Below are positions 1 to 60,896 of a stretch of DNA of 60,896 bases, in pieces; position 1 is the first letter of the stretch, and each line of letters begins with the position of its first letter. The position numbers were made by a program, and so were the translations under genes. The notes below the pieces were generated by a model. The model ran no database searches, had not been told where the DNA came from, and saw only the letters and a program-made list of their open reading frames with translations. This DNA is from a virus (Duplodnaviria; Caudoviricetes): positions 1-60,896 of IMG/VR virus record IMGVR_UViG_3300049137_000128. The stretch is one strand, 5' to 3'.

Positions 1-57
1 CCATACTCACATCCGATAACGTCCCCCATCTCACGAAACACCATCCCAGGGGGGACC

Positions 58-642
58 ATGCGCCACACCCGCACGACCACACTCGCCGCACTCACCGCCG
101 CCACCCTGCTCGCCCTCACCGCCTGCACCCCGGAAGAAAGCGTCAACACCACACCCAAGGCCGGCACCTCCAAGTCCGCGAAGAAGACCACCGAGGACAA
201 GACCGACGACGCGCCCGCCAAGAAGACAGCGGCCGTCGGCGACACCCTCACCCTCAAGGGGATGGAGAACGGCGAGCAGCTCGATGTCACCCTGAAGAAG
301 TGGCTGCCGACCGCCGAGCCGGGCACGGAGTTCGACATCCCGCAGGACGGGAAGCGGTGGGCGGCCGCGCAGTTCGAGCTGGTGAACACCGGCAGCAAGG
401 TGTACGCCGACTCCCCGCAGAACGGGGCGAAGGCCGCCGACTCACAGGGGCAGCGGTTCGACTCGTGGTTCGGGGAGATCAAAGCCGGTCCGTCGATGTC
501 GTCGGACGTGAGCCTGCCGAACGGCGAGAAGGCGCTGGGGTGGATCGTGTTCGAGGTCCCGAAGGACTCGAAGATCGTGTCCGTGCAGTTCGGCATGAAC
601 TCCGGGTTCTCAGACCAGACCGGGCAGTGGGCCGTGAAGTAG
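58..642 (+). CDS. DUF4352-like lipoprotein (possible superinfection exclusion)
   Basis: Signal peptide with lipobox LTAC, K/T-rich linker, beta-rich domain ending GWIVFEVP..W. Confidence 0.7.
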   Translation: MRHTRTTTLAALTAATLLALTACTPEESVNTTPKAGTSKSAKKTTEDKTDDAPAKKTAAVGDTLTLKGMENGEQLDVTLKKWLPTAEPGTEFDIPQDGKRWAAAQFELVNTGSKVYADSPQNGAKAADSQGQRFDSWFGEIKAGPSMSSDVSLPNGEKALGWIVFEVPKDSKIVSVQFGMNSGFSDQTGQWAVK

Positions 643-652
643 GTTCGGGGCA

Positions 653-679
653 CGGCCCGGCCAACTGATGGCCGGGCCG
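653..679 (+). terminator. GC-rich hairpin after lipoprotein gene
   Basis: CGGCCCGGCCA-actga-TGGCCGGGCCG perfect 11-bp stem. Confidence 0.6.
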
Positions 680-698
680 CTGCTAGAGAGGGGACCTC

Positions 699-1151
699 GT
701 GGGCATCGTCGAATTCCTGCGCGCACGCTACGTCGAAGCCCGCAACGCCGAAGAGGGAAAGCGGCGCATCATCCCAAGCCCGTTCGACGGCCACGACACG
801 GAATTCGTGCGCGACGCAGACGGCACCCGACTCCTCGTCGATGGGCACCCGTACCCGATCGAGGAGTACCAGAAGATCGCGACCGCACCCGCCGCCGATC
901 AGTTCGTGCTTGATGACCTCGACGCCAAGCTCGCCATCGTGGAGACCTACGCCACGACCGCCCGCCTCCGTGACGAAGCCGCTGCCCGCATCAAGGCAGC
1001 GGAGGCGGCGGGTGAGCGCCCCTCTGTGAACGATCTCGATACGTGGAACCGCGCGCAGCGGGAAGCCGGGATCCTGGAGATCCCTGTGCGTCTTCTCGCC
1101 CGTCCGCACCGAGCGAACCCGGACTTCGATGCCGCGTGGCTGGAGGACTGA
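699..1151 (+). CDS. DUF6221-like hypothetical protein
   Basis: IVEFLRAR N-terminus, AKLAIVE, and LLARPH..NPDFDAAW C-terminus typical of the family; purine-rich RBS before GTG. Confidence 0.65.
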   Translation: MGIVEFLRARYVEARNAEEGKRRIIPSPFDGHDTEFVRDADGTRLLVDGHPYPIEEYQKIATAPAADQFVLDDLDAKLAIVETYATTARLRDEAAARIKAAEAAGERPSVNDLDTWNRAQREAGILEIPVRLLARPHRANPDFDAAWLED

Positions 1152-1153
1152 AC

Positions 1154-1192
1154 CCGGAAGATCACCCCCGGGGCGCCTGCAAGACTGGATGC
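1154..1192 (+). promoter_or_regulatory. Late promoter copy 1 (leaderless)
   Basis: CCGGAAGATC at 1154, AAGACT at 1181, ATG at 1193. Confidence 0.6.
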
Positions 1193-1420
1193 ATGAGCGC
1201 CCCGGCTGCCTCGGACGGCACCCACTTCTGGTTCATGTCCCTCTACCTGGCAACGCCCGAAGGCTTCGCCTTCTACCGCCGGACAGGCACCTATACGCCC
1301 AACCCGGGTGGCACACGCACCGCCGCCTTCGAAAAACTCCTCGATCATGTGAAGGAGAAGAGCCCCGAGTTGCAGGGTGCTGTCGTCGTCGCCTTCGATA
1401 TGCAGCCCAACGCACTGTAG
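1193..1420 (+). CDS. Hypothetical protein (75 aa)
   Basis: High-GC3 ORF MSAPAASDG... directly after promoter motif. Confidence 0.65.
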   Translation: MSAPAASDGTHFWFMSLYLATPEGFAFYRRTGTYTPNPGGTRTAAFEKLLDHVKEKSPELQGAVVVAFDMQPNAL

Positions 1421-1423
1421 GCG

Positions 1424-1462
1424 CCGGAAGATCACCGCCGCGCGCCGGGCCACAATCACCCC
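1424..1462 (+). promoter_or_regulatory. Late promoter copy 2 (leaderless)
   Basis: CCGGAAGATC at 1424, CACAAT at 1451, ATG at 1463. Confidence 0.7.
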
Positions 1463-2002
1463 ATGAGCAGCTACCCGGCGCGCTGCCCCGCCCGCAACCT
1501 CAACGGCCGCCCCTGCGCCAACCCCGCCGGACAAGGCACCCGCCACCCAGGCCTAGGCACCTGCATCTGGCACCGAGGCGGACAACAACACGCCGAGGAG
1601 GCATGGGCCATGGCACAAGAACTCGCCGCCGAACGCGACATCACCCCACACGAGGCGTTGCTCAGCCTCGTGCGAACCGCCGCCGCCCGCGCCGCCTGGA
1701 CCGACAACATCATCTTCCAGCAGCTCCGCGACCACGTCGACAACGGCGGCGACCCGCTGAAACCGCCGACCGAACTCGCGCCGTGGCTGAAGCAGTCCCG
1801 CGAAGAACGCAAACTCGCCGCCGCCACCGCCAAGCAAGCCGTCGACGCCGGCGTCATGGCCGCCCTCGAACGCCGCCTCGACCTCGAAGGCGAGTTGGTG
1901 GCGAACGCGCTCGGCGCTGCGCTCGATGCGCTCGACCTGCCGCACGAGCAGCGCGTTGCAGCATTGGAGGCGGCGCAGGGGCGCTTGTTGGAGGCGGGCT
2001 GA
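1463..2002 (+). CDS. Putative terminase small subunit
   Basis: N-terminal C..C..C..H Zn motif (HGGxSTG-like), helical body, position upstream of packaging genes. Confidence 0.55.
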   Translation: MSSYPARCPARNLNGRPCANPAGQGTRHPGLGTCIWHRGGQQHAEEAWAMAQELAAERDITPHEALLSLVRTAAARAAWTDNIIFQQLRDHVDNGGDPLKPPTELAPWLKQSREERKLAAATAKQAVDAGVMAALERRLDLEGELVANALGAALDALDLPHEQRVAALEAAQGRLLEAG

Positions 2003-2057
2003 CGGTACCTCCGGGAAAATGGAGACCCAAGTTCCGGTCTGGTCAAAGGAGACCCCC

Positions 2058-2369
2058 GTGATAAAGGTCTGCACCACCCTCGAATCCGGCGCCGAAGTCT
2101 GCACCACCATCGACCTCGCCCACGACGCCGCATCCCGCGCCTACACCACCACCCTCGGCAACGGCAACGACGCCAGCTTCACCATCGGCCACAACCTCGA
2201 CAGCCTCGACGTACTGCCCGTCGTCCGCGACGTCGCCACCGGCGCCCTCACCGTCGCCACCCCCACCGTGACCGCCGTGGACGCCAACAGCGTCCGCCTG
2301 GACTTCCCCGCCGCGCCCACCGCAGGGCAGTTCCAGGTGACGCTCCTCGCCGTCACCCCGTCCGTCTGA
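2058..2369 (+). CDS. Small Thr-rich beta protein, possible virion decoration
   Basis: AAGGAG RBS then GTG at 2058; FTIGHNL..DV....RD....TAVDANSVRLDF pattern. Confidence 0.6.
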   Translation: MIKVCTTLESGAEVCTTIDLAHDAASRAYTTTLGNGNDASFTIGHNLDSLDVLPVVRDVATGALTVATPTVTAVDANSVRLDFPAAPTAGQFQVTLLAVTPSV

Positions 2370-2390
2370 CAGGGGCAGCACCCTCCGCGC

Positions 2391-2422
2391 GGGGCGGCAG
2401 TCTCCTCCTCGGCTGCCGCCCC
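2391..2422 (+). terminator. Hairpin
   Basis: GGGGCGGCAG / CTGCCGCCCC 10-bp stem. Confidence 0.5.
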
Positions 2423-2432
2423 CCGCCGGCGC

Positions 2433-2472
2433 CCGGAATGATCACCCGGAGGTCGCTGGCACCCTGCCGCGC
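2433..2472 (+). promoter_or_regulatory. Late promoter copy 3 (leaderless), upstream of sugar cassette
   Basis: CCGGAATGATC at 2433, CACCCT at 2460, ATG at 2473. Confidence 0.7.
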
Positions 2473-3486
2473 ATGCGCATCCTCCTCACCGGCGCGGCGG
2501 GGTTCGTCGGCTCCCACGTCCTCGCCCACCTCCTCGCCCACACCGACGCCCACATCGTCTGCCCGTGGACGCTCCGCCACCACGGCAACAGCCAACGCCT
2601 CGCCGCCGCCATCGACCAGGCGCCCGAGCCCGGCGCCTGGAACAACCGCGTCACAACCGTCATGCACGACCTCGCCACCCCGATGCCGGCCACGCTCGTC
2701 GACGAGATCGGGCCCGTCGACTACGTGCTGAACATTGCCTCCGAGTCCCACGTCGACCGCTCCATCTCCGAGCCGGCGGCGTTCATCCGGAACAACGTCG
2801 AGCTGGCGTTGAACATCCTCGACTACGCCCGGCAGGTGCGGCCGCGGATGGTGCTGCACATGGGCACCGATGAGGAGTACGGACCCGCGTACGGGGACTA
2901 CAAGCACCGCGAGTGGGACACCGTCCTCCCCTCCAACCCGTACAGCGCGTCGAAGGCGGCGCAGTCCGCGATCGCTACCTCCTACTGGCGGACGTACGGC
3001 GTTCCGGTCGTACTGACGCGGACGATGAACCTGATCGCTCCGGGCCAGGACGCGGAAAAGTTCGTGCCCACCGTGATCCGGAAGATCCTCGCCGGGGAGA
3101 CAGTCCAGATCCACGCCAGCCCCGAAGGAATCCCCGGTTCCCGGCACTGGATCGACGCGCGGGAGTTCGGCGCGGCGTGGCTGCACCTGCTGAACACGGT
3201 CGAGCCGGAGATGTACCCCGAGTACGACCGGCCCAGCATGTTCCACGTCGTCGGCGAGGAACGCTCCAACCTGCACATCGCGCAGACCATCGCGGACATC
3301 CTCGGCAAGCCGCTGCACTACGAGCTGGTCTCCTTCCACTCCAGCCGGCCAGGCCACGACCTGAGGTATGCGCTGGACGGGTCGAAGCTCGCGGAGGCGG
3401 GGTGGACGCCGGGTCGTCCGTTGGAGGAGACGCTGACGGACATCGTGAAGTGGTACACGGACCACCCGGCTTGGCTCGCCGCGTGA
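2473..3486 (+). CDS. rmlB: dTDP-glucose 4,6-dehydratase-like extended SDR
   Basis: TGAAGFVG, ASESHVDRSI, TDEEYG, YSASK, RPGHDLRYALD motifs. Confidence 0.85.
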   Translation: MRILLTGAAGFVGSHVLAHLLAHTDAHIVCPWTLRHHGNSQRLAAAIDQAPEPGAWNNRVTTVMHDLATPMPATLVDEIGPVDYVLNIASESHVDRSISEPAAFIRNNVELALNILDYARQVRPRMVLHMGTDEEYGPAYGDYKHREWDTVLPSNPYSASKAAQSAIATSYWRTYGVPVVLTRTMNLIAPGQDAEKFVPTVIRKILAGETVQIHASPEGIPGSRHWIDAREFGAAWLHLLNTVEPEMYPEYDRPSMFHVVGEERSNLHIAQTIADILGKPLHYELVSFHSSRPGHDLRYALDGSKLAEAGWTPGRPLEETLTDIVKWYTDHPAWLAA

Positions 3487-3713
3487 GCTCGGCCACGCCC
3501 AACCGCGGCGCTTCCGGGCAGAACGCTCTCCAGGCCCTTTCGGCAGCCGAGACCGAACTGAAAGTGATGCCCGGTGGGAACATCGGCACGGACGTGATGA
3601 TGGCGCACTCGGCCAAGGCCCAAGTCTTCGCCACCGCCGCCATCGTCCACGCGCTCCTGGAGATCGGCGACGTGCTGCGCGCGGCCGTTGCCGAGAGCGG
3701 GGACGCACCGTGA
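3483..3713 (+). CDS. Hypothetical protein
   Basis: GTGA overlaps with both neighbours. Confidence 0.55.
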   Translation: MSSATPNRGASGQNALQALSAAETELKVMPGGNIGTDVMMAHSAKAQVFATAAIVHALLEIGDVLRAAVAESGDAP

Positions 3714-4387
3714 GCACACCGTTCCGAGCCGCTGTGATCCCGACCCGCAACCGGCATGACCTGCTCGCCGACTGCATCAACAGCGTGGTGGACCAAGTCG
3801 ACCGGGTCATCGTCATCGACAACCTCTCGGATCCCCCGATCGAGCCGGAGCCGTGGGACGGCAAGGTCGGCGTCGCCGCACTGCCGATCGACCCACCCAA
3901 CATCAGCACCCTCTGGAACGTCGGACTCGCGCTCGCCGACGCGTCCGCCCGCCGGGCCGGTGCTGAGGCGTGGGACATCGCCGTCCTCAACTCCGACGTC
4001 GTCCTCCCCACCGGCTGGATCGGCGCCCTGTCGGTCGCGATGCGTTCCACCACCGCGGTCCTCGCCTACCCCGACCAGCATGGCGGCCAGCAGCAGATCC
4101 TCCACACGAAATCCGGGCCCGTCGACTTGCGAACAAGGCTTACCGGATACGCATTTCTGATGCGGGGCGAAAAAGCCTTGAGATTCGATGAGTCAATGGC
4201 CTGGTGGTATTCTGACGATGACATTTTCTGGAGAGGCGCCGAAATGGGAGGCGCTCTCCTTGTCCCGGGTTTGGCAGTTGATCATCGCTGCCCAAATGGG
4301 TCCATGTACGAACGCCCTGAACTCCAGGTGCAGGCAGGACTCGACCGGGAAACGTTCATCGCGAAATGGGGGCGACCGCCATGGTGA
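3710..4387 (+). CDS. Glycosyltransferase family 2
   Basis: VIPTRNR, VIVIDNLS, VLNSDV (DxD-like), WWYSDDD. Confidence 0.85.
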   Translation: MSTPFRAAVIPTRNRHDLLADCINSVVDQVDRVIVIDNLSDPPIEPEPWDGKVGVAALPIDPPNISTLWNVGLALADASARRAGAEAWDIAVLNSDVVLPTGWIGALSVAMRSTTAVLAYPDQHGGQQQILHTKSGPVDLRTRLTGYAFLMRGEKALRFDESMAWWYSDDDIFWRGAEMGGALLVPGLAVDHRCPNGSMYERPELQVQAGLDRETFIAKWGRPPW

Positions 4388-4950
4388 TTCGTTGCGCCGA
4401 GGAAGACTGCGAAAAGAAGGCGCGCACGCGAGGGCTGTGCAATGCACACTACGAATACGGGCGCCGTCGTGGGCAGTTTGACGGAGTCCTCAGCCCCAAG
4501 CAAGACGTAGAGAGGCGGTACCAGTCCAAGGTAGATCGGAGCGGTGGACCCGACGCCTGCCATCCATGGACTGCATCGGTCAACGAGCACGGCTATGGGA
4601 ACTTCCGTGCCGATGGCCGAATGAACCTTGCCCACCGATGGGCCTACGCAAAATTCGTCGCGCCGTTGCGTGATGAGGAAGTAGTCCGCCATTCCTGCGA
4701 CAACCCTCCGTGCCAGAACCTGCGGCACCTGCTCCCGGGCTCAATGAAGGACAACGTCCGCGACATGTTCGAGCGCGGTCGCTCTTACGACCGGAGGGGC
4801 GTCGGTAACTCGCGGGCGAAGCTCACGGAAAAGGAGGTCCTGGAAATCAGGTCCAGCCGTGAAGCGACAACGGTGCTGGCAGAACGCTACGGCGTCTCGA
4901 CGCAACTCATCAGCACGATCAAGCTGCGCCAGACGTGGTCGCACCTATGA
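4381..4950 (+). mobile_element. Free-standing HNH homing endonuclease
   Basis: C..C..GLC..HY N-terminus, AHRWAY..VRHSCDNPPCQN..HL..G...DN core, C-terminal AKLTE..V.EIR HTH; atypical codon usage. Confidence 0.85.
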
Positions 4951-4960
4951 GAGGAATCTC

Positions 4961-5776
4961 GTGAAGATCGCAATCACCGGGGGCAACGGCTTCCTCGGCC
5001 AAGCCGCCCTCGCCGCCGCCGAGAAAGCCGGGCACGCCGCATGGTCCTTCGACCGGGCACACGGCGACGACATCCTCGGCTCCCTCGACGGCCTCCACGA
5101 AGCCGACACCGTCATCCACCTCGCCGGGATGCTCGGCACCAGCGAACTGTTCGACGCCCCCGAAGGCGCCGTCCACGCCAACGTCATCGGCACCCTCCGC
5201 ATCCTGCGCTGGTGCCACGACAACAACGCCGCCTACGTCGGCATCGGCATGCCCGACGCGTTCCCGTCGGTGTACACGGCGACGAAGATGTGCGCCGCCC
5301 GCCTCGCCACCGCCTGGCACAAGGCCTACGGGCTCCGCGTCGCCCACGTCCGCGCGTTCAATGCCTACGGCGCCGGCCAGAAGTACGGGCCTGGGCACCC
5401 GCAGAAGATCCTCCCCACGTTCGCCCGCGCCGCGTGGTCTGGTCAGCCGTTGCCGGTGTGGGGTGACGGCGAGCAGACGATGGACCTGGTGCACGCCGAC
5501 GACGTGGGCCGCATGCTCGTCGACGCCGCAACTCATGGGGACGACGTCACGTTCGACGCCGGCACCGGTGTAGCGGTCACGGTGAACGAGTTCGCTCAGA
5601 TGGTGCTGGACATCACCGGGTCTCGGGCCGGGGTGGAGCATCTGCCGATGCGGACGGGCGAGACGCCGACGCGGATTGTCGCGGAGGGCGATGGCTGGGA
5701 CCGCCTGGATTGGAAGCCGGAACACGATTGGGCGCGCGTGGCGCAGGCGGTGGAGTGGTATCGGTCCACGGTATGA
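4961..5776 (+). CDS. NAD-dependent sugar epimerase/dehydratase
   Basis: TGGNGFLG, HLAG, YTATK, RAFNAYG, GDGEQTMDLVH; GAGGA RBS before GTG. Confidence 0.85.
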   Translation: MKIAITGGNGFLGQAALAAAEKAGHAAWSFDRAHGDDILGSLDGLHEADTVIHLAGMLGTSELFDAPEGAVHANVIGTLRILRWCHDNNAAYVGIGMPDAFPSVYTATKMCAARLATAWHKAYGLRVAHVRAFNAYGAGQKYGPGHPQKILPTFARAAWSGQPLPVWGDGEQTMDLVHADDVGRMLVDAATHGDDVTFDAGTGVAVTVNEFAQMVLDITGSRAGVEHLPMRTGETPTRIVAEGDGWDRLDWKPEHDWARVAQAVEWYRSTV

Positions 5777-6438
5777 GCGACATTGCGCTGATCACCGCGA
5801 TCTACGACTCGTACGACGAGCTGAAGCCGACGATGCCACAGCGCGGCGTGAGTGTGGACTGGGTTCTCGTCACCGACGACGAGACCCTCAAGGACGAGAC
5901 CACCGTGCGGGGCTGGCGGGTGGTGTACGAGCCGCGCCCGGGCGTTCATCCGAACCGGGCGGCGAAGCATCCGAAGTACGAGCCGTGGAAGTACACCGAC
6001 GCTGAGGCTTCGGTGTGGGTGGATGCGTCGTTCCGGATCGTGTCCGAGAAGCTCGCCGTGGAGGCTCTGTCGTTCGCGGATCCGATTGCCCAGTTCGCGC
6101 ACCCGTGGCGGGACTGCCTGTACGCGGAGGCCAAGGAGTCGGCGGGGCTGGCGAAGTACGACGGCGAGCCGGTGCTGACGCAGGCCGAGTGCTATCGGGA
6201 GTCCGGGCATCCGGAGGGGTGGGGGTTGTGGGCGACGGGGTTCATTGCCCGTCAGCACACGGAGTCGGTGCGGGCGCTTGGTGAGTTGTGGCTGGAGGAG
6301 ACGTACCGCTGGTCGTTTCAGGATCAGATCTCTCAGCCGTATGCCCTGCGGAAGGTGGGGCTTCGTCCGGCGGTACTGCCGGGGAATCATCTGGCCACGC
6401 CGTGGCTGGCTTATGAGGGGAGCGCGAGACACGGATGA
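5773..6438 (+). CDS. DUF616 (TOD1/MUCI70-like) glycosyltransferase
   Basis: TAIYDSYD, VTDD, SVWVDAS, HPWRDCLYAE, QDQIS.PY. Confidence 0.75.
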   Translation: MSDIALITAIYDSYDELKPTMPQRGVSVDWVLVTDDETLKDETTVRGWRVVYEPRPGVHPNRAAKHPKYEPWKYTDAEASVWVDASFRIVSEKLAVEALSFADPIAQFAHPWRDCLYAEAKESAGLAKYDGEPVLTQAECYRESGHPEGWGLWATGFIARQHTESVRALGELWLEETYRWSFQDQISQPYALRKVGLRPAVLPGNHLATPWLAYEGSARHG

Positions 6439-6875
6439 CGAGCATTGAGATAGGTGGCGGCCACCTCGTCCAGGCCGGGTGGACGAACCTCGACCCGACC
6501 CACGGCGTCGGCGACTGGAAGCGTCCCGCGCAGGTCGTACCGTGGCCTGCTGCGGACGGCAGCGTGCAGGCGATCCGCGCCTCGCACGTGATGGAGCACA
6601 TCCCGGCCGGGCAGCCCCGCATCGATGTGATGAACGAGGCGCACCGTGTCCTCAAGCCGGGCGGCGTGTTCGAGATCCGCGTGCCGAACGCGCTCAGCGG
6701 GACGTGGCACGCGTTCGCCGACCCGACGCACGTCAGCTTCTGGTGCCTGGCGTCGTTCCACTACTTCGACGGCAGCTTCGCGGCGAACGCCGACTACGGG
6801 ATCCGGTACTGGACCACGCACGAGCTGCTGATCCAGGGCGACAACGAAATCCTCTGGAAGGGCACACCGCGATGA
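6435..6875 (+). CDS. Class I SAM-dependent methyltransferase
   Basis: IEIGGG, ASHVMEHI, EAHRVLKPGG, DPTH. Confidence 0.8.
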   Translation: MTSIEIGGGHLVQAGWTNLDPTHGVGDWKRPAQVVPWPAADGSVQAIRASHVMEHIPAGQPRIDVMNEAHRVLKPGGVFEIRVPNALSGTWHAFADPTHVSFWCLASFHYFDGSFAANADYGIRYWTTHELLIQGDNEILWKGTPR

Positions 6876-7096
6876 CCGCGCCGGTCGGCTGGGGGCACGG
6901 ATCCTGGGTGCTGCGCGCCAAGCTCCTCGCACTCGGCGTCCCGGAAGACGAGGCGATCAATCTGATGAACGGACACGCGCACGACCTCGCGGAGAGGATC
7001 CGGGATAACGGGCTGCCAGCCAACTACGTCGACACCTTCCAGAACGGCGCCGACTGGGGTGCCGACCTCATCGACCCCGAGGCAGCGGGACCATGA
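6872..7096 (+). CDS. Hypothetical protein
   Basis: ATGA overlaps at both ends; AHDLAERIR..ADLIDP motif. Confidence 0.55.
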   Translation: MTAPVGWGHGSWVLRAKLLALGVPEDEAINLMNGHAHDLAERIRDNGLPANYVDTFQNGADWGADLIDPEAAGP

Positions 7097-7674
7097 AGCC
7101 GGGTGTCACCGTCGTCACGCCCTTTCACGAGCAGCGGCGCGCGAACGGAATGCTGGAGCGCGCCGCCCGCTCCGTCCGCGCCCAGACCGTCCCCGTTGAG
7201 CACATCCTCGCCGAGGACATCCACCACCTCGGCGCAGCCATCACCCGCGCCCACGGCCTCCACCTCGTCCAGACCGAGTGGACCGCGTTCCTCGACTCGG
7301 ACGACGAGCTGGACGCCGACCACATCGAGCAGCTCCTCGCCTGCGCGGCCGACACCGGGGCGGACTACGTGTACCCGTGGTTCCGCGTCGTCGGCGGCAC
7401 CGACCCGTTCCCGATGTTCTACGGCAAGCCCTTCGACCCCGAGTGCCCGAACTCCACCACCATCACGATCCTCGTACGTACCGAACTCGCGAAGCAGGTC
7501 GGGTTCGCCGCCGACCCCACAGTCCAAGTCGCGGGCGAAGACTTCCTCTTCACAAAGGGCTGCATCGCCGCCGGAGCGAAGATCGTTCACCTGCCCCGTA
7601 GGAGCTGGACGTGGCACCACGGATCTCACAACAGCTCTGGCCTCCCCGACAGGGGCGACGCACGCCGTCGCTGA
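7093..7674 (+). CDS. Glycosyltransferase family 2
   Basis: VTVVTP, SVRAQT, AFLDSDD, GEDF. Confidence 0.85.
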   Translation: MKPGVTVVTPFHEQRRANGMLERAARSVRAQTVPVEHILAEDIHHLGAAITRAHGLHLVQTEWTAFLDSDDELDADHIEQLLACAADTGADYVYPWFRVVGGTDPFPMFYGKPFDPECPNSTTITILVRTELAKQVGFAADPTVQVAGEDFLFTKGCIAAGAKIVHLPRRSWTWHHGSHNSSGLPDRGDARRR

Positions 7675-7776
7675 GTGGCGCCCCTATGCGCTTCTCCCCG
7701 GGGGCGCCTACGGGTCAATGGGGCACACACAGCCCTGGCGCACGGGCAGCATACGAGGGAACCACCAGGCGCCGTT

Positions 7777-7815
7777 CCGGAAGCCGACGCCCCCACCACC
7801 GGTGACAATCCGGCC
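7777..7815 (+). promoter_or_regulatory. Late promoter copy 4 (leaderless)
   Basis: CCGGAA at 7777, GACAAT at 7804, ATG at 7816. Confidence 0.65.
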
Positions 7816-9180
7816 ATGGGAACCGACGACCGGGCAACAGTGGCAGCACGCGCCGCCGCCCTCCTCGGCGCCCAACTCAAACCCCGCTGGCAGCCACAAC
7901 CCCACCAAATCCCACCCGACGGCAACTGGACAGGCTGGCTGTTGATGGCCGGACGAGGTGCCGGGAAGTCGAAGGCGTGCGCCGAGTACGTACGCCAGCA
8001 CGTCAACGGACCACCCTGCCTCCCCGGCCCGGTGCCGCACTGGATCGCGATCATCGCCCCGACCCTCGGTGACGGCGTCACCTCCATGTACGAAGGCCCC
8101 GGCGGCATCCGCAACGCCGACCCCGGAGCACGCCTCGTCCAAGCCCCCGGCGGAATGGTCATCCGCTGGCCCAACGGATCCCAGGCGAAGATGTACGGCT
8201 CGCATACGCCCGAGGACGTCGAACGCCTCCGCGCCGGCGGTAACTCGTGCCTCGCCGTGCTGGAAGAGTTCGCGACCTGGCGGTACATGGAACAGACCTA
8301 CGACCAACTCCGGTTCGGCCTCCGCTCCGGCAGCCGCCCGCACTGGATCGCCGCCACCACCCCCAAGCCGCGCCCGCTGCTCAAGCGGATGATCAGCGGC
8401 GACATCCCCGGCATCGTGCACACCCACGCCACGATGTACGACAACCCCCACCTCGAACAGACCGTCAAAGACGCCCTGGAGGACACGTACGCGGGCACCG
8501 ACATTGGTGCGCAGGAACTCCACGGCCGCCTGATCGACGAGGTGTCCGAGGCACTGTGGAAACGGGCCACGCTGGAAGAGACCCGGGTACGGGCCGAGGA
8601 GGTACCGGAGCTCGCCCGAATCTCCGTGGGCGTCGACCCGTCCGGCGGTGCGGGCGAGCAGGGCATCGTCGTCGTCGGCAAGTCCGGCCTGGTGCTCCCC
8701 GGTGACGGTGGCCGGCCGCAGCATCACGGCTACGTCCTCGACGACCGGTCGTGCAAGTTGTCCCCGGACCAGTGGGGCCGTCGGGCGGTGCAGGCCGCGA
8801 TCGACTGGGAAGCCGACGAGTTGACCTGTGAGGTCAACTATGGCGGGGCCATGGCCGTGGCTACGCTGCGCACGGCGGCCGAGGCGCTCGGCGTGGACAT
8901 CCCCATCCGCACGGTCACGGCGACGCGCGGCAAGGTGGTGCGCGCGCAGCCGGTTGCCGCACTCGCAGCGCAGGGCCGCTGGCACATGGCCGGCGTATTC
9001 GAAGAGCTGGAGGACCAGCTCGCCACCTGGTACCCGGAACTCGGCTGGTCGCCGGACCGGCTGGACGCGATGGTGTGGCCAGCCTGGCAGATGAAGCTGG
9101 TGGGGACGGCTCCGCGTGGTCAGGGTTCGTTGGGTGGCGGGTTGGCCAGAACGCAGATCGTTGGCGGGCGTCTACGGTGA
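7816..9180 (+). CDS. Terminase large subunit
   Basis: Walker A GRGAGKS, Walker B VLEE, ATTPKP, nuclease VGVDPS and SPDRLDA. Confidence 0.92.
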   Translation: MGTDDRATVAARAAALLGAQLKPRWQPQPHQIPPDGNWTGWLLMAGRGAGKSKACAEYVRQHVNGPPCLPGPVPHWIAIIAPTLGDGVTSMYEGPGGIRNADPGARLVQAPGGMVIRWPNGSQAKMYGSHTPEDVERLRAGGNSCLAVLEEFATWRYMEQTYDQLRFGLRSGSRPHWIAATTPKPRPLLKRMISGDIPGIVHTHATMYDNPHLEQTVKDALEDTYAGTDIGAQELHGRLIDEVSEALWKRATLEETRVRAEEVPELARISVGVDPSGGAGEQGIVVVGKSGLVLPGDGGRPQHHGYVLDDRSCKLSPDQWGRRAVQAAIDWEADELTCEVNYGGAMAVATLRTAAEALGVDIPIRTVTATRGKVVRAQPVAALAAQGRWHMAGVFEELEDQLATWYPELGWSPDRLDAMVWPAWQMKLVGTAPRGQGSLGGGLARTQIVGGRLR

Positions 9181-9185
9181 CCGGC

Positions 9186-9584
9186 ATGGAGACTTGGCTG
9201 CTGCTGCTCGTGATGTCGCTCGCGGTGTACCGGCTGACGCGGTTGGTGGTGGAGGACGTGTTCCCGCCGGTGCTGTGGCTGCGGGATCGGCTCGCGGGCG
9301 GGTGGCGTCCGCTCACCGAGGTCGAGCGGGGCCAGTTGGCTGCGGGCTCGTTGGCTTGGCCGGTGCAGACCATCGACGGCGAGGACCACCGGTACGTAGT
9401 CCGATGGCGGTGGGTGCCGCAGTGGCTCGCGGACCTGGTGTCGTGTCCGTGGTGTGCGTCGGGCTGGGTGGCGCTCGGTGTGACAGCCGGGGTGTGGGCG
9501 GTGGCGGGTCTGGCGATGCCGGTGCTGGTGTGGCTGGCAGTGTGGGCGCTCGGTGCTGTGCTCGCGGCGCAGGAGTGGGCGTAG
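9186..9584 (+). CDS. DUF1360-like membrane protein
   Basis: YRLTRLVVED..LRD and LVSCPWCASGW motifs, transmembrane segments; alternative GTG start at 9177. Confidence 0.7.
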   Translation: METWLLLLVMSLAVYRLTRLVVEDVFPPVLWLRDRLAGGWRPLTEVERGQLAAGSLAWPVQTIDGEDHRYVVRWRWVPQWLADLVSCPWCASGWVALGVTAGVWAVAGLAMPVLVWLAVWALGAVLAAQEWA

Positions 9585-9593
9585 CATCACGGT

Positions 9594-9761
9594 ATGCCCA
9601 GGATGTACTACGTGAAGAAGCCTCTCGACCCTGCTGTCATAGAAGGACGGCGCAAGCTGAGGGCTTCTGACTTCAACGAGTTCGACGCGATCCGGTGGGA
9701 CTTCAACGAGACGTCTGATGCACGTCCGCTCCGGAGTTGGGGTGGGCGTAGGAGCCCGTAG
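9594..9761 (+). CDS. Possible 55-aa ORF
   Basis: MPRMYYVKKPLDP...; fills the gap, contains GACTTCAACGAG twice; no clear RBS. Confidence 0.3.
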   Translation: MPRMYYVKKPLDPAVIEGRRKLRASDFNEFDAIRWDFNETSDARPLRSWGGRRSP

Positions 9762-9851
9762 CATCAATGGGTGGTGAGAGCGGGACCTGATGGGTTCCGG
9801 GGTGGCAGAGGGCCGTTCGCGATGGGCGTCGCGGACGGCCCTTCCCCTTGC

Positions 9852-9884
9852 CCGGAATGATCTTCGCCGGGCTGCTCCTACCGT
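9852..9884 (+). promoter_or_regulatory. Late promoter copy 5 (portal)
   Basis: CCGGAATGATC at 9852, TACCGT at 9879. Confidence 0.7.
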
Positions 9885-9924
9885 CACCCGCACACCCACC
9901 CCACGGGAGCAGCGGGAGCAGCAG

Positions 9925-11715
9925 ATGGCCTGGTACCACGCCTTCAGCCGACGGCGTCCGCTGCCCACACCCACGCCCCTCCCCACCACTCCCAACGCAA
10001 TCACCGCCGCCGCAGCACCCGTCGCCACCCCCCGCACTGAACTCGTACGCACCCCCGACGCCTGGCAGAACGAAGTCTGGGAGTTCTACGACACCCTCGG
10101 TGAATTCCGGTACGCCGCCGACTGGGAAGCCAACGTTCTCTCCCGTATCCGGCTGTACGCCGCACGCCTTGAACCCGGCGTTGACGAACCCGTACGCGCC
10201 GACGCCGGAACCGCCGTCGACCTCATGACCAAATTCGCTGGGGGCGTCGGCGGACAAGCCCAGATCATGGCCGGACTCGCCACGCAACTCGCCGTCCCTG
10301 GCGAGGGATACCTCATCGTCGAGAACGCCAACGGCATCGAACAATGGGCCGTCCGCTCCATCGACGAAGTCCGCGCAGCACGCGGCAAGTACGAAGTCAT
10401 CGACGAGAACAACCCACGCGGCGGCGACCAATGGCGGCCGCTCGCCGCCGACTCCCTCGCACCGATCCGGGTATGGCGGCCGAACAAGCGGTTCCATCAC
10501 CGTGCCGACAGTGCGGCCCGCGCCGCGCGGGCGACGATGCGGGAACTGGAACTCGTCAACCGGCACATCACGGCCCAGTACCTCAGCCGGTTGGCGTCGG
10601 CTGGGGTGGTCATCTTTCCCGACGAGATCACGTTCCCCGTGCGTGAGGAGTTCGCCGACGCGCCCGATCCGTTCATGGCCGAGTGGATCGAGAACGCGAA
10701 GACCGCGATTTCCACCCCTGGAACTGCGGCCGCCGTGGTGCCCATGCCCATCCGCGTGCCGGGCGAGTACGTCGACAAGATCGCGCACATCGACTTCACG
10801 CTGCGCTCCGACGACAAGATCATTGAGAAGCGGGACAGCTGCATCAAACGCCTCGCCTCCCAGCTCAACGTCCCACCTGAAGTGCTGCTGGGAATGTCCG
10901 ATCTGAACCATTGGAACGCCTGGCTCAGCGACGAAACCAACCTCAAGGTCAACACCGCACCAGACGCCGAACTCATCGCTCAGGCACTCACCACCGGCTA
11001 CCTGCAGCCCCGCCTCAAAGCGTCGAACGTGGAGGACTGGGCGAACTGGGTCGTCTGGTACGACATGAGCGAACTGGCACTCCGCCCGGACCGCAGCGAC
11101 GACGCGATCCAGCTGTACGACCGGCTGGAGATCAACGGTGCCGCGCTCCGACGGGAGACCGGCTTCGACGAGGCCGACAAGCCCACCGCCGAAGAGCTGA
11201 AGGAACAGGGACTGAAGGTCATCATCAAGTCCCTGCCGTCCGGCGGCCCGTCCGCGCTCTCCGAACTCACCGGTAAGAACGTCGACATCACCACCGTCGC
11301 CCCGGCCCCGGTCAGTGATGCGCCTGCGCCCGACATCGAGCCGGAACCCTCATCGGAAGACCGGTCACCGCCGAACCAGGACGCCGCACAGGAAGCCGCC
11401 GCCGCAGCCCGCTCACAGCGGCTGATCCAGCAGTCCCAGGCCATGCACGCCGTGCGCTGGGGTGCCGGCCGGGAGCCCGAGCTGCTGCACCCGGCCCTGT
11501 GCTCCCAACACGCCTATTCGTGCCCGTTCACGCACGCTGCGATGAAGTTGGCGACGTTGCCGCGTCCGGGGACGTCAGGGGTGTATGAGGCGCGGCTGTC
11601 GCCGTTCGGCCAGCTGGTGATCGGCCAGCGCTCGCCCCATCTGGATACGTCTGCGTTTCTCACCACTGCTTCTTCTCCTCGGAGTTCGAATGGCTACGCT
11701 CACGGCCGCCGCTGA
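9925..11715 (+). CDS. Portal protein
   Basis: WQNEVWEFYDTLGEFRY, L.VPGE, RVWRP, NHWNAW; follows terminase; GGAG RBS. Confidence 0.85.
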   Translation: MAWYHAFSRRRPLPTPTPLPTTPNAITAAAAPVATPRTELVRTPDAWQNEVWEFYDTLGEFRYAADWEANVLSRIRLYAARLEPGVDEPVRADAGTAVDLMTKFAGGVGGQAQIMAGLATQLAVPGEGYLIVENANGIEQWAVRSIDEVRAARGKYEVIDENNPRGGDQWRPLAADSLAPIRVWRPNKRFHHRADSAARAARATMRELELVNRHITAQYLSRLASAGVVIFPDEITFPVREEFADAPDPFMAEWIENAKTAISTPGTAAAVVPMPIRVPGEYVDKIAHIDFTLRSDDKIIEKRDSCIKRLASQLNVPPEVLLGMSDLNHWNAWLSDETNLKVNTAPDAELIAQALTTGYLQPRLKASNVEDWANWVVWYDMSELALRPDRSDDAIQLYDRLEINGAALRRETGFDEADKPTAEELKEQGLKVIIKSLPSGGPSALSELTGKNVDITTVAPAPVSDAPAPDIEPEPSSEDRSPPNQDAAQEAAAAARSQRLIQQSQAMHAVRWGAGREPELLHPALCSQHAYSCPFTHAAMKLATLPRPGTSGVYEARLSPFGQLVIGQRSPHLDTSAFLTTASSPRSSNGYAHGRR

Positions 11716-14623
11716 CGGCTCGCACATGCAGGGCGCGATGATCGCGCTGATGCCGACTCCGGAGGATGCGGAGCGGCTGGCGATCGAGGGCGGCGAGGCT
11801 GCCGAGGATCTGCACCTGACGCTGTACTTCCTCGGCGACGACGGCACCGCGTGGACCGAGGACCAGCGCAACGAGCTCATCGGTAACCTCCGTTCGCTCG
11901 CATCCGCCGTGCCTGCCGGGCCTGTTACGGGCTTCGCGTTCGGCGCGAACCACTGGAACCCGAACAGCGACAGCCCATCGTGGGTGTGGGCCGTTGGCGA
12001 CGACCGCGACCGCCCGGAGGGAACCCCGTCGCTGCTCAGCGCGAAAAGCGTTGCCACGGTCGCGCTGGAGACCTCGCACAATCTGCCAGAGCTGCCGGTA
12101 CAGCACTCGCCTTGGGTGCCGCATATCTGTGCCGCGTACTCCGACGAGCTGGACCTCATCATCGCGCTGGAGGAGCGGCTAGGGCCGGTGACCTTCGACC
12201 GGATCAGGGTGGCGTTCGCCGGGGACCACACCGACATCCCCCTCGGCGAGACCGTCACTGCGGCGGCCGGCCCACTGCGTCGCCAGCCCACCGAACTGGA
12301 GATCCGCAGCCGCGTCGACTTCGCGGAGATGGACAAGGCATGGCACGACGCCGTCGACGCCACCGTCGAAGCATGGGCCGACATCCAGACCGCCCAACGC
12401 GAGCAGATCACCGCCGCCGTGCAGGCCGCCGCCGAGGCTGACGACCTCGACCGCCTGAACACTCTCACCGTCGACAGCAGCGACGGCGCCCGGCTCCTCA
12501 TCGCCCGCATGATCGCCTACGCGCGGGAGGCAGGCGAGCAGCAGCAGGCCGAAGCCGAAGCCCAAGGCGTCACCGTCCCCGAATGGTCGCTGGACGACGA
12601 GGCGCTCACCGCCGCAGCGATCCGGGACCGGCTACGCCAGATCGGCCGTACAGCCGCCCGCGTGCTGGGCGTTGGTTTGGTGCAGTCCGCTGTCCGGCAG
12701 GCCATGCGCGTATGGGGCTCCGGCTCGGCGGCGCAGGTGGCCACGCAGGTGGACGAACACCTCGCCTCCCTGTCAGGTGCGGCGGTGGAAGAGCAGGTCG
12801 GGGCGGCGATGACAGCCGCTCAGAACGAAGGCCGCATGGCCGTCCTCGCGGTCGCCCCACCAGCCGAGTATGTGGCCAGCGAAGCGCTCGACAAGAACAG
12901 CTGCAAGCCCTGCCGCGACATCGACGGCACCCGCTACACCACCCTGCCCGACGCCCGCCAGGCCTACCCGACCGGCGGCTACACCGGCTGCCTCGGCGGC
13001 GCGCGCTGCAGGGGCACGCTCGTGACGGTGTGGCCGCAGGCGGACGAGCAGGCAGCAGCCGCCGGAATGATCTTGGCTGCGAACGCGGACACAATGCCGC
13101 CGCAGACCACCGAACTGGAGGACACGATGCCGTATCGCGTCGAGCAGGATCACCCGGACTGCGGCGCCGATACGCCGTGGGCTGTGGTGCAGGAAGACAC
13201 CGACGAACTCATGGGCTGCCACGAAACCGAAGCCGCAGCCCTGGAACAGAAGGCCGCCCTACTCGCCGAAGAGAACGACGAGCCCGGCGACGAGGACATG
13301 GACTACGCGGGCGACACCGCCCCCTGGGAAGGCGTCCTCGCCGTCGAAGGCATCGTCACCGGCGACGGCCGCGAGTTCGCCGAAGGGGCCCTCACCTGGG
13401 CCGACCTCCCCGTCCCGCTGCGCTGGAACATCGAGGACTCTCACGGCGGCGAAGCCCGCACCAAAGCAGTGAACGTCGGCCGCATCGACAAGGTGTGGCG
13501 CGACGGCAGCAAGATCATGGGCGCCGGAGTCCTCGACCTCTCCGACGACAACGGGCGCCGCGCCTACGACAAGATCAAAGGCAAGTTCCTCCGCGGCGTC
13601 AGCATCGACGCCGACTCCATCAGCGACGCCGACGTCGAATTCGTGTGGCCCGAAGACGCCAATGCCGGCACCGAAGGCGACGACGAGGGCGACCTGCTGG
13701 AGATGCTGTTCGCGCAGCCAGAGAAGATGATTTTCCACGGCGGCCGCATCCGCGCCGCCACGTTGGTCGACATCCCCGCGTTCGCCGAGGCCTACATCGC
13801 ACTCCTCGACGAAGTCGGCGCGATCGTGGCCGGCGGCCAGCCCGTCGGTGAGGCAGCGCTCCAGGTGGCGGGGCGGAAGGTGGACGAAGGCGGCACACGT
13901 ACCGCCACTGCACTGCGCACCGTGACCGCTGGCGCCCCAGTCTCTCATCCCGCGATGACTGACCTGTGGAAGCCTCCCGCCGAGTGGTTCAGTGATCCGG
14001 AGTTGCCGTTCTACTGCGGCATCGTCGTCACCGATCAGGGGCGCCTGTACGGGCACGCCGCGCCATGGGGGGCCTGCCACATTGGGTTCGACGGCGAGTG
14101 CGTGACCGTCCCCCGGGAGAACGAGCACTCGCACTACATGACCGGTGAGACGGTTTGTGACGACGGGTCGCGTGTGGCGGTCGGTCAGATCACCGTCGGT
14201 ACGGGGCACGCTCCGCTCCACTTCGGGGCGCAGCCTGCGGCGGAGCACTACGACAACACGGGCACGGCGGTCGCGGATGTCTCGGTCGGCAACGACAAGC
14301 ACGGTATCTGGATCGCGGGTGCGATCCGTCCGAACGCTGACCCCTTGAGTGTGTACGAGCTGCGGGCGTCGGGCCGGGTGTCGGGTGACTGGCGGCGCAT
14401 TGGTGGCCAGCTACGGATGGTTGGGCTGCTCGGCGTGAATGTGGCCGGGTTCCTGGAGGAGGCCAAGATGCGGACGCTGGTCTCGGCCGGGCAGCCTCAG
14501 GCGCTGGTGGCGGCTGGTGTTCCCAAGCAGCGGTGGGCCATGTCGAAGGATGAGATGGAGCGGCAGGCCGTGCGTGTTGTGATGCGGATGCTGTCGCGCC
14601 GCGTGCACCCGGGAAGGAGGTGA
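11690..14623 (+). CDS. 2H phosphoesterase + MuF-like minor head + capsid maturation protease fusion
   Basis: HLTL and PHIC motifs; C..C...DG..Y and C.GG.RCRG MuF-type Cys motif; EGIVTGDGR..P.PL..H..VGRID and GVSID protease-type motifs; SGDWR. Confidence 0.75.
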   Translation: MATLTAAADGSHMQGAMIALMPTPEDAERLAIEGGEAAEDLHLTLYFLGDDGTAWTEDQRNELIGNLRSLASAVPAGPVTGFAFGANHWNPNSDSPSWVWAVGDDRDRPEGTPSLLSAKSVATVALETSHNLPELPVQHSPWVPHICAAYSDELDLIIALEERLGPVTFDRIRVAFAGDHTDIPLGETVTAAAGPLRRQPTELEIRSRVDFAEMDKAWHDAVDATVEAWADIQTAQREQITAAVQAAAEADDLDRLNTLTVDSSDGARLLIARMIAYAREAGEQQQAEAEAQGVTVPEWSLDDEALTAAAIRDRLRQIGRTAARVLGVGLVQSAVRQAMRVWGSGSAAQVATQVDEHLASLSGAAVEEQVGAAMTAAQNEGRMAVLAVAPPAEYVASEALDKNSCKPCRDIDGTRYTTLPDARQAYPTGGYTGCLGGARCRGTLVTVWPQADEQAAAAGMILAANADTMPPQTTELEDTMPYRVEQDHPDCGADTPWAVVQEDTDELMGCHETEAAALEQKAALLAEENDEPGDEDMDYAGDTAPWEGVLAVEGIVTGDGREFAEGALTWADLPVPLRWNIEDSHGGEARTKAVNVGRIDKVWRDGSKIMGAGVLDLSDDNGRRAYDKIKGKFLRGVSIDADSISDADVEFVWPEDANAGTEGDDEGDLLEMLFAQPEKMIFHGGRIRAATLVDIPAFAEAYIALLDEVGAIVAGGQPVGEAALQVAGRKVDEGGTRTATALRTVTAGAPVSHPAMTDLWKPPAEWFSDPELPFYCGIVVTDQGRLYGHAAPWGACHIGFDGECVTVPRENEHSHYMTGETVCDDGSRVAVGQITVGTGHAPLHFGAQPAAEHYDNTGTAVADVSVGNDKHGIWIAGAIRPNADPLSVYELRASGRVSGDWRRIGGQLRMVGLLGVNVAGFLEEAKMRTLVSAGQPQALVAAGVPKQRWAMSKDEMERQAVRVVMRMLSRRVHPGRR
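13062..13126 (+). promoter_or_regulatory. Late promoter copy 6, internal to fusion gene, with RBS
   Basis: CCGGAATGATC at 13062, CACAAT at 13090, GGAGG then in-frame ATG at 13127. Confidence 0.6.
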
Positions 14624-14629
14624 GCAATC

Positions 14630-14692
14630 GTGTGCAGCTGCAATAAGAGGCGTCGTCCGGCACCTCCGCCGCCGCCCCCTCCGAGCGTCTGA
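14630..14692 (+). CDS. 20-aa micro-protein MCSCNKRRRPAPPPPPPPSV
   Basis: Perfect SD AAGGAGGTGA at 14614-14623, GTG at 14630, TGA at 14690. Confidence 0.6.
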   Translation: MCSCNKRRRPAPPPPPPPSV

Positions 14693-14818
14693 CCAGTTAG
14701 TTTAAGCGGTCCGGTGAACTATTTGACGTTTGCCGGACCGTGTGCTATCAGCTAACCTCGCTGCGAATAGGCGCCAAATATGACGGGCGCACACCCCCTC
14801 TTCGCAACGGAGGACCAC

Positions 14819-16576
14819 GTGGCAGCCGAAGAGCTCTTCAGTGCCCCGTCCGATCTCACACTCTCCAGCGACGCCGACCTCGCCGACCTCGAAGCACGCG
14901 GCGTCACCGAGTTCGAACGCGTCCGCGCCATCGACGACGTCGACCCCGAAAACCTGCAGTACGCGATGCGCCTCGCGGACGACCTCGACCGCATCCGCGC
15001 CGAGCTGAAGGTGCGTGAAGTCCGCGCCCAGGCCAACGCCGACCTCCAGCGCACCCGCGTCGGCGAGCAGCTCGCCGCCCTGGAAGAGCGCGTCAACGGC
15101 ACGACCGCCGACCCGACCGCCACCGCCACCGCCGTGGTCGACACCGGCGCCATCGCCGAAGCCACCGCGCAGGGCGTCACCGCCGCGCTCGCCACCTTCA
15201 TGCTCGACCGCAAGGGCAACGGCGCCGCACGCCCCGCCGAGATCGCCCGACGGGCCACCGCCTCCCTTGCCGAGACCGCCCGCCACGCCCCCGCAGCGAA
15301 GGTCCCCGAGAAGCGCCTCGCCATCACCGCATCCGTCGACATCCCCGGCGTAGCCCACGGCGGACAGCTCCCCACCTTCGACGCACTGACCGACGTCGTG
15401 ACCCGCAAGGCCAAGAGCATGCCGGTGACTCGGGGCAACCCGAACAACCAGCTCGTGGCCTCGGTGAAGCACGAGTTCGAGCACACCGTCGACGAGCGCA
15501 CATCCCCGGCTCAGGTCCGGGAACTGTTCGACTTCATGACGAGCCCGGAGAAGCAGCAGGCCCTCGTGGCCGGCGGTGGCTGGTGCGCACCGTCCGAGAT
15601 CCGCTACGACTTCTTCAACATCGCCTGCTCGTCCGGCCTGATCGACCTGCCGACCGTCGGAGTCACCCGCGGCGGCATCCAGTTCCCCGTCTCCCCGTCG
15701 CTGGCGGACACGGTCAACTCGATCGCGTTCGGCGGGTTCGCGGTCACCTTCAACGGCGACAGCGTGCCGTGGCTGTGGACCGAGGACGACGACATCGCCG
15801 CCGCCACCGGCTCCCCGACCAAGCCGTGCGTGCGCGTCCCGTGCCCGAGCTTCGACGAGGAAAGGCTGGAGCTGTACGGCATCTGCCTCACCGCAGGCAA
15901 CCTCGCCGACTCCGCCTACCCCGAGGCCACTCAGCACATGATCCGGCTGCTCATGGCCGCGCACGACCACGCCATGAACGCCCGCCTCATCGCCCTGATG
16001 GTCGCCGCGTCCAGCGCCGTCACCTCCATCACCGGGGGCGCCTCCACCGACGCGGCCGCCCCCCGCATCTACAACGCCGTCGGCCTGGCCGCGACGGACT
16101 ACCGTGAGCGGTTCGGGATGTGCCTCGACGACGTCCTCGAAGTCGTCATGCCCGCCTGGGTCCGAGAGGTCATTCGCGGCGACCTCGCCTGGAAGGCCGG
16201 CGTCGAGCTGCAGGCCGTCCCGAACAGCGAGATCGACTCGTACTTCACCGCCCGCAACGTGCGCGTGCAGTGGGTCGACGACTGGCAGGTCCGCGGAACC
16301 GGCGAGTTCGGCCACTCCACCCACCTGACCGCGTGGCCGACCACCGTCGACTTCCTCATCTTCGCGGCCGGGACGTTCATCCACGGCAACGGTATGAGCC
16401 TCGACCTCGGCGTCGTCCGCGACTCCGTGCTGAACGAGACCAACGACCACACCGCCCTGTGGTCGGAGGAGGCCCACCTGGTCGCCCGTGTCGGTCACGA
16501 GTCCCGCCGCTACCGGGTCGGCTTCAACGTCAACGGCTCCACGTCGGCGCTGCACGCTGGCACTGTCCGCGTCTGA
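14819..16576 (+). CDS. Major capsid (hexamer) protein with N-terminal scaffold-like region
   Basis: Coiled-coil N-terminus, ALVAGGGWCAPSE, IDLP.V..RGG, LDLGVVRDS.LN..ND; GGAGG RBS before GTG. Confidence 0.85.
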   Translation: MAAEELFSAPSDLTLSSDADLADLEARGVTEFERVRAIDDVDPENLQYAMRLADDLDRIRAELKVREVRAQANADLQRTRVGEQLAALEERVNGTTADPTATATAVVDTGAIAEATAQGVTAALATFMLDRKGNGAARPAEIARRATASLAETARHAPAAKVPEKRLAITASVDIPGVAHGGQLPTFDALTDVVTRKAKSMPVTRGNPNNQLVASVKHEFEHTVDERTSPAQVRELFDFMTSPEKQQALVAGGGWCAPSEIRYDFFNIACSSGLIDLPTVGVTRGGIQFPVSPSLADTVNSIAFGGFAVTFNGDSVPWLWTEDDDIAAATGSPTKPCVRVPCPSFDEERLELYGICLTAGNLADSAYPEATQHMIRLLMAAHDHAMNARLIALMVAASSAVTSITGGASTDAAAPRIYNAVGLAATDYRERFGMCLDDVLEVVMPAWVREVIRGDLAWKAGVELQAVPNSEIDSYFTARNVRVQWVDDWQVRGTGEFGHSTHLTAWPTTVDFLIFAAGTFIHGNGMSLDLGVVRDSVLNETNDHTALWSEEAHLVARVGHESRRYRVGFNVNGSTSALHAGTVRV

Positions 16577-16615
16577 CCCTCCGACAACCAGCGAGGAAGA
16601 GAGGGGTGAGCGCCG

Positions 16616-17500
16616 GTGGCCGGAGCACGCCAGATCGTCGACCCACCGGCGTTCAGCCCGCTGCCCTACGGGCTCTGGGATGCCGCCCAGACCCGCACCG
16701 CCGACAACCCCCACTGGCAGAACGGCGTCACCTGGATCGAGCGCTGCCCGACCGGCGACACCACCTACGACGAATGCCTCGCCGTCACCGGCACCGGCGG
16801 CCCCCCGCCCGAGCCGCCCGTCAAGACCGGCAACGTTGAGCAGACGTACCGGGGCGCCACCCCGATCACGGTGTACACCAAGTTCGACTGCAACCCCGTG
16901 GGTGTCGGCGACGCAACCGGCGTCGCCTCCGACGCACTTGCTCGCGTCGAACAGCAGCAGGTGGAGGCCGCGTTCTGGACCGGCACCGCAGGCGGCCAAG
17001 AGGTGACCTTCCCCCACCTGGCCGCCGACGCCGAGGTCGTCGACGAACAGGACATCGTCTTGCAGACCGCCGCGACCCCGGTCGTCACCGGCGCCGACGC
17101 CGCGCAGGCACTGGGCGAACTCGAAGCCGAACTCGCCGACTGCTATGGCGGACAAGGCGTCATCCATGTACCCCGCGCCGCGCTGACGACGCTGGCCGCA
17201 TGGAACCTCCTCGACGAGCGGGACGGGCGCCTGTACACCACGGCCGGGAACCTCGTGGTGGCTGGCGGCGGCTACACCGGATCGAGCCCGGCCGGCGCTG
17301 CTCCGGCTGAGGGAACGGCGTGGATCTACGCGACCGGGGCCGTGTTCGGCTATCGCGGTGAGGTGCAGGTGCGCTCGCCGAGGGAGTCAATCGACCGGTC
17401 CGTGAACACCTTGAGCATGATCGCCGAACGCACGTACGTGATCGGCTTCGAGTGCTGCCTGCTGGCCGCGCACATCGTCCTGGGCGTGCCCACCGAATAG
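16616..17500 (+). CDS. Probable major capsid pentamer protein
   Basis: PYGL, HWQNGV, EQ..VE..FW, G.IH, GN.VV.GGGY, IYATG, AERTY; position as in cluster-B-like actinophages. Confidence 0.65.
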   Translation: MAGARQIVDPPAFSPLPYGLWDAAQTRTADNPHWQNGVTWIERCPTGDTTYDECLAVTGTGGPPPEPPVKTGNVEQTYRGATPITVYTKFDCNPVGVGDATGVASDALARVEQQQVEAAFWTGTAGGQEVTFPHLAADAEVVDEQDIVLQTAATPVVTGADAAQALGELEAELADCYGGQGVIHVPRAALTTLAAWNLLDERDGRLYTTAGNLVVAGGGYTGSSPAGAAPAEGTAWIYATGAVFGYRGEVQVRSPRESIDRSVNTLSMIAERTYVIGFECCLLAAHIVLGVPTE

Positions 17501-17510
17501 GAGATAGAAC

Positions 17511-18188
17511 ATGGCCACAGTCTCCACGTGCGCGACGCCCATCAAGGGCACGCACATGCGGATCATCGCTTTGGACGCGTGCGGGGTGCCGGTCACCGGC
17601 GCCTCTGGGCTCGTCGCCGTCTCGTCCGGTTTCGTGCAGGTCGAGATGGAGCCCGACTATGAGGACGGCGAGGAGTTCTTCGAGAGGACCGCGTCCGGTC
17701 AGCCGTGCGTGAACCAGAAGGACGACCCGACGCTGAAGCGTCTGGCGCTCACGGTGCAGATGTGTGAGGTGAACGTCAGCATGCTCGCGTTCATCCTCAG
17801 CGCCCGCGAGCTCACCACCGGCACACCAACGACCGGCACAGGATTCGCGGTCGCGGAGGGCAACCCGACGAACCGCTTCAGCCTGGAGGTGTGGCAGGAG
17901 GTCGCCGGATCGGGGGCGTGTGACGCGTCCGGGAACCAGCGGTACATCTACAACGCGTGGCCCAACGTCGGTGCGAGCCAGCTCGGCTCCTACACGATCG
18001 AGAACGCCCGCTCCACCCTGGAGTTCACGTCCGAGACACGCGGCGCCGGCGGTACGTGGGACACGCTCGTCGGCGAGGACTTCCTGCCGTCCGGGGAGAC
18101 TGTCGATACCGACGAGCACTGGATCTGGAACGTGACCACGACGGCTCCGCCGACCGTGGCATGTAACCCGACGACGCTGGCCGCATAG
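17511..18188 (+). CDS. Major tail (tube) protein
   Basis: MR...LDACG.P, GEE..R.A.G..C, FSLEVW; AGGAG RBS. Confidence 0.75.
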   Translation: MATVSTCATPIKGTHMRIIALDACGVPVTGASGLVAVSSGFVQVEMEPDYEDGEEFFERTASGQPCVNQKDDPTLKRLALTVQMCEVNVSMLAFILSARELTTGTPTTGTGFAVAEGNPTNRFSLEVWQEVAGSGACDASGNQRYIYNAWPNVGASQLGSYTIENARSTLEFTSETRGAGGTWDTLVGEDFLPSGETVDTDEHWIWNVTTTAPPTVACNPTTLAA

Positions 18189-18197
18189 GCCGGGCTG

Positions 18198-18995
18198 GTG
18201 GTCGCGGAGTTCGGTCCCTGCTCGGATTGGCCGGTTCAGTGGACGTGTGACGTGGACACCCTCAACCCGGCGGTGACCGGGGTGGCGGTGTCCATGGCCA
18301 CGGAGGCTCTGTGGAGCATGACCGGTCAGCGGTTCGGGCTGTGCGAGGTGACGCTGCGCCCGTGCCGCCGTGACTGCGGGGACGGTTCGTTCTTCGACGA
18401 CTTCGGACCGCCGTGGACGGGGGCGCAGTCGTATCCGCAACCTGCGCTGATCGGCGGCCAGTGGTTCAACCTCACGTGCGGGAGCTGCGCGGGCGACTGC
18501 TCGTGCAGCTCGGTATCTGAGGTGCTGCTGCCGGCGCCGGTCCTGCGGATCGTCGAGGTACTCATCGACGGGACGCCGCTCGTCACCGGGGCGTACCGGG
18601 TCGACAACAACCGGCTCCTCGTACGCACGGACGGCGGGGAGTGGCCACGCTGCAACGACCTCTCCCTGGCGGACACCGAGGTGGACACGTGGTCGGTGAC
18701 GGCGGTGTACGGGGAGGAGCTGCCGGACGGTGCTGCGCTGGCTGTGGGCCAGTTGGCGTGTGAGATCGCGAAGGCTGCGGCGGGTGGTGACTGCAAGCTT
18801 CCGGCGGGGTTGCAGCAGTTGGTGCGGCAGGGCGTGACGATCTCCTATCCGGATGTGGGTGAGCTGTTCCGGAAGGGGCGGACTGGTCTGTACCTCGTCG
18901 ACATGTTCGTGGCGACGTGGAATCCGAACGGGCTGCGTACACGGTCGCGCGTGTACTCGGTGGACCGGCCGTCGGTACGGAGAGCGGGGACCTGA
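18198..18995 (+). CDS. Head-to-tail adaptor
   Basis: ATEALW..TG.RFG.C..TLRPC, LACE.AK, RQGV, TG...VD....NP. Confidence 0.7.
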   Translation: MVAEFGPCSDWPVQWTCDVDTLNPAVTGVAVSMATEALWSMTGQRFGLCEVTLRPCRRDCGDGSFFDDFGPPWTGAQSYPQPALIGGQWFNLTCGSCAGDCSCSSVSEVLLPAPVLRIVEVLIDGTPLVTGAYRVDNNRLLVRTDGGEWPRCNDLSLADTEVDTWSVTAVYGEELPDGAALAVGQLACEIAKAAAGGDCKLPAGLQQLVRQGVTISYPDVGELFRKGRTGLYLVDMFVATWNPNGLRTRSRVYSVDRPSVRRAGT

Positions 18996-18996
18996 C

Positions 18997-19503
18997 GTGC
19001 CGATGATCTCGGGTGCGTTGAAGTGGTACACCGTAGCCACCCGGCTCCGTGATGCCGTGTTCGGTGAACTCACGACCAAGCCAGCCCGGTCGGGCGTTGT
19101 CCCCGGCCAGATCGCCTGGGACGAGTGCGACTGTGGACTACTTGCCGTGTCTGTCGCCAGGATCTTCCTTAGCGAGACGTTTCCCGACGAACTGTCCCGC
19201 CGGATCGGCAACGCGTGCGACGCGCCGTACGAGGTGGGCGAGTTCGTCATCCAGGTCATCCGCTGCGTACCCGGCGCCAGCGACCAGAGCATCGCTCCGA
19301 CCGTGGCCGAGCTGGACGAGTCGGCGCAGGAGGTTCTCCGCGACGCGTACGAGATGCTGAAGGGCGCGTCGGTGCTGCTGTGTGAGATGAACCGGGACCG
19401 GGAGATCTCCGACTTCATGCTGCGCCCGCTCACCGCGCAGGGCCCGACGGGTGTCTGTGGGGGCAACGAACTGCGGGCCTACGTGGCGCTGCCGAGGAAC
19501 TGA
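18997..19503 (+). CDS. Tail completion/terminator-like protein
   Basis: PG.IAWDEC, RC.P, GP.G.C.G; position; start could be ATG at 19003. Confidence 0.55.
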   Translation: MPMISGALKWYTVATRLRDAVFGELTTKPARSGVVPGQIAWDECDCGLLAVSVARIFLSETFPDELSRRIGNACDAPYEVGEFVIQVIRCVPGASDQSIAPTVAELDESAQEVLRDAYEMLKGASVLLCEMNRDREISDFMLRPLTAQGPTGVCGGNELRAYVALPRN

Positions 19504-19513
19504 GGGAGGCCCG

Positions 19514-19906
19514 GTGTTCACCGTCTCCACGAGCTTCGCCCTCGACCGGACCCGCATCGAGCGGATGCTGCGTCTGCCCGGCGGCATGGTCTACCGCAAC
19601 ATGGAACGCCGTGTCCGCCGCGCCGAAGCCGAAGCGATCCGGGGCGCGCCCGGCAGCATGGGGACCACGATCCGAGCGCAGATCCAGCGCGGGCCCGGCG
19701 GGGAGTTCCGAGGCGTCATCCGGGTTTCCCACCCCGCCGCCATTTACGTCACTGGCGGAACGCGTCCCCACGTGATCCGTCCTCGCAGGCCGGGCGGCGT
19801 GCTTCGGTTCACGGTGAACGGGCAGGTGGTGTTCGCGCGGTACGTCAACCACCCTGGGAACAAACCCAATGACTTCCTCAGGAAGGCTCTGCGCGCGGCG
19901 CTCTGA
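19514..19906 (+). CDS. HK97 gp10-like neck/tail protein
   Basis: GTRPH.IRP....LRF....VF...V.HPG.KPN.FL. Confidence 0.65.
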   Translation: MFTVSTSFALDRTRIERMLRLPGGMVYRNMERRVRRAEAEAIRGAPGSMGTTIRAQIQRGPGGEFRGVIRVSHPAAIYVTGGTRPHVIRPRRPGGVLRFTVNGQVVFARYVNHPGNKPNDFLRKALRAAL

Positions 19907-19910
19907 CCGC

Positions 19911-19950
19911 CCGGAATGATCTTCGCGGGACGGTACCTACCGTCCACACC
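19911..19950 (+). promoter_or_regulatory. Late promoter copy 7 (leaderless)
   Basis: CCGGAATGATC at 19911, TACCGT at 19938, ATG at 19951. Confidence 0.7.
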
Positions 19951-20403
19951 ATGACCCAGCCCATTCCCACCCCAGCCGCGCCGGTCAAGGACTTCAGCCG
20001 CAAACGCGAACGGCTGACCTTCCGCATCGACGACGACGTTTTTGAGGCCGCCACCGCCCTCCCGGGCAAGACCCTCGCACGGTTCGCCACCCGCTTCACC
20101 GACATCGAGAAGACACCCTTCGACAAGCAACTCGACGTCTTCGCCGACGCGCTGGCCATGGTCCTCCTTCCCGAGTCCAACAGCCGCTTCCAGAAACGCC
20201 TCGACGACCTAGAGAACCCCATCGAGCTGGAGCAGGCGTCCGACGTCATCACCTGGCTGCTGGAGCACTACGGGCTCCGCCCTACCGAGCCGTCCTCGGA
20301 CTCGTCCACTGGGCCTGCCAGCCCGGCATCTGGCACGAGCTCGACGGACGCGCAGCCGCAGCAGGCGTCGATCCCGGCGACCTTCCAGCCGACCGGTTCC
20401 TGA
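19951..20403 (+). CDS. Tail assembly chaperone (G)
   Basis: Upstream of tape measure; WLLEHYGLRPT followed by low-complexity tail. Confidence 0.7.
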   Translation: MTQPIPTPAAPVKDFSRKRERLTFRIDDDVFEAATALPGKTLARFATRFTDIEKTPFDKQLDVFADALAMVLLPESNSRFQKRLDDLENPIELEQASDVITWLLEHYGLRPTEPSSDSSTGPASPASGTSSTDAQPQQASIPATFQPTGS

Positions 20404-20630
20404 ACTGGATCTACGCCGAAATGGTTCAGCGCCTAGGCGTTCGCGAGAACGAGACACCCGACCGAGCCCGCAAGCGGTTCGACGGGCAACTCGGCGTGCG
20501 CAACTGGGCCATGCCCGGCACCGAGCGACAGGAGCCGGAGCCCCGCGACCCCAAGGCGCCCTGGTGGTGGGACAGCGCTGAGGACGCATCCCAGACCTTC
20601 CTCAAGTCCATGGGGGTGACCCTCACATGA
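20283..20630 (+). CDS. Tail assembly chaperone frameshifted extension (T)
   Basis: -1 frame open from 20283: YRAVLGLVHW..HELDG..GVDP.DLP.DRFLNWIY to stop at 20630. Confidence 0.6.
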   Translation, partial: YRAVLGLVHWACQPGIWHELDGRAAAAGVDPGDLPADRFLNWIYAEMVQRLGVRENETPDRARKRFDGQLGVRNWAMPGTERQEPEPRDPKAPWWWDSAEDASQTFLKSMGVTLT

Positions 20631-23600
20631 GCACCCCCGCAGGCGACGGCGCCCTCGCCGGCGACGCAACCATCCGCGTCGACGGCGACACCGACCCCGC
20701 AACCCGCGCCCTCGCCCGCTTCTCCCGCGACGCCCAAGGCCGCATCCGTGACGTACGAGGACGGTTCGTCTCCGAAACCGCCCTCATCAACCGCACCATC
20801 ACCAACAACACGCCCACCCTCACCATCAACACCGGGCCCGCGACGAACGCGCTCAACCAGTTCACCCGCGACGTCAACGGCCGACTCCGCGACGTCAACG
20901 GCCGCTTCGTCACCAGCGGCACCACCATCAACCAAACCCTCACCCGCGCTGCCGGAGGGGGCGACCGATTCGGCTTCAGCCTCCGCAACCTTGCGGGCGC
21001 GGCCCGCACCGCGGCCGGAATCCTCGGCAAAGTCAGCCTCGGCATCGGCGCCATCGGCGCGGCCGCCGGAACCGCCGCACCGCTGCTGGCCGGGATCGTC
21101 ACCACCCTGGAGAACATCGCGCCAGCCGGAGCCGTCGCGGTCACCGGCATGCTGGCCGTAACGCAGGCTACGGCCGTAATCCGGCTCGGCATGGCCGGCG
21201 TCAGTGACGCCGCCACTGCCGCGTTCGACACCAGCGAGGCCGGAGCGAAGAAGTTCGACGAGGCGCTGAAGAAACTCGCCCCGAACGCCCGCTCGTTCGC
21301 CCTCCAGGTCAAGGAACTCCAGCCCGCATTCCAGCGCTTCCAGCAGGGCATCCAGAATCAGCTATTCGCCGGGTTCGCAGGCGAGTTGCAGCGTCTGTCC
21401 ACCACGGTGATGCCGGTCGTCCGCAAGAACCTCGACGACACCGCCGTCTCCCTCAACCGCATGGCCCTCGGCGCTGGAGCGGCAGCCCGGGGTCTCGCCA
21501 CGAGCGGCACCCTCGGCAAGGCCATGGCTGGCGCGAACCAGGGTCTGACCAACCTGCAGAAGATCCCGGGCCAGGTAGTCACGGCGCTGGGTCAGCTTGC
21601 CACTGCGGGTGCTCCCGCGTTCGACCGGCTGACGGCTGGAGCGGCTGGGTTCGCCACGGGGATCAGCGAGAAGCTCAACAGCGCGTTCGAGTCGGGCGCC
21701 TTGACCGACGCGGTCAACACGGCCGTCGATGTGCTGAAGGATTTGGGCACGGTCGCGGGCAACGTCTTCGGGATTCTCGGCAATGTCATGGCGCCGGTGC
21801 AGGCTGCGGGCGGTGGCTTGGTCGGGACCCTGACGGAGATCACGGGGGCACTGCGGGACGCGACGGCGACGGAGGGTTTCCAGTCTGCGATCAGCGCCGT
21901 AGCCCAGGTCATGGCTACTTTGGCGCAGACTGCCGGGCCGCTGCTCGGGCAGGCGCTGGCTGCGATCGGCCCCATTTTCACCACCTTGCAGGGCCCGGCC
22001 ACGACCTTGATCCAATCCTTGGGCGCCGGGCTCTCGCCGATCATCGGCGCGCTCGGGCCCGTTCTGCAGTCTGCGGCTGGAGCCGTCGGGGTGCTTGTCG
22101 AGGCCGCGGCACCTTTGCTGCCCGTCGTTGGGCAACTCGCGGCCAGTTTGCTGCCTGCGCTGGTTCCGATCCTGGACGCAGCGCAGACCGTTTTCGCCGC
22201 ACTTGCCCCAGTTGTCCAGACTTTGAGCCAGACTTTGCAGGCGACCTTGGCGCCCATCCTGGCTCAACTGCCAGGCATCGTCGGGCCGTTGGCGAACATG
22301 CTGGCCGGGCAGCTCGTGATGGGGATCCAGCTCCTCGGCGGCATGCTGGTCAAACTTGCCCCATCTTTTGTCAGTTTGGGTCAGTCTGTCGGTCAACTCA
22401 TGGCCCAAGCCGCCCCCTTGATCAGCATGATCGCCGGGCTCAGCACCCAGCTCATGGGCGCCCTGCTGCCCGCCATACAGCCGGTGATCAACGTCGTCGT
22501 CGCCCTCGCGTCCGCACTCGCCGGGCAACTCGCGTCCACCCTGACCAACTTGATCATGCCCGCCTTGCGACTCGTCGGCGATCTTCTGCGCGGTGACTTC
22601 TCCGCCGCCTGGAACTCACTGAAAGCACTGGTCAGCGGCGTCGTCTCCCACTTCACCGGCACCTTGTCCCGCATCGGCAGCGTCGTCGGCTCCATCGTCC
22701 AGGGCGTCGTCGACCGCTTCAAATGGCTCTACAACATACTCATCGGCAACAGCATCATCCCGGACATGATCACCGGGATCGTCGGCTGGTTCACCCGCCT
22801 GCCCGGCATGGCCTTCTCCGCCCTCGCCTCCCTCACCTCCGGCATCGCCCGCATCGCGACCACCGCCCTCTCCCGCTTCCGGTCCGCGATCGTCTCCGGC
22901 GCCACCACAGCCATCAACTTCGTACGAGGAATCCCAGGCCGCGCCCGCTCCGCCCTCACCGCCCTCGGCGGCCTGATCGCCTCCGTCGCCACCTCAGCAT
23001 TCAGCCGCTTCCGGTCCGCGATCTCCTCCGGCGCATCCAACGCCATCAGCTTCGTGCGCGGCATCCCCGGCCGCATCCGAGGCGCCCTCGGCAACGCGGG
23101 AAGCATCCTCTACAGCGCCGGACGCAACGTCATCCAAGGCATGATCAACGGCGTCAAGGCCATGGCCGGATCCCTGGTCTCCGCAGCGAAAGGCGTCGTC
23201 AGCGGCGCAGTCGAAGGAGCGAAGTCCCTCCTCGGCATCAGCAGCCCCTCGAAGGTGTTCGCACAGATCGGTCGCGACACCGGCGCCGGATTCATCAAGG
23301 GACTCACCGGCACCGAAGCCCAGATCAAAGCAGCCGCCGAGAAAGTCACCAACTCCATCACCAAAGCCTTCCGAGGACGGCGCACCCGCGTCGACGACCG
23401 GCTCGTCAGCTTGGTGCAGTCGGGCAACCGGCGTCTGCAGTCGCTGGCCGGGCAGCGGGACTCGATCGCCAAACGGATCGCCGACGCACAGAAGTTCGCC
23501 ACCGACCTCACCGCGAAGGCCCGCGCCACCGGCAGCCTCTCCTCCATCGTCTCCGAGGACTTCTTCGCCCCCAGCTACGTCGAGAAGCAGATGCGCAAGT

Positions 23601-24316
23601 CCCTCGCGCAGATCAAGTCGTTCACCGCGAACGTCACCAAGCTGCAGAAGAAGGGCCTGTCGAAGGACCTGATCCGGCAGATCCTGGAGATGGGACCCGA
23701 GGCCGGAGCCCAGTTCGCAGCCTCCCTCGCCGGGGCGGACAAGGCGACGATCCAGCGGTTCAACAAGTTGCAGGGACAGATCGGCTCGGCCTCCAGCAAG
23801 CTGGGCAAGCAGGGCGCGGACCTCCTCTTCGACTCCGGAAAGAAAGCCGGAGCCGGGTTCCTCACCGGACTGAAGGCGCAGCAGAAGAACATCGAGAAGC
23901 TCATGCTCAGCATCGCCCGAGGCATGCAGCGCGCTATCCGTAAGGCGCTCGGCATCCGATCCCCGTCACGGGTCATGGCCTCGGTCGGCCGCATGACCGT
24001 CCTCGGCCTGCAAGGCGGCATCACCCGCATGGTCCCCGCCGTCGACCAGGCCATGGCCCGCGTCGCCCAAGCCGTCACCACCGGAGTACCCACCACACTG
24101 CCCGCCGCTCTCGGCGGGACGGGAGTGCCGGCGCTCGGCGTCGGGGCGATGCGTACCGCCGGCAGGCCAACGGCCGGGGCAACGGTGAACATCACCCTGC
24201 AGCTGACCAACCACGGGGTGATCGGGTCCCGCATGGAGGCAGAGAACTGGCTCGCCCGCGCCCTCGTCAACCTCGACCGCACCGGCCGCCTCCCCAAGTC
24301 GCTGAGGGCGGCCTGA
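20627..24316 (+). CDS. Tape measure protein
   Basis: 1229 aa Ala/Gly/Leu-rich helical repeats, two GI.SPS.V motifs, N-terminal RD..GR.RD..GRF repeats. Confidence 0.92.
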   Translation: MSTPAGDGALAGDATIRVDGDTDPATRALARFSRDAQGRIRDVRGRFVSETALINRTITNNTPTLTINTGPATNALNQFTRDVNGRLRDVNGRFVTSGTTINQTLTRAAGGGDRFGFSLRNLAGAARTAAGILGKVSLGIGAIGAAAGTAAPLLAGIVTTLENIAPAGAVAVTGMLAVTQATAVIRLGMAGVSDAATAAFDTSEAGAKKFDEALKKLAPNARSFALQVKELQPAFQRFQQGIQNQLFAGFAGELQRLSTTVMPVVRKNLDDTAVSLNRMALGAGAAARGLATSGTLGKAMAGANQGLTNLQKIPGQVVTALGQLATAGAPAFDRLTAGAAGFATGISEKLNSAFESGALTDAVNTAVDVLKDLGTVAGNVFGILGNVMAPVQAAGGGLVGTLTEITGALRDATATEGFQSAISAVAQVMATLAQTAGPLLGQALAAIGPIFTTLQGPATTLIQSLGAGLSPIIGALGPVLQSAAGAVGVLVEAAAPLLPVVGQLAASLLPALVPILDAAQTVFAALAPVVQTLSQTLQATLAPILAQLPGIVGPLANMLAGQLVMGIQLLGGMLVKLAPSFVSLGQSVGQLMAQAAPLISMIAGLSTQLMGALLPAIQPVINVVVALASALAGQLASTLTNLIMPALRLVGDLLRGDFSAAWNSLKALVSGVVSHFTGTLSRIGSVVGSIVQGVVDRFKWLYNILIGNSIIPDMITGIVGWFTRLPGMAFSALASLTSGIARIATTALSRFRSAIVSGATTAINFVRGIPGRARSALTALGGLIASVATSAFSRFRSAISSGASNAISFVRGIPGRIRGALGNAGSILYSAGRNVIQGMINGVKAMAGSLVSAAKGVVSGAVEGAKSLLGISSPSKVFAQIGRDTGAGFIKGLTGTEAQIKAAAEKVTNSITKAFRGRRTRVDDRLVSLVQSGNRRLQSLAGQRDSIAKRIADAQKFATDLTAKARATGSLSSIVSEDFFAPSYVEKQMRKSLAQIKSFTANVTKLQKKGLSKDLIRQILEMGPEAGAQFAASLAGADKATIQRFNKLQGQIGSASSKLGKQGADLLFDSGKKAGAGFLTGLKAQQKNIEKLMLSIARGMQRAIRKALGIRSPSRVMASVGRMTVLGLQGGITRMVPAVDQAMARVAQAVTTGVPTTLPAALGGTGVPALGVGAMRTAGRPTAGATVNITLQLTNHGVIGSRMEAENWLARALVNLDRTGRLPKSLRAA

Positions 24317-24317
24317 G

Positions 24318-26261
24318 ATGCCGCTGACCGGGGAACTCCGCGACTCCTTCAACGACAACGTGGTCGACACCGTCAAGTGGCCCAACAACTACAACACCGG
24401 CGCCTCCGGCCTGCCCACCGAAACCGGCGGCCGCGCCCGCGTCCCCTGCGACACCGGCTTCGCCGCCTACTCCTCCGACACCATCTACACCCTTCAAGAC
24501 AGCACGGCCCGCGTCCGTATCTTCCCGCCCGCCGACGGCGGCGCAGCATCCGAGGCATGGGCGCAACTCCTGGTCGCCTCCAGCACCTCCGGCACCGACG
24601 CCGTCATCGAAGTGAACGCCGCCACCGGCACCATCACCTTCGCCAGCCGCACCGGCTTCGCCGATGCAGGCGCCGTCACCCTCATCTACAGCACCACCAA
24701 CCACGCCTGGGTACGCATCCGTGAGGGCGCCGGAACGCTGTTCTTCGACACGTCCGCCGACGGCATCACCTGGACCAACCAGCGCACCACCGCAGCCCCC
24801 GCCTGGGTGTCGGACACCGACATCCAAATCCAGCTGCTCGCCCACCGCGACGCCGGGGTCGTCGACTTCGCCGAGTTCGACAACTTCAACATCACCCCGT
24901 CCACGGCCGTGTTCGCGGACCTCACGGACGACTTCAACGACAACGTCGTTGACCCGGTGAAATGGCCCGACAACTACAACAGCGGACCCGGAGGACTCCC
25001 CACAGAGACCGGCGGCCGCGCGCGCGTACCCGCCGACACCGGGTTCGCCGCATACGCGTCGGAACCCATCTACCGCCTCGAAGCCTCCCACGCATTCGTG
25101 CAGGCCTTCCCGCCGCCCGGCACCGGCATGATCGAGGCATACTGCCAACTTCTCATCGTGTCCAACGTCGACGGCACACAGATCGTGTTCCAGATCGACG
25201 CCGCCACCAGCATCGTTCTCATGACCCTCCACGTCGACTTCGTCGACGAAGGCGGCGCCACCATCCCCTACGACCCCACCCAGCATGCGTGGATCCGCAT
25301 CCGCGAGGACGCCGGCACCCTGTACTGGGAGACCGCGCCCGACGGGCGCACGTGGACAAGCCAGCACTCCGACACCGCCCCGTCGTGGGTGTCGGACAAT
25401 GACCTCCAAGTGCAGCTCCTGGCGCACGCCAGCCCTGTCGTGACCGGCTCACCGACGGGCGAGTACGCAGAGTTCGACAACTTCAACATCGCACCCACCC
25501 TCCCCGACGGGTACGCCGTTGGCGTCGACTGGAACGGTGACGGCGACTACGACGACACCGCCGAGAACGTCACCGAAGACGTCCTCGCGAGCGGCCCCGT
25601 CACCTTCCAGTACGGCCGCGACCAAGCCCGCGCCCTGTCCCCGCCCGCAGTTGGAACGTTGGGCTTCTCCCTGTGCAACGCCGCCCGCATCTACTCGCCG
25701 GAGAATCCCGACAGTCCCATCGCCGACGACATCGCCCCCGCCGCCCCCATCAAGGTGGAAGAGGTCATCAACAACACCCTCTACCCGCTGATGACCGGCC
25801 GCGTCGACACCTTCGACGTCCGCACCGACCGAGGCGACCGCTCCGCCGTCATCACCGGCCTCGACGGCCTCGCCCTCCTACGCGGCGCGAAAATCTCCAC
25901 GGAACTGTACGAGGCGCAGCGCACCGGCACCCTCGTCGGCGTCATCCTCGACACGATCGGCTGGACCGCCGGACGGGACATCGACCTCGGCGCCACCCAC
26001 GTGCCCTGGTGGTGGGCCAGCCAAGCCGACGCGTTCGACCTCCTCACCGAACTCCTCGCCTCCGAAGGGCCCCCGTCGATCGCGTACGTCGCACCCGACG
26101 GCACGTTCGTCTACCGCGACCGCCACCACCGGCTGCTCCGAGCAGCCTCCCTGACCTCACAAGCAACGTTCGCCCAGACCCGCACCGCCGAAGAGTGCTG
26201 CGACACCGCCGGATACGGCGAAGGCGGCTACGGCGACTGCGGATACGGAGGATCCACATGA
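24318..26261 (+). CDS. Minor tail protein: two tandem lectin-like domains plus hub-like region
   Basis: About 195-aa duplicated unit (D.FNDNVVD.VKWP...AEFDNFNI), then VDWNGDG, YGRDQAR, DG.FVYRDR. Confidence 0.7.
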   Translation: MPLTGELRDSFNDNVVDTVKWPNNYNTGASGLPTETGGRARVPCDTGFAAYSSDTIYTLQDSTARVRIFPPADGGAASEAWAQLLVASSTSGTDAVIEVNAATGTITFASRTGFADAGAVTLIYSTTNHAWVRIREGAGTLFFDTSADGITWTNQRTTAAPAWVSDTDIQIQLLAHRDAGVVDFAEFDNFNITPSTAVFADLTDDFNDNVVDPVKWPDNYNSGPGGLPTETGGRARVPADTGFAAYASEPIYRLEASHAFVQAFPPPGTGMIEAYCQLLIVSNVDGTQIVFQIDAATSIVLMTLHVDFVDEGGATIPYDPTQHAWIRIREDAGTLYWETAPDGRTWTSQHSDTAPSWVSDNDLQVQLLAHASPVVTGSPTGEYAEFDNFNIAPTLPDGYAVGVDWNGDGDYDDTAENVTEDVLASGPVTFQYGRDQARALSPPAVGTLGFSLCNAARIYSPENPDSPIADDIAPAAPIKVEEVINNTLYPLMTGRVDTFDVRTDRGDRSAVITGLDGLALLRGAKISTELYEAQRTGTLVGVILDTIGWTAGRDIDLGATHVPWWWASQADAFDLLTELLASEGPPSIAYVAPDGTFVYRDRHHRLLRAASLTSQATFAQTRTAEECCDTAGYGEGGYGDCGYGGST

Positions 26262-26875
26262 CCTTCACCCCCATCCCCGCCGGAACACTCCACTGGGCTG
26301 AACCGCTCAACGCCGCCCTGCAAGACCTTCAGGACCAGATCGAGTCCTACAGCCTCTTCGGCCCGCAGGACCACAACCTGCTGGCCTGGACGATGGACCC
26401 GGCCCTCACCCAGACAGGCACCATCCTCACCTCCGGCGTCCTGTACATGGCCCGGATCAAACTCCCCGAAGACAGCACCGTCACCAACCTCATCGCCAGC
26501 GTCACCACCGGCGGCACCACCCTCACAGCAGGCCAAAACTTTGCCGCGCTCTACACCTCCACCGGCACCCGGATCGCGATCACCGCAGACCAGGCAGCCT
26601 CATGGGCAGGCGCCGGAGCCAAGACGATGGCACTCGCCGGAGGCCCGTACGCGCTCACCGCCGGAACGTACTACGCGGCCCTCCTCGCCAACGGAACGAC
26701 GCCCCCTACCTTCCTGCGCGGCCACGGCATCTCCACCTCCACCCTGAACATCGGCGTCACCTCCACGGCCGGACGCTCCCTGACGTCCGGCGCCGCCCAG
26801 ACCACGCCGCCCGCCTCGGTCACGCTCGGATCCGCCAGCCTGGACTTCAAGGCCTGGTGGCTCGCCCTCTCCTAG
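26258..26875 (+). CDS. Minor tail/fibre-like protein
   Basis: GGAGG RBS, ATGA overlap, W..PLNAAL N-terminus, Thr/Ala/Gly-rich beta body. Confidence 0.6.
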   Translation: MTFTPIPAGTLHWAEPLNAALQDLQDQIESYSLFGPQDHNLLAWTMDPALTQTGTILTSGVLYMARIKLPEDSTVTNLIASVTTGGTTLTAGQNFAALYTSTGTRIAITADQAASWAGAGAKTMALAGGPYALTAGTYYAALLANGTTPPTFLRGHGISTSTLNIGVTSTAGRSLTSGAAQTTPPASVTLGSASLDFKAWWLALS

Positions 26876-26885
26876 GAGAACTCCT

Positions 26886-27767
26886 GTGGCCTTCGACTTC
26901 ATCGAGCCGTTCGAGTACAGCCACGGCTGGCGCGACATCGTCAACGACGTCGTCTTCGCCGTCGAGGAACGCCACCCCGACGCCGCCCTGTCCGCCGTAT
27001 GGGAATCAACCGCCACGATCTCCCTGGCCATCGGCCAGTCCGTCACCGTCGACGTCCAAACGAGCGACCCCTTCCTCGACGCCCAAGACATTGCTGACGG
27101 CACCGACATCATCTACAGCGGCGCCGGCATCCCCTCCACCCTGCTGTCGCGGCGCTCGGGGCAGTCTGCCGCCATCACCATCACCGCTGCCGGCGGATCG
27201 CTGACCATCACCTACCTACGGTTGCGGGCCCGTTCCGTGCCCGTCGTCCGCACGGTGCAAGTGGGTGCTACGGATTCGACCTCGATCGGCCGGCACGGGC
27301 AGCGCACGTATCCCGACGAGGCTCCGTGGGCGGGCGCGTACGATGCGCTGGCCGTGGCGCAGCTGCTGCTCGCGGCGTACTCGGAACGCCGGCCGACGGT
27401 GTCTTTGCGGATCGTGTCCTCGGACCTGGCGCACCATCTGCAGGTGGTGGAGCGGCAGATCTCCGACCTGATCACGATCCGCAACGGTGAGCTGGGTCTG
27501 GCCGCTGACTTCTTCATCGAGAACGTGCAGCACACCCTGGCGCGCATGGTCGGCCAGGACGACTGTCCGGGTCCGGTGCACTATGCGACGTTCGGCTGTG
27601 AGCGGTCGGGCACCGTGGTCCCCGACAACCCGTTCACGTTCGACAAGGCAGGGTCCGGCTTCGACGACGGCGTGTTCGACCCGACGGCGGCCGACAACCC
27701 GGAGACGGTGTTTGTCTTCGATCACCCCACGCAGGGCCAGTTCGACTTCGGCCAGTTCGGCACCTGA
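26886..27767 (+). CDS. Minor tail protein (hub C-terminal part)
   Basis: DIVNDV, D.TSI.RHG.R, FFIE.VQH, FTFD..G.GFD.G.F. Confidence 0.65.
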   Translation: MAFDFIEPFEYSHGWRDIVNDVVFAVEERHPDAALSAVWESTATISLAIGQSVTVDVQTSDPFLDAQDIADGTDIIYSGAGIPSTLLSRRSGQSAAITITAAGGSLTITYLRLRARSVPVVRTVQVGATDSTSIGRHGQRTYPDEAPWAGAYDALAVAQLLLAAYSERRPTVSLRIVSSDLAHHLQVVERQISDLITIRNGELGLAADFFIENVQHTLARMVGQDDCPGPVHYATFGCERSGTVVPDNPFTFDKAGSGFDDGVFDPTAADNPETVFVFDHPTQGQFDFGQFGT

Positions 27768-27772
27768 CCACC

Positions 27773-27812
27773 CCGGAATGATCTTCGGTGTGGGGTGTCT
27801 ACCGTCCGCCCC
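27773..27812 (+). promoter_or_regulatory. Late promoter copy 8 (leaderless)
   Basis: CCGGAATGATC at 27773, TACCGT at 27800, ATG at 27813. Confidence 0.7.
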
Positions 27813-28154
27813 ATGGCCCAACTCCTCACCACCCGCGCCCGAGCCCGGGTCAACCACGGGCGCTGGATCGCCGACTGCCCCCGCCGGTACTGCGCCAACG
27901 CCGTCAAACTCCAGCCCCGGCAGGCATCGTTCCACTGCGCCGGTGAAGGCGGCTGCCAGATGATCGCCCCCGTGGAGTGGCCGGTGGACGCGGACGAGAT
28001 CTGGGCCGTGCTCCTGGAGCGGCCAGTACCCGGCACCCGGAACTGGTACCCCGACGGGCACACCGAGGCCATGAAGCTGGGCCTCCCGCACGGGCAGACA
28101 CCGGCCGACCTGCTGGACGAGACGCGCCGCTACGAGGACGGGGAGGCGATGTAG
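27813..28154 (+). CDS. Cys-rich hypothetical protein in tail region
   Basis: NHGRWIADCP...C..F.C.....C, RNW.P motifs. Confidence 0.65.
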   Translation: MAQLLTTRARARVNHGRWIADCPRRYCANAVKLQPRQASFHCAGEGGCQMIAPVEWPVDADEIWAVLLERPVPGTRNWYPDGHTEAMKLGLPHGQTPADLLDETRRYEDGEAM

Positions 28155-28697
28155 GTGGCCTGGTCAGCGCCAATGACAGCGGTCGCCAACTCCACTTTCA
28201 CGGCCGCCCAGTTCAACCAGTACGTCCGCGACAACTTGAACGAGACCGCGCCCGCTAAGGCGACCTCCGCCGGTTCCTACTTCGTGGCCGACGGCGTCAA
28301 CAGCATCGCCCAGCGCACCCCGAACCTGGAGGGCGTCCTCACCTCCGAGTCCACCACCTCCACCACCATGACCGACCTGGCCACCTTCGGGCCGTCCGTC
28401 ACCGTGACCACAGGCCCGTACGCGCTCGTCCTCACCCACTGCCAGGTGGAAAACTCCGGGGCCGGGTCGGCCTACGCGGGCGTGGAGGTCACCGGCGCCT
28501 CCAGCATCGCCACAGCCCTGAACCGGGCAATCAACGTCTTCAACGCCCCAGGCGTCCGCGTCGGCGCAGGCACCGCAGTGCTGTACGCGGGCAGCCTCTC
28601 CCTCACCCCCGGCGCCAACACCTTCACGATGAAATACCGCGTGTCCTCGGGTACGGGCACGTTCGCTGACCGCCGCATCATCGTGATGCCGCTCTGA
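28155..28697 (+). CDS. Tail fibre/receptor-binding-like protein, copy A
   Basis: AWSAPMT..TAAQFNQYVRDNL; LTPGANTFTMKYRV. Confidence 0.65.
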   Translation: MAWSAPMTAVANSTFTAAQFNQYVRDNLNETAPAKATSAGSYFVADGVNSIAQRTPNLEGVLTSESTTSTTMTDLATFGPSVTVTTGPYALVLTHCQVENSGAGSAYAGVEVTGASSIATALNRAINVFNAPGVRVGAGTAVLYAGSLSLTPGANTFTMKYRVSSGTGTFADRRIIVMPL

Positions 28698-28703
28698 AAG
28701 GAG

Positions 28704-29261
28704 GTGGTCCCCATCGCTTGGACAGCGCCAATGACGGCAGTATCCGGCAGCGTCTACACCGCAGCCCAGTTCAACCAATTCGTGCGCGACAACCTCAACG
28801 AGACAGCGCCCGCCAAAGCCACCACCGCAGGCAGCTACTTCGCAGTGGACGGCGCCAACAGCATCGCCGAACGCGGCGCCAGAGGCCTCCTCGAAAGCGG
28901 CAGCGGCACCACCACCTCCACCAGCTTCACCGACCTCGACGGCCCCGCTATCGTCGGCCCTTCAGTGACCGTGACCACCGGTGTCGCCGCCGTGGTCGTC
29001 GTACACGCCACCCTCTCCAACTCGGGCACCGGCGCATCCCGCATGGCCTACGACATCTCAGGCGCCAGCACCGTCGCCGCGGCCGACAACCGGGGCATCG
29101 GCATTTTCGGGGTCGCAGGCACCGGCCTGGTTGCAGGCACCACCGTGCTGCACACGTCGGGCTCTTTGACGCCCGGCGTCAACACCTTCACCGCCAAGTA
29201 CCGGGTGAGCTCCGGGACAGGCACCTTCTCCTCCCGCCGCATCGCCGTCTTCCCCCTCTGA
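28704..29261 (+). CDS. Tail fibre/receptor-binding-like protein, copy B (paralog)
   Basis: Same N- and C-terminal motifs as copy A; strong AAGGAGGT SD. Confidence 0.65.
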   Translation: MVPIAWTAPMTAVSGSVYTAAQFNQFVRDNLNETAPAKATTAGSYFAVDGANSIAERGARGLLESGSGTTTSTSFTDLDGPAIVGPSVTVTTGVAAVVVVHATLSNSGTGASRMAYDISGASTVAAADNRGIGIFGVAGTGLVAGTTVLHTSGSLTPGVNTFTAKYRVSSGTGTFSSRRIAVFPL

Positions 29262-29274
29262 CTTGGAGATCCAC

Positions 29275-29775
29275 ATGGGTGTGCGCATCTGCTCGCTGAT
29301 CTGTCCCGAGCCGCAGACCATCCCGGCCGGGAGCGAGTATCAGCTGCTCCGGTTCCCCTTCGGTGGTGGCGAGTCGTACGACGAGTGGGGCATGCACCAG
29401 ATGGCGCAGCCGGACGGCTACCAGATCACCGACTGGCGCACCGATGACCGGTCGGGGCTGATCTGGCCCTCGAAGAATGGATGGGGCACCGTGCACGGCC
29501 TCGTCTACTGGGAGGGCGGCGGCTACACCGAGGTCCGGTCGCGAGTCGTCCGTGATCCACTGGATGTGGCTGGAGGCTACGACTCCACGTGCACCGAGGA
29601 CCACGTTGCCAGCCCGGGTGGCCAGTACCGCGCGAAGACGTGGGGGCTCTTCGTGAAGCCCTCCACCCCGCTCGGCTTGATGGTGCGCCACAACGCCTCG
29701 TCTGCGCAGACGGTCACGCTCGCCGAGTTCAAGCTCGTCATCGCCGACGTCGAACACCCCACAGAAGGGCCCTGA
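29275..29775 (+). CDS. Hypothetical (probably virion) protein
   Basis: GGAG RBS, ATG at 29275, high GC3. Confidence 0.6.
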   Translation: MGVRICSLICPEPQTIPAGSEYQLLRFPFGGGESYDEWGMHQMAQPDGYQITDWRTDDRSGLIWPSKNGWGTVHGLVYWEGGGYTEVRSRVVRDPLDVAGGYDSTCTEDHVASPGGQYRAKTWGLFVKPSTPLGLMVRHNASSAQTVTLAEFKLVIADVEHPTEGP

Positions 29776-29777
29776 CC

Positions 29778-30704
29778 ATGGCCGTTCCCCCGAGCGCGCC
29801 CGCGTTCGCCCAGCTCCTCCGCGACGAGGGCGTCACGGTCGTCGAGGTCGGCGACTGGGAAACCCACAACCGCAACCACATGGGACCGTGGGGCCCCGTC
29901 CACGGCGTGATGATCCACCACACCGTCACCTCCGGCAGCCCACAGACCGTGGCCATCTGCCGCGACGGCTACACCGAACTACCCGGCCCGCTGTGCCACG
30001 GCGTCATCACCAAAGACGGGCGTGTGCACCTCGTCGGCTACGGCCGCGCCAACCACGCCGGACTCGGCGACGACGACGTGCTGCAGGCCGTCATCAACGA
30101 GGAGCCGCTCCCCGCCGACAACGAGGCCAACACCGACGGCAACCGGCACTTCTACGGCTTCGAATGCGAGAACCTCGGCGACGGCATCGACCCCTGGCCG
30201 GCCGCCCAACTGGAGGCGATCGAGCGCGTGTCGGCGGCGATCTGCCGCCACCACGGCTGGGCCGCGGACTCGGTGATCGGCCACCTGGAATGGCAGCCCG
30301 GGAAGGTCGACCCCCGTGGCTTCACCATGAGCAGCATGCGCGCCCGGGTGGCTGCCCGTCTCAACGGCAACTCCGAGGAGGACGACATGCCCACCGTCAA
30401 CGAGATCGTGAAGGGCATCGCCAAGACGGACGGCGTCTTCGGCGTGCCCGTCCGCTGGCGTGGCACGAACCCGACCAACGAACAGTGGCAGTTCGAGAGC
30501 ATCCTCGCCTTCCTCGGCGATCGCACCCTCGACGTCAACGACGCCGTCAAGAACCTCACCGCGATCGTCAACGACCAGCAGACGGCCGGACTGACGGACG
30601 CCCAGATCCAGGCCATCGCCGACCGCATCGCCGCCGCGCCCGGTCTGGCGGACGCTATCGCCGCGAAGGTCGCCGACCTGGTGGCCGCACGCCTCGCCGA
30701 ATAG
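29778..30704 (+). CDS. Endolysin, N-acetylmuramoyl-L-alanine amidase (Amidase_2)
   Basis: MIHHT, LPGPLCH, RANHAG, GFECEN, IGHLEW..GK.DP. Confidence 0.9.
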   Translation: MAVPPSAPAFAQLLRDEGVTVVEVGDWETHNRNHMGPWGPVHGVMIHHTVTSGSPQTVAICRDGYTELPGPLCHGVITKDGRVHLVGYGRANHAGLGDDDVLQAVINEEPLPADNEANTDGNRHFYGFECENLGDGIDPWPAAQLEAIERVSAAICRHHGWAADSVIGHLEWQPGKVDPRGFTMSSMRARVAARLNGNSEEDDMPTVNEIVKGIAKTDGVFGVPVRWRGTNPTNEQWQFESILAFLGDRTLDVNDAVKNLTAIVNDQQTAGLTDAQIQAIADRIAAAPGLADAIAAKVADLVAARLAE

Positions 30705-30718
30705 GAAGAGAGAACCTG

Positions 30719-31087
30719 ATGAAGACCGTCTTCGGGCGTGAGCCCGCTCTGTGGCTGAACACCCTCAGCGCTGTCCTCGGCCTCGTCGTCACCTTCAACG
30801 TCGGCCTCACTGAGACACAGGCCGGATGGCTCGTCGCGGGCGCGTCCGCGATCCTCGGCGCCATCGCCGCGGCCCTCACCCGGCCGATCGCCGTGCAGGC
30901 CTTCACTACCTTGGTCGCCACCGTGGCTTCCGCCGTCGCCGCCTTCGGCTACGAAGTCGCCCCCACGACGACGGCCGCCGTCAACGGCCTTGTCCTGGCG
31001 GTGCTGATGTTCATCACCCGAGGCCAGGTCTCCCCGGCCAGCCCGACCGCACCGGCATCGCAGCCTGCGGCGCCGAGCAGCGTCTGA
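30719..31087 (+). CDS. Holin
   Basis: FGREPALW, four hydrophobic segments, TRGQVSP; follows endolysin. Confidence 0.75.
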   Translation: MKTVFGREPALWLNTLSAVLGLVVTFNVGLTETQAGWLVAGASAILGAIAAALTRPIAVQAFTTLVATVASAVAAFGYEVAPTTTAAVNGLVLAVLMFITRGQVSPASPTAPASQPAAPSSV

Positions 31088-31106
31088 GACGAGAGGACCA
31101 AAACCG

Positions 31107-31364
31107 ATGAGCGCCCTCGATGGACGCATCCGCCACCTCGCCCGCGAGGAAGCCACCGCCCTTCTCGGCGTCGGCACGCCCGCTCCGGACGCCGAACACA
31201 GCGACCGAGTGACCGCTCTGGAGAGAGAGGTCGCTGACCTGCGTGGCGCCGTCAAGCGGGCCTTCGACCGACTCGACGCCATCGACCATGCGCCTGGCGC
31301 TGCAGAGCAGGAGAGCAAGCCAGCGGCGCGCCGGACACGTAAGACGGCGGAGACCAGCGAGTGA
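31107..31364 (+). CDS. Hypothetical coiled-coil protein
   Basis: GAGG RBS; GTGA overlap with next gene. Confidence 0.6.
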   Translation: MSALDGRIRHLAREEATALLGVGTPAPDAEHSDRVTALEREVADLRGAVKRAFDRLDAIDHAPGAAEQESKPAARRTRKTAETSE

Positions 31365-32410
31365 AGGTCATCGTGTACCCGGCCGACGCCTTCGGCTGCG
31401 GCAGCTTCCGCATGCGCTGGCCCAGCGAAGCCTGCGCGGCGGCCGGGCACGACGTCCACGTCGTCGACCCCAAGGACCGCAAACTACGGGTCGTGGTGGA
31501 AGGCGACCAGGTCCGCGACGTCCTCGACGTCGACGCCGACGTCGTCGTCCTCCAACGCGTCACCCACGCCTACATGGCCCAAGCCGTCGGGGTGATGCGC
31601 GCCAAGGGCATCACCGTCGTCGTCGACGTCGACGACGACCTGTCCTCCATCCACCCGTCCAACCCGGCATGGGCCGTGCACCGTCCGGGCGCCGGACTGC
31701 ACTCCTGGCACAACGTCGCACTCGCATGCCGGAACGCCAGCCTCGTGACCGTGTCGACGCCGGCGCTCCTGGACGTGTATGCCCGGCACGGCCGCGGGCA
31801 CGTGCTCCCCAACTACCTGCCCGACTACTACTACGGGATCGAGCGGGTCGACTCGGACACGATCGGCTGGCCCGGCTCGTACCACTCCCACCCCAACGAC
31901 CCCGAGAGCCTGGGTGGGGCGATCGCCCGTCTCGTCGACGAGGGCGCCGACTTTGTGATGCGCGGCGACAGCACGGGCGCCGGCCGTGCATTCGGCCTGG
32001 CGGCGGATCCGCCCGGTGGAGCGGTGCCGATCGAGGAGTGGCCGCACGCGGTCGCCTCGCTGGGGGTGGGGATCGCGCCGCTGGCGGACACGAAGTTCAA
32101 CCGGGCCAAGTCCTGGTTGAAGCCGCTGGAGATGTCCGCGTGCGGGGTGCCGTGGGTGGCGTCACCGCGCGCCGAGTACCAGCGGCTGCACGCGCTTGGG
32201 GCTGGTGTGCTGGCCGACCGTCCGCGCGCTTGGCATCGGGAGTTGAAGCGGCTGCGGAAGTCGGCCGCGCTGCGGGCGGAGTTGAGCGACGCGGGCCGGG
32301 CGGTCGCCGGGCAGCTGCGTCTGCGGGACAACGCGTGGCGGTGGGCCGAGGCCTGGCAGAAGGCGTACGAGTTGCAGCAGGCTACGCCGCGCACGGCGGT
32401 CCCGGCTTAG
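31361..32410 (+). CDS. GT-B fold (GT4-like) glycosyltransferase
   Basis: GCG.FR...P, VVLQR, DVDDD, TVST, IGW.GS, GIAPL....FN.AKS.LK.LE..A.G.P. Confidence 0.85.
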   Translation: MKVIVYPADAFGCGSFRMRWPSEACAAAGHDVHVVDPKDRKLRVVVEGDQVRDVLDVDADVVVLQRVTHAYMAQAVGVMRAKGITVVVDVDDDLSSIHPSNPAWAVHRPGAGLHSWHNVALACRNASLVTVSTPALLDVYARHGRGHVLPNYLPDYYYGIERVDSDTIGWPGSYHSHPNDPESLGGAIARLVDEGADFVMRGDSTGAGRAFGLAADPPGGAVPIEEWPHAVASLGVGIAPLADTKFNRAKSWLKPLEMSACGVPWVASPRAEYQRLHALGAGVLADRPRAWHRELKRLRKSAALRAELSDAGRAVAGQLRLRDNAWRWAEAWQKAYELQQATPRTAVPA

Positions 32411-32549
32411 CCTGCGTCAGTCTCGGGGCTCACATCGGATGCCACCGCACGAGGCCAGGTACACGCGGGCCTGATCCAGGAAGCGCGTGACGTCGTGCCA
32501 TTGGCTGTGGTGTTTGTGAAGGCACCAGGGGAACACGCTGGGCTCCTTT

Positions 32550-32951
32550 CTACGCCGCGCGCTGCGGTAGCGGTGTAGCGGCGATCGGCTCCTCGCGGAC
32601 GTCGCGAATCCAGGAGATCCCGCAGCCGAGGCACAGTTCGTGCGGGTCCTCGTACACCAGCGCTGTGCCGAGGCAGAGCGGGCACTTCGCCCTCGTACGG
32701 ACGCGGCGAAGCTGGTCACGCTGATAGGTGGTCGTCCCACCCCAGTAGCCTTCGGCGCGGTGGAGCATGGCCCAGGCGAGGCATTGGGTGCGGACGTCGC
32801 AGGTGCGGCACCACTGCTGTGCTTCGTTGACGCCGTCGTCGGTTTCGACGTCGGGGATGAAGTCGAAGTCCGTATCGGCGCAGGGGGCGTTGGTCTGCCA
32901 CTCGGTTCCCTCGGCACTGATCGCGGTGAGGATCTTCTTCTCGATGTCCAT
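32550..32951 (-). CDS. whiB: WhiB-family regulator with C-terminal Zn ribbon
   Basis: W....C, C..C.V...C, GYWGG; extra CPLC..CLGC. Confidence 0.8.
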   Translation of the reverse strand: MDIEKKILTAISAEGTEWQTNAPCADTDFDFIPDVETDDGVNEAQQWCRTCDVRTQCLAWAMLHRAEGYWGGTTTYQRDQLRRVRTRAKCPLCLGTALVYEDPHELCLGCGISWIRDVREEPIAATPLPQRAA

Positions 32952-32962
32952 GGCGTCGCCGT

Positions 32963-33208
32963 TCAGGGGCACGGGGTGCCGTCGTCGACGGCCCACACGA
33001 TCATCCCGCCTTTCTCGCACCTGCGGATGCGTCCGGCGTTCTTCAGCCGCTTGACGCACAGAGCGACGGTGGGCCGGTCGAGACCGGTCGCGGCGGCGAG
33101 GGCGCTGCGGGATGCGGTGCCGTCGGCGATGAGCCGGTAGATGGCTTCGTCGCGGGCGATGACTTCCGGGCTGCGGGGGCGCCCGGGGCGGCGTGCGGTT
33201 TCCTGCAT
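32963..33208 (-). CDS. Winged-helix DNA-binding protein
   Basis: AT-hook-like PGRPR; SRSALAAATGLDRPTV...KRL...G. Confidence 0.7.
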   Translation of the reverse strand: MQETARRPGRPRSPEVIARDEAIYRLIADGTASRSALAAATGLDRPTVALCVKRLKNAGRIRRCEKGGMIVWAVDDGTPCP

Positions 33209-33279
33209 GACGGGCTCTCATTCAGTTGGCCGGTCGGCTGAAATTCATTATGCAGCTGTGTGTCAAACAGCATCCCGGG

Positions 33280-33312
33280 ACGGAACGGCAGCCCGGTCTC
33301 GGATGCCAGACT
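33280..33312 (+). promoter_or_regulatory. Late promoter copy 9 (variant)
   Basis: ACGGAA at 33280, CAGACT at 33307 (same 27-nt offset). Confidence 0.45.
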
Positions 33313-33346
33313 GCGACTTGACGGGGCACGCTGATCGGAGGGACGG

Positions 33347-33643
33347 ATGCCGGACGAGCCGACCCTCGGCGAGGTCGTCAGACGGTTCGAGGACCGGTTC
33401 ACCGACGTCCGCGAAGACATACAGCAGCTCGGCCGCCGCATGGACGAGAAAGTCGACCAACGCATCTACGACCTGCGGCACGAGGCTCTCGCGTCGCGGG
33501 TCACCACGTTGGAGACGCTGCGGGAGAAGGACACCGAGAAGCTCGTCGCAACGAGGCGGTGGCTGATCGGTGCGGTGATTGTGCCGCTGGTCGGCATCCT
33601 GCTTCCGGTGATCATCCTGCTGACGCGGGGGGTCGGGTCGTGA
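33347..33643 (+). CDS. Coiled-coil membrane protein
   Basis: EPTLGEV.RR N-terminus, C-terminal transmembrane helix; GGAGG RBS. Confidence 0.7.
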
Positions 33644-34290
33644 CGCGGTCGGCGATCAGGGCGGAGGAGCGCCGGGGGCGGCGCGGTGACGTGTGGGTGG
33701 TCGTAGGCGCGGTGGCTCTGGGCGCGGTGCTGGCGTGGATCGTGCTGACGATTCAGGGCATGGCGCACGATCTGCGGGTGTCGAATGAGGCGCGGGATGC
33801 GTTGGCCCGGCAGGTGCAGGGGCTGGGTGAGAAGCCGGTGGCTGGGCCGCCAGGGTCGCGGGGCGAGCCGGGAGCGTCGGTCACCGGACCGCCTGGCCCG
33901 TCGGGGCCGCCCGGGCCTCCGGGATCGTCAGGAGTGGACGCCACCGGCAAGCCCGGGGAGGACGGCGAGGACGGCACGCCCGGTGCCGCTGGACAGGCCG
34001 GGGAACCGGGGCAGGACGGCGAGTCTGTGACCGGCCCGGCAGGACCACCAGGGCCTCAAGGCGAGCCGGGCCCGGCTGGACCTCAGGGCGAGCCCGGACC
34101 GGCTGGGGAGGACGGCGCCGACGGTCGGGATGGGCAGTCGTGTCCGGACGGCTATTCGTTGCAGGCCCCGTCGTGGGATGCGGATGCGTTGGTGTGTCGG
34201 AAGGACGGGGCGCCGGACCCGGAGGAGCCGGGCGGTGGTGGTCCGCAGGCGGAGGGTGCGTTGGATCCGCAACGCCGCGTGTACGCGTAG
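33640..34290 (+). CDS. Membrane-anchored collagen-like protein
   Basis: Transmembrane helix, coiled coil, Gly-X-Y repeats, CPDGY..LVC. Confidence 0.75.
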
Positions 34291-34298
34291 GAGGCCGT

Positions 34299-34472
34299 GT
34301 GGCCAGGATGTTGGGTGCGTGGTCGCGGCCGTGGTGTCCGTATTGCCGTGGCCCGGCGGGGCTGGACTGCCCGGACCGGTCGTGGTCGAAGAAGGCGCAG
34401 CGGGCGCGGGAGAAACGGGACTGGCGGCGGGAAGTTGCGGGGTTTTCACGGGCCTCCGTAACAACCTCCTGA
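34299..34472 (+). CDS. Small Cys-containing basic protein
   Basis: AGGAGG RBS; MARMLG..CPYC...DC...RAREKRDW. Confidence 0.55.
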   Translation: MARMLGAWSRPWCPYCRGPAGLDCPDRSWSKKAQRAREKRDWRREVAGFSRASVTTS

Positions 34473-34479
34473 CCTGCGG

Positions 34480-34842
34480 CTACCGCTTGTCGATCCACTT
34501 TCGGACGCTCATGCGGTCGACGGTGGCGACCCGAGCGAACCCGGCCTCGCTGAGCTTGCCCTCGGCGACGACCGTGCGCGCGGCCTGCTGGAGCGCGGCG
34601 GACGCGGCGGACGCGGCGGCGCGGGCGTCGGTGCGCTGCTTGCCGTAGTCGGTGAGGACGTCCTCGACGGGCTCGGTCATGAGGCGGTAGGCGGCGGAGA
34701 GGGCGGCGTCCCGTTCGGCCTGGTCGTCGGTGTCGGGGTAGCGCTCTTCGATGTCGTTGGCCTGGTCGAGGAGTTCGGTGAGTTCGTCGTCGTTGAGGCC
34801 GTGGTCGTCGCCGAGCCAGGCTTCGAGTTCGAAGAGCTGCAT
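34480..34842 (-). CDS. Protein with C-terminal HTH
   Basis: SEAGFARVATVDRMSVRKWI; GAGGG RBS. Confidence 0.65.
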   Translation of the reverse strand: MQLFELEAWLGDDHGLNDDELTELLDQANDIEERYPDTDDQAERDAALSAAYRLMTEPVEDVLTDYGKQRTDARAAASAASAALQQAARTVVAEGKLSEAGFARVATVDRMSVRKWIDKR

Positions 34843-34875
34843 GGGGGTCCCCTCTTGGAGCGCCCTTCGCTCCAT

Positions 34876-34917
34876 CTGTAGACAACACTACAGGCGCACC
34901 TATAGTCCTGTCTACAG
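34876..34917. promoter_or_regulatory. Inverted-repeat operator
   Basis: CTGTAGACA (34876) ... TGTCTACAG (34909) upstream of the HTH gene. Confidence 0.5.
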
Positions 34918-34947
34918 GTATGGGCTCACGCAGCTTCGACGGCTTCG

Positions 34948-34985
34948 GCCCCCGCCGCTTTGCCCTCCGAGGTAGCGGCGGGGGC
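34948..34985 (-). terminator. Hairpin
   Basis: GCCCCCGCCGCT / AGCGGCGGGGGC 12-bp stem. Confidence 0.6.
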
Positions 34986-34992
34986 TCGCACG

Positions 34993-35274
34993 TCAGCCGG
35001 TCTGGCGTTCCCTCTGCTCGCGCAGGTCGTGGACGCTGGCGGTGAGGGTGCCGTCTTGCTGTTCGTAGTGGGAGAGGGCGACGCCGAGGCCGAAGAAGGT
35101 GGGTGCCCATTCGCCGACGAAGATTCCCCAGCGGTCGGCGCGGGCGAGGCCGGTGCCGGGTTCGGCTTTGAGGCTGGTCACCCAGGTCAGGACGGAGAGG
35201 CCGATGCTGCCGAGGGCGGCTAGGTAGGCGTGTTCGCTGCGGATGCCCATGTCGTGGAGTTTCTTGATGACCAT
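34993..35274 (-). CDS. Host-like small membrane protein
   Basis: SIGLS...W, ADRWGIFVGEWAPTFFGLG; GGAG RBS. Confidence 0.7.
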   Translation of the reverse strand: MVIKKLHDMGIRSEHAYLAALGSIGLSVLTWVTSLKAEPGTGLARADRWGIFVGEWAPTFFGLGVALSHYEQQDGTLTASVHDLREQRERQTG

Positions 35275-35552
35275 GGCGTGCTCCGTTCGGTGGGGGTCTC
35301 TGAACGGGGTGCCCACACCTTCCGGCCCTATTCGAGCTATTTGCCGAGTATGCCGGTTTGAGGGTGGAGTCGCGGCCGCAGATTCTCGCGGCCGATATCT
35401 ATCGCCATGGCTGGATTGTGGTGCATGGTGTGCGCACGGGATCCCGAACCATCCCCCGGGTGACGGGTCCCTGTCGGGCCCTGCCGTGCTGCGATCGGCG
35501 GGGCCCGCCGCACCTCCCGGCTTCCTCCCCACGGGAGGCCATGCGGCTGCCC

Positions 35553-35897
35553 TCAACCGTCCAGGAAACCGAGCTCCGAGTCCGGTCGACAGTGCATACA
35601 GGCCGGTACCCCCTCGGCGAGCCAGCGGAGAGCGTCACCGCGGGCGATGCCCCGCGACCTCTTGCCGGCCATGTGGCAGCCACCGGCGTGCACCATGTTC
35701 GGCGGCGCATCCCGGTTAAGCCCCAGCTCCAGCAGCCAGTCGGGCTGCGGGGGCCGCGCCTCCTCGCCCTGCTTCTTCTCGGCCGCCTTGCGTTCCTCGT
35801 CGGCGATCCACCGGTCCACCTGGTCGAGCTGGTGGGTGAGGTAGGCGCGGACGACGCGGAGTCGGTCGAGGTACGTCGGCGCAGGCTTATCGGTCAT
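35553..35897 (-). CDS. DUF6233 domain protein
   Basis: W.LE.G....VHAGGC...A...L..G..AC.HCRPD..LG. Confidence 0.75.
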   Translation of the reverse strand: MTDKPAPTYLDRLRVVRAYLTHQLDQVDRWIADEERKAAEKKQGEEARPPQPDWLLELGLNRDAPPNMVHAGGCHMAGKRSRGIARGDALRWLAEGVPACMHCRPDSELGFLDG

Positions 35898-35905
35898 ACG
35901 TTCGA
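35890..35905 (-). promoter_or_regulatory. LexA (SOS) box overlapping start of DUF6233 gene
   Basis: Minus strand TCGAAC-GTAT-GACCGA, overlapping the -10 TAGACT by one base. Confidence 0.65.
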
Positions 35906-35942
35906 GTCTAGGAGCGCGGTCGCCGTCTGCCACCCTGGGGGC

Positions 35943-36140
35943 ATGCAGCCCGGCCGCTTCCACCTCACCCTCACCGTCGACCACCAGCCCGTGATGCACG
36001 GATGGTGGGACGGCGAGAAGACCGCACGCCGCAAGTTCACGCGCTGGATCGGCGAGCACGGCAGCATGGCCGGCGCCCGGGTCACCCTCGTCGACGAGGA
36101 GGCGGCCGAGACGTTGACGACTTGGCCGGACGGGGCGTGA
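35943..36140 (+). CDS. Hypothetical protein
   Basis: RFHLTL....VMHGWW....ARRKF..W; CACCCT 6 nt before ATG. Confidence 0.65.
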   Translation: MQPGRFHLTLTVDHQPVMHGWWDGEKTARRKFTRWIGEHGSMAGARVTLVDEEAAETLTTWPDGA

Positions 36141-36150
36141 ACGACTCCCC

Positions 36151-36423
36151 TCAGTCCTCGGCGTGCCGGGCCCGCTGCTTCACGTCCGCCTCAACCTCGT
36201 TCCGCGGCTTGCCCTGGTCCTTCGCGTACTCGGTGACGGCGCCCTGAACGTCCCGGGCGAGGTCACGCCAGGCCCGCCACGCGGTCTCGTAGGTGTGGGT
36301 CTGCTGCTCGGTCCAGGCGGTCGCGGTGGGTGGCCCGTATTTGTCTCTCAGCTGCTCCACGGTCGCGTGGGCCTGGTCGGCTGCGCGCTGCATCTCCACG
36401 AGTTCGTCAAAGGTGTGTGCCAC
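36151..36423 (-). CDS. Hypothetical protein
   Basis: Helical ORF with high GC3. Confidence 0.65.
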   Translation of the reverse strand: MAHTFDELVEMQRAADQAHATVEQLRDKYGPPTATAWTEQQTHTYETAWRAWRDLARDVQGAVTEYAKDQGKPRNEVEADVKQRARHAED

Positions 36424-36434
36424 GAGGGGTGATC

Positions 36435-36614
36435 CTAGGCAGCCTCGACGACCTCAGCTCGCATCGCCTCCGCCCACTCCTCCCGCAGCCGCTCGTACAC
36501 GGGGCGATCCTCCGCCCGCAGGTACCCGCCGGACCGCACCATGAGCGCCCTAATCTCGGCGTTCACGGCCGCAGCAGAGCGCACGACATTGCCGCCAGAA
36601 GGGGAGGGGGACAT
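36435..36614 (-). CDS. Hypothetical 59-aa protein (below track cutoff)
   Basis: MSPSPSGGNVVRSAAAVNAEIRALM...YERLREEWAEA...AA. Confidence 0.55.
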   Translation of the reverse strand: MSPSPSGGNVVRSAAAVNAEIRALMVRSGGYLRAEDRPVYERLREEWAEAMRAEVVEAA

Positions 36615-36643
36615 GACCTCAGACTATCGGCGGACACCGACAA

Positions 36644-37402
36644 TCACTCATCCAGCTCGATACGAAAATCCACCACCGTCGTATCCCCACGCCGCACAAT
36701 CGGATGCGCCACCTCCGCCACCCGGCCCTCCCCATCGACATGCTTCCGCGTGAACCGCAGCACCGGAATGCTCGGGCCCAGCTTCAGCACCGCGGCCTCC
36801 ACCTCGGTCGGCATGCCCGCAGTGAAAGACTCCTCGACCGCCGTCACGTGGATGCCGACGCTCGCCAGCTGGGCCCGCGTGCCGCCCGGCCACGGCTCGT
36901 TGATCGGATCCGCAACCGGCGTCCCCGCAACGTCCGACCAGCGCACGTACGACGTCGACATCTGTGTCGGGACGTCGTTGTCGTAGAACACGAAATGCCT
37001 GGCCAGCAACCGTTCACCCGGCTCCACCCCAAACAGCGCCGCCAACTCCGGATCCGCCTCCACTTTCTCGAACCGCTTGTCCAGCCGGTACTCCGACCAG
37101 CCGATCCCCTGGTCCTTCGTGAACGGCGTCGACCGGGCACCCGGCGTCGACCGGTAGCGGTCGGCCGGAAGGCGGTGGACTGGCGGCCGAGTGCGGACGA
37201 TGGTGCCGGCGCGGGCGCGGGACTCGATGAGTCCTTCGTTGGCGAGGAGGCGTAGTGCGTTGCGGATGGTGGTCTCGGATACTCCGTATGCGGTGCAGAG
37301 GTCGGGGAGGGTGGGGATCCGGTCACCGGGCCCGAATTCGCCGCCGGGGGTGATGCGTTGCCGCAGGTCGGCGGCGATCCGCAGGTACTCGGGCTGTGCC
37401 AC
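36644..37402 (-). CDS. GntR (HutC/UTRA) transcriptional regulator
   Basis: YLRIAADLR..PGDRIPT..L...YGVS..TIR.AL..L..EG, then UTRA domain. Confidence 0.9.
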   Translation of the reverse strand: MAQPEYLRIAADLRQRITPGGEFGPGDRIPTLPDLCTAYGVSETTIRNALRLLANEGLIESRARAGTIVRTRPPVHRLPADRYRSTPGARSTPFTKDQGIGWSEYRLDKRFEKVEADPELAALFGVEPGERLLARHFVFYDNDVPTQMSTSYVRWSDVAGTPVADPINEPWPGGTRAQLASVGIHVTAVEESFTAGMPTEVEAAVLKLGPSIPVLRFTRKHVDGEGRVAEVAHPIVRRGDTTVVDFRIELDE

Positions 37403-37434
37403 GGCGATACTCCCGACTCCGATGATCGCGTCAA

Positions 37435-37521
37435 TCTGAGTACGCATAATCTCCCGTCCCGCTTGACCAGCGCCAATCGCGCCGACATTCTGAGTACAGA
37501 TAAGCACTAGCTGTACTCAGA
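37435..37521. promoter_or_regulatory. Probable GntR operators in divergent promoter
   Basis: TCTGAGTACAG (37489) / CTGTACTCAGA (37511) inverted pair, third half-site TCTGAGTAC at 37435. Confidence 0.6.
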
Positions 37522-37546
37522 TAGCTACTGGTGGCGAGGTACATCC

Positions 37547-37894
37547 ATGCCGGAAACAGGGCAGTCATGGCGAAGAGCCTTCAAAGGGACACCCATCGAA
37601 GCCGCCCAAGTCCGCGCATGGACCAGCACACGCACTACACACCCGGACGCCGCCGCCATCGCCAACGAACTCTTCGTCGCGATCCTCGGCTCCGGCGCCG
37701 ACCTCATCGAAATGACCGTCTCCACCGCCGGAACCCGCACCCGCATCACCGCCACAGGCCCTAGCCCCTTATCCACCAGGCACACCCACGGCCCCGGCTG
37801 GCGGCTCGTCGCAGGCCTCGCCCACATAACCGGCGTCACCCCCGACGACCACGGCCTCTGGGCCCAGATGCCCGAGCTGGAGCACGAATCATGA
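37547..37894 (+). CDS. Degenerate HATPase_c (anti-sigma-like) protein
   Basis: F.G.P.....VR.W, IANELF, G.G..LV..LA...G......WA; TTA codon at 37769. Confidence 0.6.
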   Translation: MPETGQSWRRAFKGTPIEAAQVRAWTSTRTTHPDAAAIANELFVAILGSGADLIEMTVSTAGTRTRITATGPSPLSTRHTHGPGWRLVAGLAHITGVTPDDHGLWAQMPELEHES

Positions 37895-38070
37895 AGGGCC
37901 CCAACCGCAGGCGCCGCACCGTCTGGTGTGCCTGGCACAACGGACTCTCCGACACCGCGCAACTCGTGCGCATCCACGAAGCAGCCAGCGGCCCCGGCGG
38001 AATGCTGTACGCCTGCGCCAAGTGCCGCATCAAGTTCGGGCTCGCTCCACTGGCGGAGCGGACGATATGA
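37891..38070 (+). CDS. Small Zn-binding protein
   Basis: CAWH....SGPG..LYACAKCR; ATGA overlaps. Confidence 0.6.
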   Translation: MKGPNRRRRTVWCAWHNGLSDTAQLVRIHEAASGPGGMLYACAKCRIKFGLAPLAERTI

Positions 38071-38249
38071 CCGCCCCACCCCGAGTCGCCACCGCCCTCG
38101 ACCAGGCCACCGCGCATCTCGCCGAATGCCCGGCGTGCAGTCGCCTCCGCGCGCTCGTCAGGCCCGACGCAGCCTGCCAGGCCGCAGGCCGCCTCATGCA
38201 GGCGTGCACGACCGCAGACACGACCGCCCGCGAGGAGACCACCCAGTGA
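38067..38249 (+). CDS. Small Cys/His protein
   Basis: H...C..C......C..G..L; overlapping stop/start. Confidence 0.5.
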   Translation: MTAPPRVATALDQATAHLAECPACSRLRALVRPDAACQAAGRLMQACTTADTTAREETTQ

Positions 38250-38428
38250 AGCAGGCCAAGAAGAAAACCAAGCCCCGCCCCTCCGAGGCGCCGTCCGCTC
38301 CTCGCGGCCTCGGCGGCTACTGCTGGGCCGAACACCCGGAGACGAGCGTGCACTGCGTCGAGCCGATAGGGCACGAAACCCGGCATCGGGATCACTGGCA
38401 TCCGTACACCGGCACCCGCTGGACGTAG
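38246..38428 (+). CDS. Small Cys/His protein
   Basis: GAGGAG RBS; YCW....HC....GH....HWHPY...W. Confidence 0.5.
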   Translation: MKQAKKKTKPRPSEAPSAPRGLGGYCWAEHPETSVHCVEPIGHETRHRDHWHPYTGTRWT

Positions 38429-38520
38429 ACCTGAGACCCCCCGGGCGCCGGTATCCGAGACCGCCGGCGCCCCGGGGTGGCCGCCCCCGCTATCCGTGCC
38501 GGGGAGGGGTGGCCTGGGTG

Positions 38521-38553
38521 AGCCCGCCGCTACGTCCCCCGAGGCGGCGGGCT
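38521..38553. terminator. Hairpin between convergent genes
   Basis: AGCCCGCCGC / GCGGCGGGCT stem. Confidence 0.55.
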
Positions 38554-38786
38554 CACCGCACCAGATCAGCGAGCGGCACGTCCAGGGCGTCGGCGATACG
38601 GATCAGGTTGTCGATGATGGCCGCCTGATGCCCCTGCTCGATCCGGTTGATGGACTGCCGGTCCAAGCCCGCTAACTCGGCGAGTTTCTCCTGCGTGAGT
38701 CTGGCCTCGCGGCGGACGGTGCGGATGTGGTCGCCGATGGCCCGGCGTCGGTCGAGGACCCAGTCGGGTGGCGGGGCGGATGGCAC
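38553..38786 (-). CDS. XRE-family HTH regulator
   Basis: IR..R....LTQEKLAELAGLDRQSINRIEQG; TTA codon. Confidence 0.85.
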   Translation of the reverse strand: MPSAPPPDWVLDRRRAIGDHIRTVRREARLTQEKLAELAGLDRQSINRIEQGHQAAIIDNLIRIADALDVPLADLVR

Positions 38787-39129
38787 CGCTCCACGTTTTC
38801 GGTATCAAGATCGCGAGTCTGTATCGCCGACCGTACATTTTCCGCCCGGGGGCGGGTACACGTCCGTGCACGGTGCGTGTCCACCCCCCCTCACATGCCC
38901 GGCGTCGCCTCTTGTGGGCGGCGTCGTGGAGGCCGCCCGTCCGTCGCGAGCACCCCCTTGCGGGCGGGCGGGCGGTCATTGCATATATCCGACTGGCTCG
39001 TGTTCAAAACCGCCCGATCGTGTGACTTAGATGCACGTGACAGGCGCTTGAAAAGATCGTTGGATGAGATGACCAGGACGGGAGCGAGTCCGCCTCCCTG
39101 GGTGGAGCTCCCGTCCTGGTTCACACAGA

Positions 39130-39170
39130 GAAGACCCCCGACGTCGATACCGTCGGGGGTCTTCGCGTTT
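39130..39170. terminator. Strong hairpin terminator
   Basis: GAAGACCCCCGACG / CGTCGGGGGTCTTC 14-bp stem followed by GCGTTT. Confidence 0.7.
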
Positions 39171-39173
39171 CCC

Positions 39174-39441
39174 ATGGGAGACGGATGGGAGAAAGATCTT
39201 ACCCGCCAGAGCTAACTCAAGCTAACTTACGCTAACTCAAGCCGACTCACTCGAAGCTAATGCCCTGACCACTGCCACCACCTGCGGCAACCTTAATTCC
39301 CTTGGTGATCTCGTCGATCACAACTCACCTAGCATCGGTAGGCCGCTGAACTGCGGCGGAGCATCCGTGGGTGAATCCGATGGGAGCGGATTGGGAAAAG
39401 GCGGCGTCCAAAGCCCCTTCGCCATCACGTTCTTCTCCCAT
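39174..39441. other. Putative attP region
   Basis: Arm-like ATGGGAG repeats at 39174, 39185, 39380 and inverted at 39434; 10-bp-phased GCTAACT array at 39211-39250; adjoins integrase 3' end. Confidence 0.6.
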
Positions 39442-40697
39442 ACGCCCTGCAGGTACTCGACGATACGCATCTCCATCCCGATCGTCACCCGGCTGTAGAC
39501 GCCCTCCATGCCGGCGACCTCGTGCCCCATCCGGGCCTCCTTCGCCACCGTTGAGATGTCCGCACCCGGCTCGTCCAGGAGTTCACGGTGCCAGTGCCGC
39601 AACCGGTACAAATCCTCACCGGCCATCTCCGCCACCGCCGGGATCTCCGGGCGCACATGCCGCATGTACTGCGGGCGCGGCTTACGCTCCGGCGCCCCGT
39701 CCCTGATGGGCCGCCAGTAGTGGCTCGTGAACACCCCACACGTCAGCAGATGCTTCCCCGTCATCGACGGGAACACCCAGGGCGACGCGTGCGACGTCAG
39801 CAGCGCTTCATGAATCCCATGAAGGAAAGGCGGCATCACCAATGTCCTATAGCTGTCGTACTTCGGACCCGCCAGCGTTGGCTTGTGATCCACGTAGTAC
39901 GCCTGATGCTGAACGCGAAGCACGTGCATGCCGCGGTACCGCTTCGCCGCCTCACGCCTGCGAGCCGGCACCGGGTCCTTGTCCGGCCAACTAGGAGAGG
40001 CGAAGCCGCGCTGCAGCCCGACCATTTCGCCAGGGGGCCGCATGCCAGTGAAAGCAATGGTCCAGATGTACGCCCACCCGGTGTAGCCCCACACATGGAA
40101 TGCGTTCACGGCGAGCTGGTGCAGGGCCTCGAACGGCAACTCCTGCTTGACGCGCTTCGTCTGCTTCTTCCTGTAACGGCCTCGGCGCCGCTGCTCCACA
40201 ATCGGCGACTCGCCGCGCAGCTTGTACTTGAGGACTGCGTCGTCCATCAACATCTTGAAAAGGCTCAGCAGATTGCTTGCGTAGTTCTCTGAATACTTCG
40301 CCTTGACCTGCTTCTTCCATACGTCGTAGTGGACCGGGGTGACCTCGCCGACCGTCCACCGCGTCCAGTACGGCACGATCACCGTCTTCAGCATGGACTT
40401 GTACCGGCGCTCAGAGTTGGGCCGCAGGTCGGCCGCCTTGAACCACGTCCAGCAGTATTCATCCATAGGTGTCCGGGTGCCCGCCCGCGGAGTGTGCTTG
40501 CCGTGGCGGACCTCGTACTCGCGGTCCAGACCGAAGGTGTACGCCTCGTCCTCGTCCTTAAAGGGGGCGCCAGGCTCGGGGCCGCTCGCGGACTCGTACA
40601 GCTTCTTCTTGGTGGGCTTGCCGTCGGCGTCGAGCTTGTACTCGCCGCCCCACCACTTCACACGGATGCTGTTGCCGCGCCGCTCAACGTAAGGCAA
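39318..40697 (-). CDS. int: Tyrosine integrase
   Basis: TGMR..E, K, YRLRH, RMGH, VYS catalytic set; TTG start inferred from GGGGGA RBS. Confidence 0.85.
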   Translation of the reverse strand: MPYVERRGNSIRVKWWGGEYKLDADGKPTKKKLYESASGPEPGAPFKDEDEAYTFGLDREYEVRHGKHTPRAGTRTPMDEYCWTWFKAADLRPNSERRYKSMLKTVIVPYWTRWTVGEVTPVHYDVWKKQVKAKYSENYASNLLSLFKMLMDDAVLKYKLRGESPIVEQRRRGRYRKKQTKRVKQELPFEALHQLAVNAFHVWGYTGWAYIWTIAFTGMRPPGEMVGLQRGFASPSWPDKDPVPARRREAAKRYRGMHVLRVQHQAYYVDHKPTLAGPKYDSYRTLVMPPFLHGIHEALLTSHASPWVFPSMTGKHLLTCGVFTSHYWRPIRDGAPERKPRPQYMRHVRPEIPAVAEMAGEDLYRLRHWHRELLDEPGADISTVAKEARMGHEVAGMEGVYSRVTIGMEMRIVEYLQGVWEKNVMAKGLWTPPFPNPLPSDSPTDAPPQFSGLPMLGEL

Positions 40698-40782
40698 AGG
40701 CCATCCCCCCAGATGGAATGAACGAGTTGGGTGGATGCGCCGGCGTAGCACCCCTGCCGCCGGCCCTTCCACTACTGACTGC

Positions 40783-40986
40783 TTACTGTGCCGTGCCGAC
40801 CGAGCAGCCGCGACAGGTTCTGCAGTCTCGGCCCTGGCCTTTCATGAACCGCCTCACGCGCTCCTGAAATGCGCGGTCGTCAGTGGCCCTTGGGGCTAGG
40901 ACGCATACCTTCTCTCCGTTGATCTGGGTCGGGTATGCGAGGAACGCTGTCCCCGGACCCAGATCCAGGTTGATGGCATGACTCAC
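40783..40986 (-). CDS. Small Cys-motif protein between repressor and integrase
   Basis: AAAGGGG RBS, GTG start, C-terminal CRTCRGC. Confidence 0.5.
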   Translation of the reverse strand: MSHAINLDLGPGTAFLAYPTQINGEKVCVLAPRATDDRAFQERVRRFMKGQGRDCRTCRGCSVGTAQ

Positions 40987-41138
40987 CGGTCCCCCTTTGT
41001 GTCTCCTGTGGGACCTCCCTGGGTGGATCGTCAGGCTTACACGGGTAACCGGCGGGCGCGAGGGGTTGGTGAGGTTTCGTCGCAACTTAAAGTAACGATC
41101 CGGTTACGGCAGGATGGTTGTACGACAATCTGCGCAGA

Positions 41139-41561
41139 TTAGCCGGAGTTCTCGACCTCTCCCGCCCTCCGCAGAATGTCCACGAGCTCCTCGCTGAAGG
41201 CGTCGATGTCGCCGATGGGCGCCGTCGGCATCTTCGCCCGGGCCGCCTCGAACGCCGCCTTGCGTACTACTTCCGCGTTGAGTGGTGCCACCGGCGTAGC
41301 CGCTGGGCCGTCGGCTGCTCGGTCGGCGAGTACGGGCTCGCCGCCTTCGGCGATGGCAATACAACTGCCGCCAGTCCAGCCGAGAGCGCGGCCGATCTGT
41401 GCGTACTTAACGTCCAGGACAGGAAGCCCCGCCTCGACGCGCTTCCAGGTGTCTTTGGAGATCCCTGCGGCCTGGGCTGCTGCAAGGCGTGAGGGATACA
41501 GCTCCAGTCGATGCGCCTTCACGCGCTGCGCGAGGCGGTCGAGATCGCGGGGGGTGGTCAT
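41139..41561 (-). CDS. Immunity repressor (XRE-like)
   Basis: AAQAAGISKDTWKRVEAG.....I.RALGW..GS; divergent from Cro-like gene. Confidence 0.75.
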   Translation of the reverse strand: MTTPRDLDRLAQRVKAHRLELYPSRLAAAQAAGISKDTWKRVEAGLPVLDVKYAQIGRALGWTGGSCIAIAEGGEPVLADRAADGPAATPVAPLNAEVVRKAAFEAARAKMPTAPIGDIDAFSEELVDILRRAGEVENSG

Positions 41562-41580
41562 GTCGACATGATGCCAGGGC

Positions 41581-41730
41581 CAGCTAGGGCCAGCTAGTTC
41601 CAACTAGGTAAACGGCCGGTTCCCGCTTAGGTGAGGCTAACTAGAGCTAGCTAGTTGAATATTCAAGAGCTAACCCACCCCATTTAGAGCTAACTAGAGC
41701 TAGACAAGCGGAGCTAACTAGAGCTAGCGT
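41581..41730. promoter_or_regulatory. Lysis/lysogeny switch with operator repeats
   Basis: GCTAACTAGAGCTAG three times (41636, 41689, 41713), palindrome TTGAATATTCAA at 41655, TAGACA-N18-TAGCGT then ATG 6 nt later. Confidence 0.75.
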
Positions 41731-41736
41731 CTAGGC

Positions 41737-41994
41737 ATGCACCAACCGCCGACCTTCGAGGTCGACGGGGACGCGATCCGCGAGGAGCGCATGCAAGCGG
41801 GGCTCACACGACGCGAGCTGGCCAGACAGGCGGGAATCAGCCGCCGCTACATCTGCCACCTCGAAAACGGCACCCGCTGGCGCATGAACCCCGAGCCCTA
41901 TCTGCGTCTCCGTGGAGTCCTCAACGCGACCGACGCACGCCTCCGGCGTAAGCCTCCTCGCCCCACCGAGGTCGAACCCCCAGAAAGGAAATAA
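41737..41994 (+). CDS. Cro-like XRE regulator
   Basis: IREER..AGLTRRELARQAGISRRYICHLENG. Confidence 0.8.
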   Translation: MHQPPTFEVDGDAIREERMQAGLTRRELARQAGISRRYICHLENGTRWRMNPEPYLRLRGVLNATDARLRRKPPRPTEVEPPERK

Positions 41995-41997
41995 CCC

Positions 41998-42297
41998 ATG
42001 GCCACCAAGGCCTACGAGCTCTACGGAGTCCCAGTTCCCCCCGAGGATCCGGACCAGGAGTACATGACCGTCCAGGAGACGGCCTACGTCATGAAGTGCA
42101 GCGTCTCCTGGCTCCGCAAGTTCCTGAAGGACAACCGGCACCTCCACGGCTACAGCGGTCGGCGCATTGTCACCGACCGGCAGGACCGCGCCGCGATCTA
42201 CGAGGCGTGGCGCGCCGGCGACCCGCGTAAGGGCCGCAGCGCGCCGCGTCAGGGGCGCCGGAGCGTGCCCCGCAGGCCAGCGCTCGCTGGTTCCTGA
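41998..42297 (+). CDS. Excisionase-like (HTH_17) protein
   Basis: YMTVQETAYVMKCSVSWLR....GRRI. Confidence 0.65.
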   Translation: MATKAYELYGVPVPPEDPDQEYMTVQETAYVMKCSVSWLRKFLKDNRHLHGYSGRRIVTDRQDRAAIYEAWRAGDPRKGRSAPRQGRRSVPRRPALAGS

Positions 42298-42385
42298 CTC
42301 CATCAAACGCCGAAGGGCCGCCCCCTTGCCCGGATGACGGCCCAGCGATCGGCGACCCCTACACACAGAGAAAGAGAGGCCTTCG

Positions 42386-42757
42386 ATGGCCACAGTCTTG
42401 CAGACCCCTACTGCGGAGCAGCTCGCCTGGTGGCAGGCGCAGGAAGCCCGCAGGCAGAACGAGAACGACTACGAGGTCACCGTCAACATCCTCGGCCTGC
42501 CGTCGGCTGAGCACGTGGTGGACGCGGACGCGGTGCGTGTCACCTCCGCCGACATCGGCGTCCTGGCGGCGTGGCTGGAGGAGAAGGGCGGCACGGTCAC
42601 CCGGCTCGACACCGGGTTCGGGGTTGCGGTGTGGACGCTGTCGACGAACGCGGGTGCGGATGAGGGCTACGTGGGGTGCCGGGTGCTGGTGACGGTGCCG
42701 GTTCCGGCGTCGGGCTGGGTTCCGTGCGAGGTCTCCGCGAAGGCGGTGGCGGCGTGA
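42386..42757 (+). CDS. Hypothetical protein
   Basis: GAGG RBS, high GC3. Confidence 0.6.
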   Translation: MATVLQTPTAEQLAWWQAQEARRQNENDYEVTVNILGLPSAEHVVDADAVRVTSADIGVLAAWLEEKGGTVTRLDTGFGVAVWTLSTNAGADEGYVGCRVLVTVPVPASGWVPCEVSAKAVAA

Positions 42758-43653
42758 GTGCCCCGGTGGTGGAGCCGTCGGCGTGTACGTGGTGCGGGAT
42801 TGCGCGGCGTGGTCATGGCCGTCAGTTCGCGGATGCGGTGGGTTGGCATGAGTGGGCGGCGCCGTCGGATGCGCAGGTGTTGGCGCGGATGAAGGCCCGT
42901 CGGCTGGCGTTGACGGTGGCCCGTGTGGGTGCGTTGCCGATGCCGGTCGCGCCGGAGCCGCAGGTCGTCCGCCGTAGTGTCGCCGAGGTTCGACTGGAGC
43001 AGTACGGCAACGAGCGGAAGACGTACGGCAACGGCTCGGAGAAGGCACTGCACCGCATCGCGCTCGACCTGCGGAAGGAGCTGTCGGACCAGCGGGCGTA
43101 CGAGCAGCGGTTGCGGGAGCAGCACGACCTTGACGTCGCGGCGGTCAACCGTCTGCGGTCTCGGGTTGCCGAGTTGGAGGCGGAGCGGCACGTCACGAAC
43201 GAGGCGCTCGATGACGCGGTGCAGGCACTGCGGGCGAACTCCGGGCAGGCGCTGCCGTGGGCGCATGCCATGTCGGATCACGACCTGCACGGGTTCCTCG
43301 ACGACCTCGTGTCGGCCGCGATGGGCCGCTGGCGGTCGGAGCCCGAGGTTCCGGACCGGACGGTACTCGCGGACATCGAGAAGGTGTGTGCGGCGTGGCG
43401 GACGCCGGGTGTAGGGAGTCGGCTTGACGGGTCTGAGTTCGATGGGGCCACGGTGCGGCTCGCGGAGCCGGAGCCGGACAAGCAGCTGAAGGGGCGTGCC
43501 CGTCTGGACGCGTCTGCGGCGGCGGATGCTGAGGCGACGCACTGGAGGCGGCTCGGGATCGAGGAGCCGGAGGGCGAGTTCTACCCCTTCCTGCACCGTG
43601 AGGGCCGGGTCCCGCACGACATGCCCGAGACGGGCGGTGACGGTCGTGGCTGA
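42754..43653 (+). CDS. Hypothetical protein (N-terminal CxxC-H motif, coiled coil)
   Basis: PSAC.WCG..R.H......GWH.W..P......RM.AR; GTGA overlap. Confidence 0.6.
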   Translation: MSAPVVEPSACTWCGIARRGHGRQFADAVGWHEWAAPSDAQVLARMKARRLALTVARVGALPMPVAPEPQVVRRSVAEVRLEQYGNERKTYGNGSEKALHRIALDLRKELSDQRAYEQRLREQHDLDVAAVNRLRSRVAELEAERHVTNEALDDAVQALRANSGQALPWAHAMSDHDLHGFLDDLVSAAMGRWRSEPEVPDRTVLADIEKVCAAWRTPGVGSRLDGSEFDGATVRLAEPEPDKQLKGRARLDASAAADAEATHWRRLGIEEPEGEFYPFLHREGRVPHDMPETGGDGRG

Positions 43654-44050
43654 CACCACCCGGAAGGCGATGCTCGCGGTCGCCGCCCACGCCAAGAACG
43701 CCGCCGACTGCCGCCAACTGCTCGACATGCTCGGCATCGACCCGGCCAAGCCGAAGCAGCGTGGCCGCCCGCGCGGCGAGCACGGCCACGGTCACCCCGC
43801 GAAGTACGCCCAGGGCTGCCGCTGCACCGAATGCCGCGCTGCGAACGCCGAGCGGCAGCGGGTACAGCAGCGGCGCCGTATGTCGGATCCCGACGGGGCC
43901 GACCGTGCAGGGCACGGCAACGCGTCGACGTACCAGAACTACGGCTGCCGCTGCCGCCCGTGCACGGACGCGAACACCGCGAAGAGCCTCGCGTACAAGG
44001 CGCGGCGTCGCGAGCGTGCGGCGCTAGCCGAGTCGGGCGGTGGGTCGTGA
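43646..44050 (+). CDS. Protein with two HG..Y..GCRC..C Zn motifs
   Basis: HGHPAKYAQGCRCTEC and HGNASTYQNYGCRCRPC. Confidence 0.7.
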   Translation: MADTTRKAMLAVAAHAKNAADCRQLLDMLGIDPAKPKQRGRPRGEHGHGHPAKYAQGCRCTECRAANAERQRVQQRRRMSDPDGADRAGHGNASTYQNYGCRCRPCTDANTAKSLAYKARRRERAALAESGGGS

Positions 44051-44289
44051 CCGGTCAGTCTCTCGCCGAGGTCTTCTTCCTCGCGCTCGGCATCGGCGGG
44101 TTCGTCCGTTTCGGCTGGTGCCTGGTCTACCTGATCGGCGACGAAGAGCCGATGCCCGCCTGGCTGGACAAGGCGCTGGACGCGCTCGTCGGCGCCGCGC
44201 TCGCCGCGATCGCCTGGGCCCGCCGGACGGCCACTGCCGCCGCCCTCCTTCTCCTCCTCACCACCTCCCCGAAGGGAGCCCTCCGATGA
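44047..44289 (+). CDS. Small membrane protein
   Basis: Two hydrophobic segments, overlapping stop/start. Confidence 0.55.
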   Translation: MTGQSLAEVFFLALGIGGFVRFGWCLVYLIGDEEPMPAWLDKALDALVGAALAAIAWARRTATAAALLLLLTTSPKGALR

Positions 44290-44723
44290 ACCGCTCCACG
44301 AAGCCGCCGCTGTCGTTCGAGGTCGGCGCCAACCACCTCCACGCGGTTCTCCGCGCCGACCAGCTCCGCACCGACACCCTCATGCAGCTCGTCCAGCACT
44401 GGGCGTCTGACGAGCAGTCCCGCGACGACGTCATCGACGCCCTCGACGAGCTGGCGGCGATCGTCTCCGGCGTGGCCCGCGAGGGCGAGCTGGACGCCGC
44501 TGTCGAGCAGGTTGAGGACGTGGCGGGGATGGACACCGCGCAGGTCGAAGTGTCGTCGTTCGACGTCCGTCATCTCCTCGCTGAGCTGAGCGTGGTGGAG
44601 CGGGTCACCAGCCGGTTCCGTAAGGGCGCGTCGGAGATCAAGCACCCGTCGATGCGCGCCACCCGCCGTCACCTCGCCGTGAACCCGCTGCCCGAGCAGC
44701 GCCAGATCGGCGGTGCGGCATGA
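44286..44723 (+). CDS. Hypothetical protein
   Basis: AAGGGAG RBS, ATGA overlaps. Confidence 0.6.
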   Translation: MNRSTKPPLSFEVGANHLHAVLRADQLRTDTLMQLVQHWASDEQSRDDVIDALDELAAIVSGVAREGELDAAVEQVEDVAGMDTAQVEVSSFDVRHLLAELSVVERVTSRFRKGASEIKHPSMRATRRHLAVNPLPEQRQIGGAA

Positions 44724-45286
44724 GCGATCCCACCTGGATCTGCACGAACAGCCCGTGGCACGAGTGGGGCAACGGCCTCACCTGCCGCTGGTGCGACGCG
44801 ACCCGCACGGCGGGCGAGGCGATCGTGTCGTTGCTCGCGAGTCGGCGGGGCGGGACGGAGGACGCCGCGAAGGCGCTCCTCGACGCCCACCGCGCCGAGG
44901 GTCGGCGGGAGGGCGCCCGGCTTCTCGAAGACGCCGCGTGCGACGCCGACTGGACCCGTACGCCGGACTACTGCGCCGGGCTTCGTGCGGGCGCCGAACT
45001 CCTCCTCGCGAACACCGGGGAGAAGGCCACCGCTGACGCGGCGACGGCCACTCCCACCGACACCAACCGCCGCGCCCGACTCCTCCACGAGATCGCCTTC
45101 GACGGCGGGCGGTGGAAGTCCGGCGACGTCGTCCGCTGGTACCAGACCCAAGGCCTCACCGAGCTCGGCACTGGCACGGCCCGCCGCGACCTGGCTGCCC
45201 TCCGCGACTCCGGCGCCCTCACCCAGCACGACGAGTCCGGCGTGCGGTTCTACACGCTCAACAACCGGAAGGGCGGCACCGCGTGA
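44720..45286 (+). CDS. Hypothetical protein with C-terminal winged helix
   Basis: TARRDLAAL...G.L; N-terminal C..H..C..C. Confidence 0.6.
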   Translation: MSDPTWICTNSPWHEWGNGLTCRWCDATRTAGEAIVSLLASRRGGTEDAAKALLDAHRAEGRREGARLLEDAACDADWTRTPDYCAGLRAGAELLLANTGEKATADAATATPTDTNRRARLLHEIAFDGGRWKSGDVVRWYQTQGLTELGTGTARRDLAALRDSGALTQHDESGVRFYTLNNRKGGTA

Positions 45287-45459
45287 CCGCCCGGGTGGGG
45301 ACCGCCTGCCACTGGACGGCCGTCACCATCGCCGCCCTTCTCTTCGCCCAATGGGGCCCGTTCACCGGCTGGTACGCCACCGCCACCACCGCCGTCATCG
45401 CCGCCGGGGTCGGGCTGATCGGACTCGCCGCCGCACCACACCCAGGAGCACGCACATGA
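45283..45459 (+). CDS. Small membrane protein
   Basis: Two hydrophobic segments. Confidence 0.5.
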   Translation: MTARVGTACHWTAVTIAALLFAQWGPFTGWYATATTAVIAAGVGLIGLAAAPHPGART

Positions 45460-46340
45460 CGACCGTCGAGCAGGTCGGGGCGAACACCGCCCCGGCCGCC
45501 GGCCCGGTCATCCGCGATGACCTCACCGCCGAGGAGTACCACGCCGACACCACGTCGATCTCCTCCACCGGCCTGCGGGCTCTCCTCGACCCCGGGTGCC
45601 CGGCCCAGTTCCACTACGACCGCCACCACCCCCAGCCGCCGAAGCGGGAGTTCGACCTCGGCAACGCCGTCCACGCCGCCGTCCTCGGCAAGGGCAGCGA
45701 CATCGTCGAGATCCAGCACCCCAACTACCGGACCGCCGACGCGCAGGCCACACGCGACATCGCCTACGACAACGGGAAGATCCCGCTCCTGCCGAAGGAG
45801 AAGGAACAGGTCGACGCGATGGCCGCCGCGATCCGCCGGCACCGGGAGGCGGGCCCGCTGTTCGCGCCCGGCAACGGGATCGCCGAGCGGTCGATCTTCT
45901 GGACCGACAAAGCCACCGGCGCCCGCGTCCGGGTCCGCCCGGACTGGCTCATCGTCCGCTCCGAGATCACGGTCGTTGTCGACCTGAAGACCACGACGGA
46001 CGCCAACCCGCAGGCGTGCAGCAAGGCCATCGCCGCCTACAGCTACCACCAGCAAGGCGCCCTCTACCTCGACGGCGTCCAGGCGGCGGGGCTGGCGCCG
46101 GAGGGGGCTCGGTTCGTCTTCGTCTTCCAGTCGAAGAAGCCGCCCTACCTGATCACGGTTCGTGAACTCGCCGGCCAGGACGAGGACATCGGCCGCGCCC
46201 GCAACAACCGAGCGCTGCGGATCTACGCCGACTGCGAGCGCACCGGCGAGTGGCCCGACTGGACCGGCCCCGTCGACGACATCCCGACCATCTCCATGCC
46301 CTCCTACGACACCGTCCGACAAGCAGAGGAATACCTGTGA
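45456..46340 (+). CDS. RecE/ExoVIII-like PD-(D/E)XK exonuclease (DUF3799-like)
   Basis: EEYHAD..ISST, G.AVH..VL, RVRPD, VDLKTT, YHQQ.A.Y. Confidence 0.85.
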   Translation: MTTVEQVGANTAPAAGPVIRDDLTAEEYHADTTSISSTGLRALLDPGCPAQFHYDRHHPQPPKREFDLGNAVHAAVLGKGSDIVEIQHPNYRTADAQATRDIAYDNGKIPLLPKEKEQVDAMAAAIRRHREAGPLFAPGNGIAERSIFWTDKATGARVRVRPDWLIVRSEITVVVDLKTTTDANPQACSKAIAAYSYHQQGALYLDGVQAAGLAPEGARFVFVFQSKKPPYLITVRELAGQDEDIGRARNNRALRIYADCERTGEWPDWTGPVDDIPTISMPSYDTVRQAEEYL

Positions 46341-47140
46341 GTAACGAGATCGCCACCCGCGACGAGCAGACGGCCGTCGCCACCACCCACAACCAGCTCC
46401 CCGCCCCCGCGCCGACCGCCGGAACCACCGCGCTCGTCGCGTGGGCGCAAGAGGCCAGCCTCGCCTACGACATGGCCCAGAAGCTCGCCGCGACCTCCTT
46501 CGTCCCGCAATCCCTGCGCGGCAAGCCCGGTGACATCGCCGCCGCGATCCTCGCCGGCTCCGAACTCGGCATGAAGCCCATGGCCACCCTCAAGTCCATC
46601 GACATCATCCAAGGGACGCCTGCTCTCCGCGCCCACGCCATGCGTGCCGTCATCCAACGGCAGGGCCACGAGATCGAACTGGTCGAGTCCACCGACACCC
46701 ACTGCCGGATGCGGGGGCGCCGGAAGGACTCGGAGACCTGGCAGGAAGTCGTGTGGGACATCCCCCGCGCCCGTCTCCTCGGTCTGCTGGGCAAGGACCA
46801 GTGGAAGAAGCAGCCCAAGTCCATGCTCGTCGCCCGCGCGACCGGCGAGTTGTGCCGGCTGATCGCCTCCGATGCTCTGCACGGGATGGCGTACGTGTCG
46901 GAGGAGTTGGAGGGCTACACGCACGGCGAGATCGCGCCGCAGCGGGCGCCGCTGTCGGTGGCCGCGCTCACCGCCCCGGTATCTACCCCCGTGCAGTCCG
47001 AGACGCCGCAGGCGCCCGCTGGGGCGGAGTACAGCGTCGACCGGGCGGACGACACCAGCAGCGACGGCGTGTGGGACGAGGACGCCGTCGACGGCTCCAC
47101 CGACTGGCCCGAGACGGCCACGCCGGGGGGTGCCGCGTGA
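46337..47140 (+). CDS. RecT-like single-strand annealing protein
   Basis: FVP...RGKP....AAIL.G.ELG..PM, W.K.P..ML.ARA, D.L.G; follows RecE. Confidence 0.75.
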   Translation: MSNEIATRDEQTAVATTHNQLPAPAPTAGTTALVAWAQEASLAYDMAQKLAATSFVPQSLRGKPGDIAAAILAGSELGMKPMATLKSIDIIQGTPALRAHAMRAVIQRQGHEIELVESTDTHCRMRGRRKDSETWQEVVWDIPRARLLGLLGKDQWKKQPKSMLVARATGELCRLIASDALHGMAYVSEELEGYTHGEIAPQRAPLSVAALTAPVSTPVQSETPQAPAGAEYSVDRADDTSSDGVWDEDAVDGSTDWPETATPGGAA

Positions 47141-47718
47141 ACGGGCCGCAGCATTACCGCGAGGGCGAGGAGCACATGAGTGCCGCCGAGCGCCTCGACA
47201 AGCCCGGCGGGAAGCCCGTCGACCCGACGGCCTCGATGTTCCACCTGATGGCCGCGCAAGCCCACTTCGGCGCCGCGCAAGCCGCCGCCGCTGCCGCGCA
47301 GCTCGCCGACCGGTACGTCGGTGACGGCACCCACATCAGCGACTGGCGGAACGCGATCGGCGACGCCGGGAAGACGGACGGCGACCCGTGGGGCGCCGAC
47401 TCTGGCCCGTACATCCCCGGCCAGCCGTACTCGCCGCCCGTCGAGACCGCCCTGCGGAACCTCAACCTCGCCGGACACGTGACGCCCGCCGACACCCTCG
47501 CCGCCGCGATCCCGGTCATCGCTGGGCACGTCGCCGAGGCATTGACGGACGGCGAGGACAACGCGGTCCGCATGTGGGCCCGCAGCGTCATCGACGAACT
47601 CCGCCGGGTCGGCCTCGACCTCGCGGGTCACGTCGAGCGCCGGGTCGAGGACCTGCGGCCGGGCGTGCCGTTCAGCTACGACCGTCCGCCCGGCTACAGC
47701 GACGAGCCCCCGTTCTAA
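47137..47718 (+). CDS. Hypothetical protein ending in SSB-like tail DEPPF
   Basis: GPQHYREGE N-terminus; C-terminus GYSDEPPF. Confidence 0.6.
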   Translation: MNGPQHYREGEEHMSAAERLDKPGGKPVDPTASMFHLMAAQAHFGAAQAAAAAAQLADRYVGDGTHISDWRNAIGDAGKTDGDPWGADSGPYIPGQPYSPPVETALRNLNLAGHVTPADTLAAAIPVIAGHVAEALTDGEDNAVRMWARSVIDELRRVGLDLAGHVERRVEDLRPGVPFSYDRPPGYSDEPPF

Positions 47719-47803
47719 GCCCGCACACAAGGTGGCCGCCCCGCGGGCATTGCGGGGCGGCCGATCCCCAGCACACCACACCCAGCCGTAAGGGAACACT
47801 TCA

Positions 47804-48550
47804 GTGAAGCTCACCGACATCCGCCGCCTCGCATGGGACACCGAGACAACGGGCCCCAACCCGGTCGAGGACCGCATCGTCACCGCCGCCATCGTCGTCC
47901 GCGGCGGCAACCGCGAAGGCCGCGACTTCTCGTTCCTCATCAACCCCGGCATCGACATCCCCGAGGCGGCCACCGCCGTCCACGGCATCACCACCGAGAA
48001 GGCCAAAACCGACGGCGAGGACCCACGAGCCGCCCTCGACTCGATCGCCGGCCGCCTCGTCGACGCCATCACCTGGGGTATGCCGGTCGTGGCGTTCAAC
48101 CAGTCCTTCGACTGGACGATCCTCCACCACGGCCTCGTGCGTAACGGGCTTCCGACCGTCGAGGAGCGTCTCGACGGCGAGCCGCTCACGCTGATCGACC
48201 CGCACGTCATCGACAAGCAGGTCGACAAGTACGTGAAGGGATCCGGCGCCCGGAAGCTGAAGCCCACCTCCGAGCGGTACGGCGTCGAGCTGACCGACTG
48301 GCATACCGCCGAGGCCGACGCGCTGGCCGCGCTTCTGATCGCCGAGGCGCAGTTCGACCGCTACCCGCAGCTCAACACCATGGGCCCGACCCAGTTGTTC
48401 GCCGCGCAGAAGGCGTGGCGGGCGGAGCAGCAGGCCGGTCTCCAGCAGTGGTTCCGGACGAAGGCTACGGCGGAGCAGGGCGGCGACCCGAACAAGGTCA
48501 TCGACGGCTCCTGGCCGCTCATTCCGGCGCAGCGCGGGGGTGCCCAGTGA
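47804..48550 (+). CDS. DnaQ-like DEDDh 3'-5' exonuclease
   Basis: DTETTG, FNQSFD, HTAEAD. Confidence 0.9.
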   Translation: MKLTDIRRLAWDTETTGPNPVEDRIVTAAIVVRGGNREGRDFSFLINPGIDIPEAATAVHGITTEKAKTDGEDPRAALDSIAGRLVDAITWGMPVVAFNQSFDWTILHHGLVRNGLPTVEERLDGEPLTLIDPHVIDKQVDKYVKGSGARKLKPTSERYGVELTDWHTAEADALAALLIAEAQFDRYPQLNTMGPTQLFAAQKAWRAEQQAGLQQWFRTKATAEQGGDPNKVIDGSWPLIPAQRGGAQ

Positions 48551-48876
48551 GGATCGTCAGCGCGGCCAAGTACGCCGCCCTCCAGGCCCGCCTCCAGCTC
48601 GCCACGAAGGAACTGGAGACGGCGAGCAAGCGCGACGCGGAACGCCAAGCCACCATCACCCGCCAGGCCGCCGAGATCGCCCGGCTCCGCGACGAGAAGC
48701 CCGACGGGCCCGTCCAGCAGCCGAAGCCCGCGGTCGGGGACGCCGACTTGCAGCGTCGGCTGAACCTGGCCCTGCGCACGATCCGCGAGTTGGACGAGCG
48801 GGTCGGGCAGATGCAGGACTCGCACATCGCGGACACCCGCGAGCTGCACGACCTCCGGCAGGGGGCGGCATCGTGA
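48547..48876 (+). CDS. Coiled-coil hypothetical protein
   Basis: GTGA overlaps. Confidence 0.55.
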   Translation: MRIVSAAKYAALQARLQLATKELETASKRDAERQATITRQAAEIARLRDEKPDGPVQQPKPAVGDADLQRRLNLALRTIRELDERVGQMQDSHIADTRELHDLRQGAAS

Positions 48877-49202
48877 GCGACACGAACACGGCGTTCGGGC
48901 AATGGCTGCGCGCCGCCCGCTCCGAGGCTGGCCTGTCCCAACAGAAGGTCGCCGACGCCATGCAGGCGGCGGGCTTCACCACCTTCCGGCAGACGAAGGT
49001 ACTGAAGATCGAGCAGGCAACGACCGCCATCTTCCTGGACGAGGCCGCCGCGCTGGCCCAACTGTTCGGGACGACCCTCGACGTCGTCCTCGGGCTCCGC
49101 CCTGGCGTCCCCAGACTCGCCTCTCAGGACGCGGTACGTCGGGCCTCACTGCTGGCGCAGATCCGCGACCAGATCGACGCCGAACTCGGGGGTGCGTCGT
49201 GA
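48873..49202 (+). CDS. XRE HTH protein
   Basis: FGQWLRAAR..AGLSQQKVA...QT.V.KIE......L.EA..LA. Confidence 0.75.
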   Translation: MSDTNTAFGQWLRAARSEAGLSQQKVADAMQAAGFTTFRQTKVLKIEQATTAIFLDEAAALAQLFGTTLDVVLGLRPGVPRLASQDAVRRASLLAQIRDQIDAELGGAS

Positions 49203-49480
49203 CGAGTCCTCTGCGTGTCCTGCGGCAGATCGTCGCCCCCAACGGCCGGCACCGCCCGCGGCCGGTGCTGCTGCCCGACGAGCCGATCGAGCCCGCCGCG
49301 CCCACCGTGCGCGCCCACCTCACCGAGGCCCAGCTGCTGCAGCTCTTCGACGACGGCGAAGCCGAAGTGCTGACCGGCGCCCAGTGCCCGTGCTGCAACC
49401 AGACCACCCCGCACGCGATGGGCGTCGAGAAGCGTCGCTGCTGGCAGTGCGGCACCGAGTCCCCGCTGGAGGCGGCGTGA
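49199..49480 (+). CDS. Zn-ribbon hypothetical protein
   Basis: CPCC...T.H......CWQC. Confidence 0.55.
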   Translation: MTSPLRVLRQIVAPNGRHRPRPVLLPDEPIEPAAPTVRAHLTEAQLLQLFDDGEAEVLTGAQCPCCNQTTPHAMGVEKRRCWQCGTESPLEAA

Positions 49481-49770
49481 ACAAGGACGTCTTCCTCGTC
49501 ACCGGCGCGCTCGGCGTCTGCCTCGGTGCTGCGGTCCTCGTGTTCGTTCTCTTCGACCGCGCCCTTGGGAAGCGCCGGCGCCCGTATCTCGCGGCCCGCT
49601 GGGACGACGCGGCGGGCGACTGGGTGAACGAGGCGGAGCACGACGTCGGCCCGGACCAGCTGCGGCTCCTCGACGACCTGGAGACGCATCTCAAGGCGTA
49701 CGCCGCGACCGTCGCCGACCTGTACGAGCCGGCCACCACCGACCACACCACTTCCAAGGGGGACCAGTGA
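49477..49770 (+). CDS. Small membrane protein
   Basis: N-terminal transmembrane segment, GGAGG RBS. Confidence 0.55.
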   Translation: MNKDVFLVTGALGVCLGAAVLVFVLFDRALGKRRRPYLAARWDDAAGDWVNEAEHDVGPDQLRLLDDLETHLKAYAATVADLYEPATTDHTTSKGDQ

Positions 49771-50354
49771 CCATGCCCCTGTTCGACTGCGAGGTCCCGG
49801 CCGTCACCACGACGGCCGGGCTCCGGCCGCTGGTCGTCGGCGCCGACCTGTCGCTGAAGTCCACCGGCCTCGGCTCCGCCGACTGGACCGACGCCGTCCG
49901 CACCAAGGACAGCCTGCGCGGCCACCCCCGCCTCGCCTACCTCATGCAGGAGATCGGCAGCTTCCTGAGGAACGCGGACCTCGTCGTCCTCGAAGGCCCC
50001 TCCTACGGGCACGCCGGACAGGGCGGCCACGAGGAACTCTCAGGTCTGCGGATCATGGTGCAGCACTGGCTTTGGCGCCGCGAGATCCCCTACGCCGTGG
50101 TGTCCCCGTCGTCGCTGAAGCTGTGGTTCGCCGGATACGGCAAAGCCTCCAAGGCCGGAATGCGGGAGGCCGCCGAACGCTGGTACGGCCGCACCTTCGA
50201 GGGCCCGGCCGCGAACGACGAATGCGATGCGTTCGCCCTCGCCACCGCGGGCTACGCCTGGCTCGGCTTCCCGCTGGCTGAAGTTCCGGAGCGGCACACG
50301 ACGGCACTGGCCGGCTGCCAGTGGCCCGACCGCGAGGCGGTGACCACACGATGA
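49767..50354 (+). CDS. RuvC-like Holliday junction resolvase
   Basis: GADLSL..TG, VVLEG, P.SLK....G.G.A.K, DECDA. Confidence 0.85.
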   Translation: MTMPLFDCEVPAVTTTAGLRPLVVGADLSLKSTGLGSADWTDAVRTKDSLRGHPRLAYLMQEIGSFLRNADLVVLEGPSYGHAGQGGHEELSGLRIMVQHWLWRREIPYAVVSPSSLKLWFAGYGKASKAGMREAAERWYGRTFEGPAANDECDAFALATAGYAWLGFPLAEVPERHTTALAGCQWPDREAVTTR

Positions 50355-51124
50355 ACGTCCTCTCCCTCTTCTCCGGCATCGGGGGCATAGAACTCGGCCT
50401 CGAACGCGCCGGAATGACCGCCGTCGGCCAGGTCGAACTCAACCCCTTCTGCCGGCGCGTGCTGGCCCACCACTGGCCGGAGGTACCCCGCCATGACGAC
50501 GTCCGCACCGCCAACACCTGGTGGGACGCCGCCCCCCGCCCCCGAGTCCACGTCGTCGCCGGCGGATTCCCCTGCCAGCCCTTCAGCCTCTCCGGACACC
50601 TCCGCGGAGTCGAGGACGAACGATGGATGTGGCCCGCAATGGCTGACGTTGTGCGCCACGTACGACCCGACTACGTCTTCGTGGAAAACGTCGGAGACCT
50701 TGTTCGGGACTCCGTCGCCTTCGGATGGCTCCTCGGTGACCTGGCCGCTCTCGGGTTCGATGCGGAATGGTCAGTGCTTTCAGCGCTCCAGTTCGGAGCC
50801 CCCCACGCAGCCCGTAAACGGCTCTACCTCGTGGCCTACGCCCAGGGCTGCAATGGGGACGCACGGGATCGCCTGGACGCGAGCGGAAACGGGCGAGCAC
50901 CGTTCACAGCTGGACGACTATCTGGCCTTCCTCTGGCTGCGCGCGGGCAATCCGCGCGTGCCTGGCTTAAAGCCCAACCCCGAGTTGATCTGCTGGTTGA
51001 TGGGCTTCCCGGCAGGGTGGACGAGCTTGCCGCCTACGGGAACGCCGTCATCCCCGCCGCCGCCGAGCACATCGGGCGACTGATCATGGCCGACGCCGCT
51101 GCGCGGGTGGGGGTGGCGTCATGA
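50351..51124 (+). CDS. C5-cytosine DNA methyltransferase, main polypeptide
   Basis: Motif I LSLFSGIGG, IV GFPCQ, VI ENV, VIII APH..R.R, X YGNAV. Confidence 0.9.
   Translation: MNVLSLFSGIGGIELGLERAGMTAVGQVELNPFCRRVLAHHWPEVPRHDDVRTANTWWDAAPRPRVHVVAGGFPCQPFSLSGHLRGVEDERWMWPAMADVVRHVRPDYVFVENVGDLVRDSVAFGWLLGDLAALGFDAEWSVLSALQFGAPHAARKRLYLVAYAQGCNGDARDRLDASGNGRAPFTAGRLSGLPLAARGQSARAWLKAQPRVDLLVDGLPGRVDELAAYGNAVIPAAAEHIGRLIMADAAARVGVAS
50493..51083 (+). CDS. C5-MTase second subunit in overlapping frame (motif IX)
   Basis: WP.SG.MRNG, WPTPRA, NPELICWLMGFPAGWT; true start uncertain. Confidence 0.65.
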   Translation: MTTSAPPTPGGTPPPAPESTSSPADSPASPSASPDTSAESRTNDGCGPQWLTLCATYDPTTSSWKTSETLFGTPSPSDGSSVTWPLSGSMRNGQCFQRSSSEPPTQPVNGSTSWPTPRAAMGTHGIAWTRAETGEHRSQLDDYLAFLWLRAGNPRVPGLKPNPELICWLMGFPAGWTSLPPTGTPSSPPPPSTSGD

Positions 51125-51543
51125 CCGTCCGCGCCGACGTCGTCGAACTCCTCGCTGCCGGCTACGGCGACCGCACCATCGCCCGCCGCCTCAACGTGTC
51201 CATCGGCTCCGTGGAACGCGCCCGCGTCATCCTCCGCGTCCCCGGCGGACGGCCCGGCCCCAAGCCCACAGCCAGCCGCGAAGACCTGTTCTGGCGGCGC
51301 ACCCAACCCACCCCCGACGGACACCTCCTGTGGCCCACCTACAGCCCGCGGAACGGCGCCGTCATCAAGCACGGCGGGACCCGCTGGTCCGTGCACCGCA
51401 TCGCCTTCCGCATCGGCCACGGACGCGAACCACAAGGCCGCGTCACGACCGGCTGCGACCGGCCGGGGTGCGTGCACCCGCGGCACGTCGAGGACCAGCC
51501 CATGCGCACCCAGTACGACGCGATCTTCGGAGGCGTGTCGTGA
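51121..51543 (+). CDS. HTH plus degenerate HNH-like protein
   Basis: DRTIARRLNVS; GHLLW..HRIAF..GC...CVHP.HV.D. Confidence 0.65.
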   Translation: MTVRADVVELLAAGYGDRTIARRLNVSIGSVERARVILRVPGGRPGPKPTASREDLFWRRTQPTPDGHLLWPTYSPRNGAVIKHGGTRWSVHRIAFRIGHGREPQGRVTTGCDRPGCVHPRHVEDQPMRTQYDAIFGGVS

Positions 51544-51854
51544 GCAACTACACCGGGGCCACACCCGACACCGAACCCGCCCGCACCTGGCTCAAGGACG
51601 CAGCCTGCCGCGCCGACGACATCGACCCCGACCTGTTCTACCCCAAGAACAGCGTCGACAGCATCGACAAGGCCCGCGCCATCTGCACGGGCTGCCCGGT
51701 CCGACGGGACTGCCTCATCGACTGCATGCGGCATGAAGGCGGCCGGGCTGCGACGTCCCGGTTCGGGGTGTACGCGGGCCTGTCGCCGCGGCAGCGGGCG
51801 TCGCTGTACCACCGGCTGCGCGAGGCCCGGAAGCGGAAGCAGCAGACCACGTGA
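51540..51854 (+). CDS. whiB: WhiB-family regulator
   Basis: W..AAC..DPDLFY, A.AIC.GCPVR..C, FGVYAGL...QR. Confidence 0.85.
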   Translation: MSNYTGATPDTEPARTWLKDAACRADDIDPDLFYPKNSVDSIDKARAICTGCPVRRDCLIDCMRHEGGRAATSRFGVYAGLSPRQRASLYHRLREARKRKQQTT

Positions 51855-52066
51855 GCGCCGAGCCGGCCGGCCGGGATCCGCCGCTTCTGGACTGGCGGGA
51901 TGCCAAGCACTGGTCGTGGACGGAGAAGCAGTGCCGTTACTGCCCCGGTCTCACCAACCTCCGCGACTCCAAGGGCAAGCCCGCCCACAAGACGTGCGCG
52001 GAGGCCGCGCTCGCCCAGCAGGCCGCCGAAGCAGCCGACGCCTACCAGACAGGACACCTCGGATGA
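51851..52066 (+). CDS. Small Zn-binding protein
   Basis: LDWR...HW....CRYC...T.LRD..G..AHK.C. Confidence 0.6.
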   Translation: MSAEPAGRDPPLLDWRDAKHWSWTEKQCRYCPGLTNLRDSKGKPAHKTCAEAALAQQAAEAADAYQTGHLG

Positions 52067-52215
52067 AGCACTTCCCCGCCGGCCTGTTCACCGGGGCCGT
52101 GATCGCGGCGGTCGTGTACTCCGACGGCGCCCACCCGGTCACGGCGCTTGTTGTCGGCGGGCTGGTGGCGGTCGGGGTGTGGGTGCTCGCGTACGCCACC
52201 GACCGCCGCCACTGA
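52063..52215 (+). CDS. Small membrane protein
   Basis: Two hydrophobic segments, ATGA overlap. Confidence 0.5.
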   Translation: MKHFPAGLFTGAVIAAVVYSDGAHPVTALVVGGLVAVGVWVLAYATDRRH

Positions 52216-52276
52216 CTCGCCCAATAGCAGCGCCCGCCGGGCGGAAACCGGCGGGCACCGACCTCCAGGAGATCAC

Positions 52277-52744
52277 GTGACCGACCGCCCGTACACCGAC
52301 GACGACCTCCGCACCGAAGCCGCACGCCAATACGCCGAAGCCCTCCGCAGCCCCGACCTCCTCGAAGTCGGCGACGAGATGCAAGGCCAGCCGATCCCGT
52401 CGACCGTCGTCGACCTGGAGCCCGACACCGGTGAGCCCTTGGAGATGAGCCGCACCTGGGGCCAGCTGTCCGGCGACGACTTCCACGACGCCCGCAACGA
52501 GATCCACGAACTCCTCGACAGCGCCCCCGACGTCTCCCGCTGGGCGGTCCGCCTCGGCACCTGCTACCTGCGCCAGACGACCGAACTGGCCTGGGGCCAC
52601 GGCGATGCCTGGGACCTCGCTGTCCAAGTCGCCCACCGGCCGGGTATCTCCGACGACCTTCACCAGGCCCTCGTCGGCGCGGTCAGGGACGCGGTGCAGC
52701 TCGTCCTCGACAACCGCAACCTCGGGCTCCCCCAGACCACCTGA
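52277..52744 (+). CDS. Hypothetical protein
   Basis: AGGAG RBS; PYTDDDLR.EAARQ. Confidence 0.65.
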   Translation: MTDRPYTDDDLRTEAARQYAEALRSPDLLEVGDEMQGQPIPSTVVDLEPDTGEPLEMSRTWGQLSGDDFHDARNEIHELLDSAPDVSRWAVRLGTCYLRQTTELAWGHGDAWDLAVQVAHRPGISDDLHQALVGAVRDAVQLVLDNRNLGLPQTT

Positions 52745-52871
52745 CCGGCGGCCCTTCCCCCTCAGGCCGCCACCCGGGGCCCGCGACTTCCCCCAACCGC
52801 GGGCCCCGGGCCCCCCACACAGCACGAAGCCCCGCACACGGCGGGGCCCGAGACGAGAAAGGACGACGGTG

Positions 52872-53192
52872 TCAGGAATCCACAGCCAGCGCAGCCGAGT
52901 ACAGCGCCTCACGGATGGTGCGCGACTTGACCTCGTCGTACGAATCCGCGCCGGCGCCGGGGGTCTCGGTGCGCCGGTGCAGCTCGTCGATGATCGCCCG
53001 GTCGCGGAGGGCCTGTTCGTAGAAGTCGGGCGGCACCACGTAGGCGCTGCGCTCACTGCGCTCGGTGAAGGCGCCGGGGCGCTTCCCGTACCGCACTTCA
53101 CGCAGCAGCTGGGTCAGGTTCGCGCGGGCGTAGGTCATCGAGACCTCGGCCACTCCGTCCTCGGCGATCTCAATCCGCTGGTCAGCAGGCAT
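52872..53192 (-). CDS. Phd/YefM-like antitoxin domain protein (orphan)
   Basis: VSMTYARANLTQLLREV......TER....AYVVP; TACACT 6 nt before ATG. Confidence 0.7.
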   Translation of the reverse strand: MPADQRIEIAEDGVAEVSMTYARANLTQLLREVRYGKRPGAFTERSERSAYVVPPDFYEQALRDRAIIDELHRRTETPGAGADSYDEVKSRTIREALYSAALAVDS

Positions 53193-53316
53193 GGCCAGAG
53201 TGTAAGTCATGGTCAATCCTTCCATTCTTTCCAATCTTTAAAGTAGTATGGCAGTGCGAGGCCAGCGCTGCCAAGACACCCCAACCAGCCATGTCCAACA
53301 ACAGAGGAGTCCCCGA

Positions 53317-54303
53317 GTGGCAAAGCCCAACGTCGGCCGCAGCTGGCGCACCCCCATCAAGCACGACTATTTGTGGAGCATCGTCGGCCAGGAAGCCGGA
53401 GCCATCGCCCACCTCGGCGCCCAGACAGGCGCCTGGTACGACCTCACCGCCGGAGACGCCGCACTCATCCCCGGCGAGATGTGGCACCGCGCCTGCTCGC
53501 CCGGCATCCTCGCCTACCACGCAACCCAGTCCCAGATCCCCGCGCACGTCCGCCTGCACGAGATCCAGGCCGCCACGTACGACCGACTCCTCGGCAACCT
53601 GACCAGCTACCTGCCAACCCTCGGCTACAGCCCGACCAGCACGAGCACTTGGACCCACCCCGGCAACGGCTCCACCGTGACCGCCTACAACCGCAGCGGC
53701 GCCGAAGCCGACGTCACCGACGTCAACCGCGACACCGCCGTATTCGTCGTCAACGACCCCAACGCGATCATCGACTGGGCGATGCGGCCCACCTTCGCCG
53801 CCGAGATCGCCGACCGCACGTGGCTGTCCCGCTGCCTGTCCACCATGGGCTGCAACCCGGCCGGCCTCAAGCGGCTCACCATCGACGAGCGCATCAACTG
53901 GTTCGCCACGGTCCGTGAACAACAAGAGTCCATGCCCGACTACCGCGATCTCTCGCTCGCGGCACTCGACCGCGACGAAGCCCAGTGGGCCTACCTCGTA
54001 GCGACCTCCGACAAGTGGCGGGCCAAGACCGACCAGGCCGCCCGGAAGAGCGCCAAGGGCTGCAACAGGTCCGTGAGCATCGCGTGGTGGCGGCAGGACC
54101 GCGACGGGTTCTCCGATCTTCTGCTGCGGCTGTTCTTGCAGAAGTCGGAGCTGAAGCAGATCCACGGCCGCGAGCGCGAGTGGATGGCCGCGAGCAACGA
54201 ACAGCGACTCGCGATGATCCCGCGTCCGGTGGCGCCGAAGGCTGGCGACCTGCCCGACGACGGCGGTGACCTCACTCTGTTCGGCCTGGACGACGTGGCG
54301 TGA
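53317..54303 (+). CDS. TcmP-like (three-Cys-motif partner) methyltransferase-fold protein
   Basis: T..KH.YL, YDLTAG.A, SP, L.E, F...DP pattern; next to a DUF5131-like gene; GAGGAG RBS. Confidence 0.6.
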   Translation: MAKPNVGRSWRTPIKHDYLWSIVGQEAGAIAHLGAQTGAWYDLTAGDAALIPGEMWHRACSPGILAYHATQSQIPAHVRLHEIQAATYDRLLGNLTSYLPTLGYSPTSTSTWTHPGNGSTVTAYNRSGAEADVTDVNRDTAVFVVNDPNAIIDWAMRPTFAAEIADRTWLSRCLSTMGCNPAGLKRLTIDERINWFATVREQQESMPDYRDLSLAALDRDEAQWAYLVATSDKWRAKTDQAARKSAKGCNRSVSIAWWRQDRDGFSDLLLRLFLQKSELKQIHGREREWMAASNEQRLAMIPRPVAPKAGDLPDDGGDLTLFGLDDVA

Positions 54304-54563
54304 CTCGCCACTACGTGCCGCCGCAACCCGGCGTCGATGCGCCGTACCGGACCTACGCCGAATACCTGCGCCACCCGCGGTTCCTCGCGGTCCGTCGCCT
54401 GGTGTTCGAGCGTGCCGCAGGGAAGTGCGAGAGGTGCGCCGACCGGCCACCGACGGAGCCGCACCACCTGCGCTACCCGCCCTGGGGCGCCTTCGACATC
54501 CCAACCAACCTGCTCGCCGTGTGCCACCGCTGCCACTGCGACATCCACGGAAAGGCCAACTGA
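54300..54563 (+). CDS. Small HNH endonuclease
   Basis: Y.EYL, RA.GKCERC, HHLRY, NL.AVC..CH..IH. Confidence 0.8.
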   Translation: MTRHYVPPQPGVDAPYRTYAEYLRHPRFLAVRRLVFERAAGKCERCADRPPTEPHHLRYPPWGAFDIPTNLLAVCHRCHCDIHGKAN

Positions 54564-56014
54564 TGGCACACCTCGGAGAGTTCGAGGTCCACCCGTTCGC
54601 GGACGCGTTCCCGCTCATTGACGGCGACGAGTTCGACCAGCTCGTGATGGACATCAAGAAGAACGGTCTGCGTGAGCCGATCGTCCTGAACCACGACCGC
54701 ACGGTCCTGGTGGACGGGCGCAACCGCTACCGCGCGTGCGAGGCCGCGGGTGCCGACCCGGTCTTCGAGACGCTGCCCGAGCGGTACACCGAGCCGCTGA
54801 TCCTCGACCTGATCGTCTCGAAGAACATGGCCCGCCGCCAACTCAATCAGGGGCAACGGGCGCTGATGGCGCTGGAGTACGAGCGGCACTACGCCGCAAC
54901 GCAGCCCAAGGGGCGCCCCATTGGTGACGCACCGGAGCAGACGACTACACCGCGTGAAAAAAGTGTCGCAGATCTGCGACAGCAAGACTTCTGGGTCGAG
55001 CCGCAGGCACCGCGCGAGCGGAAGTCGAGCGAGCGCGCCGCGAAGGCCGTCGGCGCCTCCGGTCGTGCCGTCCAGCAGGCCAAGGCTGTCGTACGCGATG
55101 CTCCCGACCTCGCCGCGAAGGTACGCGCCGGAGAGATCGCCCTCGATGCTGCGGACCGCCAACGTAAGCAGCGCATCGCCGCGATGCCCAAGCCCGAGCC
55201 CGCGCCCAAGCCAGCATCCGTCATGCTCACCCTGCGCACGCACACCGGCCACGAGGTGAAGTACCCGCAGCCGCAAGCCAAGGCCACGTTCAACGAGTCC
55301 AAGGGCGCCGGGATCTCGTGGGCCGCCTGGTCCTGGAACCCTGTCACTGGCTGCCTCCACGGCTGCAACTACTGCTACGCCCGCGAGATCGCTACGAACG
55401 AGCGGTACCAGAGCGCCTACCCGGCCGGCTTCACCCCGCTCTTCCACGAAGAGCGGCTCGACGCGCCCGCCAACACCGCCATTCCGGCAGCTCGACGCGA
55501 TGACCCCGCATACGAGCGGGTGTTCGTCTGCTCCATGGCCGACCTCTACGGCCGCTGGGTGCCTGACGAGTGGATTCAGAAGGTCCACGCCTCGATGTGC
55601 GCCAACCCGCAGTGGCAGTACATCACCCTGACCAAGTTCCCCGCCCGGTACGTCGGCTTGCAGATGCCGCCCGGCGCCTGGGTCGGCACGTCCGTCGACG
55701 AGCAGAAGCGTGTACGCATCGCCGAAGACGCCTTCCGGAAGATCGACGGCGTCGCCGTCAAGTGGCTCTCCCTCGAACCGCTCAAAGAGCCGCTGGAGTT
55801 CACCGACCTGTCCGTCTTCGACTGGGTCGTCATCGGCGCCCAGACCGAAACCAGGCAGCCCGACGGCGTCGTGCCCGCGTTCGCGCCGCCCTTCGAGTGG
55901 GTGGCCCGCATCGTCGTCCAGGCCCTCGACGCCGGATGCCGCGTCCACCTCAAGCCCAACCTGCGGACCGCGCCCGGCATGGAGTGGCTCGACCAGTACC
56001 CGCTCACCGAGTAG
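54563..56014 (+). CDS. ParB-like N-terminal domain fused to DUF5131 (gp37/gp68 radical-SAM-like)
   Basis: HP.A..FP, I..NG..EPI, DGRNR..AC, N..RR.L; WNPVTGCLHGCNYCYA, FVCSMADL, LTK, W.GTSV, LS.EPL, WVVIGA. Confidence 0.85.
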   Translation: MAHLGEFEVHPFADAFPLIDGDEFDQLVMDIKKNGLREPIVLNHDRTVLVDGRNRYRACEAAGADPVFETLPERYTEPLILDLIVSKNMARRQLNQGQRALMALEYERHYAATQPKGRPIGDAPEQTTTPREKSVADLRQQDFWVEPQAPRERKSSERAAKAVGASGRAVQQAKAVVRDAPDLAAKVRAGEIALDAADRQRKQRIAAMPKPEPAPKPASVMLTLRTHTGHEVKYPQPQAKATFNESKGAGISWAAWSWNPVTGCLHGCNYCYAREIATNERYQSAYPAGFTPLFHEERLDAPANTAIPAARRDDPAYERVFVCSMADLYGRWVPDEWIQKVHASMCANPQWQYITLTKFPARYVGLQMPPGAWVGTSVDEQKRVRIAEDAFRKIDGVAVKWLSLEPLKEPLEFTDLSVFDWVVIGAQTETRQPDGVVPAFAPPFEWVARIVVQALDAGCRVHLKPNLRTAPGMEWLDQYPLTE

Positions 56015-56081
56015 CCGCGCCCATGGGGCCGTCCACCGCGGCCCGTCCCTCCCCTGATCAGCACGAACGTAAGGAAGACGA

Positions 56082-57227
56082 ATGCCGCGCATCCGCACCG
56101 TGAAGCCGGAGTTCTGGGAAGACGAGCTCCTCGGCGTCATGCCGCGCGACGCGCGGCTCCTGTTCATCGCCACCTTCAACATGGCGGATGACGAGGGGAT
56201 CCTGCGCTGGACGCCGGCCTACATCAAGGCGCAGGCCTTCATGTACGACGACGACCTGGCGATCGCCGACGTCGGCAAGCTCATGCAGTGCCTCACCGAC
56301 ACGGGCCTGATCTTCCCGTACATCGGGGGAGCGGCCCGCCAGCAGATGGCCGTCGTCGTCAACTTCCGCAAGCACCAGCGGATCAACCGGCCGCAGAAGA
56401 GCAAGCTTCCGCCGCCCTCGACGGGGGCCTGGCAGGTGCGGGAGATGTACGCCCGCCGTGACGGCTGGACTTGCCAGTTGTGCGGCGGCGAGATCCCGCG
56501 GCGGATCGTTGTCAACGACGATCACAACCTGGTCATCGACCATGTCCGGCCGGTGGCCGCGGGGGGCACCGACCATCCGTCCAACGTGAGGGCGGCGCAC
56601 CAGGTGTGCGAGCGGAGCCGCCGCCACTCTGCGGACGGGGAGGAGTTCATTCCGCCGTCCGGACTCCGAGGGCTTGAAGACTCACTGAACGATTCACTGA
56701 ACGGTTCAGTGAATGACTCACTGAACAAAGTGCACGCTGCGTCGACTTCAGACGCTCTGGCGGATACGCCCCGTGACATTTCTTCAATGAACCATTCACT
56801 GACGGAAGGGAAAGGAAGGGAAGGGAAAGGAAGGGAAGGGAACACCCCCCTACCCCCCGGTGATCGGTCAGCGGAACCCGCCGTCGCGCAGACGGGCGAG
56901 AGGCACATCGCCGACCGCATGACCGACGCCTTCCTCGACCGCTTCGCCCGCGGCAACTCCTACAAGCGCCGCCAAGTCCGCCAAACCATCGCGGACACCC
57001 TCGCGAACGACACCGACCCGAACGAACTGTGGAAGGCCCTGGAACGCCTCGGCAGCCTCTCAAAGCCGATCAGCGCAGGCACCCTCCAGTTCGCGTTCTC
57101 GGAGATCCGTCGGGCCGCCTCGAACGTCATCGCCCTACCCAACGGCCAGACCCTCACCGGCACCGACGCCCGCGTCGCCGGCTGGCTCGCCATTGCCGAC
57201 TCTTGCCCCGACGAGGACACCGCATGA
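56082..57227 (+). CDS. Replication initiator with embedded HNH-like domain
   Basis: RIRTVKPEFW.D, ADDEG, F.KHQ.IN.P; internal RDGWTCQLC..IDH..P...GG....N; iteron-encoded repeats. Confidence 0.75.
   Translation: MPRIRTVKPEFWEDELLGVMPRDARLLFIATFNMADDEGILRWTPAYIKAQAFMYDDDLAIADVGKLMQCLTDTGLIFPYIGGAARQQMAVVVNFRKHQRINRPQKSKLPPPSTGAWQVREMYARRDGWTCQLCGGEIPRRIVVNDDHNLVIDHVRPVAAGGTDHPSNVRAAHQVCERSRRHSADGEEFIPPSGLRGLEDSLNDSLNGSVNDSLNKVHAASTSDALADTPRDISSMNHSLTEGKGREGKGREGNTPLPPGDRSAEPAVAQTGERHIADRMTDAFLDRFARGNSYKRRQVRQTIADTLANDTDPNELWKALERLGSLSKPISAGTLQFAFSEIRRAASNVIALPNGQTLTGTDARVAGWLAIADSCPDEDTA
56679..56842. repeat. Putative origin: four 12-bp iterons plus polypurine tract
   Basis: GACTCACTGAAC, GATTCACTGAAC, GGTTCAGTGAAT, GACTCACTGAAC in tandem at 56679-56726; 39-nt G/A-only tract at 56804-56842. 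Confidence 0.7.
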
Positions 57228-57982
57228 TCAAGAAGGAAGCCGCCGTACTCCTCGGCCACGCCGCCGCCTTCGACAACCGCCAGCCCTCCGAAGCCGCTGC
57301 CGAAGCCTGGGCCGCCGCCCTCCACGACATCCCGCTCGACGCCGACGCGAAGGCCGCGGTCGCCGCCTACTACACGACCCCACCGGCCAACCCGAACGAA
57401 CGCCTGTGGATCCTGCCCCACCACATCCGCACCCTCCGCTCAAAGATCCGCTCGGCGCGACTCGTCAACTTCCAGTACGAACCCATCCCCGACGAAACCG
57501 TCCCCGAGTTCATGGCCCGACTCCGCGGCCAAACCCAAGCCATCGCCTCCGGCCGCGCCCCGGCACCCATCGGCCGGCTCGCCCTCGAAGCCGACCCGAA
57601 GCGGGACAGGGAATTCGTCAAGGAGCTCACGGCCCGCGGCTGGGAAGGCAACCGGACGGTCCTGGACTCCGACGAGGACGCGGTGAAGACGGAGCTCGTC
57701 GACACCGTCCGCCGCACCGGCCCCCTCGGTGTCGAGTGCCCCGCCTGCCACGCCGCCATAGGACGCCCGTGCAAGACGCCAGGCGGCTCCGCGAAGCAGC
57801 CGCTGGGCAAGCCCCGCCCCAAGCCGCACAGCGCCCGCCTGCGAGCCGCACAGGGCGTCCCCGAGCAGACCGCCAACCAGCGCGCCACCGCCGAGCAGGC
57901 GATCCGGGCGCGCGCCGCCCAGCACTTCGCCCGCGACGACGGCCAGATCCACGACGCCGTGATCGTCGAGGACCAGCCGTGA
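57224..57982 (+). CDS. Helicase loader/inhibitor-like protein with Zn finger
   Basis: EAA.LL..AA.FDNR......AW...L......A..AV..YY; CPAC.A..G.PC..H.AR; follows initiator. Confidence 0.55.
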   Translation: MIKKEAAVLLGHAAAFDNRQPSEAAAEAWAAALHDIPLDADAKAAVAAYYTTPPANPNERLWILPHHIRTLRSKIRSARLVNFQYEPIPDETVPEFMARLRGQTQAIASGRAPAPIGRLALEADPKRDREFVKELTARGWEGNRTVLDSDEDAVKTELVDTVRRTGPLGVECPACHAAIGRPCKTPGGSAKQPLGKPRPKPHSARLRAAQGVPEQTANQRATAEQAIRARAAQHFARDDGQIHDAVIVEDQP

Positions 57983-58134
57983 CCAAGCCGCCCGAGTGGT
58001 CGATCCGCTGCCCCTGGTGCGAAGCCGCCCCCGGCACCCGCTGCACCAGCCCCCGCGGCCGACGACTCGCAGTCGACAGCCACGACGCACGCATCACCGC
58101 CTGGAACACCCGCCCGAAGGAGACCAACCGGTGA
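57979..58134 (+). CDS. Small Zn-finger protein
   Basis: CPWC.A.PG.RC......H.AR. Confidence 0.6.
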   Translation: MTKPPEWSIRCPWCEAAPGTRCTSPRGRRLAVDSHDARITAWNTRPKETNR

Positions 58135-58592
58135 ACCACACCATCCCCACCACCCCTCAGGACGACCCCGCCGACACGATCATGGCCGCGCTCGCCCACG
58201 GCCTCACCGGCCACCCCGAGAAAGCCGCACCCCTCTTCGAGCCCTTCCTCAGCGGCCCCGCCACCGCCGTCAGCCTCTTCGCCGCCCTCGCCGAAACCGC
58301 CGTCGGCCCCTCCCGCGACCCCCGGCTCGCCGACAGCACCTTCGGGCTCCTCGTCCTCGACGCCGCAACCGGTCAGCACGGCAGCGTCAACGACCTACCC
58401 GCAGGCGTCCGGTTCGCCGCCCAGTTCACCGCCGCCTGGGCCAACGGCCAGCGGGACACCGCCTACGCCCTGTTCAACGCGCTCGTCGCCCCCGGTGACG
58501 ACGCCGCCGCCATCGCTTTCGCTGACGCGACTCGCGCCCTGTTCGACATGGCCATCGCCACGCTGAAGGAACAGACCGGAGGCAGCCAGTGA
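58131..58592 (+). CDS. Hypothetical protein
   Basis: AAGGAG RBS, GTGA overlap. Confidence 0.6.
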   Translation: MNHTIPTTPQDDPADTIMAALAHGLTGHPEKAAPLFEPFLSGPATAVSLFAALAETAVGPSRDPRLADSTFGLLVLDAATGQHGSVNDLPAGVRFAAQFTAAWANGQRDTAYALFNALVAPGDDAAAIAFADATRALFDMAIATLKEQTGGSQ

Positions 58593-58873
58593 CCGGCTTC
58601 AAGCCGCACCCCGCCGTCCACGCCCCCTGGATGTTCATGTGCGCCATGGACGACCCCGACGCCGTGATCATCTCGTTCGCCGAGAACCCCGGCGCCCAGA
58701 TCGCAAGCGCCCTCCTCGAAGACGTCGGCGACTGGCACCACGCGATCAAGAACCTCCAACGCACCGACGTCCCACCCGGCGTGACCGCCGCCCTGGACGC
58801 CTTCCACGACGCCGTGTGCGGCTGGGTCGAGTGGAACGAGCAAGCAGCCAAGCGGACGGAGCCCGCCCCGTGA
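58589..58873 (+). CDS. Hypothetical protein
   Basis: GGAGG RBS, overlap. Confidence 0.6.
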   Translation: MTGFKPHPAVHAPWMFMCAMDDPDAVIISFAENPGAQIASALLEDVGDWHHAIKNLQRTDVPPGVTAALDAFHDAVCGWVEWNEQAAKRTEPAP

Positions 58874-59073
58874 CCCCGCTGGAGCGGCTCCTCGCCGAGG
58901 AACTCCCCACCGGCACCTTCGGCCACGCCCAACCACCACCCCCCGGCCCACGCCCCTGGACCGCACTCGAACAAGCCGAACACCTCGCCGCCCTCGAAAC
59001 CGCCCTCGACGGATGGCACTGGCAAGACGACCCCCGCCACCTCCGCGTCGTACGCCAAACCGACGCCGCCTGA
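58870..59073 (+). CDS. Hypothetical protein
   Basis: TPLERLLAEE.PTGTFG..WT...Q..H...L. Confidence 0.55.
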   Translation: MTPLERLLAEELPTGTFGHAQPPPPGPRPWTALEQAEHLAALETALDGWHWQDDPRHLRVVRQTDAA

Positions 59074-59084
59074 AAGGCCCCGCC

Positions 59085-59315
59085 ATGACCGACACCCGCT
59101 ACTGCACCGGCGACCGCTGCGCCGACTGCACCCCCGACGACGAATGCTGCGAAGCCACCTGCGGCTGCTGCCCCCAAGTCACCGCACAGGACTGGTGCTG
59201 GCTCCGCGAAGGCTCCGACGACGACAGCAAGTACTGCTCGCAGCACGGCGAAGGCCACCTGCTTCCCCGCTCGCCCGAAGCGGAGCGCAGGTACCAGATC
59301 CTCCGCAACGCCTAG
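59085..59315 (+). CDS. Cys-rich small protein
   Basis: 10 Cys in 76 aa. Confidence 0.5.
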   Translation: MTDTRYCTGDRCADCTPDDECCEATCGCCPQVTAQDWCWLREGSDDDSKYCSQHGEGHLLPRSPEAERRYQILRNA

Positions 59316-59390
59316 CTGATCAGCACCGCGCGCGACCCATCGCCACCCCCCGCCAACCACACGACCTGACCCGCGAGTAAGGAACCCGAA

Positions 59391-59955
59391 ATGACCATCC
59401 GCCACTTCACCCCCGACCAGCTCGAAGAACTCGACGCCCCGTACACCCGCCTCCACGACGAGCAGGTCGACACCCTCCGCTGGTCCGAGATCCGCTCCTG
59501 CGTCTTCCGCACCGAAGACGGCACCGCCTACCAGGTCACCTACCAGCGGCCACTCACCGAGCACCAGGACTGCGACACCTGGTTCGACGAGGACCAGATC
59601 AAGGCTGTCGAGGTCGAGCAGCGGCCCGTCGTCGTCCAGCAGTGGAAGCCCGTCACCGCCCCGCGCGATCCCGGCCTCGACAGCGTGCTGCCCGCCTGGG
59701 AGGCCATGATACGAGCCCGGCAACGTCTCCGACTACCTCATCGGCTACGCCAACAGCGAGGCGGCTGCGAAGGGCGCTGCCGTGGCGTGGCTGCGGTCGC
59801 AGAAGGATCAGGTCGGCCGTCTGGAGTGGGTGCCGCAGACCCCGCTCGACGGCTACGACACCGAGTTCGAGCTCGCCGAACTGCACGACGACGGGATCGA
59901 CACCGGGCCTGGGATCACCGTCCGCCACCGTCTCGCCACCCCGACCGCCAACTGA
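59391..59955 (+). pseudogene. Hypothetical gene with a one-base frameshift near 59709
   Basis: Removing A59709 gives ..WEAMYEPGNVSDYLIGYANSE.. with normal GC3 to TGA at 59953. Confidence 0.6.
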
Positions 59956-59971
59956 TCACGAGGAGATCACC

Positions 59972-60460
59972 ATGACCAGCCCTCTCACCACCCAGCAGCA
60001 AGCCGCTCTCAAGCCCCTCGCCGCCGTCATCGAGGCCGCCATCGCCGAAACCCCGATCCGGCTCGGGACCGACGACTGGGGCACCGTCCTGGGCGCCCGC
60101 CTGCTGGCCGACGTCGCCGCGTTCATGGGCCGCACCCTCGGCCCCGACGCCCCGGTGCTCGCCGAGGTACAGGCCGAACGGGAACGCCAGGACGCCAAGT
60201 GGGGCGAGCAGAACCTCCTCGACGGCACCGGCGGATCGGGAGCCCTGTACGTCGCCGACCGCTACCGCTCGGTCGTCGACGAGGCGCTGAAGACCGACTC
60301 CGCAACATGGCGCGACGTGTTCCTGGAGGAGGCCTACGAGGCGCTCGCCGAGTCCGAGCCCGAGCGGCTGCGTGCCGAGCTGGTTCAGGTGGCTGCGGTT
60401 TGCGTGAAGTGGATCGCCGCGATCGACCGCCGCCAAGCCGCCGTCTCGTCTGTCGTCTGA
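59972..60460 (+). CDS. MazG-like NTP pyrophosphohydrolase domain protein
   Basis: ER.RQD.KWGEQN, LEE.YE, ELVQVAAV. Confidence 0.65.
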   Translation: MTSPLTTQQQAALKPLAAVIEAAIAETPIRLGTDDWGTVLGARLLADVAAFMGRTLGPDAPVLAEVQAERERQDAKWGEQNLLDGTGGSGALYVADRYRSVVDEALKTDSATWRDVFLEEAYEALAESEPERLRAELVQVAAVCVKWIAAIDRRQAAVSSVV

Positions 60461-60484
60461 CCACCCACCACCAGGAGACCCGAC

Positions 60485-60896
60485 ATGACCACCCTCGACA
60501 CCCTCACCCTCGACCTCACCCCGCCCCCCGGCGGCCAGACCCTCCACCACACCAACCGCGCCACCATCATCTGGGGCGACTGCCGCGACCCCGAGATCAT
60601 CGACCAAGTCGACGACGGCTACGGCCTCCTATGCACCGACCCGCCCTACGGCGTCGCCTACAACTCCGGCCGCAGCACCAACTTCACCCAGATCGCCGGA
60701 GACGACGGCACCACCGACTGGCCTGCCGTCCTCGCCGAATGGGTCGGCCCCGAAGGCACCCGCATCCGCGGCCTCCGCGACAAACGCCACCTGTACGTGT
60801 TCGGCTACACCGCCGAACAACTCGCCACCCCGCTGCGCCTCGGGGCCACCGAGGATCTCCTCTGGGACAAGATCAGCATCGGGATGGGCGACCTCA
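60485..60896 (+). CDS. N6A/N4C DNA methyltransferase (3' truncated by window)
   Basis: IIWGDCRD, TDPPYG, I.GD, LLWDK...GMGDL; AGGAG RBS. Confidence 0.8.
   Translation, partial: MTTLDTLTLDLTPPPGGQTLHHTNRATIIWGDCRDPEIIDQVDDGYGLLCTDPPYGVAYNSGRSTNFTQIAGDDGTTDWPAVLAEWVGPEGTRIRGLRDKRHLYVFGYTAEQLATPLRLGATEDLLWDKISIGMGDL

Follow-up and report, generated by a model that had tools for sequence, protein, structure and literature searches.

A putative virion glycosylation cassette upstream of the terminase large subunit gene in temperate Streptomyces phages

The window studied here, the whole stretch of 60,896 nt of DNA from a soil Streptomyces phage that was analysed, carries directly before TerL a cassette whose most likely function is to O-glycosylate virion proteins of the phage itself prior to assembly, a putative role to which we assign a probability of about 0.5. 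The gene content (Table 1) supports a coherent module that tailors, transfers and methylates glycans and includes four intact GT-like proteins. By sequence comparison it is conserved at the site upstream of TerL across a large Streptomyces phage family that comprises temperate phages and prophages.

Table 1. Features of the cassette, its surroundings and the distant GT-B gene
Feature	Position	Strand	Description
Promoter-like motif copy 2	1425-1462	+	CCGGAAGATCAC ... CCACAAT, 6 nt before ATG of g4
g4, 179 aa	1463-2002	+	N-terminal Cys/His knuckle and helical coiled coil; candidate small terminase from its position
g5, 116 aa	2019-2369	+	Accessory protein; phrog_2647 and phrog_2824, E about 1e-8
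GC-rich hairpin after g5	2391-2422	+	10-bp core stem GGGGCGGCAG/CTGCCGCCCC; terminator-like, no U tract
Promoter-like motif copy 3	2434-2472	+	CCGGAATGATCAC ... GCACCCT, 7 nt before ATG of SDR1
SDR1	2473-3486	+	RmlB-like NDP-hexose 4,6-dehydratase; PF01370 E 1.7e-40; GxxGxxG, TDE, YSASK
Small ORF, 76 aa	3483-3713	+	GC3 frame plot; shorter start at 3564 possible
GT2a	3710-4387	+	GT-A family 2 glycosyltransferase; PF00535 E 2.9e-6; LNSD and YSDDD
HNH homing endonuclease gene	4366/4380-4950	+	phrog_6254 E 5.9e-24
SDR2	4961-5776	+	Short (271 aa) extended-SDR epimerase/reductase; PF01370 E 4.5e-32; YTATK
TOD1-like GT	5773-6438	+	TOD1/MUCI70 (DUF616)-like glycosyltransferase; PF04765 E 3.8e-10; phrog_26101
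Methyltransferase (MT), 146 aa	6435-6875	+	Compact class I SAM-dependent; EIGGG; PF13489, PF08241; phrog_6636 E 9e-11
orf74	6872-7096	+	Poorly conserved sequence; similar-sized spacer in relatives
GT2b	7093-7674	+	GT-A family 2 glycosyltransferase; DSDDE and GEDF; PF00535 38.4 bits; phrog_14775 E 7e-42
TerL	7675-9180	+	Terminase large subunit; adjoins GT2b directly; true start possibly ATG at 7813
GT-B	31361-32410	+	GT4-type glycosyltransferase; last gene of late operon; phrog_7162 E 1.3e-29

Every gene listed in a first-pass annotation of this DNA was found where it had been placed, on the plus strand; the HNH insertion and the two small ORFs had been omitted from that list. SDR1 matched PDB 1bxk over residues 2-334 (E 6.5e-39) with TDE and YSASK aligned, and scored 201 bits with TIGR01181, which is under the 365-bit cut-off. 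In SDR2 the usual catalytic Ser/Thr was not evident in the sequence. The family scores of GT2a (PF00535, 27.8 bits, cut-off 23.3), the TOD1-like GT (PF04765, 40 bits, cut-off 21.4) and the methyltransferase (PF08241, 26.6 bits, cut-off 21.2) all exceeded their thresholds. The atlas clusters of the TOD1-like GT are mostly viral, with PF04765 in 79-98% of members. Four consecutive start/stop overlaps of the type ATGA (at 5773, 6435, 6872 and 7093) indicate tight coupling that extends to GT2b, which in turn abuts the TerL ORF with zero gap. The fourth GT, the GT-B that had been noticed after the holin, was confirmed by its AF2 model (pLDDT 83.4), for which the top Foldseek matches were GT4 enzymes (E 5.7e-11). 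It is kept at the equivalent position in nine of ten relatives tested and closes the late operon in all nine loci mapped.

The survey of related phages that had been proposed as a check revealed GT2a, SDR2, TOD1, MT and GT2b as a core at the g4-TerL site in 10/10 loci, and the TOD1-MT-GT2b part in 19 of the 22 loci with 6 kb or more of sequence ahead of TerL. GT2b is the best-conserved cassette gene. The small ORF after SDR1 was without a family match and is kept in four loci (L012, L035, L042 and L043). Between GT2a and SDR2 the window bears a 574-nt insertion with the HNH gene (4388-4961, boundaries set against L012); it had no match at the corresponding site in L004-L013 and is absent from relatives. 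The cassette had been described as lying between the terminase subunits. TerL was indeed confirmed downstream, whereas the upstream 'small terminase', g4, is putatively assigned from its position: neither Pfam nor PHROGs gave it a TerS label, and there was no phage-database match and no PDB fold match. In relatives, too, g4 immediately precedes the cassette. The neighbouring g5 is variable among relatives and present in few loci (L011/L034, L027/L041 and L040); its domain is also known from the C-terminal ends of head-decoration proteins and virion structural proteins. The region of the hairpin that follows (2370-2432) folds with -40.1 kcal/mol (z -3.1), a stability that was reached by 0/200 shuffles.

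The proposed late promoter proved to be a real repeated motif. CGGAA(G/TG)ATC occurs nine times on the plus strand of the window and not once on the minus strand, as compared with a mean of 0.95 and a maximum of 4 in 200 second-order Markov simulations, and seven of the nine copies have a -10-like element. The sites lie before g4, SDR1, the portal gene and two tail genes, with an internal site in g18. Copy 2 was found upstream of g4 in 9/10 sequences scanned and copy 3 before SDR1 in all seven sequences that have SDR1; from copy 3 a leaderless SDR1 mRNA would result. In the window and in nine relatives alike, the GT2b-TerL junction is free of the motif, which implies that transcription of TerL always includes the cassette. 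These sequence features support co-transcription of the cassette with TerL from a promoter class that is common to the portal and tail genes. As there is neither a separate promoter nor a gap before TerL, the cassette appears wired to the packaging genes and not to the lysogeny region (32.5-40.7 kb).

This wiring bears on a reading that we regard as possible but clearly less probable, namely that the host envelope is remodelled. On the cytoplasmic side, the soluble GTs would modify lipid-linked or polymer precursors of the host, for example wall teichoic-type glycopolymers or precursors of O-mannosylated glycoproteins, and the altered Streptomyces surface would cause superinfection exclusion in lysogens or a late block of progeny re-adsorption to debris. 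TerL follows GT2b with no promoter motif and no gap in between, the cassette contains no flippase, membrane GT or initiating polyprenyl-phosphate transferase, and the conserved GT4-type gene after the lysis genes is within the late operon; all of this argues against such a role. In its favour, the phage is temperate (integrase at 39318-40697) and its relatives are prophages in Streptomyces genomes. The cassette is also polymorphic: SDR1 is either missing or belongs to one of two sequence classes, and TOD1 and GT2b each occur in two classes. Variation of this kind is typical of surface-glycan loci. The g4-TerL slot of more distant relatives contains cell-wall hydrolases (an RPF-like transglycosylase with LysM, and NlpC/P60), which indicates that the slot carries envelope-directed cargo. 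The S. aureus prophage protein TarP, a soluble GT-A enzyme with wall teichoic acid as its acceptor, is a further point for this reading; GT2b was not significantly similar to it (E 0.77). GT/MT genes outside the late operon, in G012 and G013 (more distant relatives, on the strand opposite to that operon and with no promoter motif nearby) and in part also in the Streptomyces phage KimJongPhill (gp107-110), count for an envelope target and against a virion one. A lysogen phenotype is possible because the phage is temperate.

None of the cassette proteins has a hydrophobic segment of TM grade in a KD19 scan: values of at least 1.6 were reached solely in SDR1, at its Rossmann beta1 strand, with 1.90 for the holin and 2.26 for g16 as controls. 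The solubility of all cassette enzymes would also suit a non-virion cytoplasmic product, either a methylated oligosaccharide (free or lipid-bound) or a glycosylated host protein or small molecule, that alters host physiology during infection. In structure the GT-B is closest to the mycobacterial methylmannose-polysaccharide mannosyltransferase 7qsg (E 5.7e-11, TM 0.68), which makes a cytoplasmic methylated polysaccharide, and the GT4 relatives MshA and BshA glycosylate small molecules. However, at 12-17% sequence identity the Foldseek likeness to GT4 enzymes says little on the acceptor, and this reading leaves unexplained why the cassette is so constantly linked to genes for packaging and structure. 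We know of no phage precedent, and consider such a product unlikely.

A target in the DNA was disfavoured in the first-pass annotation, a preference that the data bear out. The GTs would in that case glycosylate a modified phage base just before packaging, with the MT and SDRs diversifying the sugar. The cassette does adjoin the terminase, the phage has a gene for a C5-cytosine methylase (50351-51124), and GT2b has the R...DxDD...EDF arrangement given for phage GT-A DNA glycosyltransferases in a preprint that also reports epimerases and terminases close to these enzymes (10.1101/2023.12.21.572611); this arrangement is, however, generic to GT2 enzymes. Excerpts of that preprint and of PMC13326640 describe DNA-glycosylation clusters that share GT-A and GT-B with the cassette, sometimes epimerases, secondary GTs and terminase proximity as well, and routes that require a base hydroxylated by a 5mYOX/TET or thymidylate-synthase homologue. 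That defining enzyme is lacking here: Tet_JBP was found in 0/4 cassette-bearing relatives rated 100% complete and in none of the 34 window proteins scanned, and PF00303 (ThyS) in 0/5 records, the window included. DNA glycosylation is disfavoured because of these absences. In the more distant relative G011 (49% complete), genes for Tet/JBP and a P-loop kinase precede TerL, but this sole TET-bearing relative shows no GT2 and no cassette. The GT-B, too, matches best to GT4 enzymes, and T4 beta-glucosyltransferase was not among the matches listed. We therefore hold DNA hypermodification to be very improbable.

For glycosylation of the virion, proven precedents exist in the mycobacteriophages Che8 and Corndog. 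Major capsid proteins of the temperate cluster F mycobacteriophage Che8 receive glycans from phage-encoded GTs, as summarized in a passage of PMC11256854 (citing Freeman et al. 2023, Cell Host Microbe 31:1216). The Che8 GT genes (gp108-gp110) lie at the right genome end, with no methyltransferase or SDRs there, and apart from a generic 59-aa GT2 match between gp108 and GT2b (E 2.5e-5, 19-protein database) they had no significant similarity to the cassette. In Che8 the glycans are reportedly attached at the C-terminal ends of capsid and tail-tube subunits. In the cluster O mycobacteriophage Corndog an O-methyltransferase and three GTs (gp35-gp38) lie in the virion/packaging operon, a layout that counts as a precedent for the virion reading (PMC4351075). 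Corndog is lytic on Mycobacterium, its genes are situated between portal and protease and not before TerL, no NDP-sugar dehydratase or SDR genes occur in the stretch examined, and gp35-38 showed no significant similarity to any cassette protein. Closer homologues were found in the Streptomyces phages KimJongPhill and Zuko (Zukovirus), in which gp4 (epimerase), gp5 (methyltransferase) and gp6 (GT) precede the terminase, in KimJongPhill one gene away from TerL, and gp107 (GT), gp108 (MT) and gp109 (GT) are at the right end. KimJongPhill gp4 is 50% identical to SDR1, gp109 58% to GT2a, gp107 57% to GT2b and gp6 29% to the GT-B; homologues of SDR2 and the TOD1-like GT were not found in this phage. 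Its toolkit is split over both genome ends, with gp107-110 on the other strand, and the backbone of both phages is unrelated (different capsid and tail genes, TerL not among close matches). Their genes are annotated only, and a literature search gave no functional study. Giant viruses (chloroviruses, Megavirinae) also encode nucleotide-sugar tailoring enzymes and GTs for glycosylation of their own capsids or fibrils, according to portions of PMC10117803 and PMC7826918; these are eukaryotic viruses with unrelated genomes.

Capsid and tail proteins of Che8 and Corndog have C-terminal G/D-S endings (GS and DS in Corndog), whereas those of the present phage end in GTVRV and PTTLAA, so that the Gly-Ser signature of Che8 is absent. 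The capsid protein aligns with other actinophage homologues up to residue 590-596 of 598, and thus has no added C-terminal tail. Both findings count against a virion substrate, as does the lack of homology to the Che8 and Corndog enzymes. The tail-tube-like protein (17511-18188) offers a candidate acceptor in its conserved, Thr/Pro-rich C-terminal tail; this tail, WNVTT.APPT.AC.PT, is present in every aligned relative, which leaves the comparison without a cassette-less control.

For the sugars, the order of steps and this acceptor we infer the following scheme. The host would supply an NDP-hexose, probably dTDP-glucose. Sugar activation must come from the host, as the family search gave no NTP_transferase or RmlC match anywhere in the window; for the same reason the cassette is not self-contained, contrary to what had been claimed. 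That the phage makes its own NDP-sugars holds for the tailoring enzymes, the SDRs, but not for activation, and SDR1 is missing from 4/10 and 5/19 related loci. SDR1 would convert the NDP-hexose to an NDP-4-keto-6-deoxyhexose, and SDR2 would reduce or epimerise an NDP-sugar, acting on a host intermediate where SDR1 is absent. GT2a, the TOD1-like GT, GT2b and the GT-B may, as four soluble GTs, initiate and extend a short glycan, of which the small methyltransferase would O-methylate a sugar. The cassette is most likely a cytoplasmic glycan-building module that is expressed alongside the packaging and structural genes.

The window was found to be linear (60,896 bp) and 69% complete according to CheckV, with a G+C content of 63-72% throughout in 2-kb windows. 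As far as gene content can tell, PHROG and Pfam scans show it to be a temperate siphovirus of an actinobacterium: they identified TerL, portal, a 977-aa head-assembly protein and a 598-aa capsid protein, a tail-tube-like protein, tape measure, endolysin and holin, an integrase, two WhiB-like proteins, RecE/RecT-like proteins and several HNH proteins. Megablast of positions 1-12000 against the phage collection gave no match. Close relatives of the glycan gene cassette are prophages in Streptomyces caniscabiei and in one Streptomyces sp. genome, and six or more Streptomyces genomes contribute named proteins to the best 120 homologues of its last enzyme, the glycosyltransferase GT2b. For these two reasons the host is taken to be Streptomyces. 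On the lysogeny side the window encodes a regulator of the GntR family whose effector domain is UTRA (E = 8e-17 and 2.6e-15) and which may be a switch responsive to small molecules. A Phd/YefM-type antitoxin-like gene (E = 1e-7) stands alone on the minus strand amid early genes. One gene product consists of a ParB N-terminal-like domain fused to DUF5131 (phage Gp37/Gp68 family, E = 6.8e-34), in which the radical-SAM signal is weak. In the tail region two minor-tail paralogues occur in tandem, with repeat pairs of 159 nt (77% identity) and 100 nt (73%), and a 647-aa tail protein contains an internal duplication with a spacing of 585 nt.

Features of the window in order of position
Feature	Coordinates	Strand	Remark
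Full motif	1155	+	before ORF 1193
Full motif	1425	+	before g4
g4	1463-2002		just upstream of cassette
g5 (variable gene)	2019-2369
Hairpin	2391-2422
Full motif	2434	+	before SDR1
SDR1	2473-3486	+
Half-site	3079	+	within coding sequence
Small ORF	3483/3564-3713	+
GT2a	3710-4387	+
HNH endonuclease	4366/4380-4950	+
SDR2	4961-5776	+
TOD1/MUCI70 (DUF616)-like GT	5773-6438	+
MT	6435-6875	+	146 aa
orf74	6872-7096	+
GT2b	7093-7674	+	TerL ORF begins 7675
g16	9177-9584		between TerL and portal
Full motif	9853	+	before portal
977-aa head-assembly gene	11690-14623
Full motif	13063	+	inside 977-aa gene
Capsid protein	14780-16576
Tail-tube-like protein	17511-18188
Full motif	19912	+	before a tail-region gene
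g25	19951-20403		tail-assembly-chaperone position
Duplication in 647-aa tail protein	24329-25127
Full motif	27774	+	before a tail-region gene
Minor-tail paralogues	28173-28697, 28731-29261
GT-B	31361-32410		after holin
WhiB-like	32550-32972	-
GntR/UTRA regulator	36644-37402	-
Integrase	39318-40697	-	PHROG/Pfam scans
C5-cytosine DNA methylase	50351-51124		PF00145
HNH/HTH gene	51121-51543
WhiB-like	51540-51854
Phd/YefM-type antitoxin-like	52872-53153	-
ParB-like/DUF5131	54563-56014
Half-site	55736	+	within coding sequence

The limits of the cassette genes were set by a GC3 frame plot together with stop-to-stop ORFs. SDR1, the first of two sugar-nucleotide SDRs, aligned end to end with the E. coli dTDP-glucose 4,6-dehydratase 1bxk (residues 2-334, E = 6.5e-39). 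Extended SDRs are marked by the motifs GxxGxxG, a catalytic TDE and YxxxK; SDR1 contains GAAGFVG, MGTDEEYG and YSASK, all three of which align with 1bxk, TDE and YSASK being in register. Because its score with the RmlB equivalog model TIGR01181 (201.4 bits) was under the cut-off of 365.1, SDR1 is classified from its sequence as 4,6-dehydratase-like. SDR2, with 271 aa, is an extended SDR in shortened form that has kept GxxGxxG and YTATK, and the loop in which the catalytic Ser/Thr normally lies is compressed. Among PDB entries its best matches were mostly 4-epimerases (6pmh, 5.8e-18; MoeE5, 2.2e-17), followed by dehydratases and reductases; it is a putative epimerase or reductase.

Both GT2a and GT2b passed the gathering cut-off of PF00535 (27.8 and 38.4 bits against 23.3), and DxD-type motifs are present in their sequences (LNSD/YSDDD and DSDDE/GEDF). 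The TOD1-like GT scored 40 bits with PF04765 (gathering cut-off 21.4) over profile positions 73-290 of 314. Its atlas neighbours form mostly viral clusters with PF04765 in 79-98% of their members, and weak relatives occur in Cellulophaga phages and cyanophages. The fourth GT, GT-B, showed a two-Rossmann fold in an AF2 model (pLDDT 83.4, pTM 0.81) that in Foldseek matched the GT4 enzymes 7qsg, MshA, BshA and PimA (E = 5.7e-11 to 1e-8, TM 0.6-0.68); with PF13524 it reached 22 bits, below the 25-bit cut-off. PDB sequence searches with GT-B, GT2b, the TOD1-like GT and the SAM methyltransferase MT gave no significant match (best E = 0.06). Family scores for the cassette enzymes and the predicted fold for GT-B bear out the gene inventory of the first-pass annotation. 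The fold neighbours of GT-B are also the one basis for supposing that the target is a soluble methylated glycan or a small molecule, which is regarded as improbable.

The same annotation had called the cassette self-contained, a description that has to be dropped: NTP_transferase (PF00483) and RmlC (PF00908), families that both match in control genomes, gave no match in the window, so that sugar activation must come from the host. Unlike the holin and g16 controls, none of the cassette proteins had a TM-grade hydrophobic segment, and all are predicted to be soluble. Since, in addition, no Pfam match in the window resembled a flippase or polyprenyl-phosphate transferase, the acceptor must be reachable in the cytoplasm. 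For lysogenic conversion of the Gtr type no membrane flippase or membrane GT was detected, as judged from TM-grade segments and Pfam matches. The control protein g16 is a small protein (phrog_781) with a strongly hydrophobic C-terminus (KD19 2.26) that is kept in all relatives.

When the intergenic regions were listed, a bipartite motif emerged, CCGGAA(G/TG)ATC followed after about 16 nt by CTACCGT, CCACAAT or GCACCCT. The first half occurs nine times on the plus strand of the window and not once on the minus strand, against a chance expectation of 0.95 on average and 4 at most in 200 second-order Markov simulations; the second half is present in seven of the nine copies. An ATG is found 6-7 nt past the second element in four copies, including those before g4, the gene just upstream of the cassette, and SDR1. 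Leaderless transcripts are common in Streptomyces, and this spacing suggests that the four copies give rise to transcripts of that type. In the sequences scanned the motif precedes g4 in 9 of 10 and SDR1 in all 7 that have SDR1, and in none of 10 sequences does a copy lie between GT2b and TerL, so that TerL can be reached only by transcription through the cassette. The operon layout and the motif common to cassette and virion genes make it plausible that the cassette is expressed together with the virion genes. A 20-mer of the promoter region matched only itself with up to 3 mismatches allowed, and a sigma-70 consensus scan of positions 1-10000 returned 0 promoters. The copy within the 977-aa head-assembly gene is followed by GGAGG (13063-13120) and is kept in relatives; it may drive a nested protease or scaffold product. 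With regard to the factor that recognises the motif, the window encodes two WhiB-like proteins. A stable hairpin follows the variable gene g5.

These results bear on two further claims, that the cassette follows a third copy of a late promoter and that it lies between the terminase subunits. The promoter copy is a real repeated element, but the word late derives from the genes that the motif precedes. None of 24 sequencing runs listed for this DNA was recorded as RNA. TerL is indeed directly downstream, but on the upstream side g4 gave no TerS match in Pfam, PHROGs, the phage collection (tblastn) or a PDB profile search and no Foldseek match at E <= 0.001. The position of g4 directly upstream of the cassette is conserved in relatives. 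In one of these (L011) a g4 variant carries another, HTH-like N-terminus on the same C-terminal helices and resembles gp7 of phage KimJongPhill (E = 6e-9), whose gene immediately precedes that phage's TerL. On the basis of position and of this likeness g4 is a putative small terminase.

The HNH gene forms a 574-nt insertion (4388-4961) exactly in the GT2a-SDR2 spacer, where the prophage L012 has 9 nt, and the insertion is absent from all 10 relatives' loci compared. Both neighbouring genes are intact; the insert is a free-standing homing endonuclease gene. At other cassette junctions relatives show variable gaps of 200-800 nt, and one (L004) has an HNH-like match between GT2b and TerL (8241-8357). 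The TerL match itself is split by about 810 nt near query residues 104/102 in L010 (10754-12826), L012 (10748-12805) and L037, of which L010 and L037 are on the same contig; this suggests an intein or an inserted mobile gene.

Conservation of the cassette was examined with two queries. A GT2b search yielded 8 viral loci and 2 prophages, all sharing the order g4, GT2a, SDR2, TOD1-like GT, MT, GT2b, TerL, with SDR1 in 6 of the 10. A TerL search yielded 26 viral loci, including 5 whose contigs had been found before. TOD1-MT-GT2b directly preceded TerL in 19 of the 22 loci having at least 6 kb upstream of TerL; with presence defined as a tblastn match of at least 40% identity and at least 50% coverage, these 19 have SDR2 in 18, GT2a in 18 and SDR1 in 14 cases. 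The module is a mosaic, since SDR1 (about 76-92% and 53-57% identity), TOD1 and GT2b each fall into two sequence classes. Of 10 relatives tested, 9 have the GT4-type GT-B gene, and the other (G011) is 49% complete. In each of the 9 loci mapped the gene closes the series of late genes, with a WhiB-like gene facing it. At E <= 1e-5 GT2b had 541 cluster representatives, many of which come from Streptomyces genomes and from contigs 66-79 kb long; judged by these matches, the cassette family is common.

The three exceptions among the TerL-found loci are the most distant relatives. In L047 (6214-8077) the slot between g4 and TerL holds, of the cassette, only SDR1, next to an RPF-like transglycosylase with LysM and a papain-like protease; in L049 (7394-8047) it holds an NlpC/P60 protein with LysM. 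In L048 (4821-6286, record G011) the slot contains an RPF-like transglycosylase with LysM, an NlpC/P60 protein with LysM, and a P-loop nucleotide kinase 3 and Tet/JBP dioxygenase that are candidate DNA-hypermodification genes. Such wall-directed cargo in the same slot would fit a cassette that remodels the host surface, as would the temperate lifestyle and the mosaic variation; the wiring of the cassette to TerL argues against it, and host-surface remodelling is considered rather doubtful. In the records behind L047 and L049 (G012 and G013) GT/MT genes are located elsewhere, on the strand opposite to the late operon, and no promoter motif was found near them.

As described in the accessible parts of two reports (10.1101/2023.12.21.572611; PMC13326640), phage DNA glycosylation depends on a TET or a thymidylate-synthase homologue. 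Tet_JBP (PF12851) was found in none of the 4 cassette-bearing relatives rated 100% complete and the thymidylate-synthase family (PF00303) in none of 5 records; the proteins scanned from the window, 69% complete, included no base-hydroxylating enzyme, and the only relative with a TET (G011) shows no GT2. Because this prerequisite enzyme is missing, DNA as the target is very unlikely, even though the window encodes a C5-cytosine methylase. The methylase gene (E = 8.7e-35) had been missed by GC3-based gene calling, and an HNH/HTH gene directly follows it.

Glycosylation of the phage's own virion by the cassette is given a probability of about 0.5, rated on an acceptor reachable in the cytoplasm and on actinophage virion glycosylation as the best precedent. 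Freeman et al., in 2023, reportedly found that capsid and tail-tube subunits carry O-linked glycans at their C-termini and are said to have noted putative GTs in some Gordonia and Streptomyces phages. Four GT-like genes and one methyltransferase in a phage of Streptomyces agree with that precedent, GTs with or without a methyltransferase in an actinophage. In Corndog, according to the accessible part of PMC4351075, an O-methyltransferase and three GTs lie between the portal gene and that of the protease. BLASTP (E <= 1) of the cassette against Che8 gp108-110 and Corndog gp35-38 revealed no homology beyond one match of GT2b with Che8 gp108 (59 aa, 29% identity, E = 2.5e-5 in a 19-protein database); one match of orf74 was at chance level.

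The capsid and tail proteins of Che8 and Corndog end in GS, GS, GS and DS. In the window the last residues are GTVRV for the capsid protein and PTTLAA for the tail-tube-like protein, both without the Gly/Asp-Ser end, a signature derived from those four C-termini only. Among the late-operon proteins a Che8-like Gly-Ser end occurs only in g25, which is rich in Ser/Thr/Pro over its C-terminal half and finishes with TGS. The capsid C-terminus is not an added tail, since its alignment with capsids of other actinophages extends to residues 590-596 of 598. The tail-tube-like protein has a Thr/Pro-rich tail, WNVTT.APPT.AC.PT, that is kept in every aligned relative. No cassette-free close relative was found as a control (G012 and G013 carry the genes elsewhere and G011 is incomplete), because GT genes are present in all relatives for which there is enough sequence.

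Homologues also occur in the named phages KimJongPhill and Zuko, namely of SDR1 (gp4, 50%), GT2a (gp109, 58%), GT2b (gp107, 57%) and GT-B (gp6, 29%), together with two methyltransferases. The genes gp4-gp6 are separated from TerL by a single gene, and gp107-110 are at the right end on the other strand. Arthrobacter phages of about 194 kb, e.g. Atuin, have GT2b (40%) and GT-B (36%) homologues about 3 kb apart. The accessible parts of the literature mentioning the Zukovirus phages contained no functional study of their genes. The argument from location is weakened because G012, G013 and partly KimJongPhill have such genes outside the late operon; Che8, too, has its GT genes at one end of the genome.

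Cassettes of GT and MT genes in actinophages, with virion glycosylation as their presumed role, are of a known kind. The present one differs in that its enzymes are non-homologous, NDP-sugar tailoring genes are added, its site before TerL is fixed, it has a promoter class of its own and a Che8-type acceptor signature is absent. It is tentatively proposed, as a possibility short of an even chance, that the system evolved independently of the non-homologous mycobacteriophage one and is widespread in temperate soil Streptomyces phages. It would place a methylated 6-deoxyhexose-containing glycan on Thr/Pro-rich sites, e.g. the tail-tube C-terminus, and related phages would come to differ in particle "glycotype" through the exchange of parts, SDR1 being either missing or of one of two classes and TOD1/GT2b likewise having two classes. 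Its purpose could not be evasion of animal immunity; the glycan might shield the particle from soil proteases or control adsorption to hyphae or debris.

To our knowledge, glycosylation of phage particles has so far been demonstrated only for a small number of mycobacteriophages, and in their case the discussion concerned recognition by antibodies. The packaging operon described here holds a larger, fixed toolkit of four GTs, a methyltransferase and two SDRs, one of which is a deoxysugar dehydratase. Were the host wall its target, late-expressed genes would remodel the Streptomyces surface in a way that is new. Should the virion be the target, particle glycosylation would be ordinary among soil actinophages and its role would have nothing to do with animal immunity, and the polymorphism of the cassette would provide a natural series linking glycan structure to phage ecology.
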